NCBI GenBank assembly: GCA_965222115.1
Contig: CBDCTJ010000007.1
Span: 1,696,001 to 1,760,000, forward strand
Length of the DNA: 64,000 bases
Direction of reading: 5' to 3'
DNA from: Planctomycetota bacterium
GTDB taxonomy: Bacteria > Planctomycetota > PLA2 > JAEUHO01
Shown here: positions 1 through 64,000 of the stretch, in pieces
Numbering within the stretch: the first letter of the stretch is position 1
How the letters are laid out: each line of letters starts with the position of its first letter
Made by a program: the position numbers and the translations under genes
The notes under the pieces: model-generated
Told to the model about the DNA's origin: nothing
The model's database searches: none
Seen by the model: the letters and a program-made list of their open reading frames with translations, nothing else

Positions 1-128
1 GCCTTGGCTGGGGCCTTCTTCTTTGTCGCGGCATCATCCTTGGCCTGCGCGAACTGCGGTGAGGCAAGTGTCAGCAAGAGCGCGCCCAATGCAGCGATCG
101 CAATGCGTGAACGCAGATGTGAAATCAT
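1..128 (-). CDS. 5' part of a secreted protein (runs off the window start)
   Basis: Manual translation from ATG at 128: MISHLRSRIAIAALGALLLTLASPQFAQA-KDDAATKKKAPAK. Signal peptide ends in AQA; GGAGG RBS upstream. Confidence 0.75.
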   Translation of the reverse strand, partial: MISHLRSRIAIAALGALLLTLASPQFAQAKDDAATKKKAPAK

Positions 129-240
129 GACGAGCCTCCGTAGCAACGCGGGCAGCCTTTGACGCCCTTGGACAGTCTACCGCGCGTAGTGCACGCCGGG
201 TTTCAACACGTTGTGCGCGTTGTCGTCCTGCAACTCGAAC

Positions 241-1719
241 TCAAGAAGATGGGCTTTCGTCCCGCATGGCGGACAGCACGGAAACGACCACGGCCGGATC
301 GGCCCTTCCGCCCAAATTCTTCATGGTGGCGCCGATAAGGCGTCCTTTGGCCTTGTCCTGGCCACTGCAGTAGTCGGCCCACGCTTTCTCGTTGCTGGCA
401 ATCGCCTTACCGGCGGCTTCGCGAATGGCGCGCTCGTCGGAAACCTGACCGAGGCCTCGCGAGGCAACCAAGTTCTTGGGTGACTCGTTGGAGGTCACAA
501 TCTCGCGAAAAATGTTCTGCGCGGTTCGTCGGTTGATTGTGCCCGCATCGGTGAGATCCACGAGTTCGGCCAGCATTTCCGGGGCCAGCGCCACGTCATC
601 CAAGAGCACGTTCTCTTCCTTGATGTAGCGCAGAAGCTCACCACTCACCCAGTTGAAGATCGACTTGGCCGAGCGTTTGGTGCCGCCTGCCGTCAAGGCA
701 CGCTCGAACCAACTGGCGAGTGCGGGATCTGTCGTTAGCACGCCCGTTTCATACGCATCGAGTCCCAGTTCATCTTGATAGCGACGCTCTTTTGCGCGGG
801 GCAACTCGGGGAGCACCTTGCGCTCGCGCTCAACGATCTCGCGCGAAACAAACAGGGGCGGCACGTCGGGTTCGGGGAAATAGCGATAGTCGTCGGCCGA
901 TTCTTTGAAGCGTTGGTGAACGGTGGCTTCCTTGTCGTCGTCCCAACCGCGCGTGCTGCGAGGCGTGTTGGCCATCGTTTGGCCCTTGTCGTAATAGGCG
1001 TCTCGCTGCCGCTTCGCTTCGAACTCGATAGCTTGCTTCACATTTTGAACGGAGTTGATGTTTTTGACTTCAACAATGGGCGTCTTGTCGCCATTGTCAA
1101 AGACGAGGTTGACGTTGGGTTCGCAGCGTAAGTTGCCTTCCTGCATATTGCCGTCAGACGTGCCGATGTAGGCGACGATCTTTCGTAGTGCTTCCAGATA
1201 GGCCACCGCTTCGTCGGCGCTTGCAAGGTCGGGATGACTCACGATTTCGAGCAGGGGCGTGCCGGCACGATTCAGATCCACACGACTCTTGTCGCCACCT
1301 TCGTCGTGCGTGGACTTGCCAGTATCTTCTTCCAAGTGGGCGCGCTGAATGCGAATGTTCTTTGTCGAACCGTCGTCGCAATCAATCTCAATGCCGCCAT
1401 CCACACAGAGCGGCCTGTCGAGTTGACTGATCTGATAGCCCTTCGGAAGATCGGGATAGAAGTAGTGCTTGCGGTCCCACTTGGTGTGTTCGGCGATGTC
1501 ACAGCCCAACGCAAGTCCGGTGCGAATGGCTTGGCGTACCGCTTCCATATTCAGAACAGGCAATGCACCCGGCAGTCCCAGCACCACGGGATCGACCAAT
1601 GTGTTTGGGTCCGCGCCAAAGCGCGTGGGGCTTCCCGAAAAGCACTTGGTCTTCGTCTTGAGTTGAAGGTGGCACTCCATGCCCACAATGAGTCGACCGG
1701 GATCGCGTACGTCGTTCAT
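241..1719 (-). CDS. gatB: Asp/Glu-tRNA amidotransferase subunit B
   Basis: GMECHLQL, YFYPDLPKGYQISQ, RAHLEED, DYRYFPEPD motifs; follows gatC-gatA. Confidence 0.98.
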   Translation of the reverse strand: MNDVRDPGRLIVGMECHLQLKTKTKCFSGSPTRFGADPNTLVDPVVLGLPGALPVLNMEAVRQAIRTGLALGCDIAEHTKWDRKHYFYPDLPKGYQISQLDRPLCVDGGIEIDCDDGSTKNIRIQRAHLEEDTGKSTHDEGGDKSRVDLNRAGTPLLEIVSHPDLASADEAVAYLEALRKIVAYIGTSDGNMQEGNLRCEPNVNLVFDNGDKTPIVEVKNINSVQNVKQAIEFEAKRQRDAYYDKGQTMANTPRSTRGWDDDKEATVHQRFKESADDYRYFPEPDVPPLFVSREIVERERKVLPELPRAKERRYQDELGLDAYETGVLTTDPALASWFERALTAGGTKRSAKSIFNWVSGELLRYIKEENVLLDDVALAPEMLAELVDLTDAGTINRRTAQNIFREIVTSNESPKNLVASRGLGQVSDERAIREAAGKAIASNEKAWADYCSGQDKAKGRLIGATMKNLGGRADPAVVVSVLSAMRDESPSS

Positions 1720-3197
1720 GCCGTACCTCCCAGCGTTGGCGCCACATAGGCGCAGGCGGGTGAAGTGGCTTCCAGATAGCTAGCAAGCGCTAACAGTGTG
1801 TTCTCGCTGCCCTTTTTGCCCCACAGTTGTACGCCGAGTGGCAAGCCATCCTTGGATCGCCCCGCGGGAATGGAGATGACCGGCGTGCCGACGAGATTGG
1901 CAGCCACCGTATAGAGATCACAGAGATACATGGCGATCGGATCGTCGGCTTTCTCGCCCACGCGAAACGCAGGGCCGGGTGTGGTGGGGGTGATCAGGAC
2001 GTCCACGTCCTTAAAGACGTTTCGAAACGACTCGGCCATCGCGGCTCGCACGGCCATGGCACGTTTGTAGTAGGCGTCGGCATAGCCTGCGGAGAGCGCG
2101 AATGTGCCAAGCAAGATACGTCGCTTGACTTCGGTGCCGAATCCATCACTTCGGGAACGCGCGTAGAGTTCTTCGAGCGTGTTGCTTTCGCTGCGGGCGC
2201 CGTAGCGAACACCGTCAAAGCGGGCCAAGTTGCTTGATGCTTCCGCCGGCGCCACCACGTAGTAGATCGGAATGCCGGAGAGCAACAGGGGCAAGGAGAC
2301 GTTCTTGGTGGATGCTCCGCGCTCGATCAATAGGTCACGTGCTGCAGCGGCCGCGCGGCGTGCGCCCATGGATTCGTGGTTGTCCTGATCCTCAAATTCG
2401 CTCACGCGGCCAATGCGTAATGAACTGAGGAGTGTGTCGATATCCGCAACCGGGGCGTCGTCGAATGTGTGCGTAGTTCGATCGTACGTGTCGGGGCCCT
2501 GGATCACCTGCTGCAACGCGCGCGCGTCATCCACATAGCGCGTCATGGGTCCGATTTGATCCAAACTCGATCCAAATGCCACAAGTCCATTGCGTGACAC
2601 GCGGCCGTATGTGGGTTTCAGTCCCACAATGCCGCAAAGCGCAGCGGGTTGGCGAATGCTCCCACCCGTGTCGCTACCAAACGCAAGCGGGACCAAGCCC
2701 GCCGCCACGGCCGCTGCGCTACCGCCCGACGATCCGCCCGGGACACATGCCGGGTCATACGGATTTCTACTGGCGCCAAATGCTGAGTGCTCCGTGGATG
2801 AACCCATGGCGAACTCATCGAGATTGGTCTTTCCAACAATGCACGCGCCCGCGCGTTCCACGCGCGATACACACGTCGCATCGCGTGGCGCGACATAGTC
2901 ACCCAGAATCTTAGATCCACACGTCAAGCGCTCGCCCGCCACCGTAATGTTGTCCTTGACGCCGATGGGAATGCCGGCCAGCGAACCGGGATCTTCGCCC
3001 TTGGCGACTTGTGTATCGACGTGGGCGGCTTGGGCAAATGCACGTTCTTTGGTTGTGAACAGGAATGCGTTCAATGCATCGTTGTGCTCTTCAATGCGCC
3101 GGAGACTCTCTTCCACGAGCTGTGTTGCCGTGAGGTCATCGTTTGGATCGCGGACGCGTGCCGCGGTATCGCGAATGGGGGCGTCTAGTGGATGCAC
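1716..3197 (-). CDS. gatA: Asp/Glu-tRNA amidotransferase subunit A
   Basis: Amidase signature GKTNLDEFAMGSSTE, GGSSGGS, GSDTGGSIRQPA. Start moved to GTG 3197, just after the gatC stop, with a GAGGAGG RBS. 4-bp overlap with gatB. Confidence 0.97.
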   Translation of the reverse strand: MHPLDAPIRDTAARVRDPNDDLTATQLVEESLRRIEEHNDALNAFLFTTKERAFAQAAHVDTQVAKGEDPGSLAGIPIGVKDNITVAGERLTCGSKILGDYVAPRDATCVSRVERAGACIVGKTNLDEFAMGSSTEHSAFGASRNPYDPACVPGGSSGGSAAAVAAGLVPLAFGSDTGGSIRQPAALCGIVGLKPTYGRVSRNGLVAFGSSLDQIGPMTRYVDDARALQQVIQGPDTYDRTTHTFDDAPVADIDTLLSSLRIGRVSEFEDQDNHESMGARRAAAAARDLLIERGASTKNVSLPLLLSGIPIYYVVAPAEASSNLARFDGVRYGARSESNTLEELYARSRSDGFGTEVKRRILLGTFALSAGYADAYYKRAMAVRAAMAESFRNVFKDVDVLITPTTPGPAFRVGEKADDPIAMYLCDLYTVAANLVGTPVISIPAGRSKDGLPLGVQLWGKKGSENTLLALASYLEATSPACAYVAPTLGGTA

Positions 3198-3198
3198 G

Positions 3199-3507
3199 TT
3201 ACGCCTCCTCGCCGTCAAAGAAGCGCGGCACCACAATGAACGCGCCATCGTTTTGCGGCGCGTTGGTCATGGTCTGCTTCAGGGGGAGGGTTGGCCCCGG
3301 TTCGTCGGCGCGCAGATCGTCGAAGTTCACATGGCCAACAACCGCTTCATCTGTCTGCCCGTCGAGTTCAGGAATCTGATCGAGGTACTCAAGGATGCGT
3401 GCGAACTGCTTGGTTATGCCCGGCACTTCATCGTCGCTCAGTTGGAGGCGCGCAAGGTTCGCCACGTGACGAACCAGATCGTCATCTACATCAATCGAAT
3501 CGCTCAT
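3199..3507 (-). CDS. gatC: Asp/Glu-tRNA amidotransferase subunit C
   Basis: VRHVANLARL...LRADE...NAP...FIVVP pattern, directly upstream of gatA; ATG 3507 chosen as start. Confidence 0.93.
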   Translation of the reverse strand: MSDSIDVDDDLVRHVANLARLQLSDDEVPGITKQFARILEYLDQIPELDGQTDEAVVGHVNFDDLRADEPGPTLPLKQTMTNAPQNDGAFIVVPRFFDGEEA

Positions 3508-3535
3508 GGGGTGGGGGCTCCCGCATCGCGTCGAG

Positions 3536-4612
3536 TTAGCGGTCGTCGGCCTGAAATGCCAACTGACCGCATGCCGCGTCGATGTCTTCACCTCGTTGTG
3601 TGCGCAGCGTTACCGAGACTCCGTCTTCGCGCAAGTCGCGCGCGAAGGCATCGCACACCTGTCGACTGGGCGCCTCCAGGTCGGGACGATGGGACACCGG
3701 ATTGAAGGGAATCAGATTCACATGGATATGGCGACCACGAATCCGTCGCGCGAGATCGCGGGCGTGGTGCGGTGCGTCATTTATGCCTGCAATCAATACG
3801 TATTCCACGGTGGCGTCGCGCCCCGTGCGGCGGGCGTAGCGCGCGGCGGCGTCGATCAGACCCTTTACACGACCGGATGGTGAGCCGGGCACCAACGCCG
3901 CGCGCGTATCGTCATCGGGGGCGTGCAGCGACACGGCGATATGCACGCCGAGGTCGCGATCCGCAAGTCGATCGATGCGAACGGGTGTGCTGGCGGCCGA
4001 GACCGTGATGCGTCGCGGCGAGAAGTTCAACCCCTTCTCGTGCGTCCAAAGTGCGATGGCGCAGGCGAGGTTTTCAAGGTTGAGTAGTGGCTCGCCCATA
4101 CCCATCATGACGATGTTGGTGGGTCGCGTCTTTAGGTGACGCTGGACATGGAGTAGCGGTTCTACGATTTCGGACACAGTCAAATTGCGAATCAGCCCTT
4201 TGACGCCGGACGCGCAAAACACGCATCGAATGGGGCAGCCAACTTGCGATGAGATACACACCGTGTTGCGCTTGCCTTCAGGAATGAGCACGGCCTCCAC
4301 ACGTTGCCCGTCGGCAAGCGTGAATAGGAATTTGGTCGTCCCATCTTTGGATTCTTGCACTTGGGTCAATGCAGTTGCTGGAGGCAGCACTTCGCGGCTC
4401 AATGTTTCGCGAAACGCAAGCGGCAGCGTGGTGATTTCGTTTGGATGCAACGCACCGTGTCGGTGAACGGCCTCGAAAACTTGCCCCGCGCGAAAACGAG
4501 GTTGGCCCAGTCGCGTGACGAGCTCCGTCAGGGCACCGAGTGAGAGGCCTGCCAAGCTTTCGGAGGGAGGCAATGCCGCCTTGGTATCGGGCGCTGTTGG
4601 CTTGTTTGACAC
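3536..4612 (-). CDS. rlmN: 23S rRNA/tRNA m2A radical-SAM methyltransferase
   Basis: CISSQVGCPIRCVFC (CxxxCxxC), MGMGEP, C-terminal IDAACGQL. Confidence 0.95.
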   Translation of the reverse strand: MSNKPTAPDTKAALPPSESLAGLSLGALTELVTRLGQPRFRAGQVFEAVHRHGALHPNEITTLPLAFRETLSREVLPPATALTQVQESKDGTTKFLFTLADGQRVEAVLIPEGKRNTVCISSQVGCPIRCVFCASGVKGLIRNLTVSEIVEPLLHVQRHLKTRPTNIVMMGMGEPLLNLENLACAIALWTHEKGLNFSPRRITVSAASTPVRIDRLADRDLGVHIAVSLHAPDDDTRAALVPGSPSGRVKGLIDAAARYARRTGRDATVEYVLIAGINDAPHHARDLARRIRGRHIHVNLIPFNPVSHRPDLEAPSRQVCDAFARDLREDGVSVTLRTQRGEDIDAACGQLAFQADDR

Positions 4613-4627
4613 GGGCGTTGACTCGAC

Positions 4628-5944
4628 TTACGAGCCGGTCTTGCGACGAGACGAAATGCGCTTGACGCGTTCCTTACCTTCGACGGCTTCACGCGTAACG
4701 CGGAAATGGGTGCCGGGCGGGCACTCGGGCAAGTCAAACATCGTTTCCAACAAGAGATCTTCGAGTATGGAACGCAGGGCGCGCACGCCGGTGTCGCGTG
4801 TCTGGGCCTGCTCGGCGATGAGCAGCAACGCGTCGTCGTCAAACTCAATGCTCGCGTCTTCGAATGAAAACATTTGCTCGTATTGCTTGATGAGTGCATT
4901 CTTGGGTTCGCGCAACACACGCACAAGGTCGGCACGGGTGAGCGGCTCAAGCGTGGTGAGCACCGGCAGGCGACCCACAAACTCGGGAATCATGCCAAAC
5001 TCGATCAAGTCGTGGGGCTCGGCATGTTTCAAGAGGCGCGCGCGCTCTTGGGCCTCGCGTTCTTGGTTCTCGACCACGGTGCCGCCGCGGCCAAAGCCAA
5101 TCAGGCTGGTACCCATGCGCTTGGCCACGATGTCTTCCAAGCCGGAAAACGCACCGCCACAGATGAACAGAATGTTGAGCGTGTTGAGTTGGATGTACTG
5201 CTGCTCGGGATGTTTGCGACCGCCTTGCGGAGGGACGTTGGCTACCGTCCCTTCCATAATCTTGAGCAGTGCTTGCTGCACGCCTTCGCCACTCACGTCG
5301 CGTGTGATGGAAGGATTCTGCGACGTGCGATTGATCTTGTCGATTTCGTCGATGTAGATAATGCCGTATTCAGCGCGCTCGCGATTGAAGTCGGTGGCCT
5401 GCAAGAGCTTGAGGAGAATGTTCTCGACGTCTTCGCCGACGTAGCCGGCTTCGGTCAACGTGGTGGCGTCGGCAATGGCGAACGGCACATCGAGAATGCG
5501 CGCGAGCGTGCGTGCAAGCAGTGTCTTGCCACTGCCGGTGGGTCCCACCATCAAGATGTTGGACTTATCGAGTTCAATGTCGGTGGACTCGGAGCTTAAC
5601 GCTCGACGGTAGTGGTTATAGACCGCAACGGCGAGCGTCTTCTTCGCGCGATCTTGGCCGATCACGTATTCATCGAGGTGTTCTAAGATTTCGCGCGGCT
5701 TCTTGAGATCGGCTTCGCTCCATGGAAGCGAGGAAGGTCCCGTGCCACCCGCAGCGCGTTTGCCCGAACGTGGCGACGGCGAGCGGCCATCGCGCTTCAT
5801 TTCTTCAATGAGGATGGTGTTGCAGAGTTCTACGCACTCATTGCAGATGTTGATCCCGGGCGGACCGGCAATCAGGCTCTCGACGTGGTTGCGGCCTTTG
5901 CCACAAAACGTACACTTTTCAATGGAACCTCGACGCGAGGTCAT
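4628..5944 (-). CDS. clpX: ATP-dependent Clp protease ATP-binding subunit ClpX
   Basis: C4 zinc finger (CTFC...CNEC), Walker [34 protein letters not shown] loop. ATG 5944 has a GGAG RBS. Confidence 0.98.
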
Positions 5945-6012
5945 GGGCGACTCCAAGCACGGTACTCTGCGCCCGCGTGGCCGTCCTTCTCAAATGAAGG
6001 CGCGCAGCGAAA

Positions 6013-6032
6013 GCCCGACGGTCCTAGTCTAG
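6013..6032 (+). repeat. Left copy of a 20-bp imperfect direct repeat bounding the kinase/ankyrin cassette
   Basis: GCCCGACGGTCCTAGTCTAG matches 15079-15098 (GCCCGTCGAGCATAGTCTAG) at 16/20, including an identical TAGTCTAG. Confidence 0.55.
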
Positions 6033-6329
6033 CCGATCACGACGGTCGGGGAACCCCGCACTTCGGGCTTCTCCGTTGGCTCTGTTTGTCCCATTTCTCG
6101 GTCGTCCGTTCGATTGCGAGCGTTGATTCCCGTGCGCGGCGTCGATCCGCTGCAGCGTTGCTCTGCGTAAGGCGAATCTCCTTGCCACGGTCTTCGAACC
6201 ATGAGAAGAGGGATATCTCGGGCCTGGGGTCCGCTGGACGGGCGCTGCCGGAGCGCAACGATAGCTTCGTTTTTACGTGTGAGGCGTGGGAAGAAGCGAT
6301 TTAATAGTCCTGAGAGAGGAGGTTCGTTG

Positions 6330-8765
6330 ATGGACACTCCGGAAGACGCGCCCCATCTCGGTTATCTCGGCCAGACCTTTGGAGGCCGTTTTCGAGCGGC
6401 CCGCTCCATCCCTAGCAGGCTTCCCGGGCTCACGTTTCGCGCGCAGGACTTGGAGCTGCGTCGAATGTGCACACTGTTCGTACTGCCGATATCAGAATCG
6501 GCACCTGAGGGAACCGCTCACGAAGTAATCGATGCTGCGCGCACGGGAGATGCAGCGAGACACGCCCACATTGCAGCGACGCTCGCCTTTGGTCTCACCG
6601 ACGGTGGGAATGCGATGTACTACGCCATCGACGTGACAAGGCCGCTCGCATTCCGGTCACTTCTGCTTCGGCAAGACGCCGCACTGATTGGAAGACGCTT
6701 TCCGCGCTGGCTCGCATCTCTCGCTCAATGCCTGCACACGATTCACAAGCGGAAGGCGATTTACGGTACGCTTCGCACGGCGAGCCTGTTCTTTGATACT
6801 CAAGGAACGCCGCAGCTTGCGCCCGTTGGGCTCATGAATTCGATCAGCGAATTGTCGGCGTTAGATCCTCGTTTTCGGTCCCAAGAAATCGGATCAGCGA
6901 CTGAGGCGCCCGAATTGGCCGACGATGGGCGCGCACCAACACCCAAATCGGATCAGTACAGCGTTGCTTCGATTGGCGCGCTGGCTGCTTCAAGGCTCTA
7001 CGACGCAAAGTTCGATGCCAGCAGCGCGCTGGCAAGTCGCCGACACATCCGGCGCGCAACGCCGAAGTGGTTATGGAAGACCGAACTGGGCAAAGTCTTG
7101 GATCGCGCGACTGCATTGCGTCCAGGGCAAAGGTATAGAACGTGTGAACAGTTTGCAGCTGCGATTGACCGTGTGCAGGACGTACCGATCGAAGCGCCAA
7201 GATTCTTGAGTCGTTCCTTGGTTGCCTCAGGTGCAGGCGTGGGCGCAGTCGTTGCTGCGGCAGTGTTCTTCGCCCTTCGCGAAGGGCCAAGTGAGCGGAC
7301 GGAGCCCGAGACGCTTGAAACTCATCAAGAGCCTTTGCTGCGTATCTACCCCGAATCCATGACCAAGGCGGAGGCTGATCGACTCTTGGTCGACAGTGTC
7401 CGATCCTCCGATCCCGCGGGAGTCCGTTGGGCCGCCGACCGTGGTGCCTCGATTGAGGGAAAGACGATTTCCTCTGTGCCTCTCCTACACTTTGCAGCTC
7501 GGCATGGGACGTCGTCGCTCATAAACGCACTCATCGACGTCGGTGCCCCGATAAACGAGACCGCCGATGCCAGTTTGTTGTTTCGTGAAGTGAGATTTAC
7601 TGAGGCAACGCCACTTCATATTGCATCACTTAGCGGGCGTGGAGAGCGCGTGAAGGCGCTGATCGCGAAGGGTGCGGACATGGCGGCGCGTTGTGAGTTT
7701 GTTGATGAAGGGTTTCTGCATGCGGAGGCCGTCCTGGAGGGAAGGGAAGGTCGCTCTGGGTGGTGGGTTCGCGGTGCGCACCCTCTGCACCTGGCCGCAA
7801 TGGCCGACGATTCTTCCGCGCTGCATGCGCTCTTTGAGGCGAGACCGAACATGTCGCCAGACATTCGCTGTGCAGACGATGATACGCCGCTGCATTGCGC
7901 GGCAGCCTATGATCGAGCGGGCAACGCGGGTGCGCTACTGGAGCGCGATGCGTCTCCTCACATCAAGCACGTCGCGGGATTGACACCTATGACGGAGGCG
8001 ATTGCCGCCGGTGCAACTTCTGTACTCGATGTCATGCGGCGTCACCATCCAGACGTTCTGACTCATGCTGACGATGACAGCGATGGAATGTTGCCCATTC
8101 ACTATGCCGTCTACTTAGGAAAGCTTGACGTCGTAAGGTACCTTGTACGAGTTGGAGTAAGCGTAGAGCAGCAAGACGCGCGCATGCACACGCCTCTCGT
8201 GTACGCACTGTGGCACGAGAGGACCGACGTAGCAGATTGGCTGATCACAAGTGGCGCAGACTTGCGAGTGCGTGTGCATGATGGCTGGTCTCTCTTCGAT
8301 GAAGTAGTCAACTACAAGAGCTTGGGGGGGCTTAAGTGGTTGCTAAAACAAGATGTCGAGGATCTTATTGACAGTGCGGCGAGCGATGGTCTAAGGCCCG
8401 TCGAACGGGCGGTTGCGTTGAAACAGTCCCGATTCGTGTCGTTGCTATTGGCTTCGGGCGCCAGTCCAGAGGGTCGGCCCGGCGTTCAGACACCTCCTTT
8501 GCATTGGGCAGCGGCGAACGGGGACGTAGAAACGCTCAAGGTGTTGCTCAAGCACCATCCCGACGTCAACGAGATCGGGGCCGAAGACAAGTCGACGGCT
8601 CTTCATTTTGCCGTGAACAGGGGCATGCTGTCTGCTGTGACGATCCTCCTCCGCGCAGGGGCATCCGTCTCGGTTAAGAACAAGCACGGTACAACACCCA
8701 TGGACATGGCGACCTCCATCGGGCGATTGGACATACTGAGCAAACTAAGAGAGTCTGAAAAATGA
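6330..8765 (+). CDS. Pseudokinase - transmembrane helix - ankyrin-repeat protein
   Basis: AGGAGG RBS before ATG 6330. Kinase-like N-terminus keeps APE and SDQYS but has HRD->YGT, DFG->PVG and no Gly-loop or catalytic Lys. TM AGVGAVVAAAVFFAL. Many ankyrin motifs (TPLHIAS, TPLHCAA, LPIHYAV, PPLHWAA, TALHFAV). Confidence 0.85.
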   Translation: MDTPEDAPHLGYLGQTFGGRFRAARSIPSRLPGLTFRAQDLELRRMCTLFVLPISESAPEGTAHEVIDAARTGDAARHAHIAATLAFGLTDGGNAMYYAIDVTRPLAFRSLLLRQDAALIGRRFPRWLASLAQCLHTIHKRKAIYGTLRTASLFFDTQGTPQLAPVGLMNSISELSALDPRFRSQEIGSATEAPELADDGRAPTPKSDQYSVASIGALAASRLYDAKFDASSALASRRHIRRATPKWLWKTELGKVLDRATALRPGQRYRTCEQFAAAIDRVQDVPIEAPRFLSRSLVASGAGVGAVVAAAVFFALREGPSERTEPETLETHQEPLLRIYPESMTKAEADRLLVDSVRSSDPAGVRWAADRGASIEGKTISSVPLLHFAARHGTSSLINALIDVGAPINETADASLLFREVRFTEATPLHIASLSGRGERVKALIAKGADMAARCEFVDEGFLHAEAVLEGREGRSGWWVRGAHPLHLAAMADDSSALHALFEARPNMSPDIRCADDDTPLHCAAAYDRAGNAGALLERDASPHIKHVAGLTPMTEAIAAGATSVLDVMRRHHPDVLTHADDDSDGMLPIHYAVYLGKLDVVRYLVRVGVSVEQQDARMHTPLVYALWHERTDVADWLITSGADLRVRVHDGWSLFDEVVNYKSLGGLKWLLKQDVEDLIDSAASDGLRPVERAVALKQSRFVSLLLASGASPEGRPGVQTPPLHWAAANGDVETLKVLLKHHPDVNEIGAEDKSTALHFAVNRGMLSAVTILLRAGASVSVKNKHGTTPMDMATSIGRLDILSKLRESEK

Positions 8766-8768
8766 CAT

Positions 8769-11700
8769 TCATCTGCCCCCGACTACAAGCGTTTTCTTGA
8801 TCTTGGCAAGCTGCTGTTTCATTTTGGAGCCGCGCTTGGACGACTCGAAGTCGCTTAGATAGTCGACCGCTGTTCTTGATGCTTTATCTTTGGTACTCGG
8901 ATCGAATCCGTTCTCGATTGCGAACGTCACCACCTCAAGATTCCCTCGTTCGCAGGCTAGATGCAGGAGATTCGCGCCTCCTTTGTTTGTCGCGCGCAAG
9001 TTTGCTCCGCGTCTTAGTAGTGCGGAGATGCACTTGACGCTGTTCGCCTGTAGAAGCGGTGTTTCTCCGAATCTGTCATGAGCATGGACCTTTGCCCCTC
9101 CATCAATTAGCTTGTCGCAGCAGAGGTCCTGGCGATTGAATGCTGCGATATGGAGTGGAGTCTGACCATTGACGTCTGCAGCGTTGGGATCTGCGCCGAG
9201 AGCGAGCAGGTGTGACACGGCCAAGTCCCCCGACCCGTGCTTGTAGGTAAAGGTCATACAGGGCATGAATACTGGAGTGCGACCGAGTGAGTTCGCTAGA
9301 TTGGGGTCGATGCCCCATCTCACGATTTCTCGATATACCTCCAAGTCGGTTGAGTTTTTCGCTGCCCAATGGAGCAAGCTATGATGAGGAAGCGAGGGCC
9401 TCCCCTCGCGGTATATCTGGCGATCTTCGTCTCCTCGTCTAAAGATTGCACGCGCAGCACGAAATCTCTTGGCCAGGATTTCGCCAGTGAGCAGTGCTGC
9501 GTACTCTCGTTGATTGAAGTCCAGTGGATGTCCGCAAGCGAGAAGCTGCTGTAGCACCTTGTTGTCGCCGTGTTCGATGGAGGTCCGTATGATTTCGGTG
9601 GGAATTTCCCCCGAGCCTCCGTCTCGATAGCACCCATTGGGGCCTATCATCAACTCTAACCAGTCAGCACGCAACGTTGCGTTCGGAGTCACCCAGGTGC
9701 TGTGAAGCAATGCCGATCGGATGGGCTCCCAGCTGCGCCTCTTTCCGTTCGGCAGGGATGCACCATGATTCATGAGTGATCTTGCGATACCTGTGTGTCC
9801 GAACAAAAGGGCATCACAAAGCGCGCTCGATTCGTACTGTACGTCGATCAGCTCTTCAACCCGATAACTACCTCCCGGAACAGCGATAAGACGATCGATA
9901 CTGCGAGAAACTTGCTTACCAGAAGTGGCGTTAGGATCCGCGCCGGCTGTGAGCAACTCATCGATAGCCCAAGCGGAGCCTCTAACGCTCGCCACCATGA
10001 GCGCGGTGTCTCCCTCGTTGTCGAAGGCTTCCATGTTGCACTTTTGCGCCAGCAGAAACTTCAATGCCGCGCGACCAATCTCCGCATCTTGGATTAGTGC
10101 AGCCTGTGCAAGTGCGTTCGATCCTGGCGCGGTGCTCCAATGGCGGACTTTGCTGCCTATGGCGTGGCCCGGCAAGCCTCTTCTAGGTGACATGGCCAAG
10201 GGCTTTGAACCAAAGAAGGGTGTGTTTGGGTTCGCGCCGAACTTGATTAGCATGCGAAGACTGTCCAGCACTTCTGCGTCGGGTTGTAACTGATCGAATC
10301 TACGGAGGAAGATGCCGAGTACGGTTGCGCCGCTGGACGTGCGCGCGTTGGTGTCTGCTCCGTGTTTCGCTAGAAGGTGTAGGACTCTGTTTCGCACTAT
10401 GCCGTTACGGATCATTGCGGCGGCGTGAAGTGGAGTGCAGTCCTTTTCTCCTGCCATCGTAAGAAAGTCGAACGACTTTGTCTCTGAGGAGCTTCCTTCC
10501 TGAACTAGCCTCTCAACGGTGGACACAAGACCTAGTCGACACGCCCGATATAGCGGCGTCTGAAGCTTGTAGCAACAGACTTCGCGATATTGGTTTCTGC
10601 CGAACCGCTCCTGCTTGGAAACCAGCATGTTGAAGTGAGACTGCTTACCTGCTCCTGCGTCAAGTATCGTTGCCCACTCATCAGTAGTGCGGGCACAGTA
10701 TATGGCTAGGTCCCAGAGGGTGGGGCCCTTCTCCGGGAGTCCAAGCACGCGAGGATCTGCACTATGATCGAATGAGCGACGAAGCAGCCAGGTCGCCGGC
10801 GGCAAGGTCTCATCAGTCATGCGTGCACCCATTGCCAGGAGTTCTCGCGCGTAGCTCCAATCTCCTTTCAAGAAGGCGTAAGCGATCGCAGGAATTCCCT
10901 GGCCCGAGCGGGCAACAGGATTCAATCTGTGCTGCTCGATTAGCGAGCGTAGTGAAGCTCCCGTCGCATGCGCATATCCAACTGCATTCTCTGTTGAGAG
11001 GTCGTCTGTGTCATCGCTCTTGTCTCGTTTGAGAAGTACGCTCACGACATCGGAGTATCCACGAAGGCGAGCAAAGTCCAGCGGTGTTTCGCCGTGGGCC
11101 ACGGCGCGCCATAGCTCGAAATCAGGATCTGTCTTTCGGCGTCCTGGCACCCTAAGTATAGCCTGAGGGCTTGCGCTCAGCATGGATACTTTACCCTTGC
11201 CGCTTGCGAGCGGGTCAGCCCCTAGCGAAATTAGTTGCTTTGTCTGTTCTACGTCGCCTCTAAGACAAGAAAGGTGCAACGCTGTGAAGCCACCAACTGT
11301 TTGCAGATCGATGTCGCAATGCTTAGAGAGTATGTCAATCGCCCGACGATTGTTTGTAAGCACGGCGTGATGAAGGGGCGACAAGGTCTGAATACCACTT
11401 GAGATAAGCAATATCCGGCGTTCTGCGTTTAGCGACAGTTGGCGCTTGACTCTTGAATCTAGGATGGTCGCGTATTCCGCTACCAATGCCGATTCAGTTA
11501 CGCGATGAGTTGGATCCGCGCCCGCATCAAGCAAGATTTTGATTGTCACATTATTCTTCGCACGCACCGCGCGCGTGAGCGGCGTCATTCCTTGCCAGTC
11601 AATCGGATCCAGCGATGACGGCTTCGCTCTAATCATCGCTCGAAGAAGTCGAGCGTCCTTTGACTCGGCGCAAATGTGTAGTGGGGTACCCGTGTTGTGT

Positions 11701-13727
11701 CCACGGCCATCGTGAAATGCAGGGGCAAGTACGTGTGCCCCCTTTTCAATTAAGTATTTCCCAATTCCCACTGACTGATCTCCTCCGTAGGCCGCATAGT
11801 GCAAGGGTTGCCAGCCGACGCTTCCCTCACGCGAATGAAGTAGCGACTTGTCTTGTCGTAGTAGTTCGGTTGCCACTTGGGTCGAGTTGTTCTGTGCCGC
11901 TACGTGCATTGCGGTCGTACCCCGCTTGTCGTCAACGATTAGTGGCGCGCCTCTCGCTATTGCCCATTTCGCGACCTCTACTTGATCGCCGATCGCGGCG
12001 CCTTGCATGACTGCCTGAAGTGCCTCGCGCGTCGGATCCGTTGGGCTCACCAGTGGCGCTCGCTCGATCATTGCTACACGGCCCAATGACGCTGCGATCG
12101 AGATCGAGTCTTCGTAGGAGTCTGCGCCGTTGTGCCAACGCCGTGGTGAAGTCATCAGACACTTGGCTGCGGACAGTGAGTCGAATACAACGCTCATGGT
12201 GAGTACGGAATGCGACTCGCCTCGAATAGTCGCACTCGAAGACATAGGGTGAGACTTGAGTGCGTCCAGTACCTTCGACAACTTTCTTGTGGCGGCGATA
12301 TGGGGGGGCGCAACTTTCGCGGTACCTTTCGTCACTAGCGCAGAAGTTGGGACTCGCATTGACGCCAAAGCAAATGGGTCTGTGACTCGGTACATCAATA
12401 GAGATACGATTTCTACAGAGGAGGCTGCAGCTGCCAGATGGGCTGAATTTGGCGAGTAGATAATTAGCTTGTCAACGGATACGATACCTTTAGCTCGTGT
12501 ATTGGGGTCGGCGCTATGTCTCAGCAGCAACTTCACGCATGAGGCTGAGTCTACAAGCACCGCGATGTGTAGTGGAGTGAGACCTTGGTCAGTGACCTCG
12601 TGACACTTCGAGTCATTCTCCAGTAGTTCGCGTAGCTTGTTCACGTCACTTGCTGCGCACGCACGATGGGTAGGATTTGATAGTCGATGAAGCTGCGTTC
12701 GTACATCACGCGCGGGATCGATCGGTATAGGCGCCTGTGTTTTCGCCTCACGGTGGATTTCCGGTCTCTCTTGAGCGTCGATCTTACCGATTGATTGGCG
12801 CCGATTGTGAAACAAGGCGATGGCAGTGATTGCTGCAACTCCGAGCAATGCTGCGCTTGCCATCTTCCAGCGTACAGTTGGCGATTTTCTTTGCGACCCC
12901 TTTACATCTGCGTTTGGCCTAGTTGGGTAGAGAGATCGACCGAATTCTAGACATGACCCAAAGCGCCCACTTGGTTCGACCGACAACGCCTTGCCTATCG
13001 CGCGGGATACGGTTCTAGAAACGTTGGTATTGAACTCATGCAGGGCTTGAGGGGGCCTCGTCGACTTGGAGGCCATAATCTCGATGTAGCTGCGGCCTTT
13101 GTACGGTTTCTCACCGCCTAGCGCCTCGTAGACAGTCATTGCGAGGCCATACTGGTCTGTTGCACCCGAGAAGCTCTTGGCACTTCCCGCTTGTTCTGGC
13201 GCCATGTAGATGGGACTGCCGGCGTTTCCAATGTTCCCGCTGTCGGTAGTCTTACGGAGCGCCAAGCCAAAGTCGGCGAGTACAGGCGAACCATGTTCAT
13301 CAAACAGGATGTTGGCGGGCTTTACATCGCGATGCACGATTCCGCGTTCATGGAGATAATCCAATGCACGTGCGACGGGTTCAAGCCAGACGCGCGTTTG
13401 CGCAAGACTTTGAGTCTTTTGTGCTTTGAGGCGATCTTCAAGACTGCCTCCCGGCAAGTATTCCAAGATGTAATATGGAATATCTTCATGCAGCCCTCGA
13501 CCGAGGATGCGAACGATATTTGGATGGCGAATGCGGCGTAGCTCGTCAATCTCACGCACCAGTCGATACGCATTGGCTTTCGATCGGCCGGCGCGCACAC
13601 GTGCCAGCTTGGCGACGACGAGTCGGCCCGTACTGATCTCTTCGGCGAGCCATGCCGCACCCATGCCGCCTTGGCCTAGAAGTGTTTGTAGCTCATACCG
13701 CTCGTTAAGTATCGATCCTGTCTCCAT
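8769..13727 (-). CDS. Ser/Thr protein kinase - TM - large ankyrin-repeat region (1652 aa)
   Basis: GQGGMG, VVAK, HRDVKPAN, DFG and MAPE all intact. TM ASAALLGVAAITAIALF. Numerous TPLH/TALH ankyrin repeats through to the C-terminus. Confidence 0.92.
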   Translation of the reverse strand: METGSILNERYELQTLLGQGGMGAAWLAEEISTGRLVVAKLARVRAGRSKANAYRLVREIDELRRIRHPNIVRILGRGLHEDIPYYILEYLPGGSLEDRLKAQKTQSLAQTRVWLEPVARALDYLHERGIVHRDVKPANILFDEHGSPVLADFGLALRKTTDSGNIGNAGSPIYMAPEQAGSAKSFSGATDQYGLAMTVYEALGGEKPYKGRSYIEIMASKSTRPPQALHEFNTNVSRTVSRAIGKALSVEPSGRFGSCLEFGRSLYPTRPNADVKGSQRKSPTVRWKMASAALLGVAAITAIALFHNRRQSIGKIDAQERPEIHREAKTQAPIPIDPARDVRTQLHRLSNPTHRACAASDVNKLRELLENDSKCHEVTDQGLTPLHIAVLVDSASCVKLLLRHSADPNTRAKGIVSVDKLIIYSPNSAHLAAAASSVEIVSLLMYRVTDPFALASMRVPTSALVTKGTAKVAPPHIAATRKLSKVLDALKSHPMSSSATIRGESHSVLTMSVVFDSLSAAKCLMTSPRRWHNGADSYEDSISIAASLGRVAMIERAPLVSPTDPTREALQAVMQGAAIGDQVEVAKWAIARGAPLIVDDKRGTTAMHVAAQNNSTQVATELLRQDKSLLHSREGSVGWQPLHYAAYGGDQSVGIGKYLIEKGAHVLAPAFHDGRGHNTGTPLHICAESKDARLLRAMIRAKPSSLDPIDWQGMTPLTRAVRAKNNVTIKILLDAGADPTHRVTESALVAEYATILDSRVKRQLSLNAERRILLISSGIQTLSPLHHAVLTNNRRAIDILSKHCDIDLQTVGGFTALHLSCLRGDVEQTKQLISLGADPLASGKGKVSMLSASPQAILRVPGRRKTDPDFELWRAVAHGETPLDFARLRGYSDVVSVLLKRDKSDDTDDLSTENAVGYAHATGASLRSLIEQHRLNPVARSGQGIPAIAYAFLKGDWSYARELLAMGARMTDETLPPATWLLRRSFDHSADPRVLGLPEKGPTLWDLAIYCARTTDEWATILDAGAGKQSHFNMLVSKQERFGRNQYREVCCYKLQTPLYRACRLGLVSTVERLVQEGSSSETKSFDFLTMAGEKDCTPLHAAAMIRNGIVRNRVLHLLAKHGADTNARTSSGATVLGIFLRRFDQLQPDAEVLDSLRMLIKFGANPNTPFFGSKPLAMSPRRGLPGHAIGSKVRHWSTAPGSNALAQAALIQDAEIGRAALKFLLAQKCNMEAFDNEGDTALMVASVRGSAWAIDELLTAGADPNATSGKQVSRSIDRLIAVPGGSYRVEELIDVQYESSALCDALLFGHTGIARSLMNHGASLPNGKRRSWEPIRSALLHSTWVTPNATLRADWLELMIGPNGCYRDGGSGEIPTEIIRTSIEHGDNKVLQQLLACGHPLDFNQREYAALLTGEILAKRFRAARAIFRRGDEDRQIYREGRPSLPHHSLLHWAAKNSTDLEVYREIVRWGIDPNLANSLGRTPVFMPCMTFTYKHGSGDLAVSHLLALGADPNAADVNGQTPLHIAAFNRQDLCCDKLIDGGAKVHAHDRFGETPLLQANSVKCISALLRRGANLRATNKGGANLLHLACERGNLEVVTFAIENGFDPSTKDKASRTAVDYLSDFESSKRGSKMKQQLAKIKKTLVVGGR

Positions 13728-13820
13728 CGAAGCATGCTACTGAGGCCCACAGAATCGCCAACATCTGGACACAGTCGCGTATGCCACACCGTGCTTTCCA
13801 GTGAGTCCTCGGTTGCCTTA

Positions 13821-15002
13821 CTAGCGACGTGTGGAGGTGTTTTCGATGAGCGAGTACATCGCCATTGCAGTTGGTGGGCGGCGCGATGGATCTGGGTCTA
13901 ACGACTGATCGATTGCATTTGCGAGTGCTTCAGGAACGTCGGCGTTTCTCATCTGAACTGGCACGTAGACCGCTCGCATGAGGTCGCTCCAGTTCGTTTC
14001 GCCATCGCCCTCGTAATGCCATGATGCTGTGGCGGCGTAATACAGCGTTGCACCTGCGCCGAAGATGTCCGTCGCCACGGAGACTTTGCGTGCATCCCGC
14101 AGTTGTTCCGGCGGCATGAACTTGGGGGTGCCCTTGATGGAGTCACTGGTTGTGAGACACGGTTGACCTGCGTCGCGAAGACTTTTTGCCAAACCAAAGT
14201 CGGCCAATTTAACACGGTATCTGCCATCAGACTTCTCAACGAGAACGTTCTTTGGCTTGATGTCCCTATGAATGACCCCCTGATTATGTGCATAGCCAAT
14301 GGCATGAAGCAGATCGCGAGCAATTGAAGTGACCTCACTGGACTTCATCGGGCCGTGTTGATTCACGTGCGCCTGCAGGTCGAGGCCCTGAATCCACTCA
14401 AATGCAATCCAAAGCTCCTCGCCGCGATCGGACGCACCAAGTGTGCGAACAATGTGTGGATGACGGAGGGACGCTGCGATTTCGATCTCGCGCATGAAAT
14501 GAGCCACCGCCTTGCTGCTTTCATTGGAGGAAAGTGGCAAGATTTTCACTGCAGCGATCTTCCCCGTATCTCGCTGTAGTGCGAGATGCACTTCACCACC
14601 AGTACCGCTTGAGATGCATCGGAGACACTCGTAGTCTCGTAACGAAGCACCGATCGACTCAAGGACCCTTTCGCCGAACTCCTCCTCATCTCGCGAATTG
14701 GCGATAATGGCTTCCATTGACGTGTGTCCGATATGGAGCGTGTCCCCTGTGCAAAGGTCCGCCCTGGCAACCCGCTTCCCGTTTACGTGTACGCCGTTGC
14801 TGCTTCCTAGGTCGCGCACTGAAACTTTGTTCGCACCCATCTCAACGAGGGCGTGAAGCCTGGACATGTACGGATCGGTCGGCACCTGCGAAGATTGGTC
14901 TGCTTCTCCGCCGCGACCGATGACGAAGCTCTGATATCCCTCGTACACAAAATCACGGCCAACGTCGGGCCCCTTCAGAACTCGAAACTTCACTTGCAGC
15001 AC
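13821..15002 (-). CDS. FHA domain + Ser/Thr protein kinase
   Basis: FHA motifs IGR, MSRLHA, DLGSSNGVHVNG. Kinase motifs AAVK, HRDIKPKN, DFG, MPPE. No TM. GTG start with GGAG RBS. Confidence 0.92.
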   Translation of the reverse strand: MLQVKFRVLKGPDVGRDFVYEGYQSFVIGRGGEADQSSQVPTDPYMSRLHALVEMGANKVSVRDLGSSNGVHVNGKRVARADLCTGDTLHIGHTSMEAIIANSRDEEEFGERVLESIGASLRDYECLRCISSGTGGEVHLALQRDTGKIAAVKILPLSSNESSKAVAHFMREIEIAASLRHPHIVRTLGASDRGEELWIAFEWIQGLDLQAHVNQHGPMKSSEVTSIARDLLHAIGYAHNQGVIHRDIKPKNVLVEKSDGRYRVKLADFGLAKSLRDAGQPCLTTSDSIKGTPKFMPPEQLRDARKVSVATDIFGAGATLYYAATASWHYEGDGETNWSDLMRAVYVPVQMRNADVPEALANAIDQSLDPDPSRRPPTAMAMYSLIENTSTRR

Positions 15003-15078
15003 AAGATACTCCGCTTTGACCGGAAAACTTCCTACGCGGCATTGCGACTCAGAGCCGCTTCAGCGCTCTACGTCATCG

Positions 15079-15098
15079 GCCCGTCGAGCATAGTCTAG
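15079..15098 (+). repeat. Right copy of the 20-bp imperfect direct repeat
   Basis: GCCCGTCGAGCATAGTCTAG, 49 bp beyond the clpP stop; partner at 6013-6032. Confidence 0.55.
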
Positions 15099-15147
15099 TC
15101 AGATCCGCAAGTTTGAATCCCTCAAGTCATCGGGTCCAGCGGCGTGG

Positions 15148-15801
15148 CTACTTCTTCTCTTTCTCATCCTTCGCATCGAGATGCTTCTTGGATTCGACGA
15201 CTTCGTCGAGGAGGCCGTAGTCTTTGGCCTCGGTGGCGGACATGTACTTGTCGCGGTCGGTGTCGTGTTCGATGTCCTTCATAGGCTTGCCGGTGTGGCG
15301 AGCAAGGATTTCGTTGAGGATGCGACGGGCGTAGAGAATTTCTTCGGCCTGGATTTCGATGTCGGCCGCGGTGCCTTGGGCGCCGCCCCAGGGTTGGTGA
15401 ATCATCACGCGTGCGTTGGGCAGGGCGAAGCGCTTGCCGGGTGTGCCAGCCGCAAGCAGGATGGCCGCCATGCTGGCCGCGCTACCGATGCACACGGTTT
15501 CCACGGGGCACGAGATGTACTGCAGCGTGTCGTAGACGGCGAGTCCCGCGGTGATGCTGCCGCCAGGGCTGTTGATGTAGAGATGGACGTCGCGATTTCG
15601 ATCGCTCTTCTCAAGCACGAGCAACTGGCCAATCAAAAGGTTCGCGACCGTGTCGTTGATGGGCGTGCCGAGATAGACAATGCGGTCTTCTAGCAGGCGG
15701 CTCCACACATCGTAATGGCGTTCGCCACGCCCGGTACGCTCGATAATGGTGGGGTTGGGAATGTAGCCCTGAAAATTCTGCGGGGTCTTAACGTCGCTCA
15801 T
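15148..15801 (-). CDS. clpP: ATP-dependent Clp protease proteolytic subunit
   Basis: [21 protein letters not shown], catalytic Ser in AASMA, MIHQP. Confidence 0.98.
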
Positions 15802-15828
15802 GGAATGGGGGGTCCTCAGTAGGGGGGC

Positions 15829-17292
15829 CTACTTCTTCTTGGATGCTTTCTTCTTTGCCGCCTTCTTCTTGGCGGTCTTCTTTTTGGACGCCTTCTTCTT
15901 CGAAGCTTTCTTCGACGAGTCTTTCTTCTTCTGGGCAGCGCCCCCCTTAGCGTCGTCGGAGGGGGAGGCCTCTTCAAGGAGGCTCTCATCTTCGACCACG
16001 GCAGCCTTGCTGCGGATGAACTCGGCTACCTTGCGCTCCCGAATCTGCATCTTGATCTCGTGAATGCGCTCACCGCTTTGAAGCGACTGGATCACCTGCT
16101 CGACGGGGACGCCGTACGCCTTGGCCATGTCGACCGCGGCGCCGTGTACGTCGGCCTGCGTCGCTTCGATGGATTCGGCATCGGCAATACGTTCCAGCAG
16201 AAAGAAACGCTTGTAGTCGAGTTCGATGGCACTCTTTGCGTCGCCTCGTTCCGCGTCGATCGTCTTTTCAATCTCGTCTTCCGGTTTCTCATCGAGTTGC
16301 ATACGCATACGCTTGCGTGAGGCCCAGCCTTCGAGTTCGTTGGAGACAAAATCCTCGGGCAACGACATCTCGATGCCCTCGACGAGTTCCTCCACAAGCT
16401 TGTCGGCGGCATAGCGGTCCCGCCCGCGTTCGCTGCTGCGTCGAATCTGCTTCTTCATGTCGCTGCGAAGTTCGTCTTCGTCGTCGTAGTCGAGCTCCTT
16501 GAGGAAGGCCTCGTCGATTTCGGGTAAGACGAAGCGTTTGATCTTCTTGAGCTTGACCTCAAGCGTCATCTCAATCCCGCGCAACTCCTCACGCTTGTCG
16601 TCGGCCGGAACCTCGACCGTGTCGGTTGCGACGGTGCCAACCGGTTTCCCTTCGAGTTGATCGTCCAGCGCTTCGACGACGTAGCCCGCAAGCACACCGC
16701 GTCCCAGCGAGTAAAAGACGCCGTCGTCGCGATCTAAGACGCTTTCGCCCTCCATGGCCTTGTAGTCAATGACCAGTACGTCCTTCTCCTGCGCCGTGGC
16801 CTTCTCGTCTTGGACGTCTTCGAGCTTGGCCAGGCGTTCGCGAAGGCCCGAAATGGCGTCGTCAACGTCGTCGTCCGTAACCTTGATGGGCGGAACGCGA
16901 ACTTCGAGCCCCTCGTATTTCGGCGTTTCAAATTCGGGCTTGGTGACAACTTCAAACTCGAATGAAAATGGCTTGTTTCGCTCTAAGGGAAACGAATCGA
17001 CATCAAGGTTGGGAGCACGCAGCGGCTCGATCTTTTTGGATTCGACAAGCTCTTCGAAAATCTCTTGAATCAACTCGGCGCGGACTTCTTCGCCTAGCTT
17101 CTTGCCAAAGCGTTTTTCGATGATTTGGCGTGGCGCGTGTCCGGGCCGAAATCCCGGCAAAGCGATGTTGTCGTTGATCTCGCCGAATTTCTTGTTGAAG
17201 GCCTCTTCGATGCGCTCTTCGCTCAGCTTGATCGACACCTTCTTCACGCAGGGCGCCTTGGTCTCTACCTGAACGTCCATGGGAGTCTCCAT
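15829..17292 (-). CDS. tig: Trigger factor with Lys-rich C-terminal tail
   Basis: Ribosome-binding signature PGFRPGHAP, FKBP-like middle domain, position upstream of clpP. Start could be 17280. Confidence 0.93.
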   Translation of the reverse strand: METPMDVQVETKAPCVKKVSIKLSEERIEEAFNKKFGEINDNIALPGFRPGHAPRQIIEKRFGKKLGEEVRAELIQEIFEELVESKKIEPLRAPNLDVDSFPLERNKPFSFEFEVVTKPEFETPKYEGLEVRVPPIKVTDDDVDDAISGLRERLAKLEDVQDEKATAQEKDVLVIDYKAMEGESVLDRDDGVFYSLGRGVLAGYVVEALDDQLEGKPVGTVATDTVEVPADDKREELRGIEMTLEVKLKKIKRFVLPEIDEAFLKELDYDDEDELRSDMKKQIRRSSERGRDRYAADKLVEELVEGIEMSLPEDFVSNELEGWASRKRMRMQLDEKPEDEIEKTIDAERGDAKSAIELDYKRFFLLERIADAESIEATQADVHGAAVDMAKAYGVPVEQVIQSLQSGERIHEIKMQIRERKVAEFIRSKAAVVEDESLLEEASPSDDAKGGAAQKKKDSSKKASKKKASKKKTAKKKAAKKKASKKK

Positions 17293-17696
17293 CCGCCGCG
17301 CAGGACCGTCCGCCCGGGTGCGGCGGCCAGAAGGTAGCCGCTCATTGGGAGGGGAACGAAGGAAGGCCCGGCGTCAACGGGCCTCACAGCCCCATAAATC
17401 TGCCTTTCCCCTGGTTCCCGTGACTTTCCTGGTGGTTCCGCTCGGTGATGGATCTAGAATCAGGGGGACCGCTGTGCGCTACCAGCGCAGCCGCTCGTCT
17501 CTCTATTGGCTTTGGTCTGGCCTACGTCTCGACCTGTCCCCATTGGCGGACGCGTTCAGCGACGAAGCAAAGATCGCCCCTCACTCCGGGCGGCCCCACT
17601 CGTGGCGTCGCCCAAGTTCTGGCGGTAGCGCAATGGGAATGGCAAGGACCCCTTCAAGGTTCTTGGGCAAGGTTTTTGGGGGCAAGGCGAAGGCAC

Positions 17697-19190
17697 GTGC
17701 CTCGCACTGAGAAGGACCCCGCAGCCGGAGACGCGCAAGGACAGCAATATCCAGGAAAAGAACCATTGAGAAATAGAAGAAACTCACACTCCGGACGCGG
17801 CGGTAGTCGTAGGCGTCGGCCTACGCGAGGTCGTGGCACGGCCCGCGGTGGATCATCGCGTGGCCCTTCAAGAGGAGGACGATCACCGCGTGGCGGTGGT
17901 CGCGGTGGCGGACGGTCTCGCGGTCCCAACCGTGACCAGCCCGCATACGACGAATCGGGTTTGCCGTACGGCGTCCTGCTTGCCGAGCCCACACCACCAC
18001 TTCCACCGCCTGACTTCAAGTTCACTGAACCCACGATGGAAGAGATGTATGCCTTTGGCCTACTCGACTTGCATCGCGATGGACATGGCTACTTACGTTC
18101 ACCCGCCACCATGTACGTCCCGTCGGATGACGACGTGCATGTGTCGCGCGATTTGGTGGAGCAGTACGGACTTCGCGACGGCGTGACGATTGATGGCATT
18201 GCCGGTCGTGCGCGCCGCCCGGGCTTGAGTCCACCGCTTGAAGAACTGGTGTCGGTATGCGGCGTTGCTCCGCATCTCTATCACAAGACGCGCAAGTGGG
18301 ATCAGCTCACCGTGATCGATCCCGAGCGTCGTTTGAATCTCACCGAAGGCACCGACGACATCACGCTGCGTATTATTGACATGCTTGCGCCGATTGGCTT
18401 TGGCCAGCGCGGACTGCTTGTGTCGCCGCCGCGTGCCGGTAAGACGATGATCCTGCAGAAGCTCGCGCAAGCGGTGGAACGCAATCACCCTGAAGCCTAT
18501 TTGATGATTCTGTTGGTCGATGAGCGACCGGAAGAGGCCACTGCATTCCAACGCGCCACCAACGGCGAGGTTGTGGTGAGCACCAACGACGAAACGCCCG
18601 AGAATCACGTCCGCGTGACAGAAATGGCATTGAAGAAGGCCAAGCGTCTCGTTGAGACCGGCAAGGATGTTGTGATCTTGATGGACAGCCTCACACGCCT
18701 GGGTCGTGCCTACAACCTGCTGCAACGCAGTGGGGGGCGCACACTTTCGGGTGGTATGGACAGCCGCAGCTTGGAAAAGCCCAAGGCGTTCTTTGGCGGT
18801 GCGCGCAATATCGAGGAAGGCGGTTCACTCACCATCGTGGCCACGGCCTTGATCGAAACCAACTCGCGCATGGATCAGGTGATCTTTGAGGAGTTCAAAG
18901 GCACGGGCAACATGGAGTTGGTGCTCAGCCGCGCACTGGCCGAGCAACGCATCTGGCCTGCGATCGACGTCAATATGTCGGGTACGCGTAAGGAAGAGAA
19001 GCTGTTGTCGCAGTTGTTCCTTGAGAAGGTCTACATGCTTCGTCGTGTGCTTCAACGCGTGCGTCCGATCGATGCCATGCAACTATTGATCGAGCGCATG
19101 GAAGCCACGGGCGATAACAAAGCCTTCCTCGATCTCCTGTCCCAGCCGGGTCGGAGGAATGAGGATGACACGTTTGATTACGCGACGTAG
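17697..19190 (+). CDS. rho: Transcription termination factor Rho with Arg/Gly-rich N-terminal extension
   Basis: GYLR RNA-binding domain, [43 protein letters not shown]. Start uncertain (GTG 17697 or TTG 17766). Confidence 0.95.
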
Positions 19191-19207
19191 GTAGGGGGCG
19201 TCTAACC

Positions 19208-19244
19208 TCACGCAGAGGCGCAGGGAACGCGGAGGCGCAGAGCG
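19208..19244 (+). repeat. Dispersed repeat copy 1 (37-bp core)
   Basis: TCACGCAGAGGCGCAGGGAACGCGGAGGCGCAGAGCG; near-identical copies at 22884 and 25140. Confidence 0.9.
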
Positions 19245-19310
19245 CAGCCGAACGTGATGGAGTTTGCTGGTATCGCGCCCTGGGCAGGAGCGCGATCCGA
19301 TTGCCATTGC

Positions 19311-20666
19311 CTATGGCGCTTGATGTCGGCAGAACGCCGTGCGCGGGGGAATCGTCACCGAGGGGTCCTGACCAGGCGCAAGGGCGAAGAGTTCGAACGC
19401 GCCCGGAGAAGAATAGGGCATCGACGGAATCGTTACGGTTGCCGTATTTGCATTGATCGGCGTGGAGGAAAGCGTGACTGCAGGACCTGCGCCCGTTCGC
19501 AATTTGAACGTCGTCGATGAACCAAAGTTGTGCCCCTTGACCGTGACGACAGTGGTCTCATTCGGCGCCACGGTTCGCGGCGTGACACTCGCCACCTGTG
19601 GTACAGCGGCAACCACGTGGATCGCAATTTGGGAGGATTGCTTGTTTTTATAGCGAACCCCGAGGAACTGGCCAGTCTGAAGCGCTGAACTCAAAGAGAT
19701 CGTGACGGGCGTGTTGGACCCTGACCCAAAAGTCGCACTTCCAAGTTGGGCAATGTCGCCGCCCGATGCATCGAGGCTCCAGACTTGAACTTCCTGCCCG
19801 TTGGCGCGGCCTTGCCCCGACCCAACCGAGATACTGGTGAGTCCGTCATAGGGCACCAGCTGCAAGCGAGGCGTGTTGCTGATACCCATGGCTGACATGA
19901 CGGTCATCGAGTCTGCGACGAGGTCGCCGTTGCTGTCTTCAAAGCGTAACGTCCCCGATAGGCCTGGAGGCTCAAGAATATCAAGGAGGTTTGCAGGGGC
20001 ATAGTCGGTAGCGTATACGTACGTTGCGGCATCTCCCGACCTAAGAACGGAGCGCGCTTCCAGTAACCCGCTGTAGTCGTCGGACTTCGCATAGGGCGTT
20101 GGCTTCACGGTGTCTACCCACCCGTCGGCGTTCGTATCCACAAGGACCCGGATGTCCTGGCAGCGGCGGTCAAGTACAAACATGAGTCCGGCGTTGGCCG
20201 CCGATATCTTCGTAACGTATGCAGGCGTTGTTCCGAAATCGACAAGCATGGTCTCGGTAGTCGCATCCGGAATGTAATCACCCGTTTCGTCGTTGTACCT
20301 GAAAAGCTTGCAATGCCCTTGATTGTCGATGCTTGCTACCAGTAGGTAGGAGGTGCCGCCCTGGATTGTCATGCTCGCTGCAAGGATCTTATGACCAGGT
20401 ACGGTAATCGAGTGAATGCCGCCCCGAACGAACTTGATATCATTTGAATCAGAATAAAATGTAATCCCGGAGATTTTGCCGGATGAAACACTGTCGGGAG
20501 GGGATGTAAGCACGATTTCGCTAGTCGTTGGAAATGCGTGTGGAGTGCTGACTAACCGGTCACCTGAACCACACGATGTGCACAAAGCGAAAATGGCTAC
20601 GCTGTATGCAATTGCGTGGAAAACTTGTGAGGTAACTCTCTCCATGATCACGCTCCCGCTAGCCAA
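19311..20666 (-). CDS. Putative lipoprotein with DxxxDG-type motifs and a C-terminal IPT/TIG-like domain
   Basis: Lipobox-like LCTSC-GSG. Repeated DETGDYIPD / DTNADGWVD / DSNGDLVAD. PQVASVTP...VTVKGHNF resembles IPT/TIG. Start may be 20646. Confidence 0.7.
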   Translation of the reverse strand: MASGSVIMERVTSQVFHAIAYSVAIFALCTSCGSGDRLVSTPHAFPTTSEIVLTSPPDSVSSGKISGITFYSDSNDIKFVRGGIHSITVPGHKILAASMTIQGGTSYLLVASIDNQGHCKLFRYNDETGDYIPDATTETMLVDFGTTPAYVTKISAANAGLMFVLDRRCQDIRVLVDTNADGWVDTVKPTPYAKSDDYSGLLEARSVLRSGDAATYVYATDYAPANLLDILEPPGLSGTLRFEDSNGDLVADSMTVMSAMGISNTPRLQLVPYDGLTSISVGSGQGRANGQEVQVWSLDASGGDIAQLGSATFGSGSNTPVTISLSSALQTGQFLGVRYKNKQSSQIAIHVVAAVPQVASVTPRTVAPNETTVVTVKGHNFGSSTTFKLRTGAGPAVTLSSTPINANTATVTIPSMPYSSPGAFELFALAPGQDPSVTIPPRTAFCRHQAP

Positions 20667-21414
20667 TCATCTCGTTTAGTACCCATGGAAGCCAGGGCTC
20701 GAACGACTCCTTGCAATCCAAAGACAAATCCCTCCACTCCTGGCTGCCAAAGAAAGAATTTTCACAAATATTTTTCAGGTCTCCGAACGCATCGGCCACG
20801 ATCGACAGCATCTCGGCGAGGATTTCTTCCTTTTCTGTTAAGGTCGTTGACGGTAACGAGTATTTGAGGGCCAGCTCACTAAGTACGCGACACTTTGCGT
20901 CCAATTCTAGATACGATCTCTCTAGAAGCTCGTCTACGGCTCCCGCGGTTGGCGGGAACCCGCCAACCAGTCTTTGCTGAGTGTGGAAGATCTCCTCCCA
21001 TACGACGGCTTTCTTATTTAGTTCGGATTGATTAGTAGTTCCGTCACTTATTCCCACACATCCATTGCCCATCGACACTCCACCTGCATTCTCGTGAAAT
21101 TGGCAAGCCAATACTTGGTTTGCCCCGCCAAAGTAGCTGACCCACGTTGCCTTGTCGAATACACGAATACACCCTAGACTCTTTAGCAGAGACGCTAGTT
21201 CGGGAATTCCAACGAAGTGAGTCATACACGGGTCGAGATTGGCGGACGAATTGCCGTCGATGATTTCACAAATGCATTCACCAAACCCGCTTGTGTCGTC
21301 CTGAATCGCTACGCCCGGGCAAGAGGTGCCGCCCACCGACAGGGAACCGTATGCAGCGTGCTTATGTGTTGGGATCATCAGCAAGATTGGGATGAGAATC
21401 AGCATGCGTCTCAT
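20659..21414 (-). CDS. Secreted Cys-rich hypothetical protein with an EExxH motif
   Basis: GGAGGT RBS, signal peptide MRRMLILIPILLMIP, about 10 Cys, WEEIFHTQQ; overlaps the downstream gene. Confidence 0.7.
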   Translation of the reverse strand: MRRMLILIPILLMIPTHKHAAYGSLSVGGTSCPGVAIQDDTSGFGECICEIIDGNSSANLDPCMTHFVGIPELASLLKSLGCIRVFDKATWVSYFGGANQVLACQFHENAGGVSMGNGCVGISDGTTNQSELNKKAVVWEEIFHTQQRLVGGFPPTAGAVDELLERSYLELDAKCRVLSELALKYSLPSTTLTEKEEILAEMLSIVADAFGDLKNICENSFFGSQEWRDLSLDCKESFEPWLPWVLNEMIG

Positions 21415-21437
21415 GTCAACACCTCCAAGACTTATCC

Positions 21438-21466
21438 CTTTTTATTATTGCTGACGCGGTTGTCAA
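21438..21466 (-). promoter_or_regulatory. Putative sigma70-type promoter for the 21414-19311 gene pair
   Basis: Minus strand reads TTGACA-accgcgtcagcaa-TAATAAAAA: a perfect -35 and an AT-rich -10 region with imperfect spacing. Confidence 0.4.
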
Positions 21467-21594
21467 GGCCTACGCGAGCACGAATGAGTTACTTGGGGAG
21501 TGCCGCTGTGAGTCGGGACTGTTGGAGAAGACCGCGCGACGAGCGAAGCGAGCTCGAGACTTGGGTTCGCCTCGCATTCGATCTCGCTCGCAAT

Positions 21595-22737
21595 CTACTT
21601 CCTTACAAACACCTGGATCTGAAACGCATTGATGCCGGCGGTGGCGCCTATGACGTAGACGAAACGTCCGTCGGGACTGATGGCGCCGGTGAGGAGTGCA
21701 CCGAAGTCGGCGCGAACGAGACCGTTGGGATCAACGGAGTAGCTGCCGACGAAGGGGGCCGTGGACATGACGCCCGCCGTGTTGACGTTCGTGTCACCCG
21801 TAAGGCTCGACTGGCCGTCTGCCGTGAAGCTGCCCATCATGGATTCGGCATAGGGGTATTCCCAATAGAGTCCGGCGCCGTGGTACTCGCCCTGAAAGCG
21901 CTGGCTCGTCATGTTGTTGCCTTCACGAATGAGCACGACCGATAACGGATTGGAGTCGACTTGAATGGCGCCACTGAGCATGGCGATTGAGCGATCGGCC
22001 GAGACGACGCCGAACAAGTCGGCTACGCCGGCCGAGCTGAGGCCAATGCGAATCGAACCGTCGTCGTCCACTTCGTAATACAAAATGGAAGGGGGGAGGT
22101 CGATTGAGTTGACGCCTAGGTGGTTGGTTCCGGGGTCGATTACCGCATGTCCTGACCCATCAAAAGTAAGACTGCCCACGAGCCTCGTGGCGTTTTGTTC
22201 ATCAAGTGTGACCTGGCCAGCCATGAACATATGAAAACGCCCAGTGAGCCCAGCCGTTGAGTGTCCGGTCGAACGGCGCATGTGCATGGCCAGTGTTGGG
22301 TCCACACCTTGATCAATCGTTCCAAGAACCGCGATTTCGCTGGTTGCACCTAAACCGCCACCGAGCCGAGGATTGGTGAGCGGATCGTCGCGAATGGTAT
22401 AGAACCCGTCCTCCTTGAGTACGTACGTCTTGGTATCGCCCGTCGGATTGTTGTCAATGACACCCGTATGATTCTCGGTCGTCTGGACGAACAAGGCATC
22501 GTCGATACCCGGCACGAGCTCACCCCAAGCCGTGGTGGTTGATCCATCGGTATGACCTGTATGACTCATATAGAAGTGCTGACCGGCCAGCTCAGGAATG
22601 CCTCCATTGCCGCCAACACCGCCATTCCCATTGCCATTCTGCGTGGCAAAGCTACTGCCCCCCGATCCACCGCAGGCACAGAGCGAGAGCGACAGGACAA
22701 AGGCAGACGTTAGGGAAAGTGCGGTGCGAAACGACAT
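21595..22737 (-). CDS. Putative lipoprotein with internally repeated beta-rich domains
   Basis: Lipobox LCAC-GGSGG from ATG 22737 (GGAGG RBS). Repeats GSLTFDGSG...YEVDDDG and GSFTADGQS...YSVDPNG. Confidence 0.75.
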   Translation of the reverse strand: MSFRTALSLTSAFVLSLSLCACGGSGGSSFATQNGNGNGGVGGNGGIPELAGQHFYMSHTGHTDGSTTTAWGELVPGIDDALFVQTTENHTGVIDNNPTGDTKTYVLKEDGFYTIRDDPLTNPRLGGGLGATSEIAVLGTIDQGVDPTLAMHMRRSTGHSTAGLTGRFHMFMAGQVTLDEQNATRLVGSLTFDGSGHAVIDPGTNHLGVNSIDLPPSILYYEVDDDGSIRIGLSSAGVADLFGVVSADRSIAMLSGAIQVDSNPLSVVLIREGNNMTSQRFQGEYHGAGLYWEYPYAESMMGSFTADGQSSLTGDTNVNTAGVMSTAPFVGSYSVDPNGLVRADFGALLTGAISPDGRFVYVIGATAGINAFQIQVFVRK

Positions 22738-22834
22738 GGATCTGAACCTCCGAGGGGTTGTCGCCCACTGGAGGCACATACACATGCGTAATTTCAAGAA
22801 AGTGGAAGACTCTCTGTGTCAGGGTGAATTTCGC

Positions 22835-22920
22835 GCTCTTGGTGGAGTGTGAACGGGTCCTGTGCGGTCGTACGCGATTCATCTCACGCAGAGGCGCAGA
22901 GTACGCGGAGGCGCAGAGCG
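22835..22920 (+). repeat. Dispersed repeat copy 2 (upstream box + 37-bp core)
   Basis: Box GCTCTTGGTGGAGTGTGAACGGG, then the core at 22884-22920; same layout as 25091-25176. Confidence 0.9.
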
Positions 22921-23093
22921 AAGCCGAAGGTGGTGGAGATTGTTGGCATCGAAGTGGTGCGGGTTGTGGGACGTCGCTTGATGAAGAGGGAGGGGCGCAA
23001 GCGTTGGTGGGAGCCAATAGGCAGATGCGAGCGCAATCGGACACTTCCGGCTGGAGTATTCCAAATCTGAAAATACAGATAACGCACGTGTTC

Positions 23094-23130
23094 CCTCTGC
23101 GACTCATTCGCTCGGCGCCTCCGCGTGAGA
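23094..23130 (-). repeat. Inverted, diverged copy of the dispersed repeat
   Basis: Reverse complement reads TCTCACGCGGAGGCGCCGAGCGAATGAGTCGCAGAGG, facing copy 2. Confidence 0.6.
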
Positions 23131-23215
23131 TACGTACGCGAGAATTCGATAAAGGTGGAAGCGGTCTCAATGGACGATAAGAAAGGATTGAGTTCATCGC
23201 GCGATAGGACACCCC

Positions 23216-23527
23216 TTGACTGAACCGACGAAACGCCGGCCCTGTACCTCACGCCAACTGGTCATTGGCGGGCTGCTTTGTGCCCTGCTTGTGGCCTCGC
23301 ACCTTTGGTTCTTGAAGCGTCCCAATCATCGCCTGGGCGGTATCGCTTGGAATGCACTGTTTCAGATGTTTGGACCTCTGCTAGCGCTTGGCTACGCCGC
23401 GTTTCTGGCGATCCGCGAGACCGGTTCAAGTCGCGCGCGCACGCTCAAGATTCTTGTCTGCATAGCGCTTGTTGCGATAGCGACTGCTTGTTGGCTTCGC
23501 ACGTGGCCCGTGATGATCAGCGTTTGA
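23216..23527 (+). CDS. Small membrane protein (about 3 TM helices)
   Basis: 103 aa, three hydrophobic segments, AGGA upstream of a TTG start. Confidence 0.55.
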   Translation: MTEPTKRRPCTSRQLVIGGLLCALLVASHLWFLKRPNHRLGGIAWNALFQMFGPLLALGYAAFLAIRETGSSRARTLKILVCIALVAIATACWLRTWPVMISV

Positions 23528-23568
23528 GCATCGTATGGAGCGCTGTTGTGTCGTAGCATGCTGAACGT

Positions 23569-25053
23569 ATGTCTCGACGAATGTCAATCGCCACAACGCT
23601 TCTGGCCCTCGGCATTATTGGCTGGCTGGTGTGGCGGGGCACGTCGAGAGAATCGCACGTTCATGGCCCGAGTGTCGAACCGCACAACAAGTCCAGACAT
23701 TCTCCAGCATTGAGAGCCGTTGGAATGGAGGCGCCACGGAAGCAGCCGCCGATAGCGCCGGTCGATAGCGACACCGCAGTCCCTAAGGAAGAACCGTGGA
23801 CGATTCGCGGGCGCGTGTTCCAACCCGATGGCGTAACGGGCGCGGCCGGCGTACCGGTTTTCGCGGTATACCGCCCACGCTTCATCAACTCATCCAACGT
23901 CTTGGCGCAGGCTATGACGGACCGTGAAGGTCGTTATGAACTGACGGGCGTTTTCAACGATTCAAGTACGGAAACGCTCTACGTCTTGGCTTCGGGGGGA
24001 GGATGGATTAGCCGAGAAGTTGAAGAAAAACTTGTACGCGGGCGGCATTCATCCTCTGAGATATCGAGCGTGAAGGTTCAAGCGGGCGAATCGTTTACGC
24101 TCGACCTGCATGTAGTTCCCTGTGCGCGCATTGAAGGCCGCGTGTTGTCGCCAAACGGCGAGCCCGTGCCTGGCGCCATCGTGCGGGGGCGCAAAATGAC
24201 GATTCCACCTCTTCTAGCCATGTCGCGTCGTTTGGCTGCGGAAGACGTGATGGCACCGGTCCAGACAGACGGTGACGGTCGCTTCGTCATATGGGCGCCT
24301 GTCGGTCGCTCGTCGATTCGCCTCGAGGCGATGGCACCGGGATTCTGTTTGGTGCAATCCGACGCGCTTGAATCCTCAATGGGCGAGGTTACGTCCGTTG
24401 ACCTTGAGCTCGTTACACCGCGTTCACTGACGCTCACGGTCTTGGATGAGTCCGACGATTCGGCGATCGTGGGTGCGTTTGTGTACGCAGAATATCGCCG
24501 AAGTGGTTCATTCGTGAATAGCAACAATACGTACCGCCGGGTGCCCCGCAGCGGTCGCGTTGAGGTTGCACCTCTTCTGATGCAACCAGTCCGCATTCGC
24601 GTTGTTGACGATCGATATCTCGAGTACCGCACGAACGCCAAAGAAGATGCGTGCGGCGACTGGTTTCAATCGGTTCCCGGAAAGACTCACCACTACGAAG
24701 GTGTCGTTCGACTTGAACCACTCTGCCCGATTCACGGGACCGTGGTTTGGCCTAAGAGCATTGATTTGTCCGGTGCCCAACTCTCCGTGAGCGCGAAGGC
24801 ACTAGATGCTCCGGGCTACGAACACTATCGCGGATTCGCTGAAGTGGATGCGATCAAGCGCACGTTTACAATCTACGTTCCCAAGCGAGGGACATTCGCA
24901 CTTGAGGCGACGCAATTTTTTCACGAAGACCGATTGCATTGCGATGAGGTCGTCGTAACGGCAGCGTCCGAAAACGTACGTGTTGCCTATAGGATACTGT
25001 CGGACGATGAGATTGTGTTGGAGCCGGAAGAGGTCGAGGACGACGGCAAGTGA
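23569..25053 (+). CDS. Carboxypeptidase-regulatory-like (transthyretin-fold) repeat protein, N-terminally anchored
   Basis: N-terminal TM. Repeated IRGRVFQPDG...TDREGRY and IEGRVLSPNGEPVPGA...TDGDGRF. Confidence 0.8.
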   Translation: MSRRMSIATTLLALGIIGWLVWRGTSRESHVHGPSVEPHNKSRHSPALRAVGMEAPRKQPPIAPVDSDTAVPKEEPWTIRGRVFQPDGVTGAAGVPVFAVYRPRFINSSNVLAQAMTDREGRYELTGVFNDSSTETLYVLASGGGWISREVEEKLVRGRHSSSEISSVKVQAGESFTLDLHVVPCARIEGRVLSPNGEPVPGAIVRGRKMTIPPLLAMSRRLAAEDVMAPVQTDGDGRFVIWAPVGRSSIRLEAMAPGFCLVQSDALESSMGEVTSVDLELVTPRSLTLTVLDESDDSAIVGAFVYAEYRRSGSFVNSNNTYRRVPRSGRVEVAPLLMQPVRIRVVDDRYLEYRTNAKEDACGDWFQSVPGKTHHYEGVVRLEPLCPIHGTVVWPKSIDLSGAQLSVSAKALDAPGYEHYRGFAEVDAIKRTFTIYVPKRGTFALEATQFFHEDRLHCDEVVVTAASENVRVAYRILSDDEIVLEPEEVEDDGK

Positions 25054-25090
25054 GTGGCACAGGGGCGAACTGAGTCTGGGCAAGATTCAA

Positions 25091-25176
25091 GCTCTCCGTG
25101 GTGTGTGATCGGGGGCGTTGCCGTCGGGCGGGTCTAATTTCACGCAGAGGCGCAGAGAACGCGGAGGCGCAGAGCG
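25091..25176 (+). repeat. Dispersed repeat copy 3 (upstream box + 37-bp core)
   Basis: Box GCTCTCCGTGGTGTGTGATCGGG (19/23 to copy 2) with identical spacing to the core at 25140-25176. Confidence 0.9.
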
Positions 25177-25276
25177 CAATCGTTATTTGGGCCGAACTGA
25201 GAAGAGTGAGAAAATGGGGTTGTTGCAACAACGATGGCAATCGCGAGGGTGCGGGAATCTCGAGTTGGTACGGGCA

Positions 25277-26467
25277 TCACGCCGTCCGCGCCCTTAGCAA
25301 TCGCCTCCGCACAAACCGCGCCAGCAAAAACAGGAGTAGCGCGGCAACAGCGATGCCGTAGCGGTGTTCACGCCAAATTCGATTGATGCGCGAGATCTTG
25401 GAATCGCCGTAGTACCAGGCGCCAATGGCGTCGTCGTTGTCTCCTAGCGTGAAGAACAAATCGTTGTCCCAGTGATGAATGGAGAAACTACCGTCCTTGT
25501 TCTGTCGGTTGAATCCACTGCTTTGTATGCGATTGACGTACCAGCGCTCCGGTTCGTCGATCGTGTCCAGTCCGGTCTTGACCTCGGTCATACCCTTTGC
25601 TGTTATCCACGGGTTGAGGAAGTTTGCGCGCCATGCACTTAAGAGGTTGCGTTTCGAGCGCAGGGTAGTTGTCTCGATTGGTTTGTCGGTGCAGAGGATG
25701 AGTTCGAGTCGGAAGTCACCTTGACGCGCGCTGTACTTGGCCGGGTAGTAGGGCGTGTCGGTTTCGAATCGTATGGCAAGAGGTGGAAGATCGGGTTCGG
25801 ACGCAAGTGCGCTCTCTTTGGCTGTGGGCTGAACCCGGATGCAAAGAAACGTAAAGTTACGCGTTGCAAACCACCGCAGTTCTTCGGGATCTTCCGCCGG
25901 AAACTCGTTGTCCTTCAAGTAATCCTGCAGCGCATCAACGCCGTGTGCAGCGTCGGCGTGTACCGGTGTAATCGTATAGGGTCCAACCTGTCGCGTGGGA
26001 CCCACATCGAGACCATGAGCAGATCCTGCCGCCAACGCGTTGGCGTCTACGGCTGTGCCGTACGAGTCGGACGGAAACAATTTCTTGATGAAGGCCAAGT
26101 CAAAGCGCGAACGACGGGCCCATTGCCACTCCGCCAGCCGTTGCACGCGTTTCGCGACGCCACTCGCATGTTCAATCGGCTCCACTTCTTTGGCCGCGTA
26201 TGCAATGGGTCGGGACGGAACCGTGATGACCCACGCCATGTAGGGCGGCGCGCCCTCTTCCCCCTTGAAGTAGGGCTTGATCTGCAGCAGAAGGTCTTGC
26301 ACCCCATCCCGATGGAGCACCAATCCTCGTTGCGCGTTCTGACCGAGACGGCCTTTCCAATCGAGCGGTGCCATACAACAGCCGTCTGTGAGCGATGAAG
26401 GTGCCAAAAGCACCATCGAGATCACCAACAACCGCATGAGCACACGGGACGTTAGGCGCGGGTTCAT
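25277..26467 (-). CDS. DUF2330-like secreted, C-terminally anchored protein
   Basis: Signal peptide then CC; AQRGLVL...DLLLQ, MAWVITVPSRP, VGPYTIT; C-terminal TM followed by an Arg-rich tail. Confidence 0.75.
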   Translation of the reverse strand: MNPRLTSRVLMRLLVISMVLLAPSSLTDGCCMAPLDWKGRLGQNAQRGLVLHRDGVQDLLLQIKPYFKGEEGAPPYMAWVITVPSRPIAYAAKEVEPIEHASGVAKRVQRLAEWQWARRSRFDLAFIKKLFPSDSYGTAVDANALAAGSAHGLDVGPTRQVGPYTITPVHADAAHGVDALQDYLKDNEFPAEDPEELRWFATRNFTFLCIRVQPTAKESALASEPDLPPLAIRFETDTPYYPAKYSARQGDFRLELILCTDKPIETTTLRSKRNLLSAWRANFLNPWITAKGMTEVKTGLDTIDEPERWYVNRIQSSGFNRQNKDGSFSIHHWDNDLFFTLGDNDDAIGAWYYGDSKISRINRIWREHRYGIAVAALLLFLLARFVRRRLLRARTA

Positions 26468-26620
26468 GCGAACTCCCTATATCCAAGAAGGGCTCCATGT
26501 GTCCTTGGGGTGCAAAAGCGCGTTTGAGGCCGCCTCGGATCCGCCAAGTTTGCTACGCTTCGGGTTCACATCTAGGAGCGGGAACATTCTACCCCGTTCG
26601 CAGGCCCGGAAGGACCTCCT

Positions 26621-29600
26621 ATGACGCCCATGACGCTTCGAACTCGTTTCGCTTGTTTGCTCGGTGCCTTTGCCCTTGCGCTACTCGCTGGCCCGGCGAT
26701 GGCAAAGGACGACGCCAAGCAGTCGGCCAAGAAAGCGCCTGCGAAAAAGCGCGCGAAGAAGAAGGCCGAGAAGCCCACTTTGGGTCTTCGCTATCCGTCG
26801 CTCACACCCGACGGGAAACGGGTCGTCTTTGGTTACCGCGGCGATTTGTGGATTGCGCCCATCGAGGGCGGGGCGCAGCCCGAGCGTCTCACCATTCACG
26901 AGGCGCAAGACACCATCGCACGCGTAAGTCCGGATGGCGAGCACATCGCGTTTACATCCCGCCGCGATGGGGGCTACGACATTTTCGTGATTCCCGTAGA
27001 AGGCGGCGAGCCGAAACGCATCACGCACAACAGCGGGGCCGAAGTGCTCTGTGACTGGTCGCCCGATGGCAAGAAGATTCTCTTCATGTCCAATCGTGAG
27101 CCGTCATTGGCGCGTATGAACCTCTATGAAGTACCGGTAGCTGGTGGCACGCCGCGACGACTGACGCATGATGGTGGGCGCGAAGCCCGGTACTCAAACG
27201 ATGGCAAGCAGATCATTTACGTGCGCGGCTCCAATACGATTTACCAGGACAACTACAAGGGCTCAGGCAACTACGACATCTACACCGTCCCCGTAGAGGG
27301 CGGTATTCCCACGCAGGTCACGAAAACCGATGGCAACGAACGGTGGCCCACGTTTACCGAAGACGGCAAGAAAATTCGTTTTGTCACCGAAGAACGAGGT
27401 GTTGCCAACTTCTATGAAATGACTGTCGGCGAAACCAAACGCAGGCGCGTCACGAAATTTCGAGGCGCGGACGTACACCGCCCGTGCTATGCCTGGAAGG
27501 GCGACGGCGTAGTATTTGAACTTAGCGGAAAGCTCTATCACACCGATCTATCGGCCAAGAAGCCCAAAGCCCATCCGATTCGACTTACGGTGCGCGGGGA
27601 CGTGCGTCATAGCGGCGTTGTCGAACGACAGGTCACGCGCGGTGTGGAGCATGTCCATCTCAGTTCGGATGGATCGAAGATGGTCTGTTCGGTCCATGGC
27701 GACATTTGGGTGATGGATGCGTCCGGCGGCAGCGCGACGCGTCTTACATCGGGCCCCCACAAGGACGAGTGGCCGCGGTTGAGTCCCAACGGCAAGGTCG
27801 TGGCCTTTCAGTCCAATCGGGCGGGCAAAAGCGATATCTTTCTCTTGTCCGTTCGCGATAAGAAAATCAAGCGACTCACCAAGCACGCTGCGGACGATTT
27901 TTTTCACTCGTGGTCGCCGGATGGGAAGCGGCTCGTCTTCACGTCAGAGCGTTCCGGCAATCGCGATATCTGGACGATTGACGTGGCCACCGGCAAGGTC
28001 AAACAACTCACGCGCGAGAAGGGTAACGAGGACGATCCTGTATTTTCGCCGGATGGCAAGTCGATCGCATTCGATAGCGACCGCAGTGGCGGTCAGGCCA
28101 TCTTCATCATGAATGCCGACGGAAGTAACCCGCGTAAGGTCTCAAGCGGTACGGGCTTCTATCAGGTTCCCAACTATTCGCCCAATGGACGTATGTTGGT
28201 GTACGAATCGATGAATCCCGCCACCGGACGCTCCCGAGGTCTGTTTGTCTGTAAGGCAAGCGGCGGTTCTTCCATGCGCATCGCGAGCGAAGGTATGGGC
28301 TCGTGCTGGAGTCCGCGCGGCGACTACATCTACTACTCAGTTGGTAATCGCGGCAACCAAGAGGTGTATCGTGTTCCTGCGCCGACGGCGATTGAGAATC
28401 GTGAAAAGGTCCCCTTTATTGGCAAGATCGATGTTGACCTACGCCGGGAGTTGGCCGACCTGTTTGACGAGGCGTGGAACGCACTCGGCAAGGGTTTCTA
28501 CGATCGGAAAATGCACGGTGTGAGTTGGCGTAAAATGCGCGACAAGTATCGTCCCATGGCCATTGACGCCGAAAACAAGGCCGAATTCCAAAACATCGTT
28601 TCCCAAATGTTGGCCGAGCTCAACGCGAGCCACTTGGGCATTGGTGGGGGACGCCCGCGTTCGATCGCCGTGGCCGCTAAGGCCACGCCCACCGGTTCGC
28701 TGGGTGCAACATTTGCGGACAAGCGCGGTGAACATGGCGGCTTTGTGATTCGCTCCATGCTTCCCAATGGCCCGGCGTTCAAGGCGCGCTTGCGTGTGGG
28801 CGACGAGATCGTGGCGATCAATAAGAAGAACGTGAAACCTACGACCGATATTGACGAACTTTTGACCGGTACGCTTGGCAAGGAAATTCATATCGCGTAT
28901 CACCCGCACACCGCGGAAGGACTGGGCGACCGTGTTGAACACAGTATTACGCCAACGAGTGCGCGTGCGCTTTCGCTGGCCATGCGGGTTCGTGAGCTTG
29001 AGAAGCGCGCGAAAACAGTCAAGACCGATACCAAGGGCAAGATTGGCTACATCTACCTCAGCATGATGAACCAACAGAACTTGGGTAAGTTCCAGCGACA
29101 AGTCGCTGTCTGGAATCGAAACAAGAAGATCAAGGGAATGATCATCGACATTCGCGGAAATGGTGGAGGCAACATACATCAACAGTTGCTTCAGATCCTT
29201 AGCGCGAAGCCGTATGCCCACGTCGAAGTTCGTGGCGGGCGCCGAAAGATGCCTCAACCCGCGCTCTACTGGGACAAGCCCGTCTGCGTCCTGATTGATG
29301 AGCGATCGTTCTCCGATGCTGAGGTGTTTCCCTATTGCTTCAAGAGCTTGAAACTTGGCAAGGTCATTGGCGTCCCCACACCGGGTGGAGTGATTGGCAC
29401 GAACGACATCACGTTGTCGGACGGATCATCGTTTCGCATTCCGCGCGTGGGTTACTACGGCATCGACGGCACCAACCTTGAGGGGCACGGCGTAAAGCCC
29501 GACATTTTGGTTGAGATGACGCCGGAAGACCGCATCAAGGGCCGCGACCCTCAGTTGGCGCGTGCGATTGAGCATATGTTGATTGAGACCGGCTTGAAGA

Positions 29601-31042
29601 AGGCTCCAGAGAAGGACGCCGACGCCAATACGAAGAAGGACGACAAGAAACCCACCACGCCTACGGCAGCGCCCAAGCCGCCTAAGCCCGTGGCTTCAAA
29701 GGCAAGCTCGACCTCCAAGAACGAGACGCCGGCTATGCCTTCAAAGCCAGTGCCGTCAAAGCCAATGCCGGAGAAGCCAGCGGCGAAGAACACAGCCGAA
29801 GCCACGTCCGCGAAGAAGGACGCTGCGACCCCTTCGAAGCCCGCGCCTGCCAAAGATACAGACGCGGCGGTGCCAACAAAGGCAACGTCGTCTGCCCCAG
29901 GATCGGTTGACTCAACGACTCGCGTCGCAGGACCCACTGACACGCTCGCGGATGTTCGCGTGGGGGAGTGGGCGCGCTACACCCTTTCGTCTAAGAGTGG
30001 AAAACCGGCCACACTCACGCTGCGTGTCAGCTCGGCGAGCGATGGCAAGGTGGGTTTGACGAAGACGATGAATGGAGCGTCGTCGTCTTCAATTGACATA
30101 CCAACCACGTGGGTCAACGCACCCCTCGAAGAGGCGCTTCGTGCCGTGGGCAGTGTGCGAAGTCAACGCATGGTGAAGGCCAAGGTCGATGGCAAGGACG
30201 TTGACGCGTTCTTGGCCACACTTGCCTACGCCGGGGGCGATTTGGAAGCACGCTTTAGCAATCGCGTGCCCGTGCTTGGCTTGATTTCGCTGCAAGCGGG
30301 TGACACGAAGATCCTCACATTGGATGCGTTTGGCGTTGGCGACGCGAAGGCACCTGCCAAGCCAACTTCAAAGAATGCCGGGGATTCGAAACAAGCTCCG
30401 GCATCGAAGAAGGACGCTCCGTCCAAGCAAGACACGGTCAAGAAAGTCGAGGCGTCCACGAAAGAAGATGGCCCAAACGACGCTGTTCCGGGACCCCGCG
30501 ATGCCTCCTCGAGCGAGACTTCCGGGAAGACGCCGCCCGGCGGTGAGGCATCCGACGACGCACCCACGAAGAAGAACGCACCGCCCAATCCCCTTCACGA
30601 CGCCAAGGTGGGCGAATGGACGCGCAGTCGCATCATCGTTCAAGGCGCGGAGGCCGAAGCAACCCTGCGCGTTGTTGAGGTGACCGAGGACGAGGTCAAA
30701 CTCGAAAGTCGGATGCGCTACAAGAGCCGTGAACTCCGCGCCAATACAATCAAGCGACCGCGATCCGAGAAAATGAGGCTTCGCGGTAAGCGCGGAAAGA
30801 CCGCGACGGTTTCTCGCGAAACCATCACCATCGACGGCAAAGACTTAGACTGTTACGTGCTCACCCGCACGTTGCGTGGCAAGCGTGTGATTCGTCGTTG
30901 GATCTGTCTCGATGTGCCCGGTGATGGTGTGGTACGCGTAGAGCGCGGCGGCACCGTCATTCGCGAGATCGTCGCGTGGGGCACAAAGCCCAAGAGTGAC
31001 GACGACGCCGAAAGCAAAGACGCCAGCGAGCCGACGAAGTAA
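26621..31042 (+). CDS. Tricorn-like S41 peptidase (PD40/TolB propellers, PDZ, S41) with a long C-terminal extension
   Basis: Many SPDGK repeats, ELNASH, PDZ (LRVGDEIVAIN), IDIRGNGGG, catalytic FSDAE, LEGHGVKPDI; signal peptide. Confidence 0.92.
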   Translation: MTPMTLRTRFACLLGAFALALLAGPAMAKDDAKQSAKKAPAKKRAKKKAEKPTLGLRYPSLTPDGKRVVFGYRGDLWIAPIEGGAQPERLTIHEAQDTIARVSPDGEHIAFTSRRDGGYDIFVIPVEGGEPKRITHNSGAEVLCDWSPDGKKILFMSNREPSLARMNLYEVPVAGGTPRRLTHDGGREARYSNDGKQIIYVRGSNTIYQDNYKGSGNYDIYTVPVEGGIPTQVTKTDGNERWPTFTEDGKKIRFVTEERGVANFYEMTVGETKRRRVTKFRGADVHRPCYAWKGDGVVFELSGKLYHTDLSAKKPKAHPIRLTVRGDVRHSGVVERQVTRGVEHVHLSSDGSKMVCSVHGDIWVMDASGGSATRLTSGPHKDEWPRLSPNGKVVAFQSNRAGKSDIFLLSVRDKKIKRLTKHAADDFFHSWSPDGKRLVFTSERSGNRDIWTIDVATGKVKQLTREKGNEDDPVFSPDGKSIAFDSDRSGGQAIFIMNADGSNPRKVSSGTGFYQVPNYSPNGRMLVYESMNPATGRSRGLFVCKASGGSSMRIASEGMGSCWSPRGDYIYYSVGNRGNQEVYRVPAPTAIENREKVPFIGKIDVDLRRELADLFDEAWNALGKGFYDRKMHGVSWRKMRDKYRPMAIDAENKAEFQNIVSQMLAELNASHLGIGGGRPRSIAVAAKATPTGSLGATFADKRGEHGGFVIRSMLPNGPAFKARLRVGDEIVAINKKNVKPTTDIDELLTGTLGKEIHIAYHPHTAEGLGDRVEHSITPTSARALSLAMRVRELEKRAKTVKTDTKGKIGYIYLSMMNQQNLGKFQRQVAVWNRNKKIKGMIIDIRGNGGGNIHQQLLQILSAKPYAHVEVRGGRRKMPQPALYWDKPVCVLIDERSFSDAEVFPYCFKSLKLGKVIGVPTPGGVIGTNDITLSDGSSFRIPRVGYYGIDGTNLEGHGVKPDILVEMTPEDRIKGRDPQLARAIEHMLIETGLKKAPEKDADANTKKDDKKPTTPTAAPKPPKPVASKASSTSKNETPAMPSKPVPSKPMPEKPAAKNTAEATSAKKDAATPSKPAPAKDTDAAVPTKATSSAPGSVDSTTRVAGPTDTLADVRVGEWARYTLSSKSGKPATLTLRVSSASDGKVGLTKTMNGASSSSIDIPTTWVNAPLEEALRAVGSVRSQRMVKAKVDGKDVDAFLATLAYAGGDLEARFSNRVPVLGLISLQAGDTKILTLDAFGVGDAKAPAKPTSKNAGDSKQAPASKKDAPSKQDTVKKVEASTKEDGPNDAVPGPRDASSSETSGKTPPGGEASDDAPTKKNAPPNPLHDAKVGEWTRSRIIVQGAEAEATLRVVEVTEDEVKLESRMRYKSRELRANTIKRPRSEKMRLRGKRGKTATVSRETITIDGKDLDCYVLTRTLRGKRVIRRWICLDVPGDGVVRVERGGTVIREIVAWGTKPKSDDDAESKDASEPTK

Positions 31043-31157
31043 GACTTCACATCGTTCATTCGTCCGTTGCAACAGATACGCATGGAGCCGCCAAAGAGGT
31101 TCGGCAAATGTAGCTGCTCAACGGTCGCTCGATACCATGGCCCTGGAGGGTGTATAA

Positions 31158-32294
31158 ATGACGAAGTCAAGCGTTGCGTGCGCATTGGCGTTACCGCTAT
31201 TGGTACTCATAGCCATCTTCGGTATGCGCGACGCGATAGCCAGGGATCAGGACCTCGCGAAGTTCCTCATCAAGCACGGGCGCGCCGAGCTTGCAAAGGG
31301 GAAGTACGAAGACGCGATGGTGAAGTTCGTCAAGGCACGGCGCGAAGATCCCACAATGTTGGAGGCTACCTATTGGTTGGCGCAGGCACTGGACAAACGA
31401 AAAAATATCCAGACGGCCGTTCGTGAATACAGGAGATTCCTTCAAAACGTTCACGAAGCCACACTCGCGGGCGTGGTCCGAAAGGAAGACAAGAAGCTCT
31501 TGTCCAAGGCGCGATCGCGCCTGAAATCGCTTGACCGTGTGGGTGTGGCGATTGACGGCATTCACGCGAAGTTCGCCGACGCATTGTGCGCAGCTGCGAA
31601 GGACAAAATGAAGAGCGACGCGGGGTTTGCGTTGCATGCCATGAAGTGGGCCCAGTCGGTGGCGCCAACTCACACGGCAAGCGCGACCATGCTCAAAGAA
31701 ATTGAGTCACGTCGAGGGCCGCGCACGCCTGCATTTGACACCATCACCCGTTGGCGTGATCTGTTGGCGAGTCATTACTTCGGACGAAATGACGGTTGGA
31801 CGTACAAGGGCCCCGAAGTCGAGATTCATGCGCAAGGGGGTGCGCAAGTGAAGTCCCCCAAGCCCATCCGAAGCGGCACGTCGTATGGCGTTACGGTTGA
31901 CGTTGAACTGCTTGCATTTCTCAACGACGCCAAGACATCGGTGTTTGGTATCACGTTTGCGGTGTCGGAGGACGAGGCGTTGGGCGCACTATTCATCCAC
32001 AACAAAGGCAAGCAGGACCGGGTCGCGTTGTCGCATATTGACCTGAGGTCGAAAAAGGATCGCCCGATCAAGGTGCTAAACATGGAACCGTGGAAGCCGG
32101 GAATTCCACGAAGGATCTCGGTTCGTGTGGTGGGGAAATCCGTGGAAGTGTTTCTCAATGACAAGTCGGTCATGCGAGAGTCGATCGAGTCGATGTCATC
32201 GCTACAGGGGTCAATTGGCATTACGTACCAGAATGCACGCTTTCGCCTTACGAAGTTCAAGTTCGGAATGGAGATCGCTGAGGACAAAAAATGA
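31158..32294 (+). CDS. Secreted TPR + beta-sandwich (DUF1080/ConA-like) protein
   Basis: Signal peptide, TPR-like helices (GKYEDA...EATYWLA), C-terminal ISVRVVGKSVEVFLND...GSIGI. Confidence 0.7.
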   Translation: MTKSSVACALALPLLVLIAIFGMRDAIARDQDLAKFLIKHGRAELAKGKYEDAMVKFVKARREDPTMLEATYWLAQALDKRKNIQTAVREYRRFLQNVHEATLAGVVRKEDKKLLSKARSRLKSLDRVGVAIDGIHAKFADALCAAAKDKMKSDAGFALHAMKWAQSVAPTHTASATMLKEIESRRGPRTPAFDTITRWRDLLASHYFGRNDGWTYKGPEVEIHAQGGAQVKSPKPIRSGTSYGVTVDVELLAFLNDAKTSVFGITFAVSEDEALGALFIHNKGKQDRVALSHIDLRSKKDRPIKVLNMEPWKPGIPRRISVRVVGKSVEVFLNDKSVMRESIESMSSLQGSIGITYQNARFRLTKFKFGMEIAEDKK

Positions 32295-33376
32295 TACGTT
32301 GTCTCGCAGTGGCAGGGTGGGTCGTGGTGGGCTGGTTCGGGGCGGTGGCCCTCGCGAAGGAACCACCGGCGGCCGACGCCATCGATGTCCCCAAGCGCAT
32401 GGCCGAAGCGCAACAAGCCCTTGAGTCGAAAGCGTGGGATGACGCCGTTCGCCATGCCCGAGCTGTGTTGCGCGAGGTGAGCGATCACGTGCCAGCCTAT
32501 GTGATTCTCGGCAAGGCCTATGCGGGGAACGACGCACTCGAAAAGCAGCTCGATGCGTATCGAGAGGGCACCGCGCTACTTCGCCGTGCCGTGCCGCTCG
32601 ACAAAGAGCAACGCCACGATTGGGACGAAATGATTGGTATCCTGAAGGCGAAGAGTAGCTCCGACGCAGCGATCATCGCCAGCGCGAAGAAACATGCCGA
32701 TAAACTGGTGTCGTTGAGTTCGAAGAGTCTCAAGAAAGATCCTTACGGTGCGGAGCGAGCTGCTCTCGCTGCACTGGCACTCGATCCCACGCACGAGCCC
32801 GCAGCTGCCGCGTTGACGGCCGCACAAGCGGGACTCGTGGGAAATGCAAAGCAGCTCATCTCAACGTCCATGGCGGCGTGGACATGGTTAACGAAGAAGA
32901 ACTGGTACGCGAGTGGTAAGTCGTTTATCGGTGATGTGCCCGATGGCGCACTCTCGATTCGGACCAATCGCAAGTGGCCTATCGTCGCTGACATCGTGAT
33001 CGAGGCGCGGCTCTTGGATCCGTATGAAGACAAGGGTCCCACGGAGCTGGGTATTGTTGCGCCGTATCCCAGCGATGAGCAACTCTTGTGTTTTTCGCTC
33101 TTGGCGGACAAGCTTGAAATTTATGAGAAGACGTCGAAGCGAAGGGCATTGACGCACGTGTCGAAACGCATAACGTCTCTCGACCCTCCCGTGGACCCCA
33201 AGGCCTGGAACGTGTACCAATTCCGACTGCGTAAGAACGAAGTGATTGCGCTTGTGAACGACGTTGAAGTGGGTCGGTGCTCGCGTCCCAAGCATCTCGT
33301 TGAAGAGGGTTACTTGGGACTCAAAGTGCAGTACGGCAAATTCGAGTTCCGGTCGATCAAGGTAGTTCGGAAGTAG
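32291..33376 (+). CDS. Secreted TPR + beta-sandwich (DUF1080/ConA-like) protein, paralogous architecture to the upstream gene
   Basis: ATGA overlap, signal peptide, TPR (AYVILGKAY), C-terminal WNVYQFRL...ALVND...GYLGL...EFRSIKV. Confidence 0.7.
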   Translation: MIRCLAVAGWVVVGWFGAVALAKEPPAADAIDVPKRMAEAQQALESKAWDDAVRHARAVLREVSDHVPAYVILGKAYAGNDALEKQLDAYREGTALLRRAVPLDKEQRHDWDEMIGILKAKSSSDAAIIASAKKHADKLVSLSSKSLKKDPYGAERAALAALALDPTHEPAAAALTAAQAGLVGNAKQLISTSMAAWTWLTKKNWYASGKSFIGDVPDGALSIRTNRKWPIVADIVIEARLLDPYEDKGPTELGIVAPYPSDEQLLCFSLLADKLEIYEKTSKRRALTHVSKRITSLDPPVDPKAWNVYQFRLRKNEVIALVNDVEVGRCSRPKHLVEEGYLGLKVQYGKFEFRSIKVVRK

Positions 33377-33394
33377 CGCGCGGGGCGGACCGAA

Positions 33395-35530
33395 TCACTT
33401 CTTTTTCGCCGCCTCAATCTCCTTGCGGATGCCTTCCGCGATGGACTGGGGCGCCACGCGATACTCGTGGGGCTCTAGGCTGTAGACGCCACGACCTTGG
33501 CTCATACCGCGCAGCACCTCGGAATACTTGAACATTTCCGCAAGCGGTACGTGGCCGTAGATGCGCATGGCGTCACCACTGCCCTTTTCTGTCTTTTCCA
33601 CCTGCCCACGGCGCTGGTTCAAGCTACCGAGCACGTCGCCCAAGTTGGCTTCCGGCGCAGTAATCACGATCTGCATCCACGGTTCCAAGATGTTTACGCC
33701 CACCTTGGCCACGGCTTCGCGCAGCGCGAGCTTGCCCGCGGCGCGGAAGGCCATTTCGGATGAGTCCACCTCGTGGTGCTTGCCGTCGTAGAGATTGAAG
33801 TGCATTTTCACGAAGGGGAATCCAAGCGGATAACCCTCTTCGCACGCTTCCTTCAATCCATAGTCCACGGCGGGAATGTACTCACGCGGCACGGAACCAC
33901 CCACCACGGTGGATTCGAAGGTGTTCTCGGTTTCGTCGTGGATCGACATTTTGATGCGTGCCACGGCGAACTGACCGCGACCACCGGACTGCTTGACGTG
34001 GCGGCCTTCGATTTCGCAGTCTTTCTTGAGCGTTTGACGATAGGCCACCTTGGGCTTACCCACTTCGCAGCCAATACGGAACTCCGTAAGCAACCGGCTG
34101 ATCAATACGTCGAGGTGAAGTTCACCCATACCCGAGATGATCGTGTCGCCGGTTTCATCATCGGTGTAGGCCTTGAACGTGGGATCTTCCTTGGAAAGAC
34201 GTGTAAGTGCTTCCCCAAGCTTATCGCGATCACCACGGCTCTTGGGTTGGATGGACATGGAGATGACGGTCTCGGGGAACGTCATGGGCTCAAGAAGAAT
34301 GGGCTCCTTCTTGGTGCAAAGTGTGTCGCCCGTGTAGGTGTCTTTGAGGCCAATACACGCGCCGATGTGTCCGGCGCCCAACTCGTCGATCAACTCGCGA
34401 TCGTTGGCGTGCATGATCATCAAACGACCGATACGCTCACGCTTGCTGCGCACGGCATTCCAGATCTGATCGCCTTGGCGCAACGTGCCGCTGTACACAC
34501 GCACGAAGTAGAGGTCGCCGTTCTTGTCGGCCACCGTCTTGAAGGCCAACGCCGAGAGCGGTTCATCCGGATCGGGATGACGAATGATGGGCGTTTCGCC
34601 ATCGAGGCTCGTGCCGTGAATCTCGGGTACGTCGAGGGGGCAGGGCAAGTAGTAGCCGATGGCGTCCAAAAGGCGCTGCACGCCCTTGTTGCGAAGCGCC
34701 GAGCCACACAGGACCGGCACAATGTTTCCTGCCAACACGCCCTTACGAATGGCCGGAAGCAGGTCATCGCGATGAAGCTCTTCACCGCCCAAGTAGCGCT
34801 CAAGCAATTCGTCATCAGACTCGGCGGCCGCCTCCACGAGTTCGTGGCGGAGCTCATCCACCTTCGCGCGAAGGTCGGCCGGCACCTCCTCCTCGTGCCA
34901 ACGACGACCTTGGCTCTCGTCGTCGTAGATAAATGCTTTCAACTCAAGCACATCGATAATGCCGCGAAAGTTCTGCTCGGCACCAATCGGATACTGAATT
35001 GGGAATGCTTTCGCACCCAAGCGTGTACGAATGGACTCAACGGCCATATCAAAGTCGGCGCCCGCTTTGTCCATCTTGTTTAGGAAGCAAAGTCGCGGCA
35101 CTTTGTGGCGGTTGGCCTGGCGCCACACCGTTTCGGACTGTGGCTCCACACCCGCCTGGGCGTCGAACACTGCCACAGCGCCATCGAGCACGCGCAAGGA
35201 GCGCTCAACTTCTGCAGTAAAGTCCACGTGACCGGGCGTATCGATAATGTTGTAGCGACAGCCCTTCCACTCGCAGTTGGTTGCGGCGCTGGTAATCGTG
35301 ATACCGCGTTCCTGTTCCTGCTGCATGTAGTCCATGGTGGCCGCGCCTTCATGGACTTCCCCGGTTCGATGAATACGACCCGAGTAAAACAACATGCGCT
35401 CGGTCACCGTGGTCTTGCCGGCGTCGATGTGCGCCATAATGCCGAAGTTGCGAACGTCGGCGAGGGGATTGCGCTTCTTGGCATCGCCTTCCATGGGAAT
35501 GCGAATCGGCGTGGGGGTCTGGGCGTTCAT
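33395..35530 (-). CDS. fusA: Elongation factor G (stand-alone copy)
   Basis: [46 protein letters not shown]. Start set at ATG 35530 (alternative 35494). Confidence 0.96.
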
Positions 35531-35614
35531 ACCAGCAGGCTCCGTCAAATAAATCGTGCGCGTCGTACGTCGCGCCTGGGTGGGGCGATGAACAAAATCG
35601 CGTCGGGCGTGTCC

Positions 35615-35659
35615 CATTGTGAGTCGGCACAATGTGAGTCGGCCCAATGTGAGTCGGTA
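35615..35659. repeat. 3 x 15-bp tandem repeat in the fusA / TPR-gene divergent intergenic region
   Basis: CATTGTGAGTCGGCA-CAATGTGAGTCGGCC-CAATGTGAGTCGGTA. Confidence 0.85.
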
Positions 35660-35705
35660 CGTGGTGCGCCGCGCCGAAGCCAAACGAACGTGGCGGAAAC
35701 TGAAT

Positions 35706-35729
35706 CGCAATTGCTTGATTGCAATTGCG
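35706..35729. promoter_or_regulatory. Inverted repeat, possible operator
   Basis: CGCAATTGC-ttgatt-GCAATTGCG; AT-rich dyad between divergent genes. Confidence 0.4.
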
Positions 35730-35904
35730 GGGTCGTCGCCGCTACCGTCCGGCCACGACCGGCATACACGGGGCGCTGTGTAGCAGGCAACCGAGCCCGC
35801 TTCACTCTCTTTTTGGGCACGAGTCGTGAAATCGGGCCATAGCGACGTGTTCGTTCGCGTCTGTGTTGTCCCCCCGAAGTGCGACGATTCGCGCCGGAGG
35901 GCCC

Positions 35905-37590
35905 ATGTGGCACGATGCCGAAGGTCGCCTGGACAAGGCGGTCGCACGCTACGACGAGGGAGATCTACGGACAGCGCGGACCATGCTCCGCGGGCTGGAT
36001 CGTCGGGGTGTAATTAGCCCGACCATCGATCTTTACCTCGGTCACTGTCACCTCGGCGAGGACGAGATTCCTGCAGCGATTCGTCGCTACCGACGTTGTG
36101 TGGCCCTCAGTCCCGACGATCCGGCACCATGGTTGGGGCTGGGTCTTTGTTACGGGCGCCTGGGTCGAATCCACCGTGCACTGCGCGCATTTGAAAATGC
36201 GTTGGCGCGAAATGAGAACATCGAGGACGCCCACTGCGGACTCACCCATTGCTACGCGCTGCTCGGGGACATGGAGCAAGCCGTTAAACACGCGCGACAT
36301 GCGGTGCGACTCGATCCCCGGTGTCCCCACGTCCATCGCCACATGGCACTGGCCTACCTCATTCGTGGTGAACCGTCGCAATCGCTCCGCGCGTGGCGCC
36401 GCGTGCGCGCCTTGGATCCGCTTTACCCCGAGCTGGCAGGCGGCATGGGACGCGCGCTACTCGATCTCGGACGGTACCGCGAGGCACGCGCGTCGTTTCA
36501 AATGGGTCTTGAGGGACCCATGGCGGCCGACGCCCACTTTGGACTCGGCGACGTCGCGCGGGTTCGCGGCGAGTGGGACGTCGCCACCACACATTACGAA
36601 CGCGCAGCGCGTATCGAGCCCGGCTTCAACGAAGCGCGCTATCGTTGGGCCGAGTCACTGCTCACGTTGGGACAACCTGTCGATGCGCGCCGCGCACTCA
36701 CGCCGCGATGGGAAGCCGACGAACCGTTGCGTCCGTATCCATCGGGGTTCGCACTTCTACGTGCCCGCATTGAGGCTGCCTGTGGCGCGCAAGCTACGGG
36801 ACTACGGTTGCTGCGCGACGAGCTGCGCGCTGCACAAACCGTCATCTTGGACGACGATGCAGGCACCTCATGGATCGACCGCATGAACGATCTTGGCGAG
36901 TACCTGCTCGATCGCGACCGATTGTTTGCTGCGCGTGCCGTGTTGCGGCGCGCGGGAAAGCGAGATGGGGGCACCGTACGAGCGTGGCGGTTGCTTGCGC
37001 GCGCCCAAGCGCGACTCGGCGACGGAAAACGCGCGCGCTCAACGTTGGCGCGAACGGCGCATCGTTGGCCCGAGGAAACCGAACTTGTATTGGATGGTTC
37101 GGCCGCGCAGTTCGCCGCAGGCCGTGTGGTATCGGCAGAACGCGCCTTACTTCACGGACTTGAACGCTGTCCTGTTTCGGCCGACCTTTGGGCCGCTGCA
37201 GGTGAACTCGCCCTGGAACGCGAGGACATCGATAGCGCTGCCATACGCGTTTCGGTTGCGCTTCGTTGCCATCCAAGACATCCATTGGCGTTGGGACTGC
37301 TCACACGCATTCACCTAGTGCGTGGCCATGCACGTCGTGCACTGCATGCTGGGCAAGCTGCAATGCGAGTCGTTCCACCGGGCGACCCTGCGATTCCCGC
37401 TTATGTCGAGGCCCTGTTGGCGGTCGATCAATGGCAGGCGGCTTTGCTACGCATTCGTCGTTACGTGCTCGATGCACCCGATGACCCCAATGGCTATCGC
37501 CTACTTGCTCGTTGTCACGAGCGTGCCGGTGACACAGCAGCGGCCGCAGTACAGCGACGGTTGGCGCGCCTAGTTGAGGGCAACAGGTAG
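35905..37590 (+). CDS. Tetratricopeptide-repeat protein
   Basis: GGAGG RBS before ATG 35905; serial TPR motifs ([28 protein letters not shown]). Confidence 0.85.
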
Positions 37591-37845
37591 AGAGCAACAG
37601 GTAGAGCAGCAGGCGTGCGGTTGAACAACTGCCCCCACGACCAATACCAGTAACTGTTTGCGTAATCGACTCATGTGTCGTCGGTGGCGTAAGGCGCCCA
37701 CTTGTTAGTCTTTTGTATTGTTGCTAAATCTACAAATTGTCCCCTACGGTGAGGGCGAGTGCATCTATTTTAGGGTCGGGGTTTCGGCGCAACAGTCTAC
37801 ATCCAGAATTCAGGGCTCAGACCGGCTCCTTTTTGTGAGAAAGAT

Positions 37846-40728
37846 ATGCACGCGATTCGTACACATAAAAACGAACGTCATTCTCGCCTCGCGTGGCCAG
37901 CGAAACTTGCTGCCTTCGCAACGTTTTGCATCGCGTCGGTGAGTGTTTCCTCTTGCGGCGGGAGCGGTGGGAGCGGACCCGGTCCCGACGGCACCGGGCA
38001 AGGACTGGAGATCATCAAGTTTCATCAGGCCGGTCTGGACACCGTTGCTGCGAACCAAACGTTGCGCATCGATTTTTCCGAAGCCGTAAACCCTGCGACC
38101 GTTTTTTCGGGATCCTTCATCGTCAAAGAGGGCGGCACCTTTGGTTTGCAAGTGCCCGGCACGGTGATCGTGGACGGATCTACCATCTTCTTCGAACCCC
38201 AGTTGCCATCTTTATGTGATCTTTCCGACGCGGGATTCAAGCCCGGTACTGAGTATCGCGTTCTAATCACGGGGAATCCCGAAGAGTTCTCTGTCAAGAA
38301 CACGCGCGGACAGCCGTTGAGTCGCACAGCGACCTTTTCGTTCACCACGCGTGCCGAAGGTGGCATTCTTCCCGTCTTTCAAGATCAGATCGCGGGCGCG
38401 GCGCCCTTTGTCACGCAAGTCACCCCCGCCGATGGTGCTCAAGCGGTCACGGTTGCGGCCGGCAACCAAGTCGTGCTCGACGTATCAGAAAATTTGGATC
38501 CGTGTACCGTCACACCCAATAGCGTCATGTTGACCATGGTTGAGAACGGCGACGCCAATCTCGCGACGAATGTTGCTGCCCCCAATGGAAATAGTTCGGG
38601 ATTTTACGCCGGAACGGATACCAGCGACCAGGTACCGGGACCGTTGGGCGTCAGTACGTGGGGCGCCGATGCATCTACGCCGCGCTCTCCGGTGCAAGTA
38701 ATTTTGTCGCGTGTTGAGGTCGTCCAGTCGCAGGCGTCTACCCAGATCATCATTACGCCCGACTTCGGAAAGTTCCCGGAGAACTCGTTGCTGAACGTGA
38801 CGCTTACCGCCGCAATTCAGGACTTTGGTTCTCAGCCGCTGACCGCGTTTAGCGCCTCGTTTACAACCGAGAATTTGCCGACGCAGTCCGACTCATATGT
38901 GTTGGAGGCTGCCGGCGAAACGGCGTTTGACGACGGATTGACGTCTGCCGATGTCAATACAACGCGTTCACCGAGTTTGATTCAAGGCTACCTCTTGCTT
39001 ACCGGTGACGGCGACAACGGCCCGTACGCGCCCACCGATACCCTCGTGGATCCGGCGTATCCCAACTACGCCGCGGGCACCTGCACGGAAGTGCCGTCCG
39101 ATAACGCCAAGGACGACTTCAATCCCTCTGCAGACGTGATTCTGGATACGGGGGCCACACCAAATGCTTGCGTCAATGAAGCGGACGGCTCAACGGCCGT
39201 CGTGTGGCAGTTTCAGAACTTTACGATTCCCTCAGGCGTAACGGTTCGTATCGTCGGTGTCAATCCCGCCATCATCCATGTCCAAAATAGTGTGAGCATC
39301 TCAAGCTCGGGCGCCCTCTTAGTACGAGGCGATGGAATGGCAGGCGTCCAAAACTCCAATGGGATTCAGGGGCGCGCCCTCAACTCAAGCAGCCAAACGC
39401 CCGTTCCGGGTGTCATCGGCGGTAAGGGCCACGCCGGTGCGGGCGATGGCGGTGATAGCGCCAACTCCAAGGGCACAGGTTCTATTGGTCAGTACGGTCA
39501 GCACGGCGAGAGCGGCTTCGGCGCCGACACCACGTTGCCGCAAGACGGGCAGGGTGTGGTCGGCGGTCCCGGTGGAGGACACGGAAACGTTCGCAGTACC
39601 CATCCCAACAACAGCGGTACCCGAGCTACCGGTACAGGTGGTGGTGGTGGCGGGCACGCAGTGGTTGGCGGCGCAGGCGGTTCGGTGCCGGGAACAAGTG
39701 CAACGTTGGTCGCCGCAGCCGATGGTGCGGGCGGTTCGGTCTATGGCGACACCAATTCGACCATGCGCACGCCGCTCGCCGGCTCCGGTGGTGGCGCCGG
39801 CGGTGCCAATAGCGGTACCCATGGTTCGCAGTGGACTCAGACATCCGCTGGTAGTGGTGGTGCCGGCGGCGGGTTCGTAGACATTTCCACGTTGAGCGGC
39901 GACATTTCGATTTCGGGAACGATCGACGCGAGCGGTGGTCGTGGGGGGGCTGGCATTGGCAATACCAATCTCTCGGTCCCCTGGAATGGATCGGGCGGTG
40001 GTGGCGGCGGATCCGGGGGTGGGGTTCGGTTGCTTACGCCGAACAACATTATTCTTGCAGGTGCCACAATCACCACGGCGGGTGGCGCAGGTGGCGTCGG
40101 CTACGCGGGCACCGGTGCAACGCCCAACAACGCTGGCGCCGGTGGCAATGGCCGGATTGTGATGGAGGCAAACTCCATCATCGGACTCTCAGGTTCAACC
40201 GTGACGCCTACGCTTGGCGAAACCGGCTACTACAGTGGCCCATTTGATGGCTCACGCTTTGTGGGTGGTGGAACCCGTCCCTCAGCAACAACGGAACGCG
40301 TTCTCATGGGTCCCTTGGATCCAGACTATGCCGAGCCGATCGCCGCAGACTTCATATGTGGTGTTCCCGCTATTGCGTCAAATGGCCCCAGTAAGACATC
40401 CATCATGATTGAGGTACGCGGATTCCAACTGCTGCCGGACGGAACGGCGGAGAATCCCGCGCCCGAACCATTGTGGACAACCGTGGGCTATTTCACGGAC
40501 TCGGGCGCACCCAACTCACCCAACTGGATTCCGGGTGCCAATCCTCCCGTGGCCGACGTTGGCCCGCTCCCCCCCGACAACGACGGGTTGGCCGGCGGCA
40601 TGAACTCAGTAGACTTTGCCGAGTATCTGCAGATTCGCGTCACGTGTTTCTTGCCTATCACCATGCAGCCATTCGATGCTGGTTCGTTCCTCGATCGCTG
40701 GACGATTCGCTTCTCGTCGAACCTATAG
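37846..40728 (+). CDS. Large lipoprotein with Ig-like (Big_5/SbsA-type) domains and a Gly-rich domain, paralogue 1
   Basis: Lipobox VSSC-GGSGG; IDFSEAVNPAT and SFTT Ig-like patterns; poly-Gly runs. Confidence 0.85.
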   Translation: MHAIRTHKNERHSRLAWPAKLAAFATFCIASVSVSSCGGSGGSGPGPDGTGQGLEIIKFHQAGLDTVAANQTLRIDFSEAVNPATVFSGSFIVKEGGTFGLQVPGTVIVDGSTIFFEPQLPSLCDLSDAGFKPGTEYRVLITGNPEEFSVKNTRGQPLSRTATFSFTTRAEGGILPVFQDQIAGAAPFVTQVTPADGAQAVTVAAGNQVVLDVSENLDPCTVTPNSVMLTMVENGDANLATNVAAPNGNSSGFYAGTDTSDQVPGPLGVSTWGADASTPRSPVQVILSRVEVVQSQASTQIIITPDFGKFPENSLLNVTLTAAIQDFGSQPLTAFSASFTTENLPTQSDSYVLEAAGETAFDDGLTSADVNTTRSPSLIQGYLLLTGDGDNGPYAPTDTLVDPAYPNYAAGTCTEVPSDNAKDDFNPSADVILDTGATPNACVNEADGSTAVVWQFQNFTIPSGVTVRIVGVNPAIIHVQNSVSISSSGALLVRGDGMAGVQNSNGIQGRALNSSSQTPVPGVIGGKGHAGAGDGGDSANSKGTGSIGQYGQHGESGFGADTTLPQDGQGVVGGPGGGHGNVRSTHPNNSGTRATGTGGGGGGHAVVGGAGGSVPGTSATLVAAADGAGGSVYGDTNSTMRTPLAGSGGGAGGANSGTHGSQWTQTSAGSGGAGGGFVDISTLSGDISISGTIDASGGRGGAGIGNTNLSVPWNGSGGGGGGSGGGVRLLTPNNIILAGATITTAGGAGGVGYAGTGATPNNAGAGGNGRIVMEANSIIGLSGSTVTPTLGETGYYSGPFDGSRFVGGGTRPSATTERVLMGPLDPDYAEPIAADFICGVPAIASNGPSKTSIMIEVRGFQLLPDGTAENPAPEPLWTTVGYFTDSGAPNSPNWIPGANPPVADVGPLPPDNDGLAGGMNSVDFAEYLQIRVTCFLPITMQPFDAGSFLDRWTIRFSSNL

Positions 40729-41058
40729 CCCTATCCCATTGCCCATTTATTTCGGCGTCCGAAGCGTCTCCCAGCACATCGGAGTTTAGCCTGGGCGGCC
40801 TGCCTCGCGCTGTGAGCGAAGATGCACTGAAACGTGTGCGAATCGCGCCGACTGAGTGCCGGGCTCGATGAGCCGAGTCTCGATTCAGGGAGCGGCGGGC
40901 TTCAGCGATGGACTCGCAAAGGGCGATTTGGAGGCAATTAGGCGACGTGAATTGGCCCCGAGACCCCTTCTCATTCGTGGAGGTACACGCTTTGCGCCCT
41001 ATCCTGCTGGTCCAGCATGGTCATGGCGTCACGACGGCGTCGTTTCAGGAGGCTCCGT

Positions 41059-43935
41059 ATGCTGCTCTCAACTACGCACCGATCCCTTCGAATCCGCAAG
41101 ACGTTTTCCTTTGTAGTTGCATGCGCCTTCTCGCTGAGTGCATTAAGTGTGCTTGCAGCCTGTGGCAGTGGAGGCAGCGGTCCAGGTCCCGATGGCACCG
41201 GTCAAGGCCTCGAAATCGTGAAGTTTCACCAAAACGGTCTCGATACGGTTGCTGCCAATCAGACGTTGCGCATCGACTTTTCGGAACCCGTTGATCCGTC
41301 TACCGTGTTTTCGGGTTCGTTTGTCGTAAAAGAGGGGAGCACGTTTGGCCTTCAGGTCGCGGGCACGACGTATGTCGATGGGTCCTCCATTTACTTCGAG
41401 CCACAGTTGCCTTCTCGCTGCGATCTGACCGACGCCGGGTTCAAGCCGGGCACGACGTACCGTGTGCTGATCACAGGTCATCCCGAAGAGTTTGCCGTGA
41501 AGAACACGCGTGGCCAGCCGTTGAGTGCCACGAAGAATTATTCGTTTACAACGCGTGCCGAAGGTGGGGTGCTTCCTGTATTCCAGGATCAAATCGCAGG
41601 TGCTGCGCCCGTCGTTACTCAGATTACACCGGCCGATGGATCCGAAGCAGTGACCGTCGCTACAGGAAATCAGATCATTCTCGACATCTCCGAAAACTTG
41701 GACCCCTGCACCGTCACGACCGACTCCGTCATGTTGACTATGGTTGAGAATGGCGACCCAAATCTCGGCTCGAACGTATTGGCGCCCAATGGCAATCAAT
41801 CCGGCTTTTACGCTGGTACTGATACAAGTGACCAAGTACCGGGTCCGTTGGGAGTACAGACGTGGGGTGCCGACGCCTCGACGACCCGCACACCTGCGCA
41901 GTTGATTCTGGCGAGCGTGGAAGTGGTTCAATCCCAAGCGTCGACGCAAATCGTCATTACGCCCGATTTCGGAAAATTTCCCGAGAACTCGCTGCTCAAC
42001 GTCTCGCTCACGGCGGCGATTCAGGATTTTGGTGCGCAACCGCTAACGGCATTTAGCGCTTCATTCACAACCGAGAATCTTCCTTCGCAAACCGACACGT
42101 ATGTACTGGACGCCGCCGGCGAAACAGCGTTCGATGACGCACTTAGCACCGCCGATGTGAACACAAGCCGTTCGCCCAGTCTTATTCAAGGCTTCCTTCT
42201 GCTCACGGGTGATGGCGACAACGGCCCCTATGCGCCCACCGACACGGTGGTGGACCCTGCCTATCCAAATTATGGGGCTGGGACATGCGCGGAGGTGCCA
42301 TCGGATAACACGAAGGACGACTTCATGCCGTCGGCAGATGTGATTCTCGATACGGGTGCTACGTTCAATCTTTGCACCAACGAAGCGGACGGATCTACCG
42401 CTGTCGTGTGGCAGTTCCAGAATTTCACAATCCCTTCGGGCATTACGGTGCGCATCATTGGCGTAAACCCAGCAATCATCCACGTTCAGGGCGATGTAAA
42501 CATCTCTAGTGGCGGTACCCTATTGGCAAAGGGCGATGGTGTTGGCGGGACGCAATCTGCGAACGGTCGGCAAGGCCGAAACGGCAACTCGAGCAGCTCG
42601 ACTCCCATCCCGGGAGTGACCGGCGGGGCAGGGGCCGCCGGCGGGGGTGACGGCGGTGATAGCGCGAATTCAAAGGGCACCGGCTCGATCGGTTTGACGG
42701 GGCAGCACGGTTCATCGGGCTTTGGAAGCGATGACACGCTGGCCCAGTCTGGTCAGGGCATCGTTGGCGGTGTCGGCGGCGGGCACGGCAACATTCAGTT
42801 GAAGCACACGTCGAGCAGCGCAAATCGTGCGACGGGTACGGGTGGCGGAGGCGGCGGTCACGCCGCCGTTGGTGGAACGGGTGGCGCTGTTCCGGGCACG
42901 GGCGGAACACTCTCGGGTGCCGCGGATGGCGCCGGCGGAGCCAAGTACGGGGATACCAATGCGACGATGCGAACGCCAATAGCGGGCGCAGGCGGAGGCG
43001 CCGGCGGCGCTTCGAGCGGATCTACGAGCACATCACAGTGGGTGAACGCGTCTGCAGGAAGTGGCGGCGCGGGCGGCGGGTTCGTAGACATCTCGACGTT
43101 GAACGGTGACATCGCGATTTCTGGATCGATCGATGCAAGCGGTGGCCGTGGCGGCGCAGGCACTGGCAACGCCAACGTTACTCCGGCTTGGAACGGCTCG
43201 GGCGCTGGTGGTGGCGGATCGGGTGGTGGCATTCGACTCTTGACACCCAACAACATCATTCTGGCCGGTGCTACAGTGACCACAGCAGGTGGAGCTGGCG
43301 GAACCGGCTACGCAGGCGCTGGGGCCACGCCCAACCTCGGCGGCACGGGTAGTGTGGGTCGCATTGTCATGGAAGCGGAGTCCATCATCGGACTTGCCGA
43401 TTCGACGGTGGTACCCACGCTGGGCGAAGACGGCTTTTATAGCGGTCCGTTTGATGGAACTCGATTCGTCGGCGGTGGAACGCGTCCCTCAGCCACGACA
43501 GAACGTGTGCTGATGGGGCCCCTAGATCCTGACTACATGGAACCCGTTGCCGGTGACTTCCTCGCGGGCATCCCTGCGGCAGCGACCAACGGCCCAAGTA
43601 AGACTGCAATCATGATTGAGGTGCGAGGGTTCCAGCTATTGCCCGATGGTACCGCCGACAATCCGTCACCGGAGCCCATGTGGACCACGGTGGGATATTT
43701 CACCGATTCTGGTGCACCAAACTCACCGAATTGGATCCCAGGTGCGAATCCCCCGCTCGCAGACATTGGCGTGCTTCCTGCAGATAACGACGGCCTAGCC
43801 GGTGGTATGAATTCGGTAGATTTCGCTGAATACCTCCAGCTCCGCGTGACCTGCTACTTGCCAATCGGTATGGAGCCCTTTGATCCGGGCTCGTTCCTCG
43901 ATCGCTGGACCATTCGATTCACGTCGAATTTGTAG
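41059..43935 (+). CDS. Large Ig-like/Gly-rich lipoprotein, paralogue 2
   Basis: AGGAGG RBS before ATG 41059; lipobox LAAC; colinear with paralogue 1 end to end. Confidence 0.85.
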   Translation: MLLSTTHRSLRIRKTFSFVVACAFSLSALSVLAACGSGGSGPGPDGTGQGLEIVKFHQNGLDTVAANQTLRIDFSEPVDPSTVFSGSFVVKEGSTFGLQVAGTTYVDGSSIYFEPQLPSRCDLTDAGFKPGTTYRVLITGHPEEFAVKNTRGQPLSATKNYSFTTRAEGGVLPVFQDQIAGAAPVVTQITPADGSEAVTVATGNQIILDISENLDPCTVTTDSVMLTMVENGDPNLGSNVLAPNGNQSGFYAGTDTSDQVPGPLGVQTWGADASTTRTPAQLILASVEVVQSQASTQIVITPDFGKFPENSLLNVSLTAAIQDFGAQPLTAFSASFTTENLPSQTDTYVLDAAGETAFDDALSTADVNTSRSPSLIQGFLLLTGDGDNGPYAPTDTVVDPAYPNYGAGTCAEVPSDNTKDDFMPSADVILDTGATFNLCTNEADGSTAVVWQFQNFTIPSGITVRIIGVNPAIIHVQGDVNISSGGTLLAKGDGVGGTQSANGRQGRNGNSSSSTPIPGVTGGAGAAGGGDGGDSANSKGTGSIGLTGQHGSSGFGSDDTLAQSGQGIVGGVGGGHGNIQLKHTSSSANRATGTGGGGGGHAAVGGTGGAVPGTGGTLSGAADGAGGAKYGDTNATMRTPIAGAGGGAGGASSGSTSTSQWVNASAGSGGAGGGFVDISTLNGDIAISGSIDASGGRGGAGTGNANVTPAWNGSGAGGGGSGGGIRLLTPNNIILAGATVTTAGGAGGTGYAGAGATPNLGGTGSVGRIVMEAESIIGLADSTVVPTLGEDGFYSGPFDGTRFVGGGTRPSATTERVLMGPLDPDYMEPVAGDFLAGIPAAATNGPSKTAIMIEVRGFQLLPDGTADNPSPEPMWTTVGYFTDSGAPNSPNWIPGANPPLADIGVLPADNDGLAGGMNSVDFAEYLQLRVTCYLPIGMEPFDPGSFLDRWTIRFTSNL

Positions 43936-44147
43936 CCCGCGCGGAAGTCTTGGAGCGCTCCTGGAGGGCGTTTGTTAGGTTGTTCTTGTTGTGCGAAGCC
44001 GCACAAGTGCCCGCGCGACTCGAATCGGTCTCGTCGCGCGGGATCGCGCACCTCCACGAACGGAGCTTTGGGGTCGAAGGACCGCGTCTGGGCAAGAATA
44101 TGGGGCTTTCCGCCTGAGTCGACTCCAGGCGAAGGGAGCTTCTCCAC

Positions 44148-44156
44148 TGCTATACT
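44148..44156 (+). promoter_or_regulatory. Putative extended -10 promoter for paralogue 3
   Basis: TGcTATACT about 100 bp upstream of the start. Confidence 0.35.
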
Positions 44157-44255
44157 CCTGGTACGCCCTTTGCGGTTTCGCATGCGTATCACCTTCTCAT
44201 TCGCGCCGATCCCACGCTTTCGATCCGGCCAGCGATGAGGCATTCGGAGTCATTC

Positions 44256-47120
44256 ATGTCCCTGAGTACCAGTCGATTTACGCGGATTCGTACCGCGCTC
44301 ATGGTGTGTGCCGTCCTGTCCCTAGGAATACTGTCCCTAGGAATGCTGACGGCCTGTGGAAGTGGCGGAAGCGGTCCCGGTCCTGATGGCACCGGCCAAG
44401 GCTTGGAGCTAGTTAAGTTTCACCAAGACGGCATCGACACCGTTGCGGGCAACACCATCCTTCGCGTCGATTTTTCCGAGCCCATCGATCCCAATACGGT
44501 GTTCTCGGGCTCCTTTGTCGTGAAAGAGGGTAGCTCCTTTGGGTTGCAAGTCCCGGGCACCACGTACGTCGTTGGTTCTTCGATTTTCTTCGAGCCCCAA
44601 CTGCCGTCGAATTGCGATCTCAGCGACGCCGGCTTCAAGCCCGGTACCGACTACCGAATTCTGATTACGGGTCATCCGGAAGAGTTTGCGGTGAAAAACA
44701 CGCGCGGCCAGCCCCTGAGCCGCACGTTGAACATGGGCTTTACTACGCGCCCCGAAGGTGGCGTTTTGCCCGTGTTCGAAGATCAGATTGCAGGCGTTGG
44801 GCCCACAGTGACCGCAATGACGCCTGTCGATGGCGCACAGGCCGTGAGTGTTGCAACGGGTAACCAGATCGTTCTGGATATCTCGGAAAACTTGGACCCC
44901 TGCACCGTCACGACCGACTCCGTAATCTTGACCATGGTCGAGACCGGCGACTCAAACCTGGCCAGCAACGTTCAGGCGCCCAATGGCAACCAATCAGGTT
45001 TTTATGTGGGTACAGACACCAGCGATCAGGTGCCCGGTCCCACAGGCGTAAACACGTGGGGCGCCAGCGCCTCTGTTCCTGTTACGCCATCACAGGTCAT
45101 CAACGCCGACGTACAGATTGTGCAGTCTCAGGCGTCAACACAGATCGTAGTAACGCCCACTTTCGGGAAGTTTCCTGAGAACGCACTCCTTGTGGTGCAG
45201 TTGACCGCGGCGATCCAGGACTTTGGCGGGCTTCCGCTCACGGCCTACAACGGTTCGTTCACTACAGAAAATCTCCCGATGCAGTCCAATACCTATGTCA
45301 TGGAAGCCGATGGAGAGACGCCGTTTGACGAAGAGCTAACAACCTCGGATGTCGATACGGAGCGTGCCAACAGCCGCATTCAAGGGTATTTGCTGCTGAC
45401 CGGGGATGGCGACAACGGACCCTTTGCGCCCACAGATACCGTCATTCCCCCATCCTATCCCAATGGCGTATCGTGTACCGACGTGCCCAACGATAACTCG
45501 AAAGATGACTTCAACCCATCCGGGGACGTCATTCTAGATACTGGATCTACGATCAACGCCTGTGTAAACAACGTTGACGGTTCGACCGCCGTTGTATGGC
45601 GCTTCCAGAATTTCACGATTCCATCTGGCGTTACGGTGCGCATTGTTGGCGTGAATCCCGCCATCATACACGTGCAAAATGACGTCAACATCGCTGCCAC
45701 AGCCCGGTTGTTGGTTCGCGGTGACTCCGGCAGTCCGTTCAATTCCGACGGTCGCTCGGGACGCTACCTCAATACCACAAACTCATCGCCTACGCCGGGT
45801 GTGACGGGCGGCATCGGTGTCGCGGGCGCCGGCGATGGCGGCGATAGCTCAAACGCGAACGGTTCGGGCCCGCTTGGCAACTACGGTCAGAGTGGTTCGA
45901 GTGGTTATGGTTCAGACGACACGTTGCCCAACATGGGGCAAAATGTTTTGGACGGCCCCGGTGCCGGTCAAGGCAATGTGCGTGTTACATATTCTTCCAG
46001 CGGCAATCGACCTACGACGGGAACATCCGGTGGCGGCGGTGGTCACGCCGAAGTCGGCACTTCCGGAACATCCGGCACGGATCTCGGTACGCTCGCTGGA
46101 GCTGCGGATGGCGCCGGAGGAAGTTCGTACGGTGATACCAACGCAACGCTTCGCACGCCCATAGCAGGTGCAGGCGGGGGTGGTGGTGGTTCCGTTGACT
46201 ACACTTCAACGTCGTACCAGTGGTACGACACCACGGGCGGCAGTGGGGGCGCCGGCGGTGGGTTTGTCGACATCACAACACAAAACGGCGATATCAATAT
46301 TGCTGGAACCATCGATGCTGCGGGTGGCAGGGGCGGAAGTGGCGCCGCCATGACTCGCTACATACCCAATTGGCAAGGCTCGGGTGCTGGTGGCGGTGGA
46401 TCGGGTGGTGGCATCCGGCTTCTCACACCCAACAACATCGTATTGATTGCAGCCACCGTTACAGCCGCGGGCGGAGCCGGTGGTGCGGGCGCAACCGGTG
46501 CTGGTGGAACGGCCAACAACGGTGGCGCGGGCAGCAACGGTCGCATCGTTATGGAGGCCGATTCAATCACTGGCATCGCGGGTTCTACGGTGTCGCCCAC
46601 GCTTGGCGATGCGGGCTTCTACAGTGGCCCCTTCGATGGTTCGCGCTTCGTTGGTGGTGGAACCACGCCGGGCGCCACGAGTGGATTGATTCAAGTGGGG
46701 CCCATGAAACCCACCTATCTCGAACCGGTCGCAGCGGATTTCACTGTCGGTGTACCTGCTGGCGCCTCAAATGGACCTGGCAAGACCTGCATGTTGCTTG
46801 AGGTACGCGGCTATGAAATGAAGCCCGACGGCACGGCTGACAAACCGGCGATTGAACCCATGTGGACCACGGTGGGTTACTTCACCGATTCGGGGAATCC
46901 GACCAGTCCCAACTGGATCCCGCTAGCGAATCCTCCACTGGCCGATATCGGTGGCGCAATGCCCGCAGACAACGATGGCCTTATTGGTGGCATGGCGTCG
47001 CTATTCGAAATGGAGTTCGTACAGTTCCGTCTTACGTGCTATTTGCCCTCCTCCATGGGGCCCTTTGATCCCGGTCCCTACATGGACCGCTGGAACATTC
47101 GATTCACGTCGGATCAATAG
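44256..47120 (+). CDS. Large Ig-like/Gly-rich lipoprotein, paralogue 3
   Basis: GGAG RBS before ATG 44256; lipobox LTAC; colinear with paralogues 1 and 2 but the most diverged. Confidence 0.85.
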   Translation: MSLSTSRFTRIRTALMVCAVLSLGILSLGMLTACGSGGSGPGPDGTGQGLELVKFHQDGIDTVAGNTILRVDFSEPIDPNTVFSGSFVVKEGSSFGLQVPGTTYVVGSSIFFEPQLPSNCDLSDAGFKPGTDYRILITGHPEEFAVKNTRGQPLSRTLNMGFTTRPEGGVLPVFEDQIAGVGPTVTAMTPVDGAQAVSVATGNQIVLDISENLDPCTVTTDSVILTMVETGDSNLASNVQAPNGNQSGFYVGTDTSDQVPGPTGVNTWGASASVPVTPSQVINADVQIVQSQASTQIVVTPTFGKFPENALLVVQLTAAIQDFGGLPLTAYNGSFTTENLPMQSNTYVMEADGETPFDEELTTSDVDTERANSRIQGYLLLTGDGDNGPFAPTDTVIPPSYPNGVSCTDVPNDNSKDDFNPSGDVILDTGSTINACVNNVDGSTAVVWRFQNFTIPSGVTVRIVGVNPAIIHVQNDVNIAATARLLVRGDSGSPFNSDGRSGRYLNTTNSSPTPGVTGGIGVAGAGDGGDSSNANGSGPLGNYGQSGSSGYGSDDTLPNMGQNVLDGPGAGQGNVRVTYSSSGNRPTTGTSGGGGGHAEVGTSGTSGTDLGTLAGAADGAGGSSYGDTNATLRTPIAGAGGGGGGSVDYTSTSYQWYDTTGGSGGAGGGFVDITTQNGDINIAGTIDAAGGRGGSGAAMTRYIPNWQGSGAGGGGSGGGIRLLTPNNIVLIAATVTAAGGAGGAGATGAGGTANNGGAGSNGRIVMEADSITGIAGSTVSPTLGDAGFYSGPFDGSRFVGGGTTPGATSGLIQVGPMKPTYLEPVAADFTVGVPAGASNGPGKTCMLLEVRGYEMKPDGTADKPAIEPMWTTVGYFTDSGNPTSPNWIPLANPPLADIGGAMPADNDGLIGGMASLFEMEFVQFRLTCYLPSSMGPFDPGPYMDRWNIRFTSDQ

Positions 47121-47181
47121 ACGCGAATCGGTAGATAAGATGGGTTGAGCGCGGTTACTCGCGCCCCCTGTCCATTGCCTG

Positions 47182-47218
47182 AAGCGGGCCGAGAACTCTC
47201 GGCCCGCTTTCGCTTTTT
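47182..47218 (+). terminator. Intrinsic terminator after the lipoprotein array
   Basis: AAGCGGGCCGAG-aact-CTCGGCCCGCTT 12-bp perfect stem followed by TCGCTTTTT. Confidence 0.8.
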
Positions 47219-47279
47219 GGACGAAAGCCATGTGGACGGCTAGCGATGATTGGTGCCGAGCGATCTAAAATCGTGGCGC

Positions 47280-48182
47280 ATGGCCGATCCGAACCATTCC
47301 CAATCGAATCATTCCCAGCCGATCATGACGGCGGGCAAGGCACCCGACACCATTGAAGAAGCGGAGCGTGCGCTCGTAGACGTCTTGGACTCGTACCGGG
47401 AGCGTTCCTCAAAGGCGTTGGTGGCGATCTCGGGTGGTGCCGACAGCGCATTGTTGCTGCATATGGTTGCCGAGATCTGGGGACCTGAGCAGTGTCTTGC
47501 GGTAACGAGTCGATCGGAGAGTCTGCCCATCGAGGAACTCGAAGACGCGCAAGCACAGGCGCAGGCACTCGGCGTACGTCATCTCGTCCTTGCTGGAACC
47601 GAAACGCAGATCGAGGCGTTTCGGCGCAACGATGTCGATCGTTGTTTTCATTGCAAGTGGCATTTGTATGGCGAGGCCGTAGGCGTCGCGGGAATACATG
47701 GCATTGATCTCGTCATGGATGGGACCAATGCGGACGACGGTGGCGAAGGGGATCATCGGCCTGGAATGAGCGCGGCCAACAAACGCGGCGTTGTTTCGCC
47801 GCTTCGCGAGGCCGGCATCACAAAGGTCTGGGTACGCGCGATATCAAAGGCGCGCGGCCTTTCGACGTGGGACAAACCGGCCGAGGCGTGCCTGTCGAGC
47901 CGCTTTCCCTACGGGACACGGGTCACAGAAGAGGGACTCACTCGCGTGTATCGTGCGGAGCGCGTATTGCGCGATCTCGGATTTCGAACCGTGCGCGTTC
48001 GTGTGCACGACCCGATTGCGCGCATCGAATTGGGGCGCGAGGAACTCGCCGCGGCGCTCGGCCCGGGGGTTCGAACCCGCATTGTTGAGGGATTGAAGGC
48101 GCAGGGGTTCGAATTCGTCACGCTGGACCTTGAGGGATTTCGCAGCGGGAGCCTCAACCGCCCGGAAGACCCCGCTTTGTAG
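47280..48182 (+). CDS. larE: LarE-family PP-loop sulfur transferase (TIGR00268-like)
   Basis: SGGADS PP-loop, RCFHCK, DGTNADD, HRPG, WDKPAEACLSSRFPYG, VRVRVH, TLDLEGFRSGSLN. Start uncertain (47280 or 47325). Confidence 0.9.
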   Translation: MADPNHSQSNHSQPIMTAGKAPDTIEEAERALVDVLDSYRERSSKALVAISGGADSALLLHMVAEIWGPEQCLAVTSRSESLPIEELEDAQAQAQALGVRHLVLAGTETQIEAFRRNDVDRCFHCKWHLYGEAVGVAGIHGIDLVMDGTNADDGGEGDHRPGMSAANKRGVVSPLREAGITKVWVRAISKARGLSTWDKPAEACLSSRFPYGTRVTEEGLTRVYRAERVLRDLGFRTVRVRVHDPIARIELGREELAAALGPGVRTRIVEGLKAQGFEFVTLDLEGFRSGSLNRPEDPAL

Positions 48183-48255
48183 CGCGCTTGGCCCTTCGGC
48201 GCGCCATGTGACCGCGAATCCGTTCGCGCCGCGCCCGCGCGGCTATGATGGCGCC

Positions 48256-49413
48256 ATGCATACACGCCGCGAGAACTGGGCTGGACTCTCGTTGGTGATG
48301 GGGGCGTTGCTTGCGCTCGTGGTCATGCCGCTCATGAGCCAACGCCACCTCGCCGAGGCGCGCGAATCGGGCATGCGCGATGCACGAACTGCCATGGCCG
48401 AGCCATCGGCCCACCGAAAGGCGCGCCATCGTGCGATCGATCGCGCATGCAAGTTTCTTGCGAGCCGACAGGCGCAGGACGGTAGTTGGGGTCCCAATCG
48501 CGCCAAGATTGCAATCACATCCCTGGTACTGCTCGCGCTCATGGCAGATGGCTCTACCGATGGACGAGGACCGTACGGCGCCGAAGTCCGACGGGGCGTC
48601 ACCTTTTTGGTCAAGCTGATTGAAGAGAAGCAGCCCGATGACCCCAACCCGCGCGGGTACTTCGCCCACCCCGACGACTACACCAGCCGTATGCATGGCC
48701 AGGGGTTTGCCACGTTTGCATTGGCGACCGCACTTGGCACGTCAACCGGCAAACGCGCGGCGCGCATCCGCGGCGCCGTGATCCACGCGGTGCGTTGCAT
48801 TGAAAACAGCCAAAATGCCACCGGTGGATTTGGTTACGAGCCCAAGCGCAACTCCGATCACGAGGGCAGTGTAACGGTTGCGGTGGCGCAGGGTCTGCGC
48901 GCGGCGCGCGACGTGGGCATCATTGTTGATGAGAACGTGGTACGCAAGGGCCTCAAGTACCTAAAGTCGAGTCAGAAGAAGGACGGATCGTTTCGCTACA
49001 GTTTGTTGCGCGAAGAGTCCACCTACGCGTTGACAGGTGCGGCCCTGAGTTCGTTCTTTCTCTATGGTGCTTACGCCAAGACCTACCGCGGTACGATTAA
49101 GCGGGCCTTGGGCTACATCACCAAAAAGCTCGGAAGCCAAGGAGCAAGCCAAGACTGGTATTACTACGGCCACTTCTATACCGGATGGGCACTGTGGCAG
49201 TGGGACGGCAACAACTGGCGGCGCGGTCGGGGTCATCTCTGGGCCAACTGGCAACACCAAGTGCTCACCGACATCATGAGTCAGCAGCGCGATAGCGACG
49301 GCAGTTTTGATAAGCGCGATCGCCGTCACGACTTCGGACCGGAGCTCAGTACCGCCTTTGCTGCGCTTACGTTGGCCATTCCCGATGAAGGGTTGCCCAT
49401 CTTTCAACGGTAG
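48256..49413 (+). CDS. Prenyltransferase/squalene-oxidase (QW-like) repeat protein
   Basis: Repeats FLASRQAQDGSW, SQNATGGFGY, YLKSSQKKDGSF, SQQRDSDGSF; N-terminal TM; ends LPIFQR. Confidence 0.85.
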   Translation: MHTRRENWAGLSLVMGALLALVVMPLMSQRHLAEARESGMRDARTAMAEPSAHRKARHRAIDRACKFLASRQAQDGSWGPNRAKIAITSLVLLALMADGSTDGRGPYGAEVRRGVTFLVKLIEEKQPDDPNPRGYFAHPDDYTSRMHGQGFATFALATALGTSTGKRAARIRGAVIHAVRCIENSQNATGGFGYEPKRNSDHEGSVTVAVAQGLRAARDVGIIVDENVVRKGLKYLKSSQKKDGSFRYSLLREESTYALTGAALSSFFLYGAYAKTYRGTIKRALGYITKKLGSQGASQDWYYYGHFYTGWALWQWDGNNWRRGRGHLWANWQHQVLTDIMSQQRDSDGSFDKRDRRHDFGPELSTAFAALTLAIPDEGLPIFQR

Positions 49414-49418
49414 TCGTG

Positions 49419-52400
49419 TCAACGTTGCCGCGGACGCGACAGGCGAACCTCATCCTCCCGCACGTCTCGGATCAATGTGCCTGCCTCAATCAGTGATTCT
49501 GTGGCCCGCTTGACCGCCTCACCGATCTTGGAACCACGTCGCGCAAACCCAAAGACACGCCCGGTCTCTCGCAACAGGTCTTCAACGGTGAGACTCAGAT
49601 GGGCGTCAACAATGCACAACATGGCGGCTTCGACCTCTTCGGGCGCAATGTGTTCGATATCTCGCTGTACGCCGTCGCCCGGGCGACGGGGCTGAATGCT
49701 CGTCGTGCCCGGCTTCCACAGATACGAACCGCGTCGTTCCACCTCGCCCCGCGCTTCCGCGTCACGAATGGCTTCTTGCACACGGGTTTGCGTCTTGCTC
49801 GTCACACGTGACATGCCCCACGCAATCGAAAGGCGCCGCGCGGCCACGTCCTGATGAACAGGTGCTTCCTTGGCAACGACCTTGATCACGCAATTGCGGA
49901 TGCGATGAAGCGGGACCACGTGGAATTCTTCGGCAGCTCCCTGAGGTCGTAGGTGTATGGCGTTGTAGTCCACAATGCCGGGCAGATCATCGGTTTGAAG
50001 TTCGTCGGCAAGCCATGCCTCGTCGTTCGTATCATTCGTTGAGGTACCTTCGCTGTTGATGGCGACTGGGCCATTGGGTTCCGTCGCTTGCGGCGCGGGC
50101 TCACGCAATGCACGCTGAATGGCTTGCACGCACGCATCGGGCGTCCGTACCCAGTCCGGTGACCACACATGCAAGACCCGCCATCCCAGTCGTCGAAGTA
50201 GCGCGGCGCGCGAACGCTCGCGATCGCGCGATGTAGCCGCATCGCGATACCCCGGTCCGTCACACAATAGGCCCAAAGCGAACCGGTCTCTTTGCTTTTC
50301 CGGAATCGCCACATCCACTTGAAACGCGGAGGCGCCCACGCTGTGTACCGCGTCGTGTCCTTCCCGCGCGAGTGCTTCCACGATCGCGCGCATCATTTCA
50401 GGCGCGCCATCGTCTTTGGTGTCGCGTTTTGCGGGATGGGGCCACCCCGTTCCTTGCATACCGCGGCGTGCCGTTTCCAAGTACGCGCGAAGCAAGTGGG
50501 CCCCGCGGCTTTCGGTTCGATCCAGGGCGATGTCCTCTGGCTGAATCGACGCGTAGACAATGACTTGTTTTCGGGAACGCGTAACGGCCACGTTGAGTCG
50601 CCGGTCGCCGCCGTTTGCGCTCAGCGGACCGAACAGCAAGCGGAACGTGCCTTCCGGGTTGCGCGCGTATCCCACGCTAAAGAGAATGACGTCGCGCTCG
50701 TCTCCCTGTACCGACTCAAGGTTCTTCACGAACACGGGCTCATTGGATTCCAAATCGAAGCGATGATCGAAGGACGGGTCGTCGGCGCGCAGTTCGTCGA
50801 TTGCATCCCACACCGCGTCGCGTTGTGAGGCGCTAAAGGTCACCACACCTACGCTGTCACGCGGTCGCGTCGTCAGGATGTCGAATACATGCTTGGCCAC
50901 CGCCCTCGCTTCTATTGGGTTGGTTCGTGATCCGCCGCGCCCGCCGTAAAACACGCCGTCGGGCACATGGACGAATGAAATTCCAAGTGCGGCGGGGTCG
51001 CGATCGGCATTCGGAAACGTAACGAGGCCGTTCTCATAGAAGTGTCGATTGCTAAACGAAATCAAACTCTCGTCGAGACTTCGATAGTGCCACCTTAGCG
51101 ACACATGCGGTAGAGGGCCGGCCTGACATTCATCCAATACGCTGGGCAAGTCGGTGAGTTCACCTGCCAGCAGCGCCTCACTCTCGTCTTCCTCGAAGCG
51201 CCGCGTGAAGAATCGTGTGGGCGGTAACTGTTTGGAGTCCCCCGCAACAACGACTTGCTTGGCGCGGGCGATGGCGCCAATCGCATCCTCGGTACAGATC
51301 TGTGAGGCCTCGTCAAAGATCACAATATCAAGTTCGTTGTCACCCGGTGGCAAATAGGTCGCCACGCTGAGCGGGCTCATCATGAGGCACGGCTTCAGCG
51401 CCCGCAGCAGTCGGGGAATACGATCAAAGAGCACGCGCGTGGGCAAGTGTCGTCGCTCTTTGCGCATCTCCCGCTTGAGAATACTGACTTCACTGTCGCC
51501 CGTGGCGGCGGTCGTGGGTGGAGGAATGTCCGCGCGAAGTGTGCGCGCTACGCGTGTGCATGCCTGTGTCAACTGTTGCTGATCCAATTCACAGAAGCGT
51601 TCGATTCGCTTCTCGCGTGTGGTGGCATCGAAACTGCCAAGCTCGTCTACGGTACTCAACAATCGATCGGCAAAGGCGCGCCAGAACGTTCGAAACCACG
51701 TGTCAACCAAGCGGTGGCTCGCGGCTCCCGTTTCTTCAAATGCATCCAAGTACTCGCCCAACCCCTTCGTCGAGGCATCTCCTGCGGCCCGATGCCATGC
51801 CACCCACGTGGGCAACGATGCCGTGGAGGTAGATGCCTCGTCGGCAAATGTGCGAACTTCAATGATCGGGATATCGTTTAGCGCGTGGCCAAATCGCGCC
51901 TCGACGTCCAGGTCGAGCGTTGCACACACATCATTCATGGCATGAACAAACGTGTCTGCATCCCGTGTCCATGACGCCGATGCATCGAGGAAGATCTGCT
52001 TATCTTCTGCGTTGGCCGCGTTTGCTAACTGCGTGCGCGATATCGTCTGTGACGTGAGTGCCAGGGCTTGAGAAATCCACGTGGTGTGTTTGGCCACATG
52101 CGAGAGATCGCTGCGCGCCCCAGTGTACTCGTTGCCAAAGGCCGACAGCAGCGAGGCATCGCCTGCGTCCAACTCATGGTTGTACTGCTTCACTGCAACA
52201 AGTCGCGCTACGTCGCGTGGGAGATCAACGTCGCGCTTGGTCCGGCCCGATGCGAGCTGCGCGGCGAGCATCTTTTTTGCGCGGCGTCGTCGAAACCAGC
52301 CAACGATGAATCCGCCCGAACGAGACAGCTTTGCGAGACGTTCTGCATCGAGCGCGAGGACGCCATCGTCATAGGTCTTCTGTAGCGCGGCGATCTCCTC

Positions 52401-54170
52401 CGCGCGAGCTTTGCTTGCGGCAAGTAGTGATTGGATGCGGGGCGACGCGCCGGCCCAACTGGCGTCTTCAATCCACGCCGCAGGCGGCCGGGTGGAGTGC
52501 CCAAGATGAAGCGCAAGGTTCGACAGCGCGCCGCCTTCGGCGATGCTGCCGGGGGCATCGCACGGAAGCGACGAGGCAAGTTGATCGCGTGCCCGCTCAA
52601 GATCGTCTAGCGCGGAGAGCAGTACGTTAATCTTGCGTCGAACGTCGTCCGCCGTGCCTACGCCGAGTTGCGTGAGTCCCACGTGGCGCCACGGATGCTG
52701 CTGGATGGGATCGACGGCACGGTGCAGCGGTACGAGTTCTTCCAACGTGCGTTGGGTCTCTTTGAGCGCACCGCGCGTCGTAGCGAGCGGATCACCCACG
52801 TCAAACGAGCACGGCGGTAAGTGTTGGAGGCGTGCGGCGCGACCAAAGACTTCAAATGCGCTGTACGACGATTCACCGCGGGGCGCATGCAGGGCCTCGA
52901 CGTACGCACGAAGCGTGTCTTGCAATGTTCGCAGTTCATCGAGTCCCGTTGTCTTGTCCGGCGCATCGGGCGCCCACTGCTTCCAGGCCGACGCGAGGCT
53001 TTGCACAATCTCGCGCTTGTTGGCTTTGCGACTATGAACTTCCAAACAAAACGGTCCGAGCCCCGCTTGATCGAGTCGTCGCTTGACGACATTGAGCGCA
53101 GCAATTTTTTCGCTCACGAAGAGCACGCGTTTCCCGCGCGCAAGGCATTCAGCGATAATGTTTGCAATGGTCTGCGACTTGCCGGTGCCGGGCGGTCCTT
53201 GCAGGACAAAGCTCTGGCCACCTCGCGCGGCCAGGATCGCCGCCTGTTGACTGCTGTCGGCCAATAGAATCTGATACGAATCGGCCGGGTCCATCGCGGC
53301 TTCGACGGTGCTTGGCGTTGGCAGGTCCGACGTGCCTTCGCCCATGAGCGAGACCCCTTGGGCGAGACTTTGCACAACCGCATGGGAAGCAACGGCGGCC
53401 TCGTTCTGCAACAGGTCTTGATAGAGCGGGATCTTTGCAAACGAGAACAGGGCGAGCGCCATGTCGTTGGCCACCGACCAACCATCGCGTCCTTTCGCCA
53501 GCGTTTCAAATACCTCGCGCACAACCTGCATGGGATCTTCGCTCTCGGCCCAGCCTTCGGGAAGCGATATGTCGATGCCGAGTTCTTTGCGCAGCTTTAC
53601 GATGAGTGCAGGATTTACGCGTAACTCATCATCAAAAAGTTTGAGTTGGAACGCACCGCGAGCCCCACGCCGTGTTAGCTCGACTGGAATCAGAAGCAGC
53701 GGGGCGCGTAGGGGGCGGGGATCTTCGACAGTCGTAAAGGTGAACATACCAAGTGCGATATGCAGGGTGTTGAACCCCTGTTCCTCCAACATGGCACGGC
53801 TCGACCGAAAGAGGTTGAGCAAGATGCGGTTCATGCGCTCGGATTCAAGATCGCACTGCAACGTGCTGTCGGGCCGAGGCGGCGACGTGTCGTTCGCATC
53901 GCCGGGGGCTTCTGACGTCTCCTTGGTGCTAGGCGACGGGGGCTTGGCGGGCTTACCCGCAAAGGTGTAGCGGCGCCCGTAGATCAGGCGACGGGCGACC
54001 TCGTGGGGGTCCTCTCCCACGAAGTTCAATGTGCTGGCCTTCGTGGCACGGAATGCGAGCAGGCGATTGGCGCGCGAGAGATCGATGAGTTTGTCTCGCC
54101 ACTCAGCAATGCGCTTAGCGACCAGCGGCGGCACAGCCCCAGTCGATGGCGTCGAAGCGTCCTCGGTCAT
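49419..54170 (-). CDS. DUF4011 - SF1 (DNA2/Upf1-like) helicase - restriction-endonuclease-like - DUF3320 protein (Hhe-like)
   Basis: WRDKLIDLSRANRLL (DUF4011), QGPPGTGKSQTIAN, DEASQ, GDSKQLPP, HYRS, KNLESVQGDERD, RRLNVAVTR, CDG...RDRER...LGWRVLHVWSPDW, KEAPVH (DUF3320-like). Confidence 0.9.
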   Translation of the reverse strand: MTEDASTPSTGAVPPLVAKRIAEWRDKLIDLSRANRLLAFRATKASTLNFVGEDPHEVARRLIYGRRYTFAGKPAKPPSPSTKETSEAPGDANDTSPPRPDSTLQCDLESERMNRILLNLFRSSRAMLEEQGFNTLHIALGMFTFTTVEDPRPLRAPLLLIPVELTRRGARGAFQLKLFDDELRVNPALIVKLRKELGIDISLPEGWAESEDPMQVVREVFETLAKGRDGWSVANDMALALFSFAKIPLYQDLLQNEAAVASHAVVQSLAQGVSLMGEGTSDLPTPSTVEAAMDPADSYQILLADSSQQAAILAARGGQSFVLQGPPGTGKSQTIANIIAECLARGKRVLFVSEKIAALNVVKRRLDQAGLGPFCLEVHSRKANKREIVQSLASAWKQWAPDAPDKTTGLDELRTLQDTLRAYVEALHAPRGESSYSAFEVFGRAARLQHLPPCSFDVGDPLATTRGALKETQRTLEELVPLHRAVDPIQQHPWRHVGLTQLGVGTADDVRRKINVLLSALDDLERARDQLASSLPCDAPGSIAEGGALSNLALHLGHSTRPPAAWIEDASWAGASPRIQSLLAASKARAEEIAALQKTYDDGVLALDAERLAKLSRSGGFIVGWFRRRRAKKMLAAQLASGRTKRDVDLPRDVARLVAVKQYNHELDAGDASLLSAFGNEYTGARSDLSHVAKHTTWISQALALTSQTISRTQLANAANAEDKQIFLDASASWTRDADTFVHAMNDVCATLDLDVEARFGHALNDIPIIEVRTFADEASTSTASLPTWVAWHRAAGDASTKGLGEYLDAFEETGAASHRLVDTWFRTFWRAFADRLLSTVDELGSFDATTREKRIERFCELDQQQLTQACTRVARTLRADIPPPTTAATGDSEVSILKREMRKERRHLPTRVLFDRIPRLLRALKPCLMMSPLSVATYLPPGDNELDIVIFDEASQICTEDAIGAIARAKQVVVAGDSKQLPPTRFFTRRFEEDESEALLAGELTDLPSVLDECQAGPLPHVSLRWHYRSLDESLISFSNRHFYENGLVTFPNADRDPAALGISFVHVPDGVFYGGRGGSRTNPIEARAVAKHVFDILTTRPRDSVGVVTFSASQRDAVWDAIDELRADDPSFDHRFDLESNEPVFVKNLESVQGDERDVILFSVGYARNPEGTFRLLFGPLSANGGDRRLNVAVTRSRKQVIVYASIQPEDIALDRTESRGAHLLRAYLETARRGMQGTGWPHPAKRDTKDDGAPEMMRAIVEALAREGHDAVHSVGASAFQVDVAIPEKQRDRFALGLLCDGPGYRDAATSRDRERSRAALLRRLGWRVLHVWSPDWVRTPDACVQAIQRALREPAPQATEPNGPVAINSEGTSTNDTNDEAWLADELQTDDLPGIVDYNAIHLRPQGAAEEFHVVPLHRIRNCVIKVVAKEAPVHQDVAARRLSIAWGMSRVTSKTQTRVQEAIRDAEARGEVERRGSYLWKPGTTSIQPRRPGDGVQRDIEHIAPEEVEAAMLCIVDAHLSLTVEDLLRETGRVFGFARRGSKIGEAVKRATESLIEAGTLIRDVREDEVRLSRPRQR

Positions 54171-54312
54171 CGTTCACTCCTGGTCGCGACGGCAGGCACC
54201 CTACCCCAAATCGGGCTACGCGATGCCGAGGCGCCGTTCCTGCTGGAAACCATAGCCGTCTCGTTGCGAACATGGCCGTTTGGCGATCGACATTTATGCG
54301 TACGATGGCCTT

Positions 54313-56145
54313 ATGGAATCTCAATGGACCCGCATTCTGGCGTTCGCTGCGCTCCTCGTTTTGCTACAGACCGGCGTGGTTTATGGCGAGGAACACAAGT
54401 CGAGCGCCGATCTACCGCCGCCCCCCGCCCTCAAACCGACCGAGCCCGTCATTCCCGGTCGTAAGGGACCGTCCGCCAACGCGATCCCAAGTGAGTCGGG
54501 TCGCAAGGTGGCAGCGCCCGCCGCCGTGGACAAGCGCAACGTCGATTCCGGCAAGGGCCTTCCACCTGCACGCGTCGTTTCCACGGATGAGATACCGACC
54601 TTTCCCGCGCCGGCAGGTAGCTCGGGTGACATTCCAGAAATCGCAACCGGGGACGACGCACCCAACGCAGAGAGCACACCGCCCGGCGCCGACATTCCTG
54701 GCGGATTTCCAGCGAAACCCGCGCCGCGCGTACGGGCGTTTGCGCCGCCACGATCCGCTAAAGAAGACATTCGTCGCGAAGATGTATTGGTGTTTCACAG
54801 TGGGCGTTCGTGGAAGGGATACGTCGCCGAGGAGCGCGGCAATGTCGTGATTTTCGATCGCTATACCGCAAGCGGAGGCAGCGCGCGGCTAACTGTCCCG
54901 CGATCCAAGATTCGTACCATTCGCCGTGGCAAGCGCTTGCTGGATGCACCGGAAGGATCGGAACTCCTGCGTGATGCGTGGTTCCTGCTTCGCACCGATC
55001 GCGGCACGATTGGCACACGCCACTTGATGGTCATTCGCGTCAAGACCCCACGCGTAGATGGCTACCGACTTGCGGAAACGACGTACGAGCTTCCGCAGGG
55101 TCGCCACCTGCCCGCAACCGAAACAAGCACGGTTGAGGTCGTGGATCGACAGTTTCTTCCCAAGTTGATCAACTACCGCGAGCGCACCGTGTTTCGTCCC
55201 GGCCAACACGACAAAGAACGCGAATTTGATCGCCGCGTATCCGGCGTCATTGAAAACGGCGTGTGGAAGAAATTTTCGGGTGTGGGGAGCGACATGGATC
55301 GCGTGGAGGTCAAGGTGCCCGCGGGTACGCGCGCCCGACTTGGCCACCGAGAGTTCTTATTGCAGAAGACGCCGCGCACATTGGGGTTGGCGGATGCGGT
55401 CGTTTTGGATCCAAGCGTAGAGGGGCTCAGTGAAGTACGCGCGGGATTCGTTGCCATCGCCCCGCGCTATCGTCCCGGCCGACGCGTGAAGTCGTATCGG
55501 GGTGATGAGTTTCATTGGGAGCAAGAGGGCGCGCGCTTGATCTCGTGGTTCCACGAAGACAGCCGACCGCTACGAGAGGAAGTTGCGGAAGGTGTAGTGG
55601 CCATACCAGCAACGGAGGCTCAGTGTCGTGTGGCGATGGGTGAGCAAGAGGCCGTCAAAGGCCAAGTCAAGGGCGTATTGACACTGCCGGAGTGCGGACT
55701 GGGATTCGCGCTTCCGGGTCCCCTTTGGACCTGGAAACCCACGCTCGCACCCGCGAGTCACACCGGATGGCGCGTATTGGGCACCATGAAAAACACCATT
55801 CATGTCGCTGACATCCGCGTTGAGTGGCATCCCGAGGCCGCCACGACGCTGCGTCTAGGTCAGCATGCCGAGGCGTGGTTGCTGCGGCGATTGCGGGGAC
55901 TTGCGCCCAATTTACGTGTCGTCGGACCGCGCACGTCTCTGCCCGCCCTCGTTGCGGCGGGCGCATCTGATGCGTGGCGTTTCGAAGTGGAGGGCACCTT
56001 GCGCGGCGAAACGGTCCACACCATCGCGGTCGTTGTGGACCGCGGTCCCGATCGCGTCGTGATGCTCTGTGCGTGCCCCTCATCGGCACTCAAGCAAGCG
56101 CGGCCCGCCCTGGAGCGGTTTGTTGTGAGTCTGCGTGTACTCTAG
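54313..56145 (+). CDS. Secreted hypothetical protein with a Pro-rich N-terminal region
   Basis: Signal peptide MESQWTRILAFAALLVLLQTGVVYG, Pro/Ala-rich linker, long open frame with typical codon usage. Confidence 0.7.
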   Translation: MESQWTRILAFAALLVLLQTGVVYGEEHKSSADLPPPPALKPTEPVIPGRKGPSANAIPSESGRKVAAPAAVDKRNVDSGKGLPPARVVSTDEIPTFPAPAGSSGDIPEIATGDDAPNAESTPPGADIPGGFPAKPAPRVRAFAPPRSAKEDIRREDVLVFHSGRSWKGYVAEERGNVVIFDRYTASGGSARLTVPRSKIRTIRRGKRLLDAPEGSELLRDAWFLLRTDRGTIGTRHLMVIRVKTPRVDGYRLAETTYELPQGRHLPATETSTVEVVDRQFLPKLINYRERTVFRPGQHDKEREFDRRVSGVIENGVWKKFSGVGSDMDRVEVKVPAGTRARLGHREFLLQKTPRTLGLADAVVLDPSVEGLSEVRAGFVAIAPRYRPGRRVKSYRGDEFHWEQEGARLISWFHEDSRPLREEVAEGVVAIPATEAQCRVAMGEQEAVKGQVKGVLTLPECGLGFALPGPLWTWKPTLAPASHTGWRVLGTMKNTIHVADIRVEWHPEAATTLRLGQHAEAWLLRRLRGLAPNLRVVGPRTSLPALVAAGASDAWRFEVEGTLRGETVHTIAVVVDRGPDRVVMLCACPSSALKQARPALERFVVSLRVL

Positions 56146-56289
56146 CTCATGCAAGTCGCCCGTTTCGTAGGTGGGATGACCTACTTCCGACGCTGCTAGT
56201 GTGGCGTCGATCGATAGCGACCTTGACGATCGAAGGCAATGCCGTTCGAAGGCAATGACGTCGGACGACGAGATTTAGGAACTCAATCC

Positions 56290-57588
56290 GTGGCAAACGC
56301 GCGTGAGGTAGAAATTGCAAAGCGCCTCCTCACGTCGCGCGTTCTCACCGACGATGTACTTCGTCAGAGTTTTTCGCTTCAGCAGCAGCTTCGCGAGCAG
56401 GGTCGCAACGTAAGTCTTGCACGCGTGTTGTATCACCTGAAGGCACTCCCCGTTGGCAGCCTCGCCGTTCTCGACGCGCCCTCGCCCATCGAGAGTCAAC
56501 CGATTGCCGATTACCGGTTGACGCATGAATTGGGTCAGGGCGGGAGCAGCGTTGTGTATGCGGGCACCTATCAACCCAACGGTTCGCCCATCGCCGCCAA
56601 GTTTCTTGACCCCATCCATGCCCTGCGGCCCGACTTCCTCAGCCGCTTTCGGCAAGAAGCTGAGACGCTCATCGAACTCGAACACGAGAACATCGTGCTC
56701 GGGTATCACGTGGGCAGTGCCACCGACGAAACTACGGGCGGGATCTGGCACTTTTTTACGATGGATCACGTGGAGGGGCTCACCGTTCTCGAGGTCATCG
56801 ATCGTCGCGGCTACTTGAGTAACGAAGAAGCGCTTTCCATTACGCTTCAAACGGCTCGTGCATTGTCGTATCTGCACGAATCCGGCTTCCTGCATCGCGA
56901 CATTAAGCCCGGTAACATCATGATCGAGGAAAACGGGCGTGCTCGCATGATCGATCTTGGCCTGAGCCGCCGACTTGCTTCAGAGGATGCAGAGGAAGGC
57001 ACCGAGGCAGCCGGCGAAGAAATGACCGTGGGAACGATGGAATATGTGTCGCCTGAGCAAGCACGGGGCCGCTCCGACTTGGACCCCCGCAGCGACATCT
57101 ACAGTCTCGGCGTATCGCTCTATCACATGGTCGTTGGCGACATTCCGTTTCATGGTGAGACCGACTACGAGGTGATGGCCAAACAGGTGTTGTCTGCTAT
57201 GGATACACAGAAGGTCAAACTGCGCCGCATTTCCCCGGAAGTGCAGTATTTCATTACGCGCATGATGCTGAAGGATCGCGAGGACCGCTATGGCACGGTG
57301 GCCGACGTCATGCAGGACATTGAGGGCTATTTGCCCGACGAATACGTGCCCGTAGATTTTGGCGACGAACCTCCGCCAACGGTCGAGCCTGTGCAGCCGG
57401 TAGCGCCCATCCGGGACGTTCCTTCCGTGAAGCCCATCAAGTCGGTGAAGCCCATCGAACCGATCGATTCCGCGAAGTCGGAGTCGCCGCGCTCAAGCAA
57501 GGCACCCACGCGACGATCCGGAAGCAGTCCCACGCGCAAGCGTGGTCAGGGGAAGGGGCGCCGCGGGACGCCTCGGCGGCGTCGATGA
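56290..57588 (+). CDS. Ser/Thr protein kinase (cytoplasmic) with a basic C-terminal tail
   Basis: GQGGSS, IAAK, HRDIKPGN, DLG, YVSPE, SDIYSLG. GTG 56290 follows AGGA (alternative start 56239). Confidence 0.9.
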   Translation: MANAREVEIAKRLLTSRVLTDDVLRQSFSLQQQLREQGRNVSLARVLYHLKALPVGSLAVLDAPSPIESQPIADYRLTHELGQGGSSVVYAGTYQPNGSPIAAKFLDPIHALRPDFLSRFRQEAETLIELEHENIVLGYHVGSATDETTGGIWHFFTMDHVEGLTVLEVIDRRGYLSNEEALSITLQTARALSYLHESGFLHRDIKPGNIMIEENGRARMIDLGLSRRLASEDAEEGTEAAGEEMTVGTMEYVSPEQARGRSDLDPRSDIYSLGVSLYHMVVGDIPFHGETDYEVMAKQVLSAMDTQKVKLRRISPEVQYFITRMMLKDREDRYGTVADVMQDIEGYLPDEYVPVDFGDEPPPTVEPVQPVAPIRDVPSVKPIKSVKPIEPIDSAKSESPRSSKAPTRRSGSSPTRKRGQGKGRRGTPRRRR

Positions 57589-58646
57589 CGGTGCCCACCG
57601 ACGCGTCACAACCACATGATGCGTCATCGCAAGACAATCCTTCGGTGGCCGAACCGCCTTGGTACGCCGATGGTGTTCAGTTTCGATGCACGGCGTGTGG
57701 CGTGTGTTGCACCGGAGAGCCCGGTTACGTATGGGCGACCCGCGAAGAGATTGCGCGCATGGCCAAGGTCAAAGGGCTGTCCACGCCGGCATTCATGCGT
57801 CGCTTCGTACGGCGCGCGAAAGGCAAGTTGTCGCTCACCGAACGCGAAAACGGCGACTGCATCATGCTCGAAGAGGGGCGCTGCACGGTCTACAGCGCGA
57901 AACCCGCTCGCTGTACATCGTTTCCGTTTTGGCCCGATATTATGGATGCAGCGAGTTCGTGGAATGAAACTGCGACCACATGCGAGGGCGTGGGGCAGGG
58001 CGATCTCTATACACGCGACGAAATCGACGCGCTACTCGTCGGCAACACGTCCATCATGCTTGACAAACACAAGCGACCCCCGGAGTCGCCTGTAACGAGT
58101 CGTTATCCCCACACGGGCTTTCCTCCGCCCGATGAGCCCGATGCATCCACCGACGCTGCAAACGAACCTACGCTTCCGTGCCCTCGTATCGAAGCTCACA
58201 AGGACGTGGACTGGAAGGCCGCACTATCGGCGTTGATCGAACTCTATGAACAGTTGGACGCCGAGTTGCCGCATTGGGAGTTTACCTGTTCCGCGAGCGG
58301 ACGTTGTTGCGACTTCGAGGCCTATGGGCATCGACTGTACGCAACCACGCTCGAAGTGGTCTATTTTTATCGCGACGAACTGTTTGAGTCGTCGCAGGCG
58401 CCCGTCGTTCACACGGACGACTCGCTCTGTCCAGCATGGCGATCGGATCGACTCTGTCATGCGCGCGCGGGCCGCATGCTCGGATGCCGTACCTATTTTT
58501 GTGGTCCTTACCCGCGCGGTGTTCCCGAGGACTTGCACGGCGGGTATCACGACCGCATTCGTGAGCTTCACAGTCGATTTAAAATCCCCTACGCCTACGC
58601 AGACATCCGCGCGTGGGCTGCGCGTATGGCGCATTCTGTGGGTTAG
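57585..58646 (+). CDS. YkgJ-family (CxxCxxCC) Cys-cluster protein with two such domains
   Basis: CTACGVCC...CIML...CTVY..KPARCTSFPFW, and CSASGRCC...CPAW...CHAR...GCRTYFC; ATGA overlap with the kinase. Confidence 0.82.
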   Translation: MTVPTDASQPHDASSQDNPSVAEPPWYADGVQFRCTACGVCCTGEPGYVWATREEIARMAKVKGLSTPAFMRRFVRRAKGKLSLTERENGDCIMLEEGRCTVYSAKPARCTSFPFWPDIMDAASSWNETATTCEGVGQGDLYTRDEIDALLVGNTSIMLDKHKRPPESPVTSRYPHTGFPPPDEPDASTDAANEPTLPCPRIEAHKDVDWKAALSALIELYEQLDAELPHWEFTCSASGRCCDFEAYGHRLYATTLEVVYFYRDELFESSQAPVVHTDDSLCPAWRSDRLCHARAGRMLGCRTYFCGPYPRGVPEDLHGGYHDRIRELHSRFKIPYAYADIRAWAARMAHSVG

Positions 58647-58784
58647 GTGATGGACGTCGTCTCTGCCTAGGAACTCTCCTTCCCCGCCCGTGTCTAATGG
58701 CGGGTACTCAGCAGCGGCCCCAGGAACTTCGCGTCTCACGTTGACGCCCATTCTGAGGGTGCGCCGCCTCTAGTGGAGAATCCC

Positions 58785-61100
58785 ATGTCGATCTCGCGCG
58801 CCCTCACGCTCGTTTTCTTAGCTTCCGTCACCGCTGTTGGTGTGGCCATTGCCCCGAATGCCATGGCCAATGGCATTCTAATTTCGTCTCGTCCGGGTAT
58901 GACGCCACCGCATGTGATTCGTCCCCCGCATCGGCACATTCGGCGACCCAGGCCGCTCGTCACGCTGGAAGAACACAAGGTAAGCGCCACCATCGATGGG
59001 CGTGTCGCCAGCGTTACAGTCGAGCAAGTGTTTCGCAATCACAGTGGGCGTCAACTGGAAGGGACGTATCTCTTTCCGCTTCCCAAAGGTGCGTCGGTCA
59101 GTCAGTGGTCAATGACCATGTTCGGCAAGATGGTTCACGGCGAAATCATGGAGGCCAAGAAGGCGCGTCAAATCTATCAAGACATTGTGTCGCGTCGCCG
59201 CGATCCCGGGTTGCTCGAGTACATGGGTCGCGGGCTGTTCCGTGCGCGCGTGTTTCCGATTGAGCCTCACAAGACCACCACCATTCGTTTGACATTCCAG
59301 CAAGTGCTCACCGAAGACGCGGGCACGATGGAGTTTCGCTATCCGCTTGCTACGGACAAAATGAACGCAACGCCTGTAAAGAGCGTCGTCGTCAACATGA
59401 ATGTGCAGAGCGACGTTCCCCTTACGGCGATTTATAGCCCGAGCCACAATATCGACGTCAAGAAGGACGGTGACAAGAAGGCGGTGGTGAGCTACGAGCG
59501 CGGCGGTCGCAAACAAGCGCGCGACCTCGTCGTCTACTTCACCAAGAGTTCCGATGCGGTTGGCTTCTCAATGCAGAGCACCAAGGGCGTGGGCACCGAT
59601 GGCACGTTTATGGCCGTGCTTGCTCCCAAGACCGAAGTCGCGGTGGGCGATCTCGTACCCAAGGACGTTGTCTACGTGCTGGACACGAGCGGTTCCATGG
59701 CCGGCAAGAAGATCGAGCAGGCGCAGGCAGCCCTCGCATACGGCGTATCGTTGCTGCGTCCCGAAGATCGATTCAATGTGATGACGTTTTCCGTAGAAGC
59801 GCGTCCGTGGGTGGATGCACTCCAGCCGGCCAACAAGGAGACCAAGACGGCGGCCACCCAGTGGATTCGCGAGCAGCGCGCAGCCGGCGGAACCAATATC
59901 GACGACGCACTATCCAAAGCGCTTGCGCTGCGCAGCGGAGATCGCCTGTTCATGGTGGTGTTCATCACCGACGGTCGTCCCACGGTAGGTGAGGTGCGAA
60001 CCGACGCGCTCGTGAAGAAGGTCAAGTCGCAGAACAATGCCAACACACGTGTATTCACCTTTGGCGTGGGCCACGACTTGGATGTGGCGCTACTTGACAA
60101 GATCGCCGAGGCAACCCGCGCCGCGCGCGACTACGTTCAGCCGGGTGAAGACATTGAGGTGGTGACGGGGCGTTTCTTCCGCAAGGTCGAACAACCTGTG
60201 CTTACCAACGTGCGCATCGACTTCGGTAGTGACACGCGCGATGTATATCCCAAGACCATGCCCGACTTCTTCGCCGGGAGCCAGTTGACCGTCTTCGGGC
60301 GCTACACCAAGCCCGGCGCGCGGACGGTGCGCGTGCGCGGAAAGATCGGCAATCGTGAAGTCACCTACGAGTATCAGACCGAGCTCAAGGCCGATGGCAA
60401 GCGCGGTAAGTATCTTCCTCGCCTCTGGGCACATCGCAAAGTTGCGTACATGCTCGACGAGATTCGCCTAAACGGTGAGAACAAGGAACTCGTGAATGAG
60501 ATTGTGCGGCTCGCGAAGAAGCACGCGATTGTTACGCCGTACACCGCAGGACTTGTCGTAGAAGAAAGCGAACTCGGCGTACTTCGCGACGACCGCCGTC
60601 GCCAGGCAGACGCCGGCTCTCCGATGGATCGTCCCACTACGGGCGCCGGTGGTTTCCGTGGTGGTGGACTACCCGCACCGGCCGCCTCGCCGAACTCTCC
60701 GGGCAGTACTTCGGCTCCGGCTGGATCGAAGGCCAAGGACAGCAAGCGCATCGATCGTCTCCGCAAGTCGGCGGCGGAAGAAGTGGATGAAGAAGCCGGT
60801 GATGATCAGGATGGTCTGCGCAGCGTGCGCGAACGTGTTCGCCATGCGGCCGGCAAGTCGTTCACCCTCGAATCCCGCGGTCGTATGAACAATCAGCAGT
60901 TCGTCTGGATCGATTCGGCCTACAAACAGGGCACGTGGCCCAAGGATCACAAGCCCACCAAGATCGTGTCTTTCTCCAAGGCCTACTTCGACCTCGTCGC
61001 CAAGAGCGAAGACATCGCCAAGATCCTCGCCGTCGGCGAGCGCATCGTGTTCGTCTTCGACGGCGTCGTCTACGAAGTCGCCCCCGCCCAAACCAAGTAA
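58785..61100 (+). CDS. Secreted VIT + von Willebrand A domain protein
   Basis: VEQVFRN...LEGTYLFPLP...RDPGLLE (VIT); MIDAS DTSGSM, GGTN, ITDG; GGAG RBS; signal peptide. Confidence 0.92.
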   Translation: MSISRALTLVFLASVTAVGVAIAPNAMANGILISSRPGMTPPHVIRPPHRHIRRPRPLVTLEEHKVSATIDGRVASVTVEQVFRNHSGRQLEGTYLFPLPKGASVSQWSMTMFGKMVHGEIMEAKKARQIYQDIVSRRRDPGLLEYMGRGLFRARVFPIEPHKTTTIRLTFQQVLTEDAGTMEFRYPLATDKMNATPVKSVVVNMNVQSDVPLTAIYSPSHNIDVKKDGDKKAVVSYERGGRKQARDLVVYFTKSSDAVGFSMQSTKGVGTDGTFMAVLAPKTEVAVGDLVPKDVVYVLDTSGSMAGKKIEQAQAALAYGVSLLRPEDRFNVMTFSVEARPWVDALQPANKETKTAATQWIREQRAAGGTNIDDALSKALALRSGDRLFMVVFITDGRPTVGEVRTDALVKKVKSQNNANTRVFTFGVGHDLDVALLDKIAEATRAARDYVQPGEDIEVVTGRFFRKVEQPVLTNVRIDFGSDTRDVYPKTMPDFFAGSQLTVFGRYTKPGARTVRVRGKIGNREVTYEYQTELKADGKRGKYLPRLWAHRKVAYMLDEIRLNGENKELVNEIVRLAKKHAIVTPYTAGLVVEESELGVLRDDRRRQADAGSPMDRPTTGAGGFRGGGLPAPAASPNSPGSTSAPAGSKAKDSKRIDRLRKSAAEEVDEEAGDDQDGLRSVRERVRHAAGKSFTLESRGRMNNQQFVWIDSAYKQGTWPKDHKPTKIVSFSKAYFDLVAKSEDIAKILAVGERIVFVFDGVVYEVAPAQTK

Positions 61101-61111
61101 CCCAACCCCTC

Positions 61112-61309
61112 ATGCGCCACAAAAGCCTGGCTTTTGTGGCGCATCGCCATGCTCGGGTGTGCGCCAGAAATACCAGGTATTGTTGGCTCGCGCCGCATAG
61201 GGCTGTCGCCAGAAATACCAGGTATTGTTGGCTCGCGCCGCATAGGGCTGTTACTTCGCTTTTTGCCTTTCGAACACGTGCGCCACAGATACCAGGTATC
61301 TTTGGCGCA
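61112..61309. repeat. Cluster of four related ~31-33-bp palindromes centred on CCWGG, including an exact 45-bp tandem duplication
   Basis: 61112-61144 is a perfect ATGCGCCACAAAAGCC-T-GGCTTTTGTGGCGCAT. 61162-61206 equals 61207-61251. 61279-61309 is TGCGCCACAGATACC-A-GGTATCTTTGGCGCA. Confidence 0.88.
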
Positions 61310-64000
61310 TGGGTGTTCGCTTGCTGGTTTGGGGTTGCTTGGTGGCGCTGGTCGTGGGGACGCTCTATGTTTCGTTGCGATCGAGCCATGAGCGGGGAAC
61401 GAGAGTGCCGGAGCAGCGCACCAGCGACGAAGCGCCTGGTCTTGCTCCGCCCCTGAACGAGGCTATTGACGGTTCTCGGAAGAGTAAGCGGGACGGGGCG
61501 TCAATCAGCGCGGTCGTGGTGCATGGGTCGGTCGTTGATGCCAAGACTGGCGCGCCCGTTGAAGGTGCGGCAATCACGTTTGCTCGTATTGCTACATCAA
61601 TTCGTGGCAGCATTCGGTTGGTGCCGCTCAAGGTGCGCTTGCGAACCGACGCGAAGGGGACCTTTGTATGCCGCTCGCTCTCGCCGGGTAGGTGGGCTTG
61701 TGTTGTGTGGCATTCCGACTATCTCGCCCCGGGACTCTCCGCCTGGCTCGACGGCAACAGCATTGCGGCGGCACTGACGAGCGCGACTGTCAAGATCGAA
61801 CCCGATGCGACTGGCGAGGTTCATAAGACAATCAGGTTGAGTAGGGGAACTACGTACAGCGGGAGAGTGGTTGACGAAGTCAACAACCCTGTAGCGGGAG
61901 TACCCCTCGAAATCTCATTGCCGCCCGCGTTTATAATGCGACTCGGTTCACGCGCTGCGTCGCGGCTGCAAGAGATGATGTCGTTGGTTCCAATTCGAAC
62001 GAATGCCGAAGGTAGATTCTCAATGGCCTGTATTCCGTCGGCACTCAAGCGTGCGCGCATCGCCGCAAGCGTGGATGGCAGCGCCTGCAAGTACGTGGTA
62101 CTCGATGCTTCAGCTCCCATTGTGCTTCGTGCGTTGCCGTGCGCCGCAGTTTCTGGTACGGCAACATTCGCCGATGGACGTCCTGCTGTGGGTGCTATCG
62201 TTCGCATCAACGATTTTGGCGGATCGCCCTTGGGGAATTGGCTCTATGCACCGCCTGAAGACGCGCTTGTCAATGCGGAAGGCGAGTTTGAACTCAAAGG
62301 TATTCCACCTGCTTCCTGCTTCGTGCGGGCCGATTGGGACATTGACTCGCCCGACTACGATGCCACGGCGACGGAAGTCGCAGATCTCCAACCTTCCGAA
62401 GTCAGGACCGATGTACGCGTGATCGCGGATCCTCGACCCAGGACGGCGATGATCACCGTAAACGGTACCGACGGAGAGCCAGCGCCGAATGTGACGCTCG
62501 CGATTCGTCCGGTTGATATGCGTACGGCGGACATCGACGACTTGGATTGGTACAACACCGACGCTGACGGTGATGTCGAGTTTACGTTTGCCAAAGACGG
62601 GCGCGTCGACATCTTGCAGTACGCCCACGGCGAACTTCATGTGCTGCAGAAAGATGTTGACGTCACGGACGAGCCGATTGTGCTAACGAGCGCCGTAGAG
62701 CCGAAGCGGATTGAAATCCGTGTGCAATCCACGTCTGGAGAACCTGCACGGCGATTTGTGGTGAAAGTACGAGGGAGGGAAACTCTGTCGGCCCTCAGTC
62801 TTGCGCGATTTCGGGCAGAGAGCTCAAGCATTCGCGTTGAGACCTATGACACGGCTCCCTACATCATTTGGGTGAGCTGGGCGGAGACCGGTGAAACCCG
62901 TCCAGTACGTCTAGAGGGTAAGCGAGTAGAGATTTCGGAGGCCGAATCGCAGTCTCCAGTCGAGTTTCGGCTGGCTCCTAAACCGGTCGAAGTCTCTGGG
63001 GAGAATCACACATGCCTCTTTGTTGACGCCTCGGGAAAGCGCGTTGAGGGCGTGCGCCTGTGGAAACTAACTATGAAGGGACAGCTCGATCAGACTCGTG
63101 TACTTCGCACCGAAGTCACGCCGCGATCTGATGGCCATTTCGAGATGCCGTCACTCGATGAAGACGAGGATCATGCGGGATACGCAGTGGAAGTGCCTGC
63201 GGGATACGCCCCGGTTGTCGGTGGGGGTCGCCTACCTACGCGAGTAGAACTAATTGAAGCTGAGCGCATTGCAGGGAGGGTCATTGTTCCGCCGGGTATT
63301 GAGCTTCCGCCTGACTTTTCGCTGTACGTGTCCTGGGCTCACGAGTCAGAAGATCCGGACGAAATGGCGAGTGGAATGCCTGTCCCGATTCAATCGGATC
63401 ACTCCTTTGACGTGCATCACGTGCCGCCGGATCGCGAGCTTACGCTGAGATTGTTTGGAAAGAATGGCAGCAAGGTTGGACTGCAGTCGTTTCGTCTTGA
63501 CGGCATTCATGCCGGGACCACGAACCTGCAAGTACGGCTTGAAGCGGGTGGGATTATCCGAGGGAGCATAGAATTCGATGGCGAATCCGTTGACTACATG
63601 TTGGCCGCCACGCCACTTCAGAATGACTTGCCACCCACGTTTGTTCGGAGGAGTCGAAGCGTTCCAACATTTGAGTTGAAAGGACTGGGAGACGGACCTT
63701 ATGAGGTCACCGTATACGCGGTAGGCCCCTGGATCTCGGTTCTAGATCGCAAGGTAGCTGGACCAGGCGACGAGATTGTATTTCGCGTCGGCCCCCTAGG
63801 GGCCGTACGAATCGATGCTGGTGACGTGGAGCACGCTAGTATCACCGCTTGGAAGGCACGATCCCTGCTTCGAGTTAGCGGTCCGATCTACGTGAAGGGC
63901 ATCGATGCCACTGGCCCGATTGTCTCGAATCTTTCGCTCGCGCGTCGCTACGACATCGTTGCGGAAGATGGAGATCGTGTTGCCTATCATCCTGACGTGC
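61309..64000 (+). CDS. Carboxypeptidase-regulatory-like repeat protein, 5' part (runs off the window end; absent from the ORF track)
   Basis: Manual translation MGVRLLVWGCLVALVVGTLYVSL...VHGSVVDAKTGAPVEGA...TDAKGTF...YSGRVVDEVNNPVAG...TNAEGRF; no in-frame stop seen to 64000. Confidence 0.8.
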   Translation, partial: MGVRLLVWGCLVALVVGTLYVSLRSSHERGTRVPEQRTSDEAPGLAPPLNEAIDGSRKSKRDGASISAVVVHGSVVDAKTGAPVEGAAITFARIATSIRGSIRLVPLKVRLRTDAKGTFVCRSLSPGRWACVVWHSDYLAPGLSAWLDGNSIAAALTSATVKIEPDATGEVHKTIRLSRGTTYSGRVVDEVNNPVAGVPLEISLPPAFIMRLGSRAASRLQEMMSLVPIRTNAEGRFSMACIPSALKRARIAASVDGSACKYVVLDASAPIVLRALPCAAVSGTATFADGRPAVGAIVRINDFGGSPLGNWLYAPPEDALVNAEGEFELKGIPPASCFVRADWDIDSPDYDATATEVADLQPSEVRTDVRVIADPRPRTAMITVNGTDGEPAPNVTLAIRPVDMRTADIDDLDWYNTDADGDVEFTFAKDGRVDILQYAHGELHVLQKDVDVTDEPIVLTSAVEPKRIEIRVQSTSGEPARRFVVKVRGRETLSALSLARFRAESSSIRVETYDTAPYIIWVSWAETGETRPVRLEGKRVEISEAESQSPVEFRLAPKPVEVSGENHTCLFVDASGKRVEGVRLWKLTMKGQLDQTRVLRTEVTPRSDGHFEMPSLDEDEDHAGYAVEVPAGYAPVVGGGRLPTRVELIEAERIAGRVIVPPGIELPPDFSLYVSWAHESEDPDEMASGMPVPIQSDHSFDVHHVPPDRELTLRLFGKNGSKVGLQSFRLDGIHAGTTNLQVRLEAGGIIRGSIEFDGESVDYMLAATPLQNDLPPTFVRRSRSVPTFELKGLGDGPYEVTVYAVGPWISVLDRKVAGPGDEIVFRVGPLGAVRIDAGDVEHASITAWKARSLLRVSGPIYVKGIDATGPIVSNLSLARRYDIVAEDGDRVAYHPDV

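Follow-up and report, generated by a model that had tools for sequence, protein, structure and literature searches.

A receptor-type ankyrin kinase, a pseudokinase and an FHA-kinase inserted between clpP and clpX in a Planctomycetota bacterium: a possible variant of the planctomycete receptor-kinase theme

The window analysed here, a stretch of 64,000 nucleotides from an uncultured Planctomycetota bacterium (assembly GCA_965222115.1, contig CBDCTJ010000007.1), carries three genes, denoted A, B and C, between clpP and clpX. Gene A (6330..8765, forward strand) encodes 811 aa, gene B (8769..13727, reverse strand) encodes 1652 aa, and gene C (13821..15002, reverse strand) encodes 393 aa from a GTG start which is consistent with its homologues. 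A and B are convergent, with their stop codons 3 bp apart, and a 93 bp spacer separates the stop of C from the start of B. Upstream of the insert is clpP (15148..15801, reverse strand; Pfam CLP_protease, 269.7 bits), with tig beyond it (15829-17292), and downstream is clpX (4628..5956, reverse strand; Pfam zf-C4_ClpX and AAA_2), which is divergent from A.

The clpP and clpX genes form a widely conserved pair and adjoin in 21 of 23 relatives. Here the pair is broken by the island, clpX now lying 9194 bp from clpP, with A, B and C filling the gap of approximately 9.2 kb. The block is an accessory, lineage-specific insert. No orthologue of A or B is on record from a close relative with 95% identical ClpX, and the 90% cluster of C contains C alone. 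As the island splits clpP from clpX, clpX must have its own transcription, and C and B may be transcribed from the tig-clpP transcript. No PP2C phosphatase is encoded in or near the locus, the two matches in the genome both being distant.

Gene B encodes an active-type Hanks kinase. The kinase domain (residues 11-257; 12957..13697, reverse strand) scores 149.8 bits against Pkinase (PF00069; cut-off 31.7), and the catalytic motifs are all intact. A single membrane span is predicted at residues 289-307 (12807..12863, reverse strand; Kyte-Doolittle 1.94), followed by a giant ankyrin array at residues 354-1613 (8889..12668, reverse strand), in which a repeat HMM gave 19 matches, 14 of them strong. 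Ank_2 of Pfam reaches 264 bits over nine stretches of this array (cut-off 27.3), and six gaps of 64-149 aa with no recognisable repeat interrupt it. A span shortly past the kinase domain was also seen in four other kinases checked from the same clade (R1, below), and neighbours with WD40 or FGE domains have the same order of kinase and span.

Gene A repeats this architecture with a catalytically dead kinase-fold domain. Its start at 6330 follows the public gene call P0004, while starting from an upstream ATG (6201) would lengthen the protein to 854 aa. The N-terminal domain (6330..7220, forward strand) has no Pfam match to Pkinase, scoring 14.7 bits when searched alone (cut-off 31.7). It does match PknA of Mycobacterium tuberculosis over residues 12-282 (phmmer against the PDB, E 8e-7) and the kinase domain of B (BLASTP, E 7e-11, 24% identity). 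An AF2 model of the domain has a pLDDT of 82.2 and a pTM of 0.83, from an alignment of 26 rows, all kinases, which biases it toward a kinase fold; its best Foldseek match is again PknA (4x3f, E 2.2e-14, TM 0.72-0.77). The sequence matches and the model show that the domain has a kinase fold. This fold has been kept while the catalytic residues have been lost. The motif table shows a G-loop of PSRLPG, the VAIK lysine replaced by F, HRD by YGT, the catalytic asparagine by S and DFG by PVG, whereas APE, the alpha-F aspartate and the alpha-H/I arginine are retained. With all four catalytic residues missing, including the lysine and the aspartates of HRD and DFG, A is classed as a pseudokinase rather than a kinase.

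The only segment of A with a hydropathy of at least 1.4 (19-residue window) lies at residues 341-359 in the 854-aa numbering (2.16; 7221..7277, forward strand) and is predicted to be a single membrane span. It is followed by ankyrin repeats (7485..8678, forward strand; 11 matches, nine strong, to a self-built repeat HMM), with Ank_2 (PF12796 and relatives) at 146 bits against the cut-off of 27.3. An earlier note on this DNA had described A and B as a convergent pair sharing one architecture (kinase fold, single span, ankyrin repeats), one member active and the other dead, and the reading frames, Pfam matches, predicted spans and motifs bear this out. The order of N-terminal kinase, single predicted span and C-terminal repeat array matches the planctomycete receptor-type Ser/Thr kinase, the topology of A and B being predicted from one hydropathy scale (Kyte-Doolittle). 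Of the 15 giant ankyrin reading frames of the phylum, seven have a hydrophobic, signal-like start, which is a lead toward extracytoplasmic repeat arrays.

FHA domains bind phospho-threonine, through conserved arginine, serine, histidine and asparagine residues. The earlier note had read gene C as a soluble FHA-kinase with its phospho-threonine-binding motifs intact, and this holds: the FHA domain (PF00498; residues 27-92; 14727..14924, reverse strand) scores 50.3 bits (cut-off 20.7), GR (residues 29-30), SxxH (47-50) and NG are present in the translation, and no hydrophobic span of at least 1.4 (Kyte-Doolittle, 19-residue window) was found. G29, R30 and H50 are invariant among six FHA-kinases. 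The kinase domain (residues 124-381; 13860..14633, reverse strand; Pkinase 171.9 bits, cut-off 31.7) has intact catalytic motifs and a degenerate G-loop (SSGTGG).

A tree built from 68 kinase domains, with both a careful and a quick search, was used to examine how these domains are related. Two clades, which were given their names with the quick tree already in view, contain the three genes. R1 (nine rows, support 98/95) groups A and B with membrane kinases from this planctomycete family, and F (nine rows, support 100/98) holds C with other soluble FHA-kinases. No branch in the tree is longer than that of A, at 2.2 changes per column. Its closest matches within its own genome are R1 members, and constraining A and B as sisters was not rejected (p-AU 0.92). 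The best non-self match to A among 1.84 billion representatives has 23% identity (E 6e-14), and a place for A in any conserved pseudokinase family is therefore unlikely.

Apart from C, clade F has eight members, seven of them with enough context to be compared. A larger kinase gene, mostly encoding a membrane-spanning protein, is found within 8 kb in all seven and directly adjacent in four, although these counts are not independent, as kin share neighbourhoods by descent and some of the loci (G000:C7:1693053 with G013:C40) are orthologous. The larger kinase is 17 bp away at G000:C1 and 13 bp away at G020:C14; it is adjacent and divergent at G003:C111, and the F member at G013:C21 lies divergently beside a kinase-TM-WD40 gene. 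Two further full-length FHA-kinases outside the tree show the same habit, one adjoining a 1165-aa kinase (G010:C649) and one a single reading frame from a 1255-aa kinase (G020:C10). In genome G000 every one of the four F members has another kinase within 8 kb (17, 94, 2332 and 7630 bp), and 12 of 41 non-F kinases do (median distance 38.5 kb). The partner belongs to R1 at four of the seven loci, and F members also pair with non-R1 kinases, so the pairing is not exclusive to one clade. In G000, no other kinase is encoded within two reading frames of two of the R1 members (680 and 857 aa). Gene order varies as well, C preceding B here and the FHA-kinase following the receptor in G000:C1, G020:C14 and G038. 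A limited literature search found no paper on the pairing of FHA-kinases with larger kinases.

These neighbourhoods support the idea of an FHA-kinase that works with a membrane kinase. A conserved three-part system, however, is not supported: A is an orphan, the trio sits in a lineage-specific insert at clpP-clpX, and the co-occurrence check found no second trio of kinase, pseudokinase and FHA-kinase with ankyrin repeats. The recurrent unit in related bacteria is the membrane kinase and the FHA-kinase only. The other kinases in comparable loci are all catalytically intact (20 of 20, motif table), which places the pseudokinase outside the recurrent pattern. In a phylum-level relative (G038:C135), a 2735-aa kinase-TM-WD40 gene is followed 31 bp on by an FHA-kinase, in convergent orientation with a 1353-aa sister kinase-TM-WD40 gene. 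This is the same three-gene logic with WD40 as the repeat. The reading of the locus as a new system is thus supported only in part: the architecture and the contrast of an active and a dead kinase hold, and the logic of B with C recurs, but the trio is not conserved. Separately, four relatives encode tandem dual-kinase fusions related in sequence, which hint at paired action of kinase domains of this kind.

The genome is rich in kinases, with 45 Pkinase matches above the cut-off. Among 3643 crude reading frames 46 are kinases, and seven of these directly adjoin another kinase (random mean 1.1, sd 1.45); A-B-C is the sole run of three. This general clustering, with the unconserved trio and the orphan status and long branch of A, is what would be seen if the three genes were functionally unrelated neighbours brought together by kinase expansion, A being a decaying, non-functional copy. 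We regard this as rather unlikely, given the larger kinases near C-clade members at every other locus with context, the frame of A open over 811 codons with well-formed ankyrin repeats, and the confident model of its kinase fold, in which structural residues are kept and catalytic ones lost.

An accessory island in a housekeeping operon, with no orthologue of A or B on record from the nearest relative, could also be an anti-phage or abortive-infection Ser/Thr kinase module of the PD-T4-6 or Stk2 kind. The PD-T4-6 models of PADLOC match B and C (best E 8.5e-61 and 7.3e-62, respectively) over the kinase domain only and with no cut-off set by PADLOC, and the ankyrin part of A matches PDC-M72A. 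However, all of these matches span only generic kinase or ankyrin domains, and the NCBIfam defence models all fall below their cut-offs (MADS6 132.6 bits against 460, PglW 79 against 990). The island kinases belong to clades common to ordinary family paralogues, no further defence genes adjoin the block, and a periplasmic sensor array would be ill-suited to sensing an intracellular phage. A defence role is accordingly improbable in our judgement.

We hold it to be just as improbable that the ankyrin proteins act, as eukaryote-like proteins, on a eukaryotic host or prey rather than in endogenous signalling. Ankyrin repeats are rare in this genome, being found in A, B and one other reading frame, and none turned up in the two family members sampled. 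The GC3 values of A, B and C fall between the 3rd and 10th percentiles genome-wide, and Legionella Ank effector models give a weak, sub-threshold resemblance. Nevertheless, a protein that begins with a kinase and continues with one span has the topology of a receptor and not of an effector, no secretion-system genes lie near the island, the kinase domains of A and B belong to a native planctomycete clade, and the codon-usage distance of the three genes is unremarkable.

Mycobacterial PknB, which has a PASTA ectodomain and a PP2C phosphatase in its operon, provides a precedent for FHA docking: the FHA domain of GarA docks on a phospho-threonine of the receptor kinase, and such FHA proteins serve as substrates or adaptors without being kinases. 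The kinase folds of A and B match PknA and PknB best, but here the FHA protein is itself a kinase and the locus has no PP2C. In eukaryotes, the FHA domain of Chk2/Rad53 brings the kinase to an upstream partner that has been phosphorylated, and in HER2/HER3 a dead receptor is paired with an active one. The likeness to A-B-C lies in the logic alone, and homology does not extend past the domains in common.

Nor is the composition unprecedented. According to the available portion of a published account, Planctomycetota membrane kinases have undergone a lineage-specific expansion, with FHA among their associated domains, and include kinases predicted to have the kinase domain in the cytoplasm and repeat arrays in the periplasm (PMC11032199). 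Like A and B, the WD40 and TPR kinases described in that portion have an N-terminal Pkinase domain, a span and long C-terminal tandem repeats that are predicted to be periplasmic; the present pair differs in having ankyrin repeats and one dead copy, and gene pairs with FHA-kinases are not described in the same portion (PMC11032199). Kinase and ankyrin fusions in bacteria are on record too. ESM Atlas clusters with 77 and 174 members, mostly from Cyanobacteriota, and with 83 members, mostly from Acidobacteriota, share the fusion seen in B but are shorter (614-923 aa), and a metagenomic protein of 2348 aa (P0057), whose kinase domain is 43% identical to that of B, adds a Glucodextran_B domain to kinase and ankyrin repeats. 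An FHA domain N-terminal to a kinase is likewise an architecture listed in the accessible text of a bacterial STK atlas (bioRxiv 10.1101/2025.01.12.632604), which also gives seven conserved families of bacterial pseudokinases (CP1, DYD, ActPs1-3, DLHK and GLW). A resembles the pseudokinases of that text in its Hanks-type fold without the VAIK lysine, HRD aspartate and DFG aspartate, but those families are conserved and A is a singleton with no relative above 23% identity. In Myxococcus xanthus, the membrane kinase Pkn8 phosphorylates Pkn14, a soluble kinase whose own substrate is a cytoplasmic target (PMC6213207); the available part of that report assigns no FHA domain to Pkn14, and the cascade has no pseudokinase or repeat ectodomain. 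For A-B-C we infer a cascade.

We propose that A-B-C varies the planctomycete receptor-kinase theme in a way specific to its lineage, as a two-tier relay from B to C with the degenerate paralogue A as a probable modulator, and consider the chances of this about even. B would be a receptor-type Hanks kinase with a cytoplasmic kinase domain, one span and approximately 1340 residues of periplasmic ankyrin repeats that may bind ligands. It would autophosphorylate first. C, as the soluble partner of B, would then dock through its FHA domain on a phospho-threonine in the activation loop or juxtamembrane region of B, become phosphorylated, and pass the signal to cytoplasmic targets. For the predicted phosphorylation of C by B, the observation at hand is that the two clades recur as neighbours. 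A, a dead paralogue from the kinase clade of B with the same predicted topology and its own ankyrin ectodomain, would have no output itself and most likely modulates B through pairing, in either an allosteric or a decoy role. A bolder reading, to which we give a low probability, is that receptor kinases with adjacent cognate FHA-kinases are dedicated relays throughout the family, and that here a dead receptor paralogue heterodimerises with the active one. If true, this would be a bacterial counterpart of the eukaryotic receptor kinase and pseudokinase pairs, and its relay would be an FHA-kinase resembling Chk2.

To our knowledge few bacterial kinase-to-kinase cascades have been described, Pkn8-Pkn14 being one. 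If the proposed relay from B to C is real, the locus would pack bacterial kinase-to-kinase signalling into 9 kb, where a receptor kinase, an FHA-kinase and a pseudokinase are encoded together, and would offer a natural experiment on the role of a bacterial pseudokinase next to its active paralogue. Most worth pursuing is the recurrent pairing of an FHA-kinase with a larger kinase, because it is conserved and testable with purified cytoplasmic domains.

Positions 6201-15002 of the window are occupied by three long open reading frames in an ORF scan. Gene A (public gene call from the ATG at 6330, end at 8765, + strand; 811 aa, database protein P0004) is convergent with gene B (8769-13727, - strand; 1652 aa), with 3 bp between their stop codons, and gene C (13821-15002; 393 aa) shares the strand of B and lies 93 bp upstream of it. 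This is the arrangement described in an earlier note, of two convergent genes and an FHA-kinase upstream of, and co-oriented with, the active kinase. Pfam matches in B are Pkinase (149.8 bits, residues 11-257) and Ank_2 (264 bits), and in C they are FHA (50.3 bits, 27-92) and Pkinase (171.9 bits, 124-381); the sole matches in A are to ankyrin (Ank_2, 146 bits). With an HMM for the repeats, trained on the A and B proteins, 11 ankyrin repeats are counted in A and 19 in B (residues 354-1613), the latter array including six stretches of 64-149 aa with no recognisable repeat. A single-sequence AF2 model of the A ectodomain was poor (pLDDT 47.1) and was discarded.

By Kyte-Doolittle hydropathy, one hydrophobic 19-mer directly follows the kinase-like domain of A (mean 2.16) and the kinase domain of B (mean 1.94), no hydrophobic span is found in C, and related receptor kinases have a span at the equivalent position. 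As a cytoplasmic kinase is followed by a single span, the ankyrin arrays of A and B are predicted, from hydropathy alone, to lie outside the cytoplasm. The shared plan of kinase fold, single TM and ankyrin repeats which had been proposed for A and B holds for the domains and their order, with the TM being a Kyte-Doolittle prediction only. Exported ankyrin arrays seem to be usual in this phylum, given that 7 of 15 giant ankyrin ORFs fetched from it (L129-L143) begin with a signal-like hydrophobic segment. Ankyrin-only giants of 824-2280 aa, as seen at these loci, are common in phylum genomes, and in one genome (G043) a kinase-TM gene adjoins a giant ankyrin gene. Ankyrin occurs in 87 of the 151 phylum genomes at E 1e-10 or better, and is rare in the source genome (G000), being present in A, B and one further ORF.

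The N-terminal 297 residues of A score 14.7 bits against Pfam Pkinase, under the cut-off of 31.7, and the domain aligns over its full length to Mycobacterium tuberculosis PknA (E 8e-7) and to the kinase domain of B (E 7e-11, 24% identity). An AF2 model from 26 sequences has a pLDDT of 82.2 and a pTM of 0.83, although the input alignment was made up of kinases and so favours a kinase fold; the closest solved structures are PknA, Stk1 and PknB (top E 2.2e-14, TM 0.72-0.77). A is a dead kinase. Of 21 kinase domains compared by motif, A is the only one in which F replaces the VAIK Lys, YGT replaces HRD, S the catalytic Asn and PVG the DFG motif, which bears out the claim that one of the two convergent genes is dead and the other catalytically complete. 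The APE motif, the alpha-F Asp and the alpha-H/I Arg are retained in A, in columns which are invariant in the 26-row alignment. Retention of structural residues alongside loss of catalytic ones argues for a fold that has been maintained rather than one that is merely decaying, in a protein that has no orthologues in which selection could be measured. A was also considered as a recent copy of B, and this was ruled out because local matches between the ankyrin parts show only 23-35% identity and the kinase parts share 24%.

According to the earlier note, a conserved trio in unrelated loci would speak for a system; by these searches the trio is not conserved. The pseudokinase domain of A matched only itself in a word-indexed search of 5.8 billion clusters, its best match in an exhaustive scan of 1.84 billion representatives was at E 6e-14 and 23% identity, and in 40 relatives the best (E 1e-10, 24-28% identity) were ordinary kinases; no second trio with ankyrin was found. 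The kinase domain of B had no match above 43% identity, and only one of the 120 matches listed for it also carries ankyrin (P0057, 2348 aa, with a Glucodextran_B domain). The kinase plus ankyrin architecture itself is not unheard of, as three bacterial clusters in the ESM Atlas (77, 174 and 83 members) combine Pkinase with Ank. Among the 15 largest ankyrin ORFs of the 150 matches listed, out of 659 in 151 phylum genomes, none has the kinase/single-span/ankyrin plan of B; one is a kinase with 15 spans and ankyrin, and in another case a kinase gene lies beside a separate ankyrin gene. An alignment search with the FHA-kinase returned mostly ordinary kinases, with the FHA part fully covered at one of 80 loci (a Pirellulaceae MAG), but was keyed on the generic HRD motif and so is no measure of co-occurrence.

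What does recur is an FHA-kinase beside or near a receptor kinase. Homologues of C in the family are full length at 33-40% identity. A maximum-likelihood tree was built by a quick and then a careful search from 68 kinase domains, all 46 from G000 and 22 from the neighbourhoods of C homologues. It contains a clade R1 (support 98/95, 9 rows), in which B and a long-branched A group with membrane kinases of varied ectodomains, and a clade F (100/98, 9 rows) of C and other soluble FHA-kinases; both groups were named only once the quick tree had been seen. Eight F members lie outside the A-B-C locus, one of them on a 5-kb contig, leaving seven with context. A larger kinase gene is found within 8 kb at 7/7 of these, and is an R1 member at 4/7, although some F loci are orthologous and the counts thus overstate independence. 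The F member directly adjoins an 802-aa kinase at G000:C1 (17 bp) and a 1657-aa kinase at G020:C14 (13 bp), and is divergent from an adjoining 932-aa kinase at G003:C111 and a 1569-aa kinase-TM-WD40 protein at G013:C21; at G013:C40, G000:C7:1693053 and G000:C7:2059020 the larger kinase is one or two genes away. Full-length FHA-kinase matches beyond the tree (G010:C649 and G020:C10) have the same pattern; the FHA-kinase loci of G032 and G028 were left out of this evaluation. In two order-level relatives (L123 6714-9175, G027; L124 6401-9090, G034) there are two tandem FHA-kinase genes, rather than an FHA-kinase and a receptor kinase.

Within G000 (4.55 Mb; 45 Pkinase matches above cut-off; kinases in 46 of 3643 crude ORFs) a kinase lies within 8 kb of 4/4 F members compared with 12/41 other kinases, and five of those 12 are themselves partners of F members. 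Seven G000 kinases directly adjoin another kinase, where 2000 shuffles gave 1.1 on average (sd 1.45, max 10), and A-B-C is the sole run of three adjoining kinases. Directly upstream of the window (L128, G000:C7:1680000-1696000) is a second kinase/FHA neighbourhood, with an R1-clade kinase-FGE-sulfatase (1011 aa) and an F-clade FHA-kinase (480 aa) divergent from a protein of 1646 aa that combines Pyr_redox_2, four FHA, cNMP_binding and Fer4 domains; a HEAT-repeat protein follows. A layout parallel to that of A-B-C occurs in a phylum-level relative (G038:C135), with WD40 replacing ankyrin, all 3/3 kinases intact and the two receptors sisters. At this locus (L027, G038:C135:6000-25999, 3709-17456) the FHA-kinase lies 31 bp downstream of a 2735-aa kinase-TM-WD40 gene, and the two together are convergent with the 1353-aa sister kinase-TM-WD40. 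Taken together, these comparisons indicate that the receptor-kinase/FHA-kinase pair is the conserved element and the pseudokinase paralogue A the singular one.

Within G000, it is R1 members that A matches best. Forcing A and B to be sisters is not rejected (p-AU 0.92), and the constrained tree outscores the quick free tree by 25 log-likelihood units, which may just reflect a better search. With A inside R1, its sisterhood with B not rejected and ankyrin near-absent elsewhere in G000, the simplest reading, tentative on account of long-branch effects, is that one kinase-span-ankyrin ancestor was duplicated long ago and one copy then lost catalysis.

The trio lies between clpP (15148-15801) and clpX (4628-5956), with tig upstream, so that over 4628-17292 the conserved tig-clpP-clpX order is interrupted by a 9.2-kb insert. 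Both clpP and clpX are present in 23 of 24 relatives searched; they are about 40-330 bp apart on one contig in 21/23 and on separate contigs in 2/23, compared with a gap of 9194 bp in G000, which indicates that the A-B-C block was inserted between an ancestrally paired clpP and clpX. A search of the insert found neither direct nor inverted repeats at its ends, and no tRNA gene or integrase; its borders can be placed only to the clpP stop on one side and the clpX start on the other, and the intergenic DNA of six relatives fails to align. C and then B start 145 bp past clpP on the shared strand. clpX is divergent from A across a 373-bp spacer and, being cut off from clpP, would need its own promoter; when 4500-17500 was scanned for promoters and terminators, sites were no commoner than in shuffles. 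The GC3 of A, B and C is at the 9.5th, 3.2nd and 9.1st percentiles of G000 ORFs, and their codon-usage distance is ordinary for the genome. The ClpX relatives that carry a name (74-78% identity) come from Planctomycetota MAGs. In the nearest metagenomic relative ClpX is 95% identical and ClpP falls in the same 90% cluster, both being reported from a 120,845-bp contig. Clustered at 90%, A, B and C are joined by no protein from outside G000, and the protein databases searched have no A or B homologues between about 45% and 100% identity. The island therefore appears to be accessory and absent from the nearest sampled relative, judged from protein records rather than from the sequence of that contig.

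Other genes in the window include a 581-aa Rho with a long N-terminal part (17445-19190, +), an 850-aa EF-G enlarged in its G domain and by ~160 residues at the N-terminus (33395-35947, -), three tandem paralogues with Big_5 at the N-terminus (960-972 aa; 37846-47120), and a protein of 1583 aa combining DUF4011, AAA_11/AAA_12 helicase, REase_MTES_1575 and DUF3320 domains (49419-54170, -). A further Hanks kinase (449 aa) heads a co-directional run at 56239-61100, with a CxxCxxCC protein and a VIT-VWA protein after it.

FHA domains are phospho-threonine readers, and FHA proteins are recruited by PknB. A ligand or partner on the periplasmic array of B might increase its autophosphorylation, whereupon the FHA domain of C could dock at a phospho-threonine of B, and C, once phosphorylated by B, would act on cytoplasmic targets. 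A may pair with B, as activator or decoy. Four relatives encode membrane proteins of 941-999 aa with two tandem intact R1-like kinase domains (L144, G015:C17; L147, G001:C105; L148, G021:C61; L149, G012:C61), the G012:C61 copy being cut at the contig end and the other three complete with C-terminal hydrophobic spans; this hints that R1-like domains may act in pairs. No PP2C phosphatase was found near A-B-C, and defence libraries gave only generic kinase or ankyrin matches to the three proteins. Precedents are the Pkn8 to Pkn14 cascade, for kinase relay (PMC6213207), and planctomycete kinases predicted to have periplasmic repeat arrays (PMC11032199). A limited literature search found no description of the trio or of an FHA-kinase/receptor-kinase pairing.

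Overall, what the earlier note observed is confirmed, and its interpretation survives in part, as a recurrent receptor-kinase/FHA-kinase pair and not as a conserved trio. A-B-C varies a documented planctomycete theme in a lineage-specific way, and its receptor-kinase/FHA-kinase pair is conserved and open to testing.

Follow-up and report, generated by a model that had tools for sequence, protein, structure and literature searches.

The window analysed here, 64,000 nt from a Planctomycetota bacterium (GCA_965222115.1, CBDCTJ010000007.1:1696001-1760000), contains three co-oriented genes that lie in tandem on the plus strand and encode paralogous lipoproteins. Gene A (37846-40728, +) encodes a 960-aa protein that matches database protein P0001 at 100% and supplies the reference numbering for all domains. 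Its paralogs are gene B (41017-43935, +), a 972-aa ORF with 79% identity to A, and gene C (44235-47120, +), a 961-aa ORF with 67% identity to A; the database calls for these two products are 958 and 954 aa long, with implied starts at 41059 and 44256, respectively. The three proteins are colinear, with a mean column identity of 84% in a three-way alignment, in agreement with an earlier sequence-only reading of the locus that had described three colinear paralogs of about 955 aa. Database labels within the family are solely 'Ig-like domain-containing protein' or 'hypothetical'.

The same reading held that a single terminator closes the array, and this is indeed what is observed: a terminator-like hairpin with a 13-bp stem, including 9 GC pairs, and a T-rich tail follows the last gene (47181-47210, +), and is the only strong one, with none reported in the two intergenic gaps (the scan returned 13 sites in all, compared with 10.4 +/- 3.0 expected from shuffles). 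The upstream regions of A, B and C yield no meaningful alignment (mean column identity of 57%) and no shared promoter or regulatory motif, and the search for sigma-70-like sites found none. In a single study, four runs yielded contigs, possibly from the source sample of the window itself, that span both gene junctions with no differences but carry no informative variants at the population level in the variable loops considered below. No RNA run was listed as containing the sequence. The neighbors of the array in the window are housekeeping genes (GatAB, ClpXP, trigger factor, Rho and EF-G), and no phage genes are present in the window.

The gene family to which A, B and C belong is concentrated in a single family of Planctomycetota, in 20 of the 24 genomes, with 1 to 6 matches per genome. 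The cellular nature of the family, as read from the locus, is borne out, and the copy number of these lipoproteins varies among genomes. In the phylogenetic tree, A, B and C group in a single clade (SH-aLRT 100) with three proteins encoded on a related metagenomic contig: one of these pairs with A and another with C, and B and the third contig protein (P0004) fall inside the A clade without resolved branching. Separate duplications are apparent in the tree for three other genomes (G010, G016 and G021), and adjacent same-strand copies are found in five other genomes. The chromosomal slot is conserved in 5 of the 8 related loci examined, and the same slot carries one, two or three copies. A, B and C are old tandem duplicates within an unnamed lipoprotein family that undergoes repeated duplication and birth-and-death evolution. 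The distant full-length relatives P0148, P0167, P0211 and P0259 contain no Pfam domain, and a word search with the head region alone retrieved only fragments of the same family.

The proteins begin with a predicted signal peptide and a lipobox, read by eye, that ends in Cys37 (37846-37956, +). The lipobox is VSSC in A, LAAC in B and LTAC in C, and the corresponding column is Cys in 99 of the 108 family members; the hydrophobic N-terminus followed by the lipobox Cys identifies all three proteins as predicted Sec/SPII lipoproteins. In the AlphaFold2 (AF2) model of the gene A product, residues 20-30 are helical and residues 1-18 have low pLDDT. The lipid-anchor Cys is followed by a Gly/Ser/Pro-rich tether (residues 38-52; 37957-38001, +), with pLDDT below 50 for residues 33-45, and then by Ig-like domain 1 (residues 53-172; 38002-38361, +), which belongs to the Big_5 family (Pfam PF13205), with scores of 58.6-67.2 bits in A, B and C against a cut-off of 23.6. 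The closest VIA matches of this domain are the N-domain of alpha-amylase B (Z 12.0), CopC (Z 10.0-10.6) and SbsC (Z 10.1). Ig-like domain 2 (residues 186-345; 38401-38880, +) matches CopC (5n1t_M, Z 10.9), and the two domains jointly match the MG0-NIE-MG1 portion of E. coli alpha-2-macroglobulin (Z 10.6) and domains A and B of LdtMt2 (Z 9.1). With dN/dS of 0.04-0.24, the Ig-like N-terminal half fits the conserved stalk that had been proposed, an assignment also backed by the Pfam membership and by the VIA matches at Z 10-12.

The region beyond the stalk appears to be a jelly-roll sandwich split in two parts, residues 346-430 (38881-39135, +) and residues 801-960 (40246-40725, +), both recognized through VIA matches; the second part is strongly conserved among the paralogs. 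The aligned ranges of these matches run from residues 346-350 to 956-960, yet include just 121-146 aligned residues; they comprise the tail of phage Pa223 (Z 8.4), BcsB (Z 8.0) and the ligand-binding domains of Eph receptors (Z 7.5-7.6). The two parts would thus constitute one jelly-roll domain into which the Gly-rich head is inserted. The C-terminal domain of the sequence-only reading is accordingly conserved, as stated there, but seems to be one half of the jelly-roll rather than a separate domain. A search of the ESM Atlas with the C-terminal part gave a top score of 0.86, to unnamed clusters. The full-length AF2 model of gene A has a pLDDT of 90.7 and a pTM of 0.78.

The Gly-rich head (residues 431-800; 39136-40245, +) is built from a predicted right-handed beta-helix, (GGx)n tracts that are conserved, and tips that vary. 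When modeled as a separate domain (residues 425-800), it reaches a pLDDT of 95.4 and a pTM of 0.94, and the 10-residue blocks that contain the (GGx)n tracts, which DSSP assigns to neither helix nor strand, have pLDDT values of 97-99. Thus, the Gly regions are, as had been anticipated, predicted to be ordered and not disordered, with the highest confidence in the model. Residues 493-800 contain 28-31% Gly and 6-9 tracts of at least two GGx units per paralog, and the median family member contains 8 (GGx)n tracts.

The best VIA match of the head is FHA (1rwr; Z 11.2, rmsd 2.8, 121 aligned residues), followed by HpmA (Z 10.4) and, further, by HxuA, EtpA and HMW1. These five helices of two-partner-secretion (TPS) domains match at Z 9.4-11.2 and rmsd 2.2-3.0, with 121-129 aligned residues that span model residues 1-376. 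Among the matches listed, the strong ones to solved structures are right-handed beta-helices only, and they cover about one third of the head residues. DSSP places predicted three-strand rungs at residues 431-492 and 677-787, the latter including three regular rungs (677-694, 726-743 and 770-787) that are separated by Gly arms. In the model, then, the core of the head is a right-handed parallel beta-helix. Its invariant or nearly invariant polar residues are N444, D447, N473, H604, D679, D694, R728, R770 and E774.

Searches against curated families and solved structures do not assign the head: there is no Pfam family at E<=10, no NCBIfam model, no PHROG match at E<=1 and no Foldseek match in the PDB at E<=1e-3. 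With the full-length model, Foldseek retrieved only tandem-Ig matches from the PDB, a result that is uninformative on the head, and the head was therefore folded separately. In the ESM Atlas, the nearest clusters to the head are unnamed hypotheticals (score 0.95); the nearest named clusters, G8, DUF8003 and Mtd_N, scored at chance level (0.80-0.83) and were discarded.

Four loops in the head had been singled out in the sequence-only reading, and the four loop strings quoted there are exact. Loop 1 (residues 507-519; 39364-39402, +) has an entropy of 2.78 at residues 509-519 (mean 1.72) and a length of 3-15 residues across the family. Loop 2 (residues 581-595; 39586-39630, +) has an entropy of 2.87 at residues 583-596, and none of the 12 columns of region 582-593 is identical among the paralogs. 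Loop 3 (residues 656-667; 39811-39846, +; entropy 2.76) is predicted to form a small beta-hairpin with DSSP strands at 655-659 and 662-666, and loop 4 (residues 704-715; 39955-39990, +) has an entropy of 2.67 at residues 704-709. Non-identical columns among the paralogs account for 43 of the 53 loop positions compared to 297 of the 865 other positions of the mature proteins (Fisher odds ratio 8.2, p 1.6e-11) and to 97 of the 181 other columns of the Gly region that are not invariant Gly (odds ratio 3.7, p 2e-4), both p-values being inflated because the loops were picked for being variable. The family entropy and the gene pairs from other genomes are independent of that choice. The claim that the paralogs differ most in the quoted loops withstands scrutiny, in that the four most divergent 12-column windows of the mature protein (582-593, 497-508, 651-661 and 701-712) lie on or adjoin the four loops. 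Other divergent stretches among the paralogs include 278-289, 609-619 and 816-827.

Across the family, low-entropy Gly tracts (0.2-0.4) alternate with nine segments of high entropy (2.6-3.0), and the 68 Gly columns conserved at >=80% have a mean entropy of 0.24. The proposed alternation of conserved Gly tracts with variable, indel-rich segments is therefore evident at the family level; the number of exactly four variable loops is not, there being about nine such segments by entropy, which, like the Gly tracts, are located between the rungs of the helix. Outside Gly, coil positions of the head have a mean entropy of 2.25 (n=184) compared to 1.81 for the other domains (n=303; Mann-Whitney p 4e-7), and of the 14 segments whose smoothed entropy exceeds 2.2, 9 map within the head. 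Variable patches outside the head are located at residues 239-246, 275-281, 346-354, 398-402 and 870-873. The tips vary in length (for example, 5-29 and 1-15 residues), are enriched in Tyr (2.2x), Lys (1.9x), Trp (1.8x), Asn (1.7x) and Ser (1.6x), and are depleted in Ile, Leu, Val, Phe, Asp and Glu. Retention of a Trp in loops 3 and 4 holds for the three paralogs (W663 and W713) but not family-wide, where neither column is Trp-conserved: Phe, Tyr or Trp occupies 26 of the 44 filled cells in column 663 and 49 of the 67 in column 713.

The four usable gene pairs, all from other genomes and none used to define the loops, have, pair by pair, loop dN/dS values of 0.33, 0.08, 0.47 and 0.79, compared with 0.16, 0.06, 0.20 and 0.23, respectively, for the rest of the head; among A, B and C themselves, saturation of synonymous sites (pS 0.65-0.87) precludes the use of dN/dS. 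Thus, the loops evolve 2-3.5 times faster, with dN/dS never exceeding 1. The predicted peaks in entropy and dN/dS are present inasmuch as both are raised at the loops, but with dN/dS below 1, diversifying selection is not demonstrated, and the variation is accounted for equally well by relaxed constraint on exposed loops and by selection for new specificities. We detected no reverse transcriptase, diversity-generating retroelement (DGR), cassette, mobile gene or phase-variation element among the ORFs of the window that were scanned; the locus is therefore not an active hypervariation system, and a DGR or cassette mechanism was rejected.

The gp38 proteins, adhesins at the tip of phage long tail fibers (S16, PDB 6F45; PP01, PDB 9v85), likewise consist of ordered Gly-rich motifs that alternate with variable segments, and this element of the proposed gp38-like adhesin logic stands. 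A sequence relation was not found, however, with no gp38 relation in Pfam at E<=10 or PHROG at E<=1 and no tblastn match in 50,697 phage records, and the structural match is weak (PP01 9v85_C: VIA Z 5.8, rmsd 3.9, 131 aligned residues; Foldseek E 2.5, TM 0.13/0.18); a phage protein with a gp38 domain matches the head in BFVD at E 0.13. Unlike gp38, the planctomycete proteins carry the Gly tracts on a predicted beta-helix spine, as part of a cellular lipoprotein of 960 aa; they have about nine variable segments and lie outside any phage context. Like the head, which appears to be inserted in a jelly-roll, the glycine-rich domain of ALK/LTK is an ordered Gly-rich module within a beta-sandwich. 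In ALK/LTK, a polyglycine-II honeycomb is set in a TNF-like sandwich, and ALK is not known to have a beta-helix. The parallel drawn with ALK/LTK is not reflected in sequence: no Pfam family matches the head alone at E<=10, and the family profile, when compared to PDB sequences, retrieved only scFv-linker noise, neither gp38 nor ALK; ALK is also absent among the 50 VIA matches listed and the Foldseek matches listed, an absence that is not evidence against a hexagonal polyglycine-II honeycomb fold. Structures of the ALK/LTK domain are available (PDB 7N00 and 7NX1; PMC13243192).

The best solved-structure matches of the head are the helix adhesins of the TPS and autotransporter types (FHA 1rwr, HpmA 4w8q, HxuA 4i84, EtpA 8cpk, HMW1 2odl and Ag43 7koh). 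Both the TPS adhesins and the modeled head are right-handed parallel beta-helices from end to end, and the TPS proteins are adhesin-type. However, the alignment includes only 121-129 of the 376 residues, and the Gly arms have no counterpart in the TPS helices; moreover, in contrast to TPS exoproteins, the helix is internal, starting at residue 431 behind the lipobox and two Ig-like domains. No TPS-domain family was found in Pfam, and the ORFs scanned in the window include neither a TpsB nor a barrel partner, so that the proteins do not qualify as TPS exoproteins.

Gly-rich polyproline-II (PPII) bundle domains with variable loop edges are described for the gp38 tip, ALK/LTK and the predicted PE_PGRS sails (10.1101/2023.11.25.568672, PMC13243192, PMC9436101), the last being predicted polyglycine-II sandwiches (PMC9436101). 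The mycobacterial PE_PGRS sails share with the head GGx tracts, an irregular variable loop edge, tolerance to indels and membership in a multigene family. The differences are that the proteins described here have no PE domain (Big_5 is the only Pfam hit), a beta-helix spine, another type of anchoring in another phylum and far less Gly (28-31% in residues 493-800), with 6-9 tracts instead of dozens. The closest fold matches of all are predicted viral Gly-rich proteins in BFVD, 12 of which match at E<=1e-3 (E 1.2e-11, TMq 0.49 and 24% identity over 334 columns for the top match). They include a Bathycoccus virus 'PA14 domain-containing protein', an Ostreococcus virus protein, 'collagen-like' proteins of Pandoravirus and Orpheovirus, and proteins of uncultured Caudovirales. 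These are predictions without a solved structure or known function, compared here by fold, and their 'collagen' names probably reflect composition.

The family is an undescribed, binder-like lipoprotein family, and the explanation that we favor, with moderate confidence, is that the head is a ligand-binding module on a lipid-anchored stalk, in which the helix and the Gly arms provide a constant scaffold and the approximately nine tips form a specificity surface. Under this scenario, the protein would be anchored through the lipid at the conserved Cys, extended by the Gly/Ser/Pro tether and the two Big_5 Ig-like domains, and would present a distal head composed of the jelly-roll sandwich with an inserted right-handed beta-helix of about 370 residues. 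The connections between rungs would be drawn out into long arms that run out and back and consist of conserved (GGx)n tracts, which most likely form polyglycine-II-type helices packed side by side; each arm would end in a short tip of variable sequence and length, with many Tyr, Trp, Asn, Ser and Thr residues. The tips would cluster in space. The paralogs would offer different specificities. The tip-bearing head probably binds something outside the cell, a polysaccharide or the surface of another cell being the most plausible ligand. Because diderm lipoproteins can face the periplasm, exposure of the protein at the surface is an assumption of this model.

Several other explanations have to be weighed against such a binder. 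We consider it rather unlikely that the proteins are structural, S-layer-like components of the envelope that have no specific ligand, with the variation stemming from neutral drift of exposed, unconstrained tips or from evasion of phages or predators for which the protein serves as a receptor. The similarity of Ig-like domain 1 to SbsC domains of the S-layer (Z 10.1), loop dN/dS below 1 throughout, and the location of the gene in a chromosomal slot that is conserved and surrounded by housekeeping genes are all compatible with this possibility, as is the presence of the gene in 20 of the 24 genomes, the distribution expected of a core envelope part. However, enrichment in Tyr, Trp, Asn and Ser and a semi-conserved aromatic residue in loop 4 are more typical of contact surfaces, and repeated retention of diverged duplicates would be superfluous for a purely structural role. 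A lower probability attaches to a polysaccharide-active or polysaccharide-binding beta-helix of the lyase, hydrolase or tailspike type, in which the jelly-roll would provide a carbohydrate-binding module and the shape of a substrate groove would depend on the tips. Such an activity could account for the nearly invariant polar residues of the helix, for the weaker fold matches to GH110 galactosidases, K1 capsule lyase, PL6 alginate lyase and phage tailspikes (Z 4.1-7.3), and for the presence of BcsB and a GH43 accessory domain among the jelly-roll matches (Z 7.5-8.0). Nevertheless, the tool rates Z values of 4.1-7.3 as common, non-enzymatic helices of adhesins or secretion domains match best, no lyase or hydrolase family was detected in Pfam or NCBIfam even at E<=10, and no CAZyme or transporter neighbors were seen among the window ORFs scanned.

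Slightly less probable again is the architecture originally envisaged, a stand-alone polyglycine-II bundle of the gp38 or ALK type with exactly four specificity loops on one face. The conserved, ordered (GGx)n tracts that are neither alpha nor beta, as well as the weak recovery of PP01 gp38 and of the phage protein with a gp38 domain, are what such a bundle would predict, but the bundle alone is not supported as a description of the scaffold: the strong solved-structure matches listed are beta-helices that extend along the whole head, three-strand rungs are predicted at 431-492 and 677-787, the variable segments number about nine, and a sequence relation was found with neither gp38 nor ALK. 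Finally, an ice-binding or antifreeze lipoprotein is highly improbable. The head matches DUF3494-type ice-binding proteins (Z 8.3-9.1), snow-flea antifreeze proteins are described as Gly-rich PPII bundles (10.1101/2023.11.25.568672), and a beta-helical lipoprotein of a Flavobacterium has been reported to show antifreeze-like activity (PMC13413566), but what sets the head apart is its irregular, variable and indel-rich portions, unlike the flat, regular and conserved faces that bind ice; Pfam gives no DUF3494 match at E<=10, and the fold matches reflect the generic beta-helix.

Among solved proteins, ordered Gly-rich PPII or polyglycine-II domains are few, those named in 10.1101/2023.11.25.568672 being snow-flea antifreeze protein, Obg, gp38 and ALK/LTK. 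The family described here would add a hybrid in which Gly tracts decorate a beta-helix, in an adhesin layout and in an abundant but poorly studied phylum. The three diverged paralogs represent a natural loop-swap set for tip specificity, and the indel tolerance of the scaffold could interest protein designers. A bolder and quite tentative proposal, which we regard as doubtful, is that these proteins are cellular, non-phage modular binders of planctomycetes with a fold that has no solved representative, a beta-helix spine with polyglycine-II hairpins that bear about nine CDR-like tips rich in Tyr, Trp, Ser and Asn; that they diversify by tandem duplication and loop divergence without a mutagenic element; and that the same class of fold recurs in proteins of giant viruses and phages that now bear the mistaken label 'collagen-like'. 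If that were the case, the family would reveal a widespread, unrecognized recognition scaffold and a natural counterpart to the combination of jelly-roll and glycine domain seen in ALK.

The three tandem lipoprotein genes, A (37846-40728; an ORF of 960 aa, with the database gene call also at 960 aa), B (41017-43935; 972 aa, called at 958 aa) and C (44235-47120; 961 aa, called at 954 aa), are arranged head to tail on the + strand, with intergenic gaps of ~290-300 bp. Their description in the sequence-only reading as a colinear, conserved trio is confirmed by the ORFs and the protein alignment, with B and C being 79% and 67% identical to A, respectively. The single terminator proposed to close the array corresponds to a terminator-like hairpin (47181-47210, + strand), the sole strong one, located 61 nt past the stop codon of C. 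Comparison of the regions upstream of A, B and C detected no recognisable similarity, and a search for sigma-70-like sites at the array returned none. Both gene junctions are spanned without difference by contigs from public runs (one study, possibly including the source sample), and therefore the array is not an assembly artefact.

A scan of the window ORFs for mobile genes, a secretion partner or a diversity-generating element near the array found none. The gene directly upstream (35863-37590, +) encodes a TPR protein of 575 aa that lacks an evident signal peptide; of eight related loci, five keep this gene next to a lipoprotein gene, an adjacency that may be no more than synteny between close relatives, with no functional link behind it. 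A gene for a tricorn-like protease (1473 aa; 26621-31042, +), which consists of PD40 beta-propeller repeats, Tricorn_C1, PDZ and Peptidase_S41 domains, is kept near the array in related genomes. Eukaryote-like signalling genes are also densely clustered in the window; they encode an ankyrin-repeat protein (854 aa; 6201-8765, +), an adjoining fusion of a Ser/Thr kinase with many ankyrin repeats (1652 aa; 8769-13727, -) and, next to the latter, an FHA-domain kinase (13821-15002, -), with a fourth kinase further along (56239-57588, +). Finally, a 1583-aa protein (49419-54170, -) combines DUF4011, a superfamily 1 helicase (AAA_11/AAA_12), a REase_MTES_1575 nuclease domain and DUF3320, an architecture that we take to be often that of defence-type helicase-nucleases.

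The lipoproteins belong to a real, unnamed, phylum-restricted family, the members of which are annotated in databases only as 'Ig-like domain-containing protein [Planctomycetota/Planctomycetia]' or 'hypothetical'. At E<=1e-3, a word-index search retrieved 142 proteins, about 110 of them full-length with 38-52% identity, and an exhaustive search yielded 512 representatives, of which 51 also pass E<=1e-30. The genome from which the window comes carries three copies, all in the array. Copy number varies among the 40 relatives surveyed: 20 of the 24 same-family genomes contain 1-6 matches each, compared to none of the 11 genomes of the sister family and one of five elsewhere, the latter in the Ig region only. 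In a phylum-wide scan with the glycine-rich region alone, 17 of 301 genomes matched (including the window's own), among them 9 of the 10 other genomes of the home family, and distant matches of 36-44% identity were found in four further families.

Neighbouring same-strand copies are present in five further genomes, and 5 of the 8 loci examined share a chromosomal slot that holds one, two or three copies and is flanked upstream by genes for EF-G and the TPR protein and downstream by two ORFs, that at 47250 and a prenyltransferase-like one. In a tree of 27 rows (20 genome loci, the three window genes and the database proteins P0002, P0004, P0006 and P0007, with the remaining members left out), A, B and C form a clade of their own with three proteins from one related metagenomic contig (SH-aLRT 100), one protein of that contig is paired with A and another with C, B and the contig's third protein, P0004, are unresolved within a four-member clade containing the A pair, and the duplications in three related genomes (G010, G016 and G021) are independent. 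In another relative, TGA/TAG stops split one family gene into three fragments (G013:C10:143018-145825); this copy is a pseudogene, and the genome has at least two intact copies besides.

At the N-terminus, a hydrophobic helix precedes a lipobox whose Cys is kept in 99 of 108 members and is followed by a low-confidence Gly/Ser/Pro tether. The full-length AlphaFold2 model (108 sequences; mean pLDDT 90.7, pTM 0.78) drops below pLDDT 50 solely at residues 1-18 and 33-45 (numbering of A throughout). Two Ig-like domains (residues 53-172 and 186-345) were identified by a Pfam Big_5 match and by VIA, a structure search independent of Foldseek, which aligned them with CopC, SbsC, alpha-2-macroglobulin MG and LdtMt2 domains (Z 9-12). 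Additional VIA matches with ranges from 346-350 to 956-960 and only 121-146 aligned residues are jelly-roll sandwiches (Z 7.5-8.4), including phage tail proteins, BcsB, Eph ligand-binding domains and a GH43 accessory domain. We infer that residues 346-430 and 801-960 would form one sandwich into which the glycine-rich region (residues 431-800, hereafter the head) is inserted; because the Z-scores are middling, this assignment is provisional.

The four loops that had been singled out between the Gly tracts of the head match the proteins exactly and map to residues 507-519, 581-595, 656-667 and 704-715. A, B and C differ at 43 of the 53 loop columns vs 297 of the remaining 865 mature columns, and, of all 12-column windows in the mature protein, the four with the greatest divergence overlap or adjoin these loops. 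Because the loops had been picked for their variability, we relied on two tests independent of that choice, namely entropy across the family and gene pairs from elsewhere. In an alignment of 108 full-length members, the mean entropy is 1.72, compared to 0.24 for the 68 conserved Gly columns of the head, and inter-Gly segments peak at 2.6-3.0; thus, the loops are indeed entropy peaks, but there are nine such segments (509-519, 538-551, 563-573, 583-596, 611-626, 636-639, 655-666, 704-709 and 753-759) rather than four. Non-Gly coil is more variable in the head than in the remaining domains (2.25 vs 1.81, p 4e-7), where five variable patches are also present.

Synonymous sites are saturated among A, B and C, and dN/dS was accordingly estimated for unsaturated pairs from further genomes. 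The four loops evolve faster than the remaining head in all four pairs (0.33 vs 0.16 for G021a/b, 0.08 vs 0.06 for G006a/G024a, 0.47 vs 0.20 for G006b/G024b and 0.79 vs 0.23 for G010a/b), but the ratio is always below 1. In an adjacent pair of recent tandem duplicates (L031/L032, G021:C120), dS is 0.09 in the jelly-roll vs 0.33-0.56 in the Ig domains and head, and dN peaks in the variable tips between the Gly tracts (0.20), a pattern suggesting that gene conversion evens out the C-terminal part while the loops remain distinct. The tips are enriched in Y (2.2x), W (1.8x), N (1.7x) and S (1.6x), and depleted of aliphatic and acidic residues. The Trp noted in loops 3 and 4 is kept among the three paralogs but not across the family, where 49 of the 67 filled cells at column 713 hold an aromatic residue. 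All three paralogs contain D-T-N-S/A-T in the same columns (residues 635-639 of A; window 39748-39762), which by eye we take to fit the extended bacterial N-glycosylation sequon D/E-x-N-x-S/T, and N-x-S/T occurs in several loop tips.

At the sequence level, the family is linked neither to gp38 or ALK/LTK nor to any other solved protein: there was no match in Pfam (head alone, E<=10), NCBIfam, PHROGs or, by tblastn, 50,697 phage records, and the family profile retrieved only scFv-linker noise from PDB sequences. In structure, gp38 of phage PP01 aligns with the head within the tool's 'common' range (VIA Z 5.8, rmsd 3.9, 131 aligned). The closest fold matches overall are predicted viral proteins in BFVD (12 at E<=1e-3), headed by a Bathycoccus virus protein (E 1.2e-11, TMq 0.49), with a gp38-domain protein at E 0.13 only. 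The gp38-like logic holds as an analogy but not as membership, and the accompanying fold description is right only in part. Pandoravirus, Orpheovirus and uncultured Caudovirales proteins labelled 'collagen-like' or 'collagen triple helix' also match the head (E 1e-9 to 1e-4); these labels may be composition artefacts.

The head is confidently predicted and has no solved counterpart, with no Foldseek match in the PDB at E<=1e-3. In the head-only model (residues 425-800, 121-row alignment; pLDDT 95.4, pTM 0.94), the (GGx)n blocks reach pLDDT 97-99 and the variable tips 81-93, so that the Gly regions appear ordered, disorder having been named beforehand as a refuting outcome. We infer a PGII geometry for the Gly tracts, with which the sequence signature of the head is compatible: (GGx)>=2 tracts number 6-9 per paralog (family median 8, range 5-10), and PMC13243192 lists this motif for glycine-rich PPII bundles. 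DSSP assigns most of residues 493-676 to neither helix nor strand, and finds regular three-strand rungs at 431-492, 677-694, 726-743 and 770-787. VIA recovered right-handed beta-helices, namely FHA (Z 11.2) and HpmA, HxuA, EtpA and HMW1 (Z 9.4-10.4), in alignments that stretch over the entire head model, yet with only about one third aligned. We read the model as a beta-helix spine in which the rungs would be connected by long glycine arms running out and back, such as residues 695-725 (SGGRGGAG - tip - GSGGGGGGSGGG) and 744-769 (AGGAGGVG - tip - GAGGNG); as equivalent positions of successive rungs stack linearly, the tips should line one edge of the head.

Such a helix might alternatively be polysaccharide-active, or the protein might bind ice, ice-binding proteins being, along with bactofilin and Ag43, the next VIA matches of the head. 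Further alternatives are the literal PGII bundle originally proposed and a structural envelope protein, the loops of which would drift or evade phages; the dN/dS values below 1 count against a binding role. The best-supported reading is nevertheless that A, B and C are envelope-anchored putative binding proteins, because the layout is adhesin-like, the composition of the tips is paratope-like, indels are tolerated in the tips, the tips outpace the remaining head in evolution, and diverged duplicates have been repeatedly retained. Under the binding-protein reading, a constant stalk and a constant beta-helix/glycine scaffold would present the variable tips as the contact surface.
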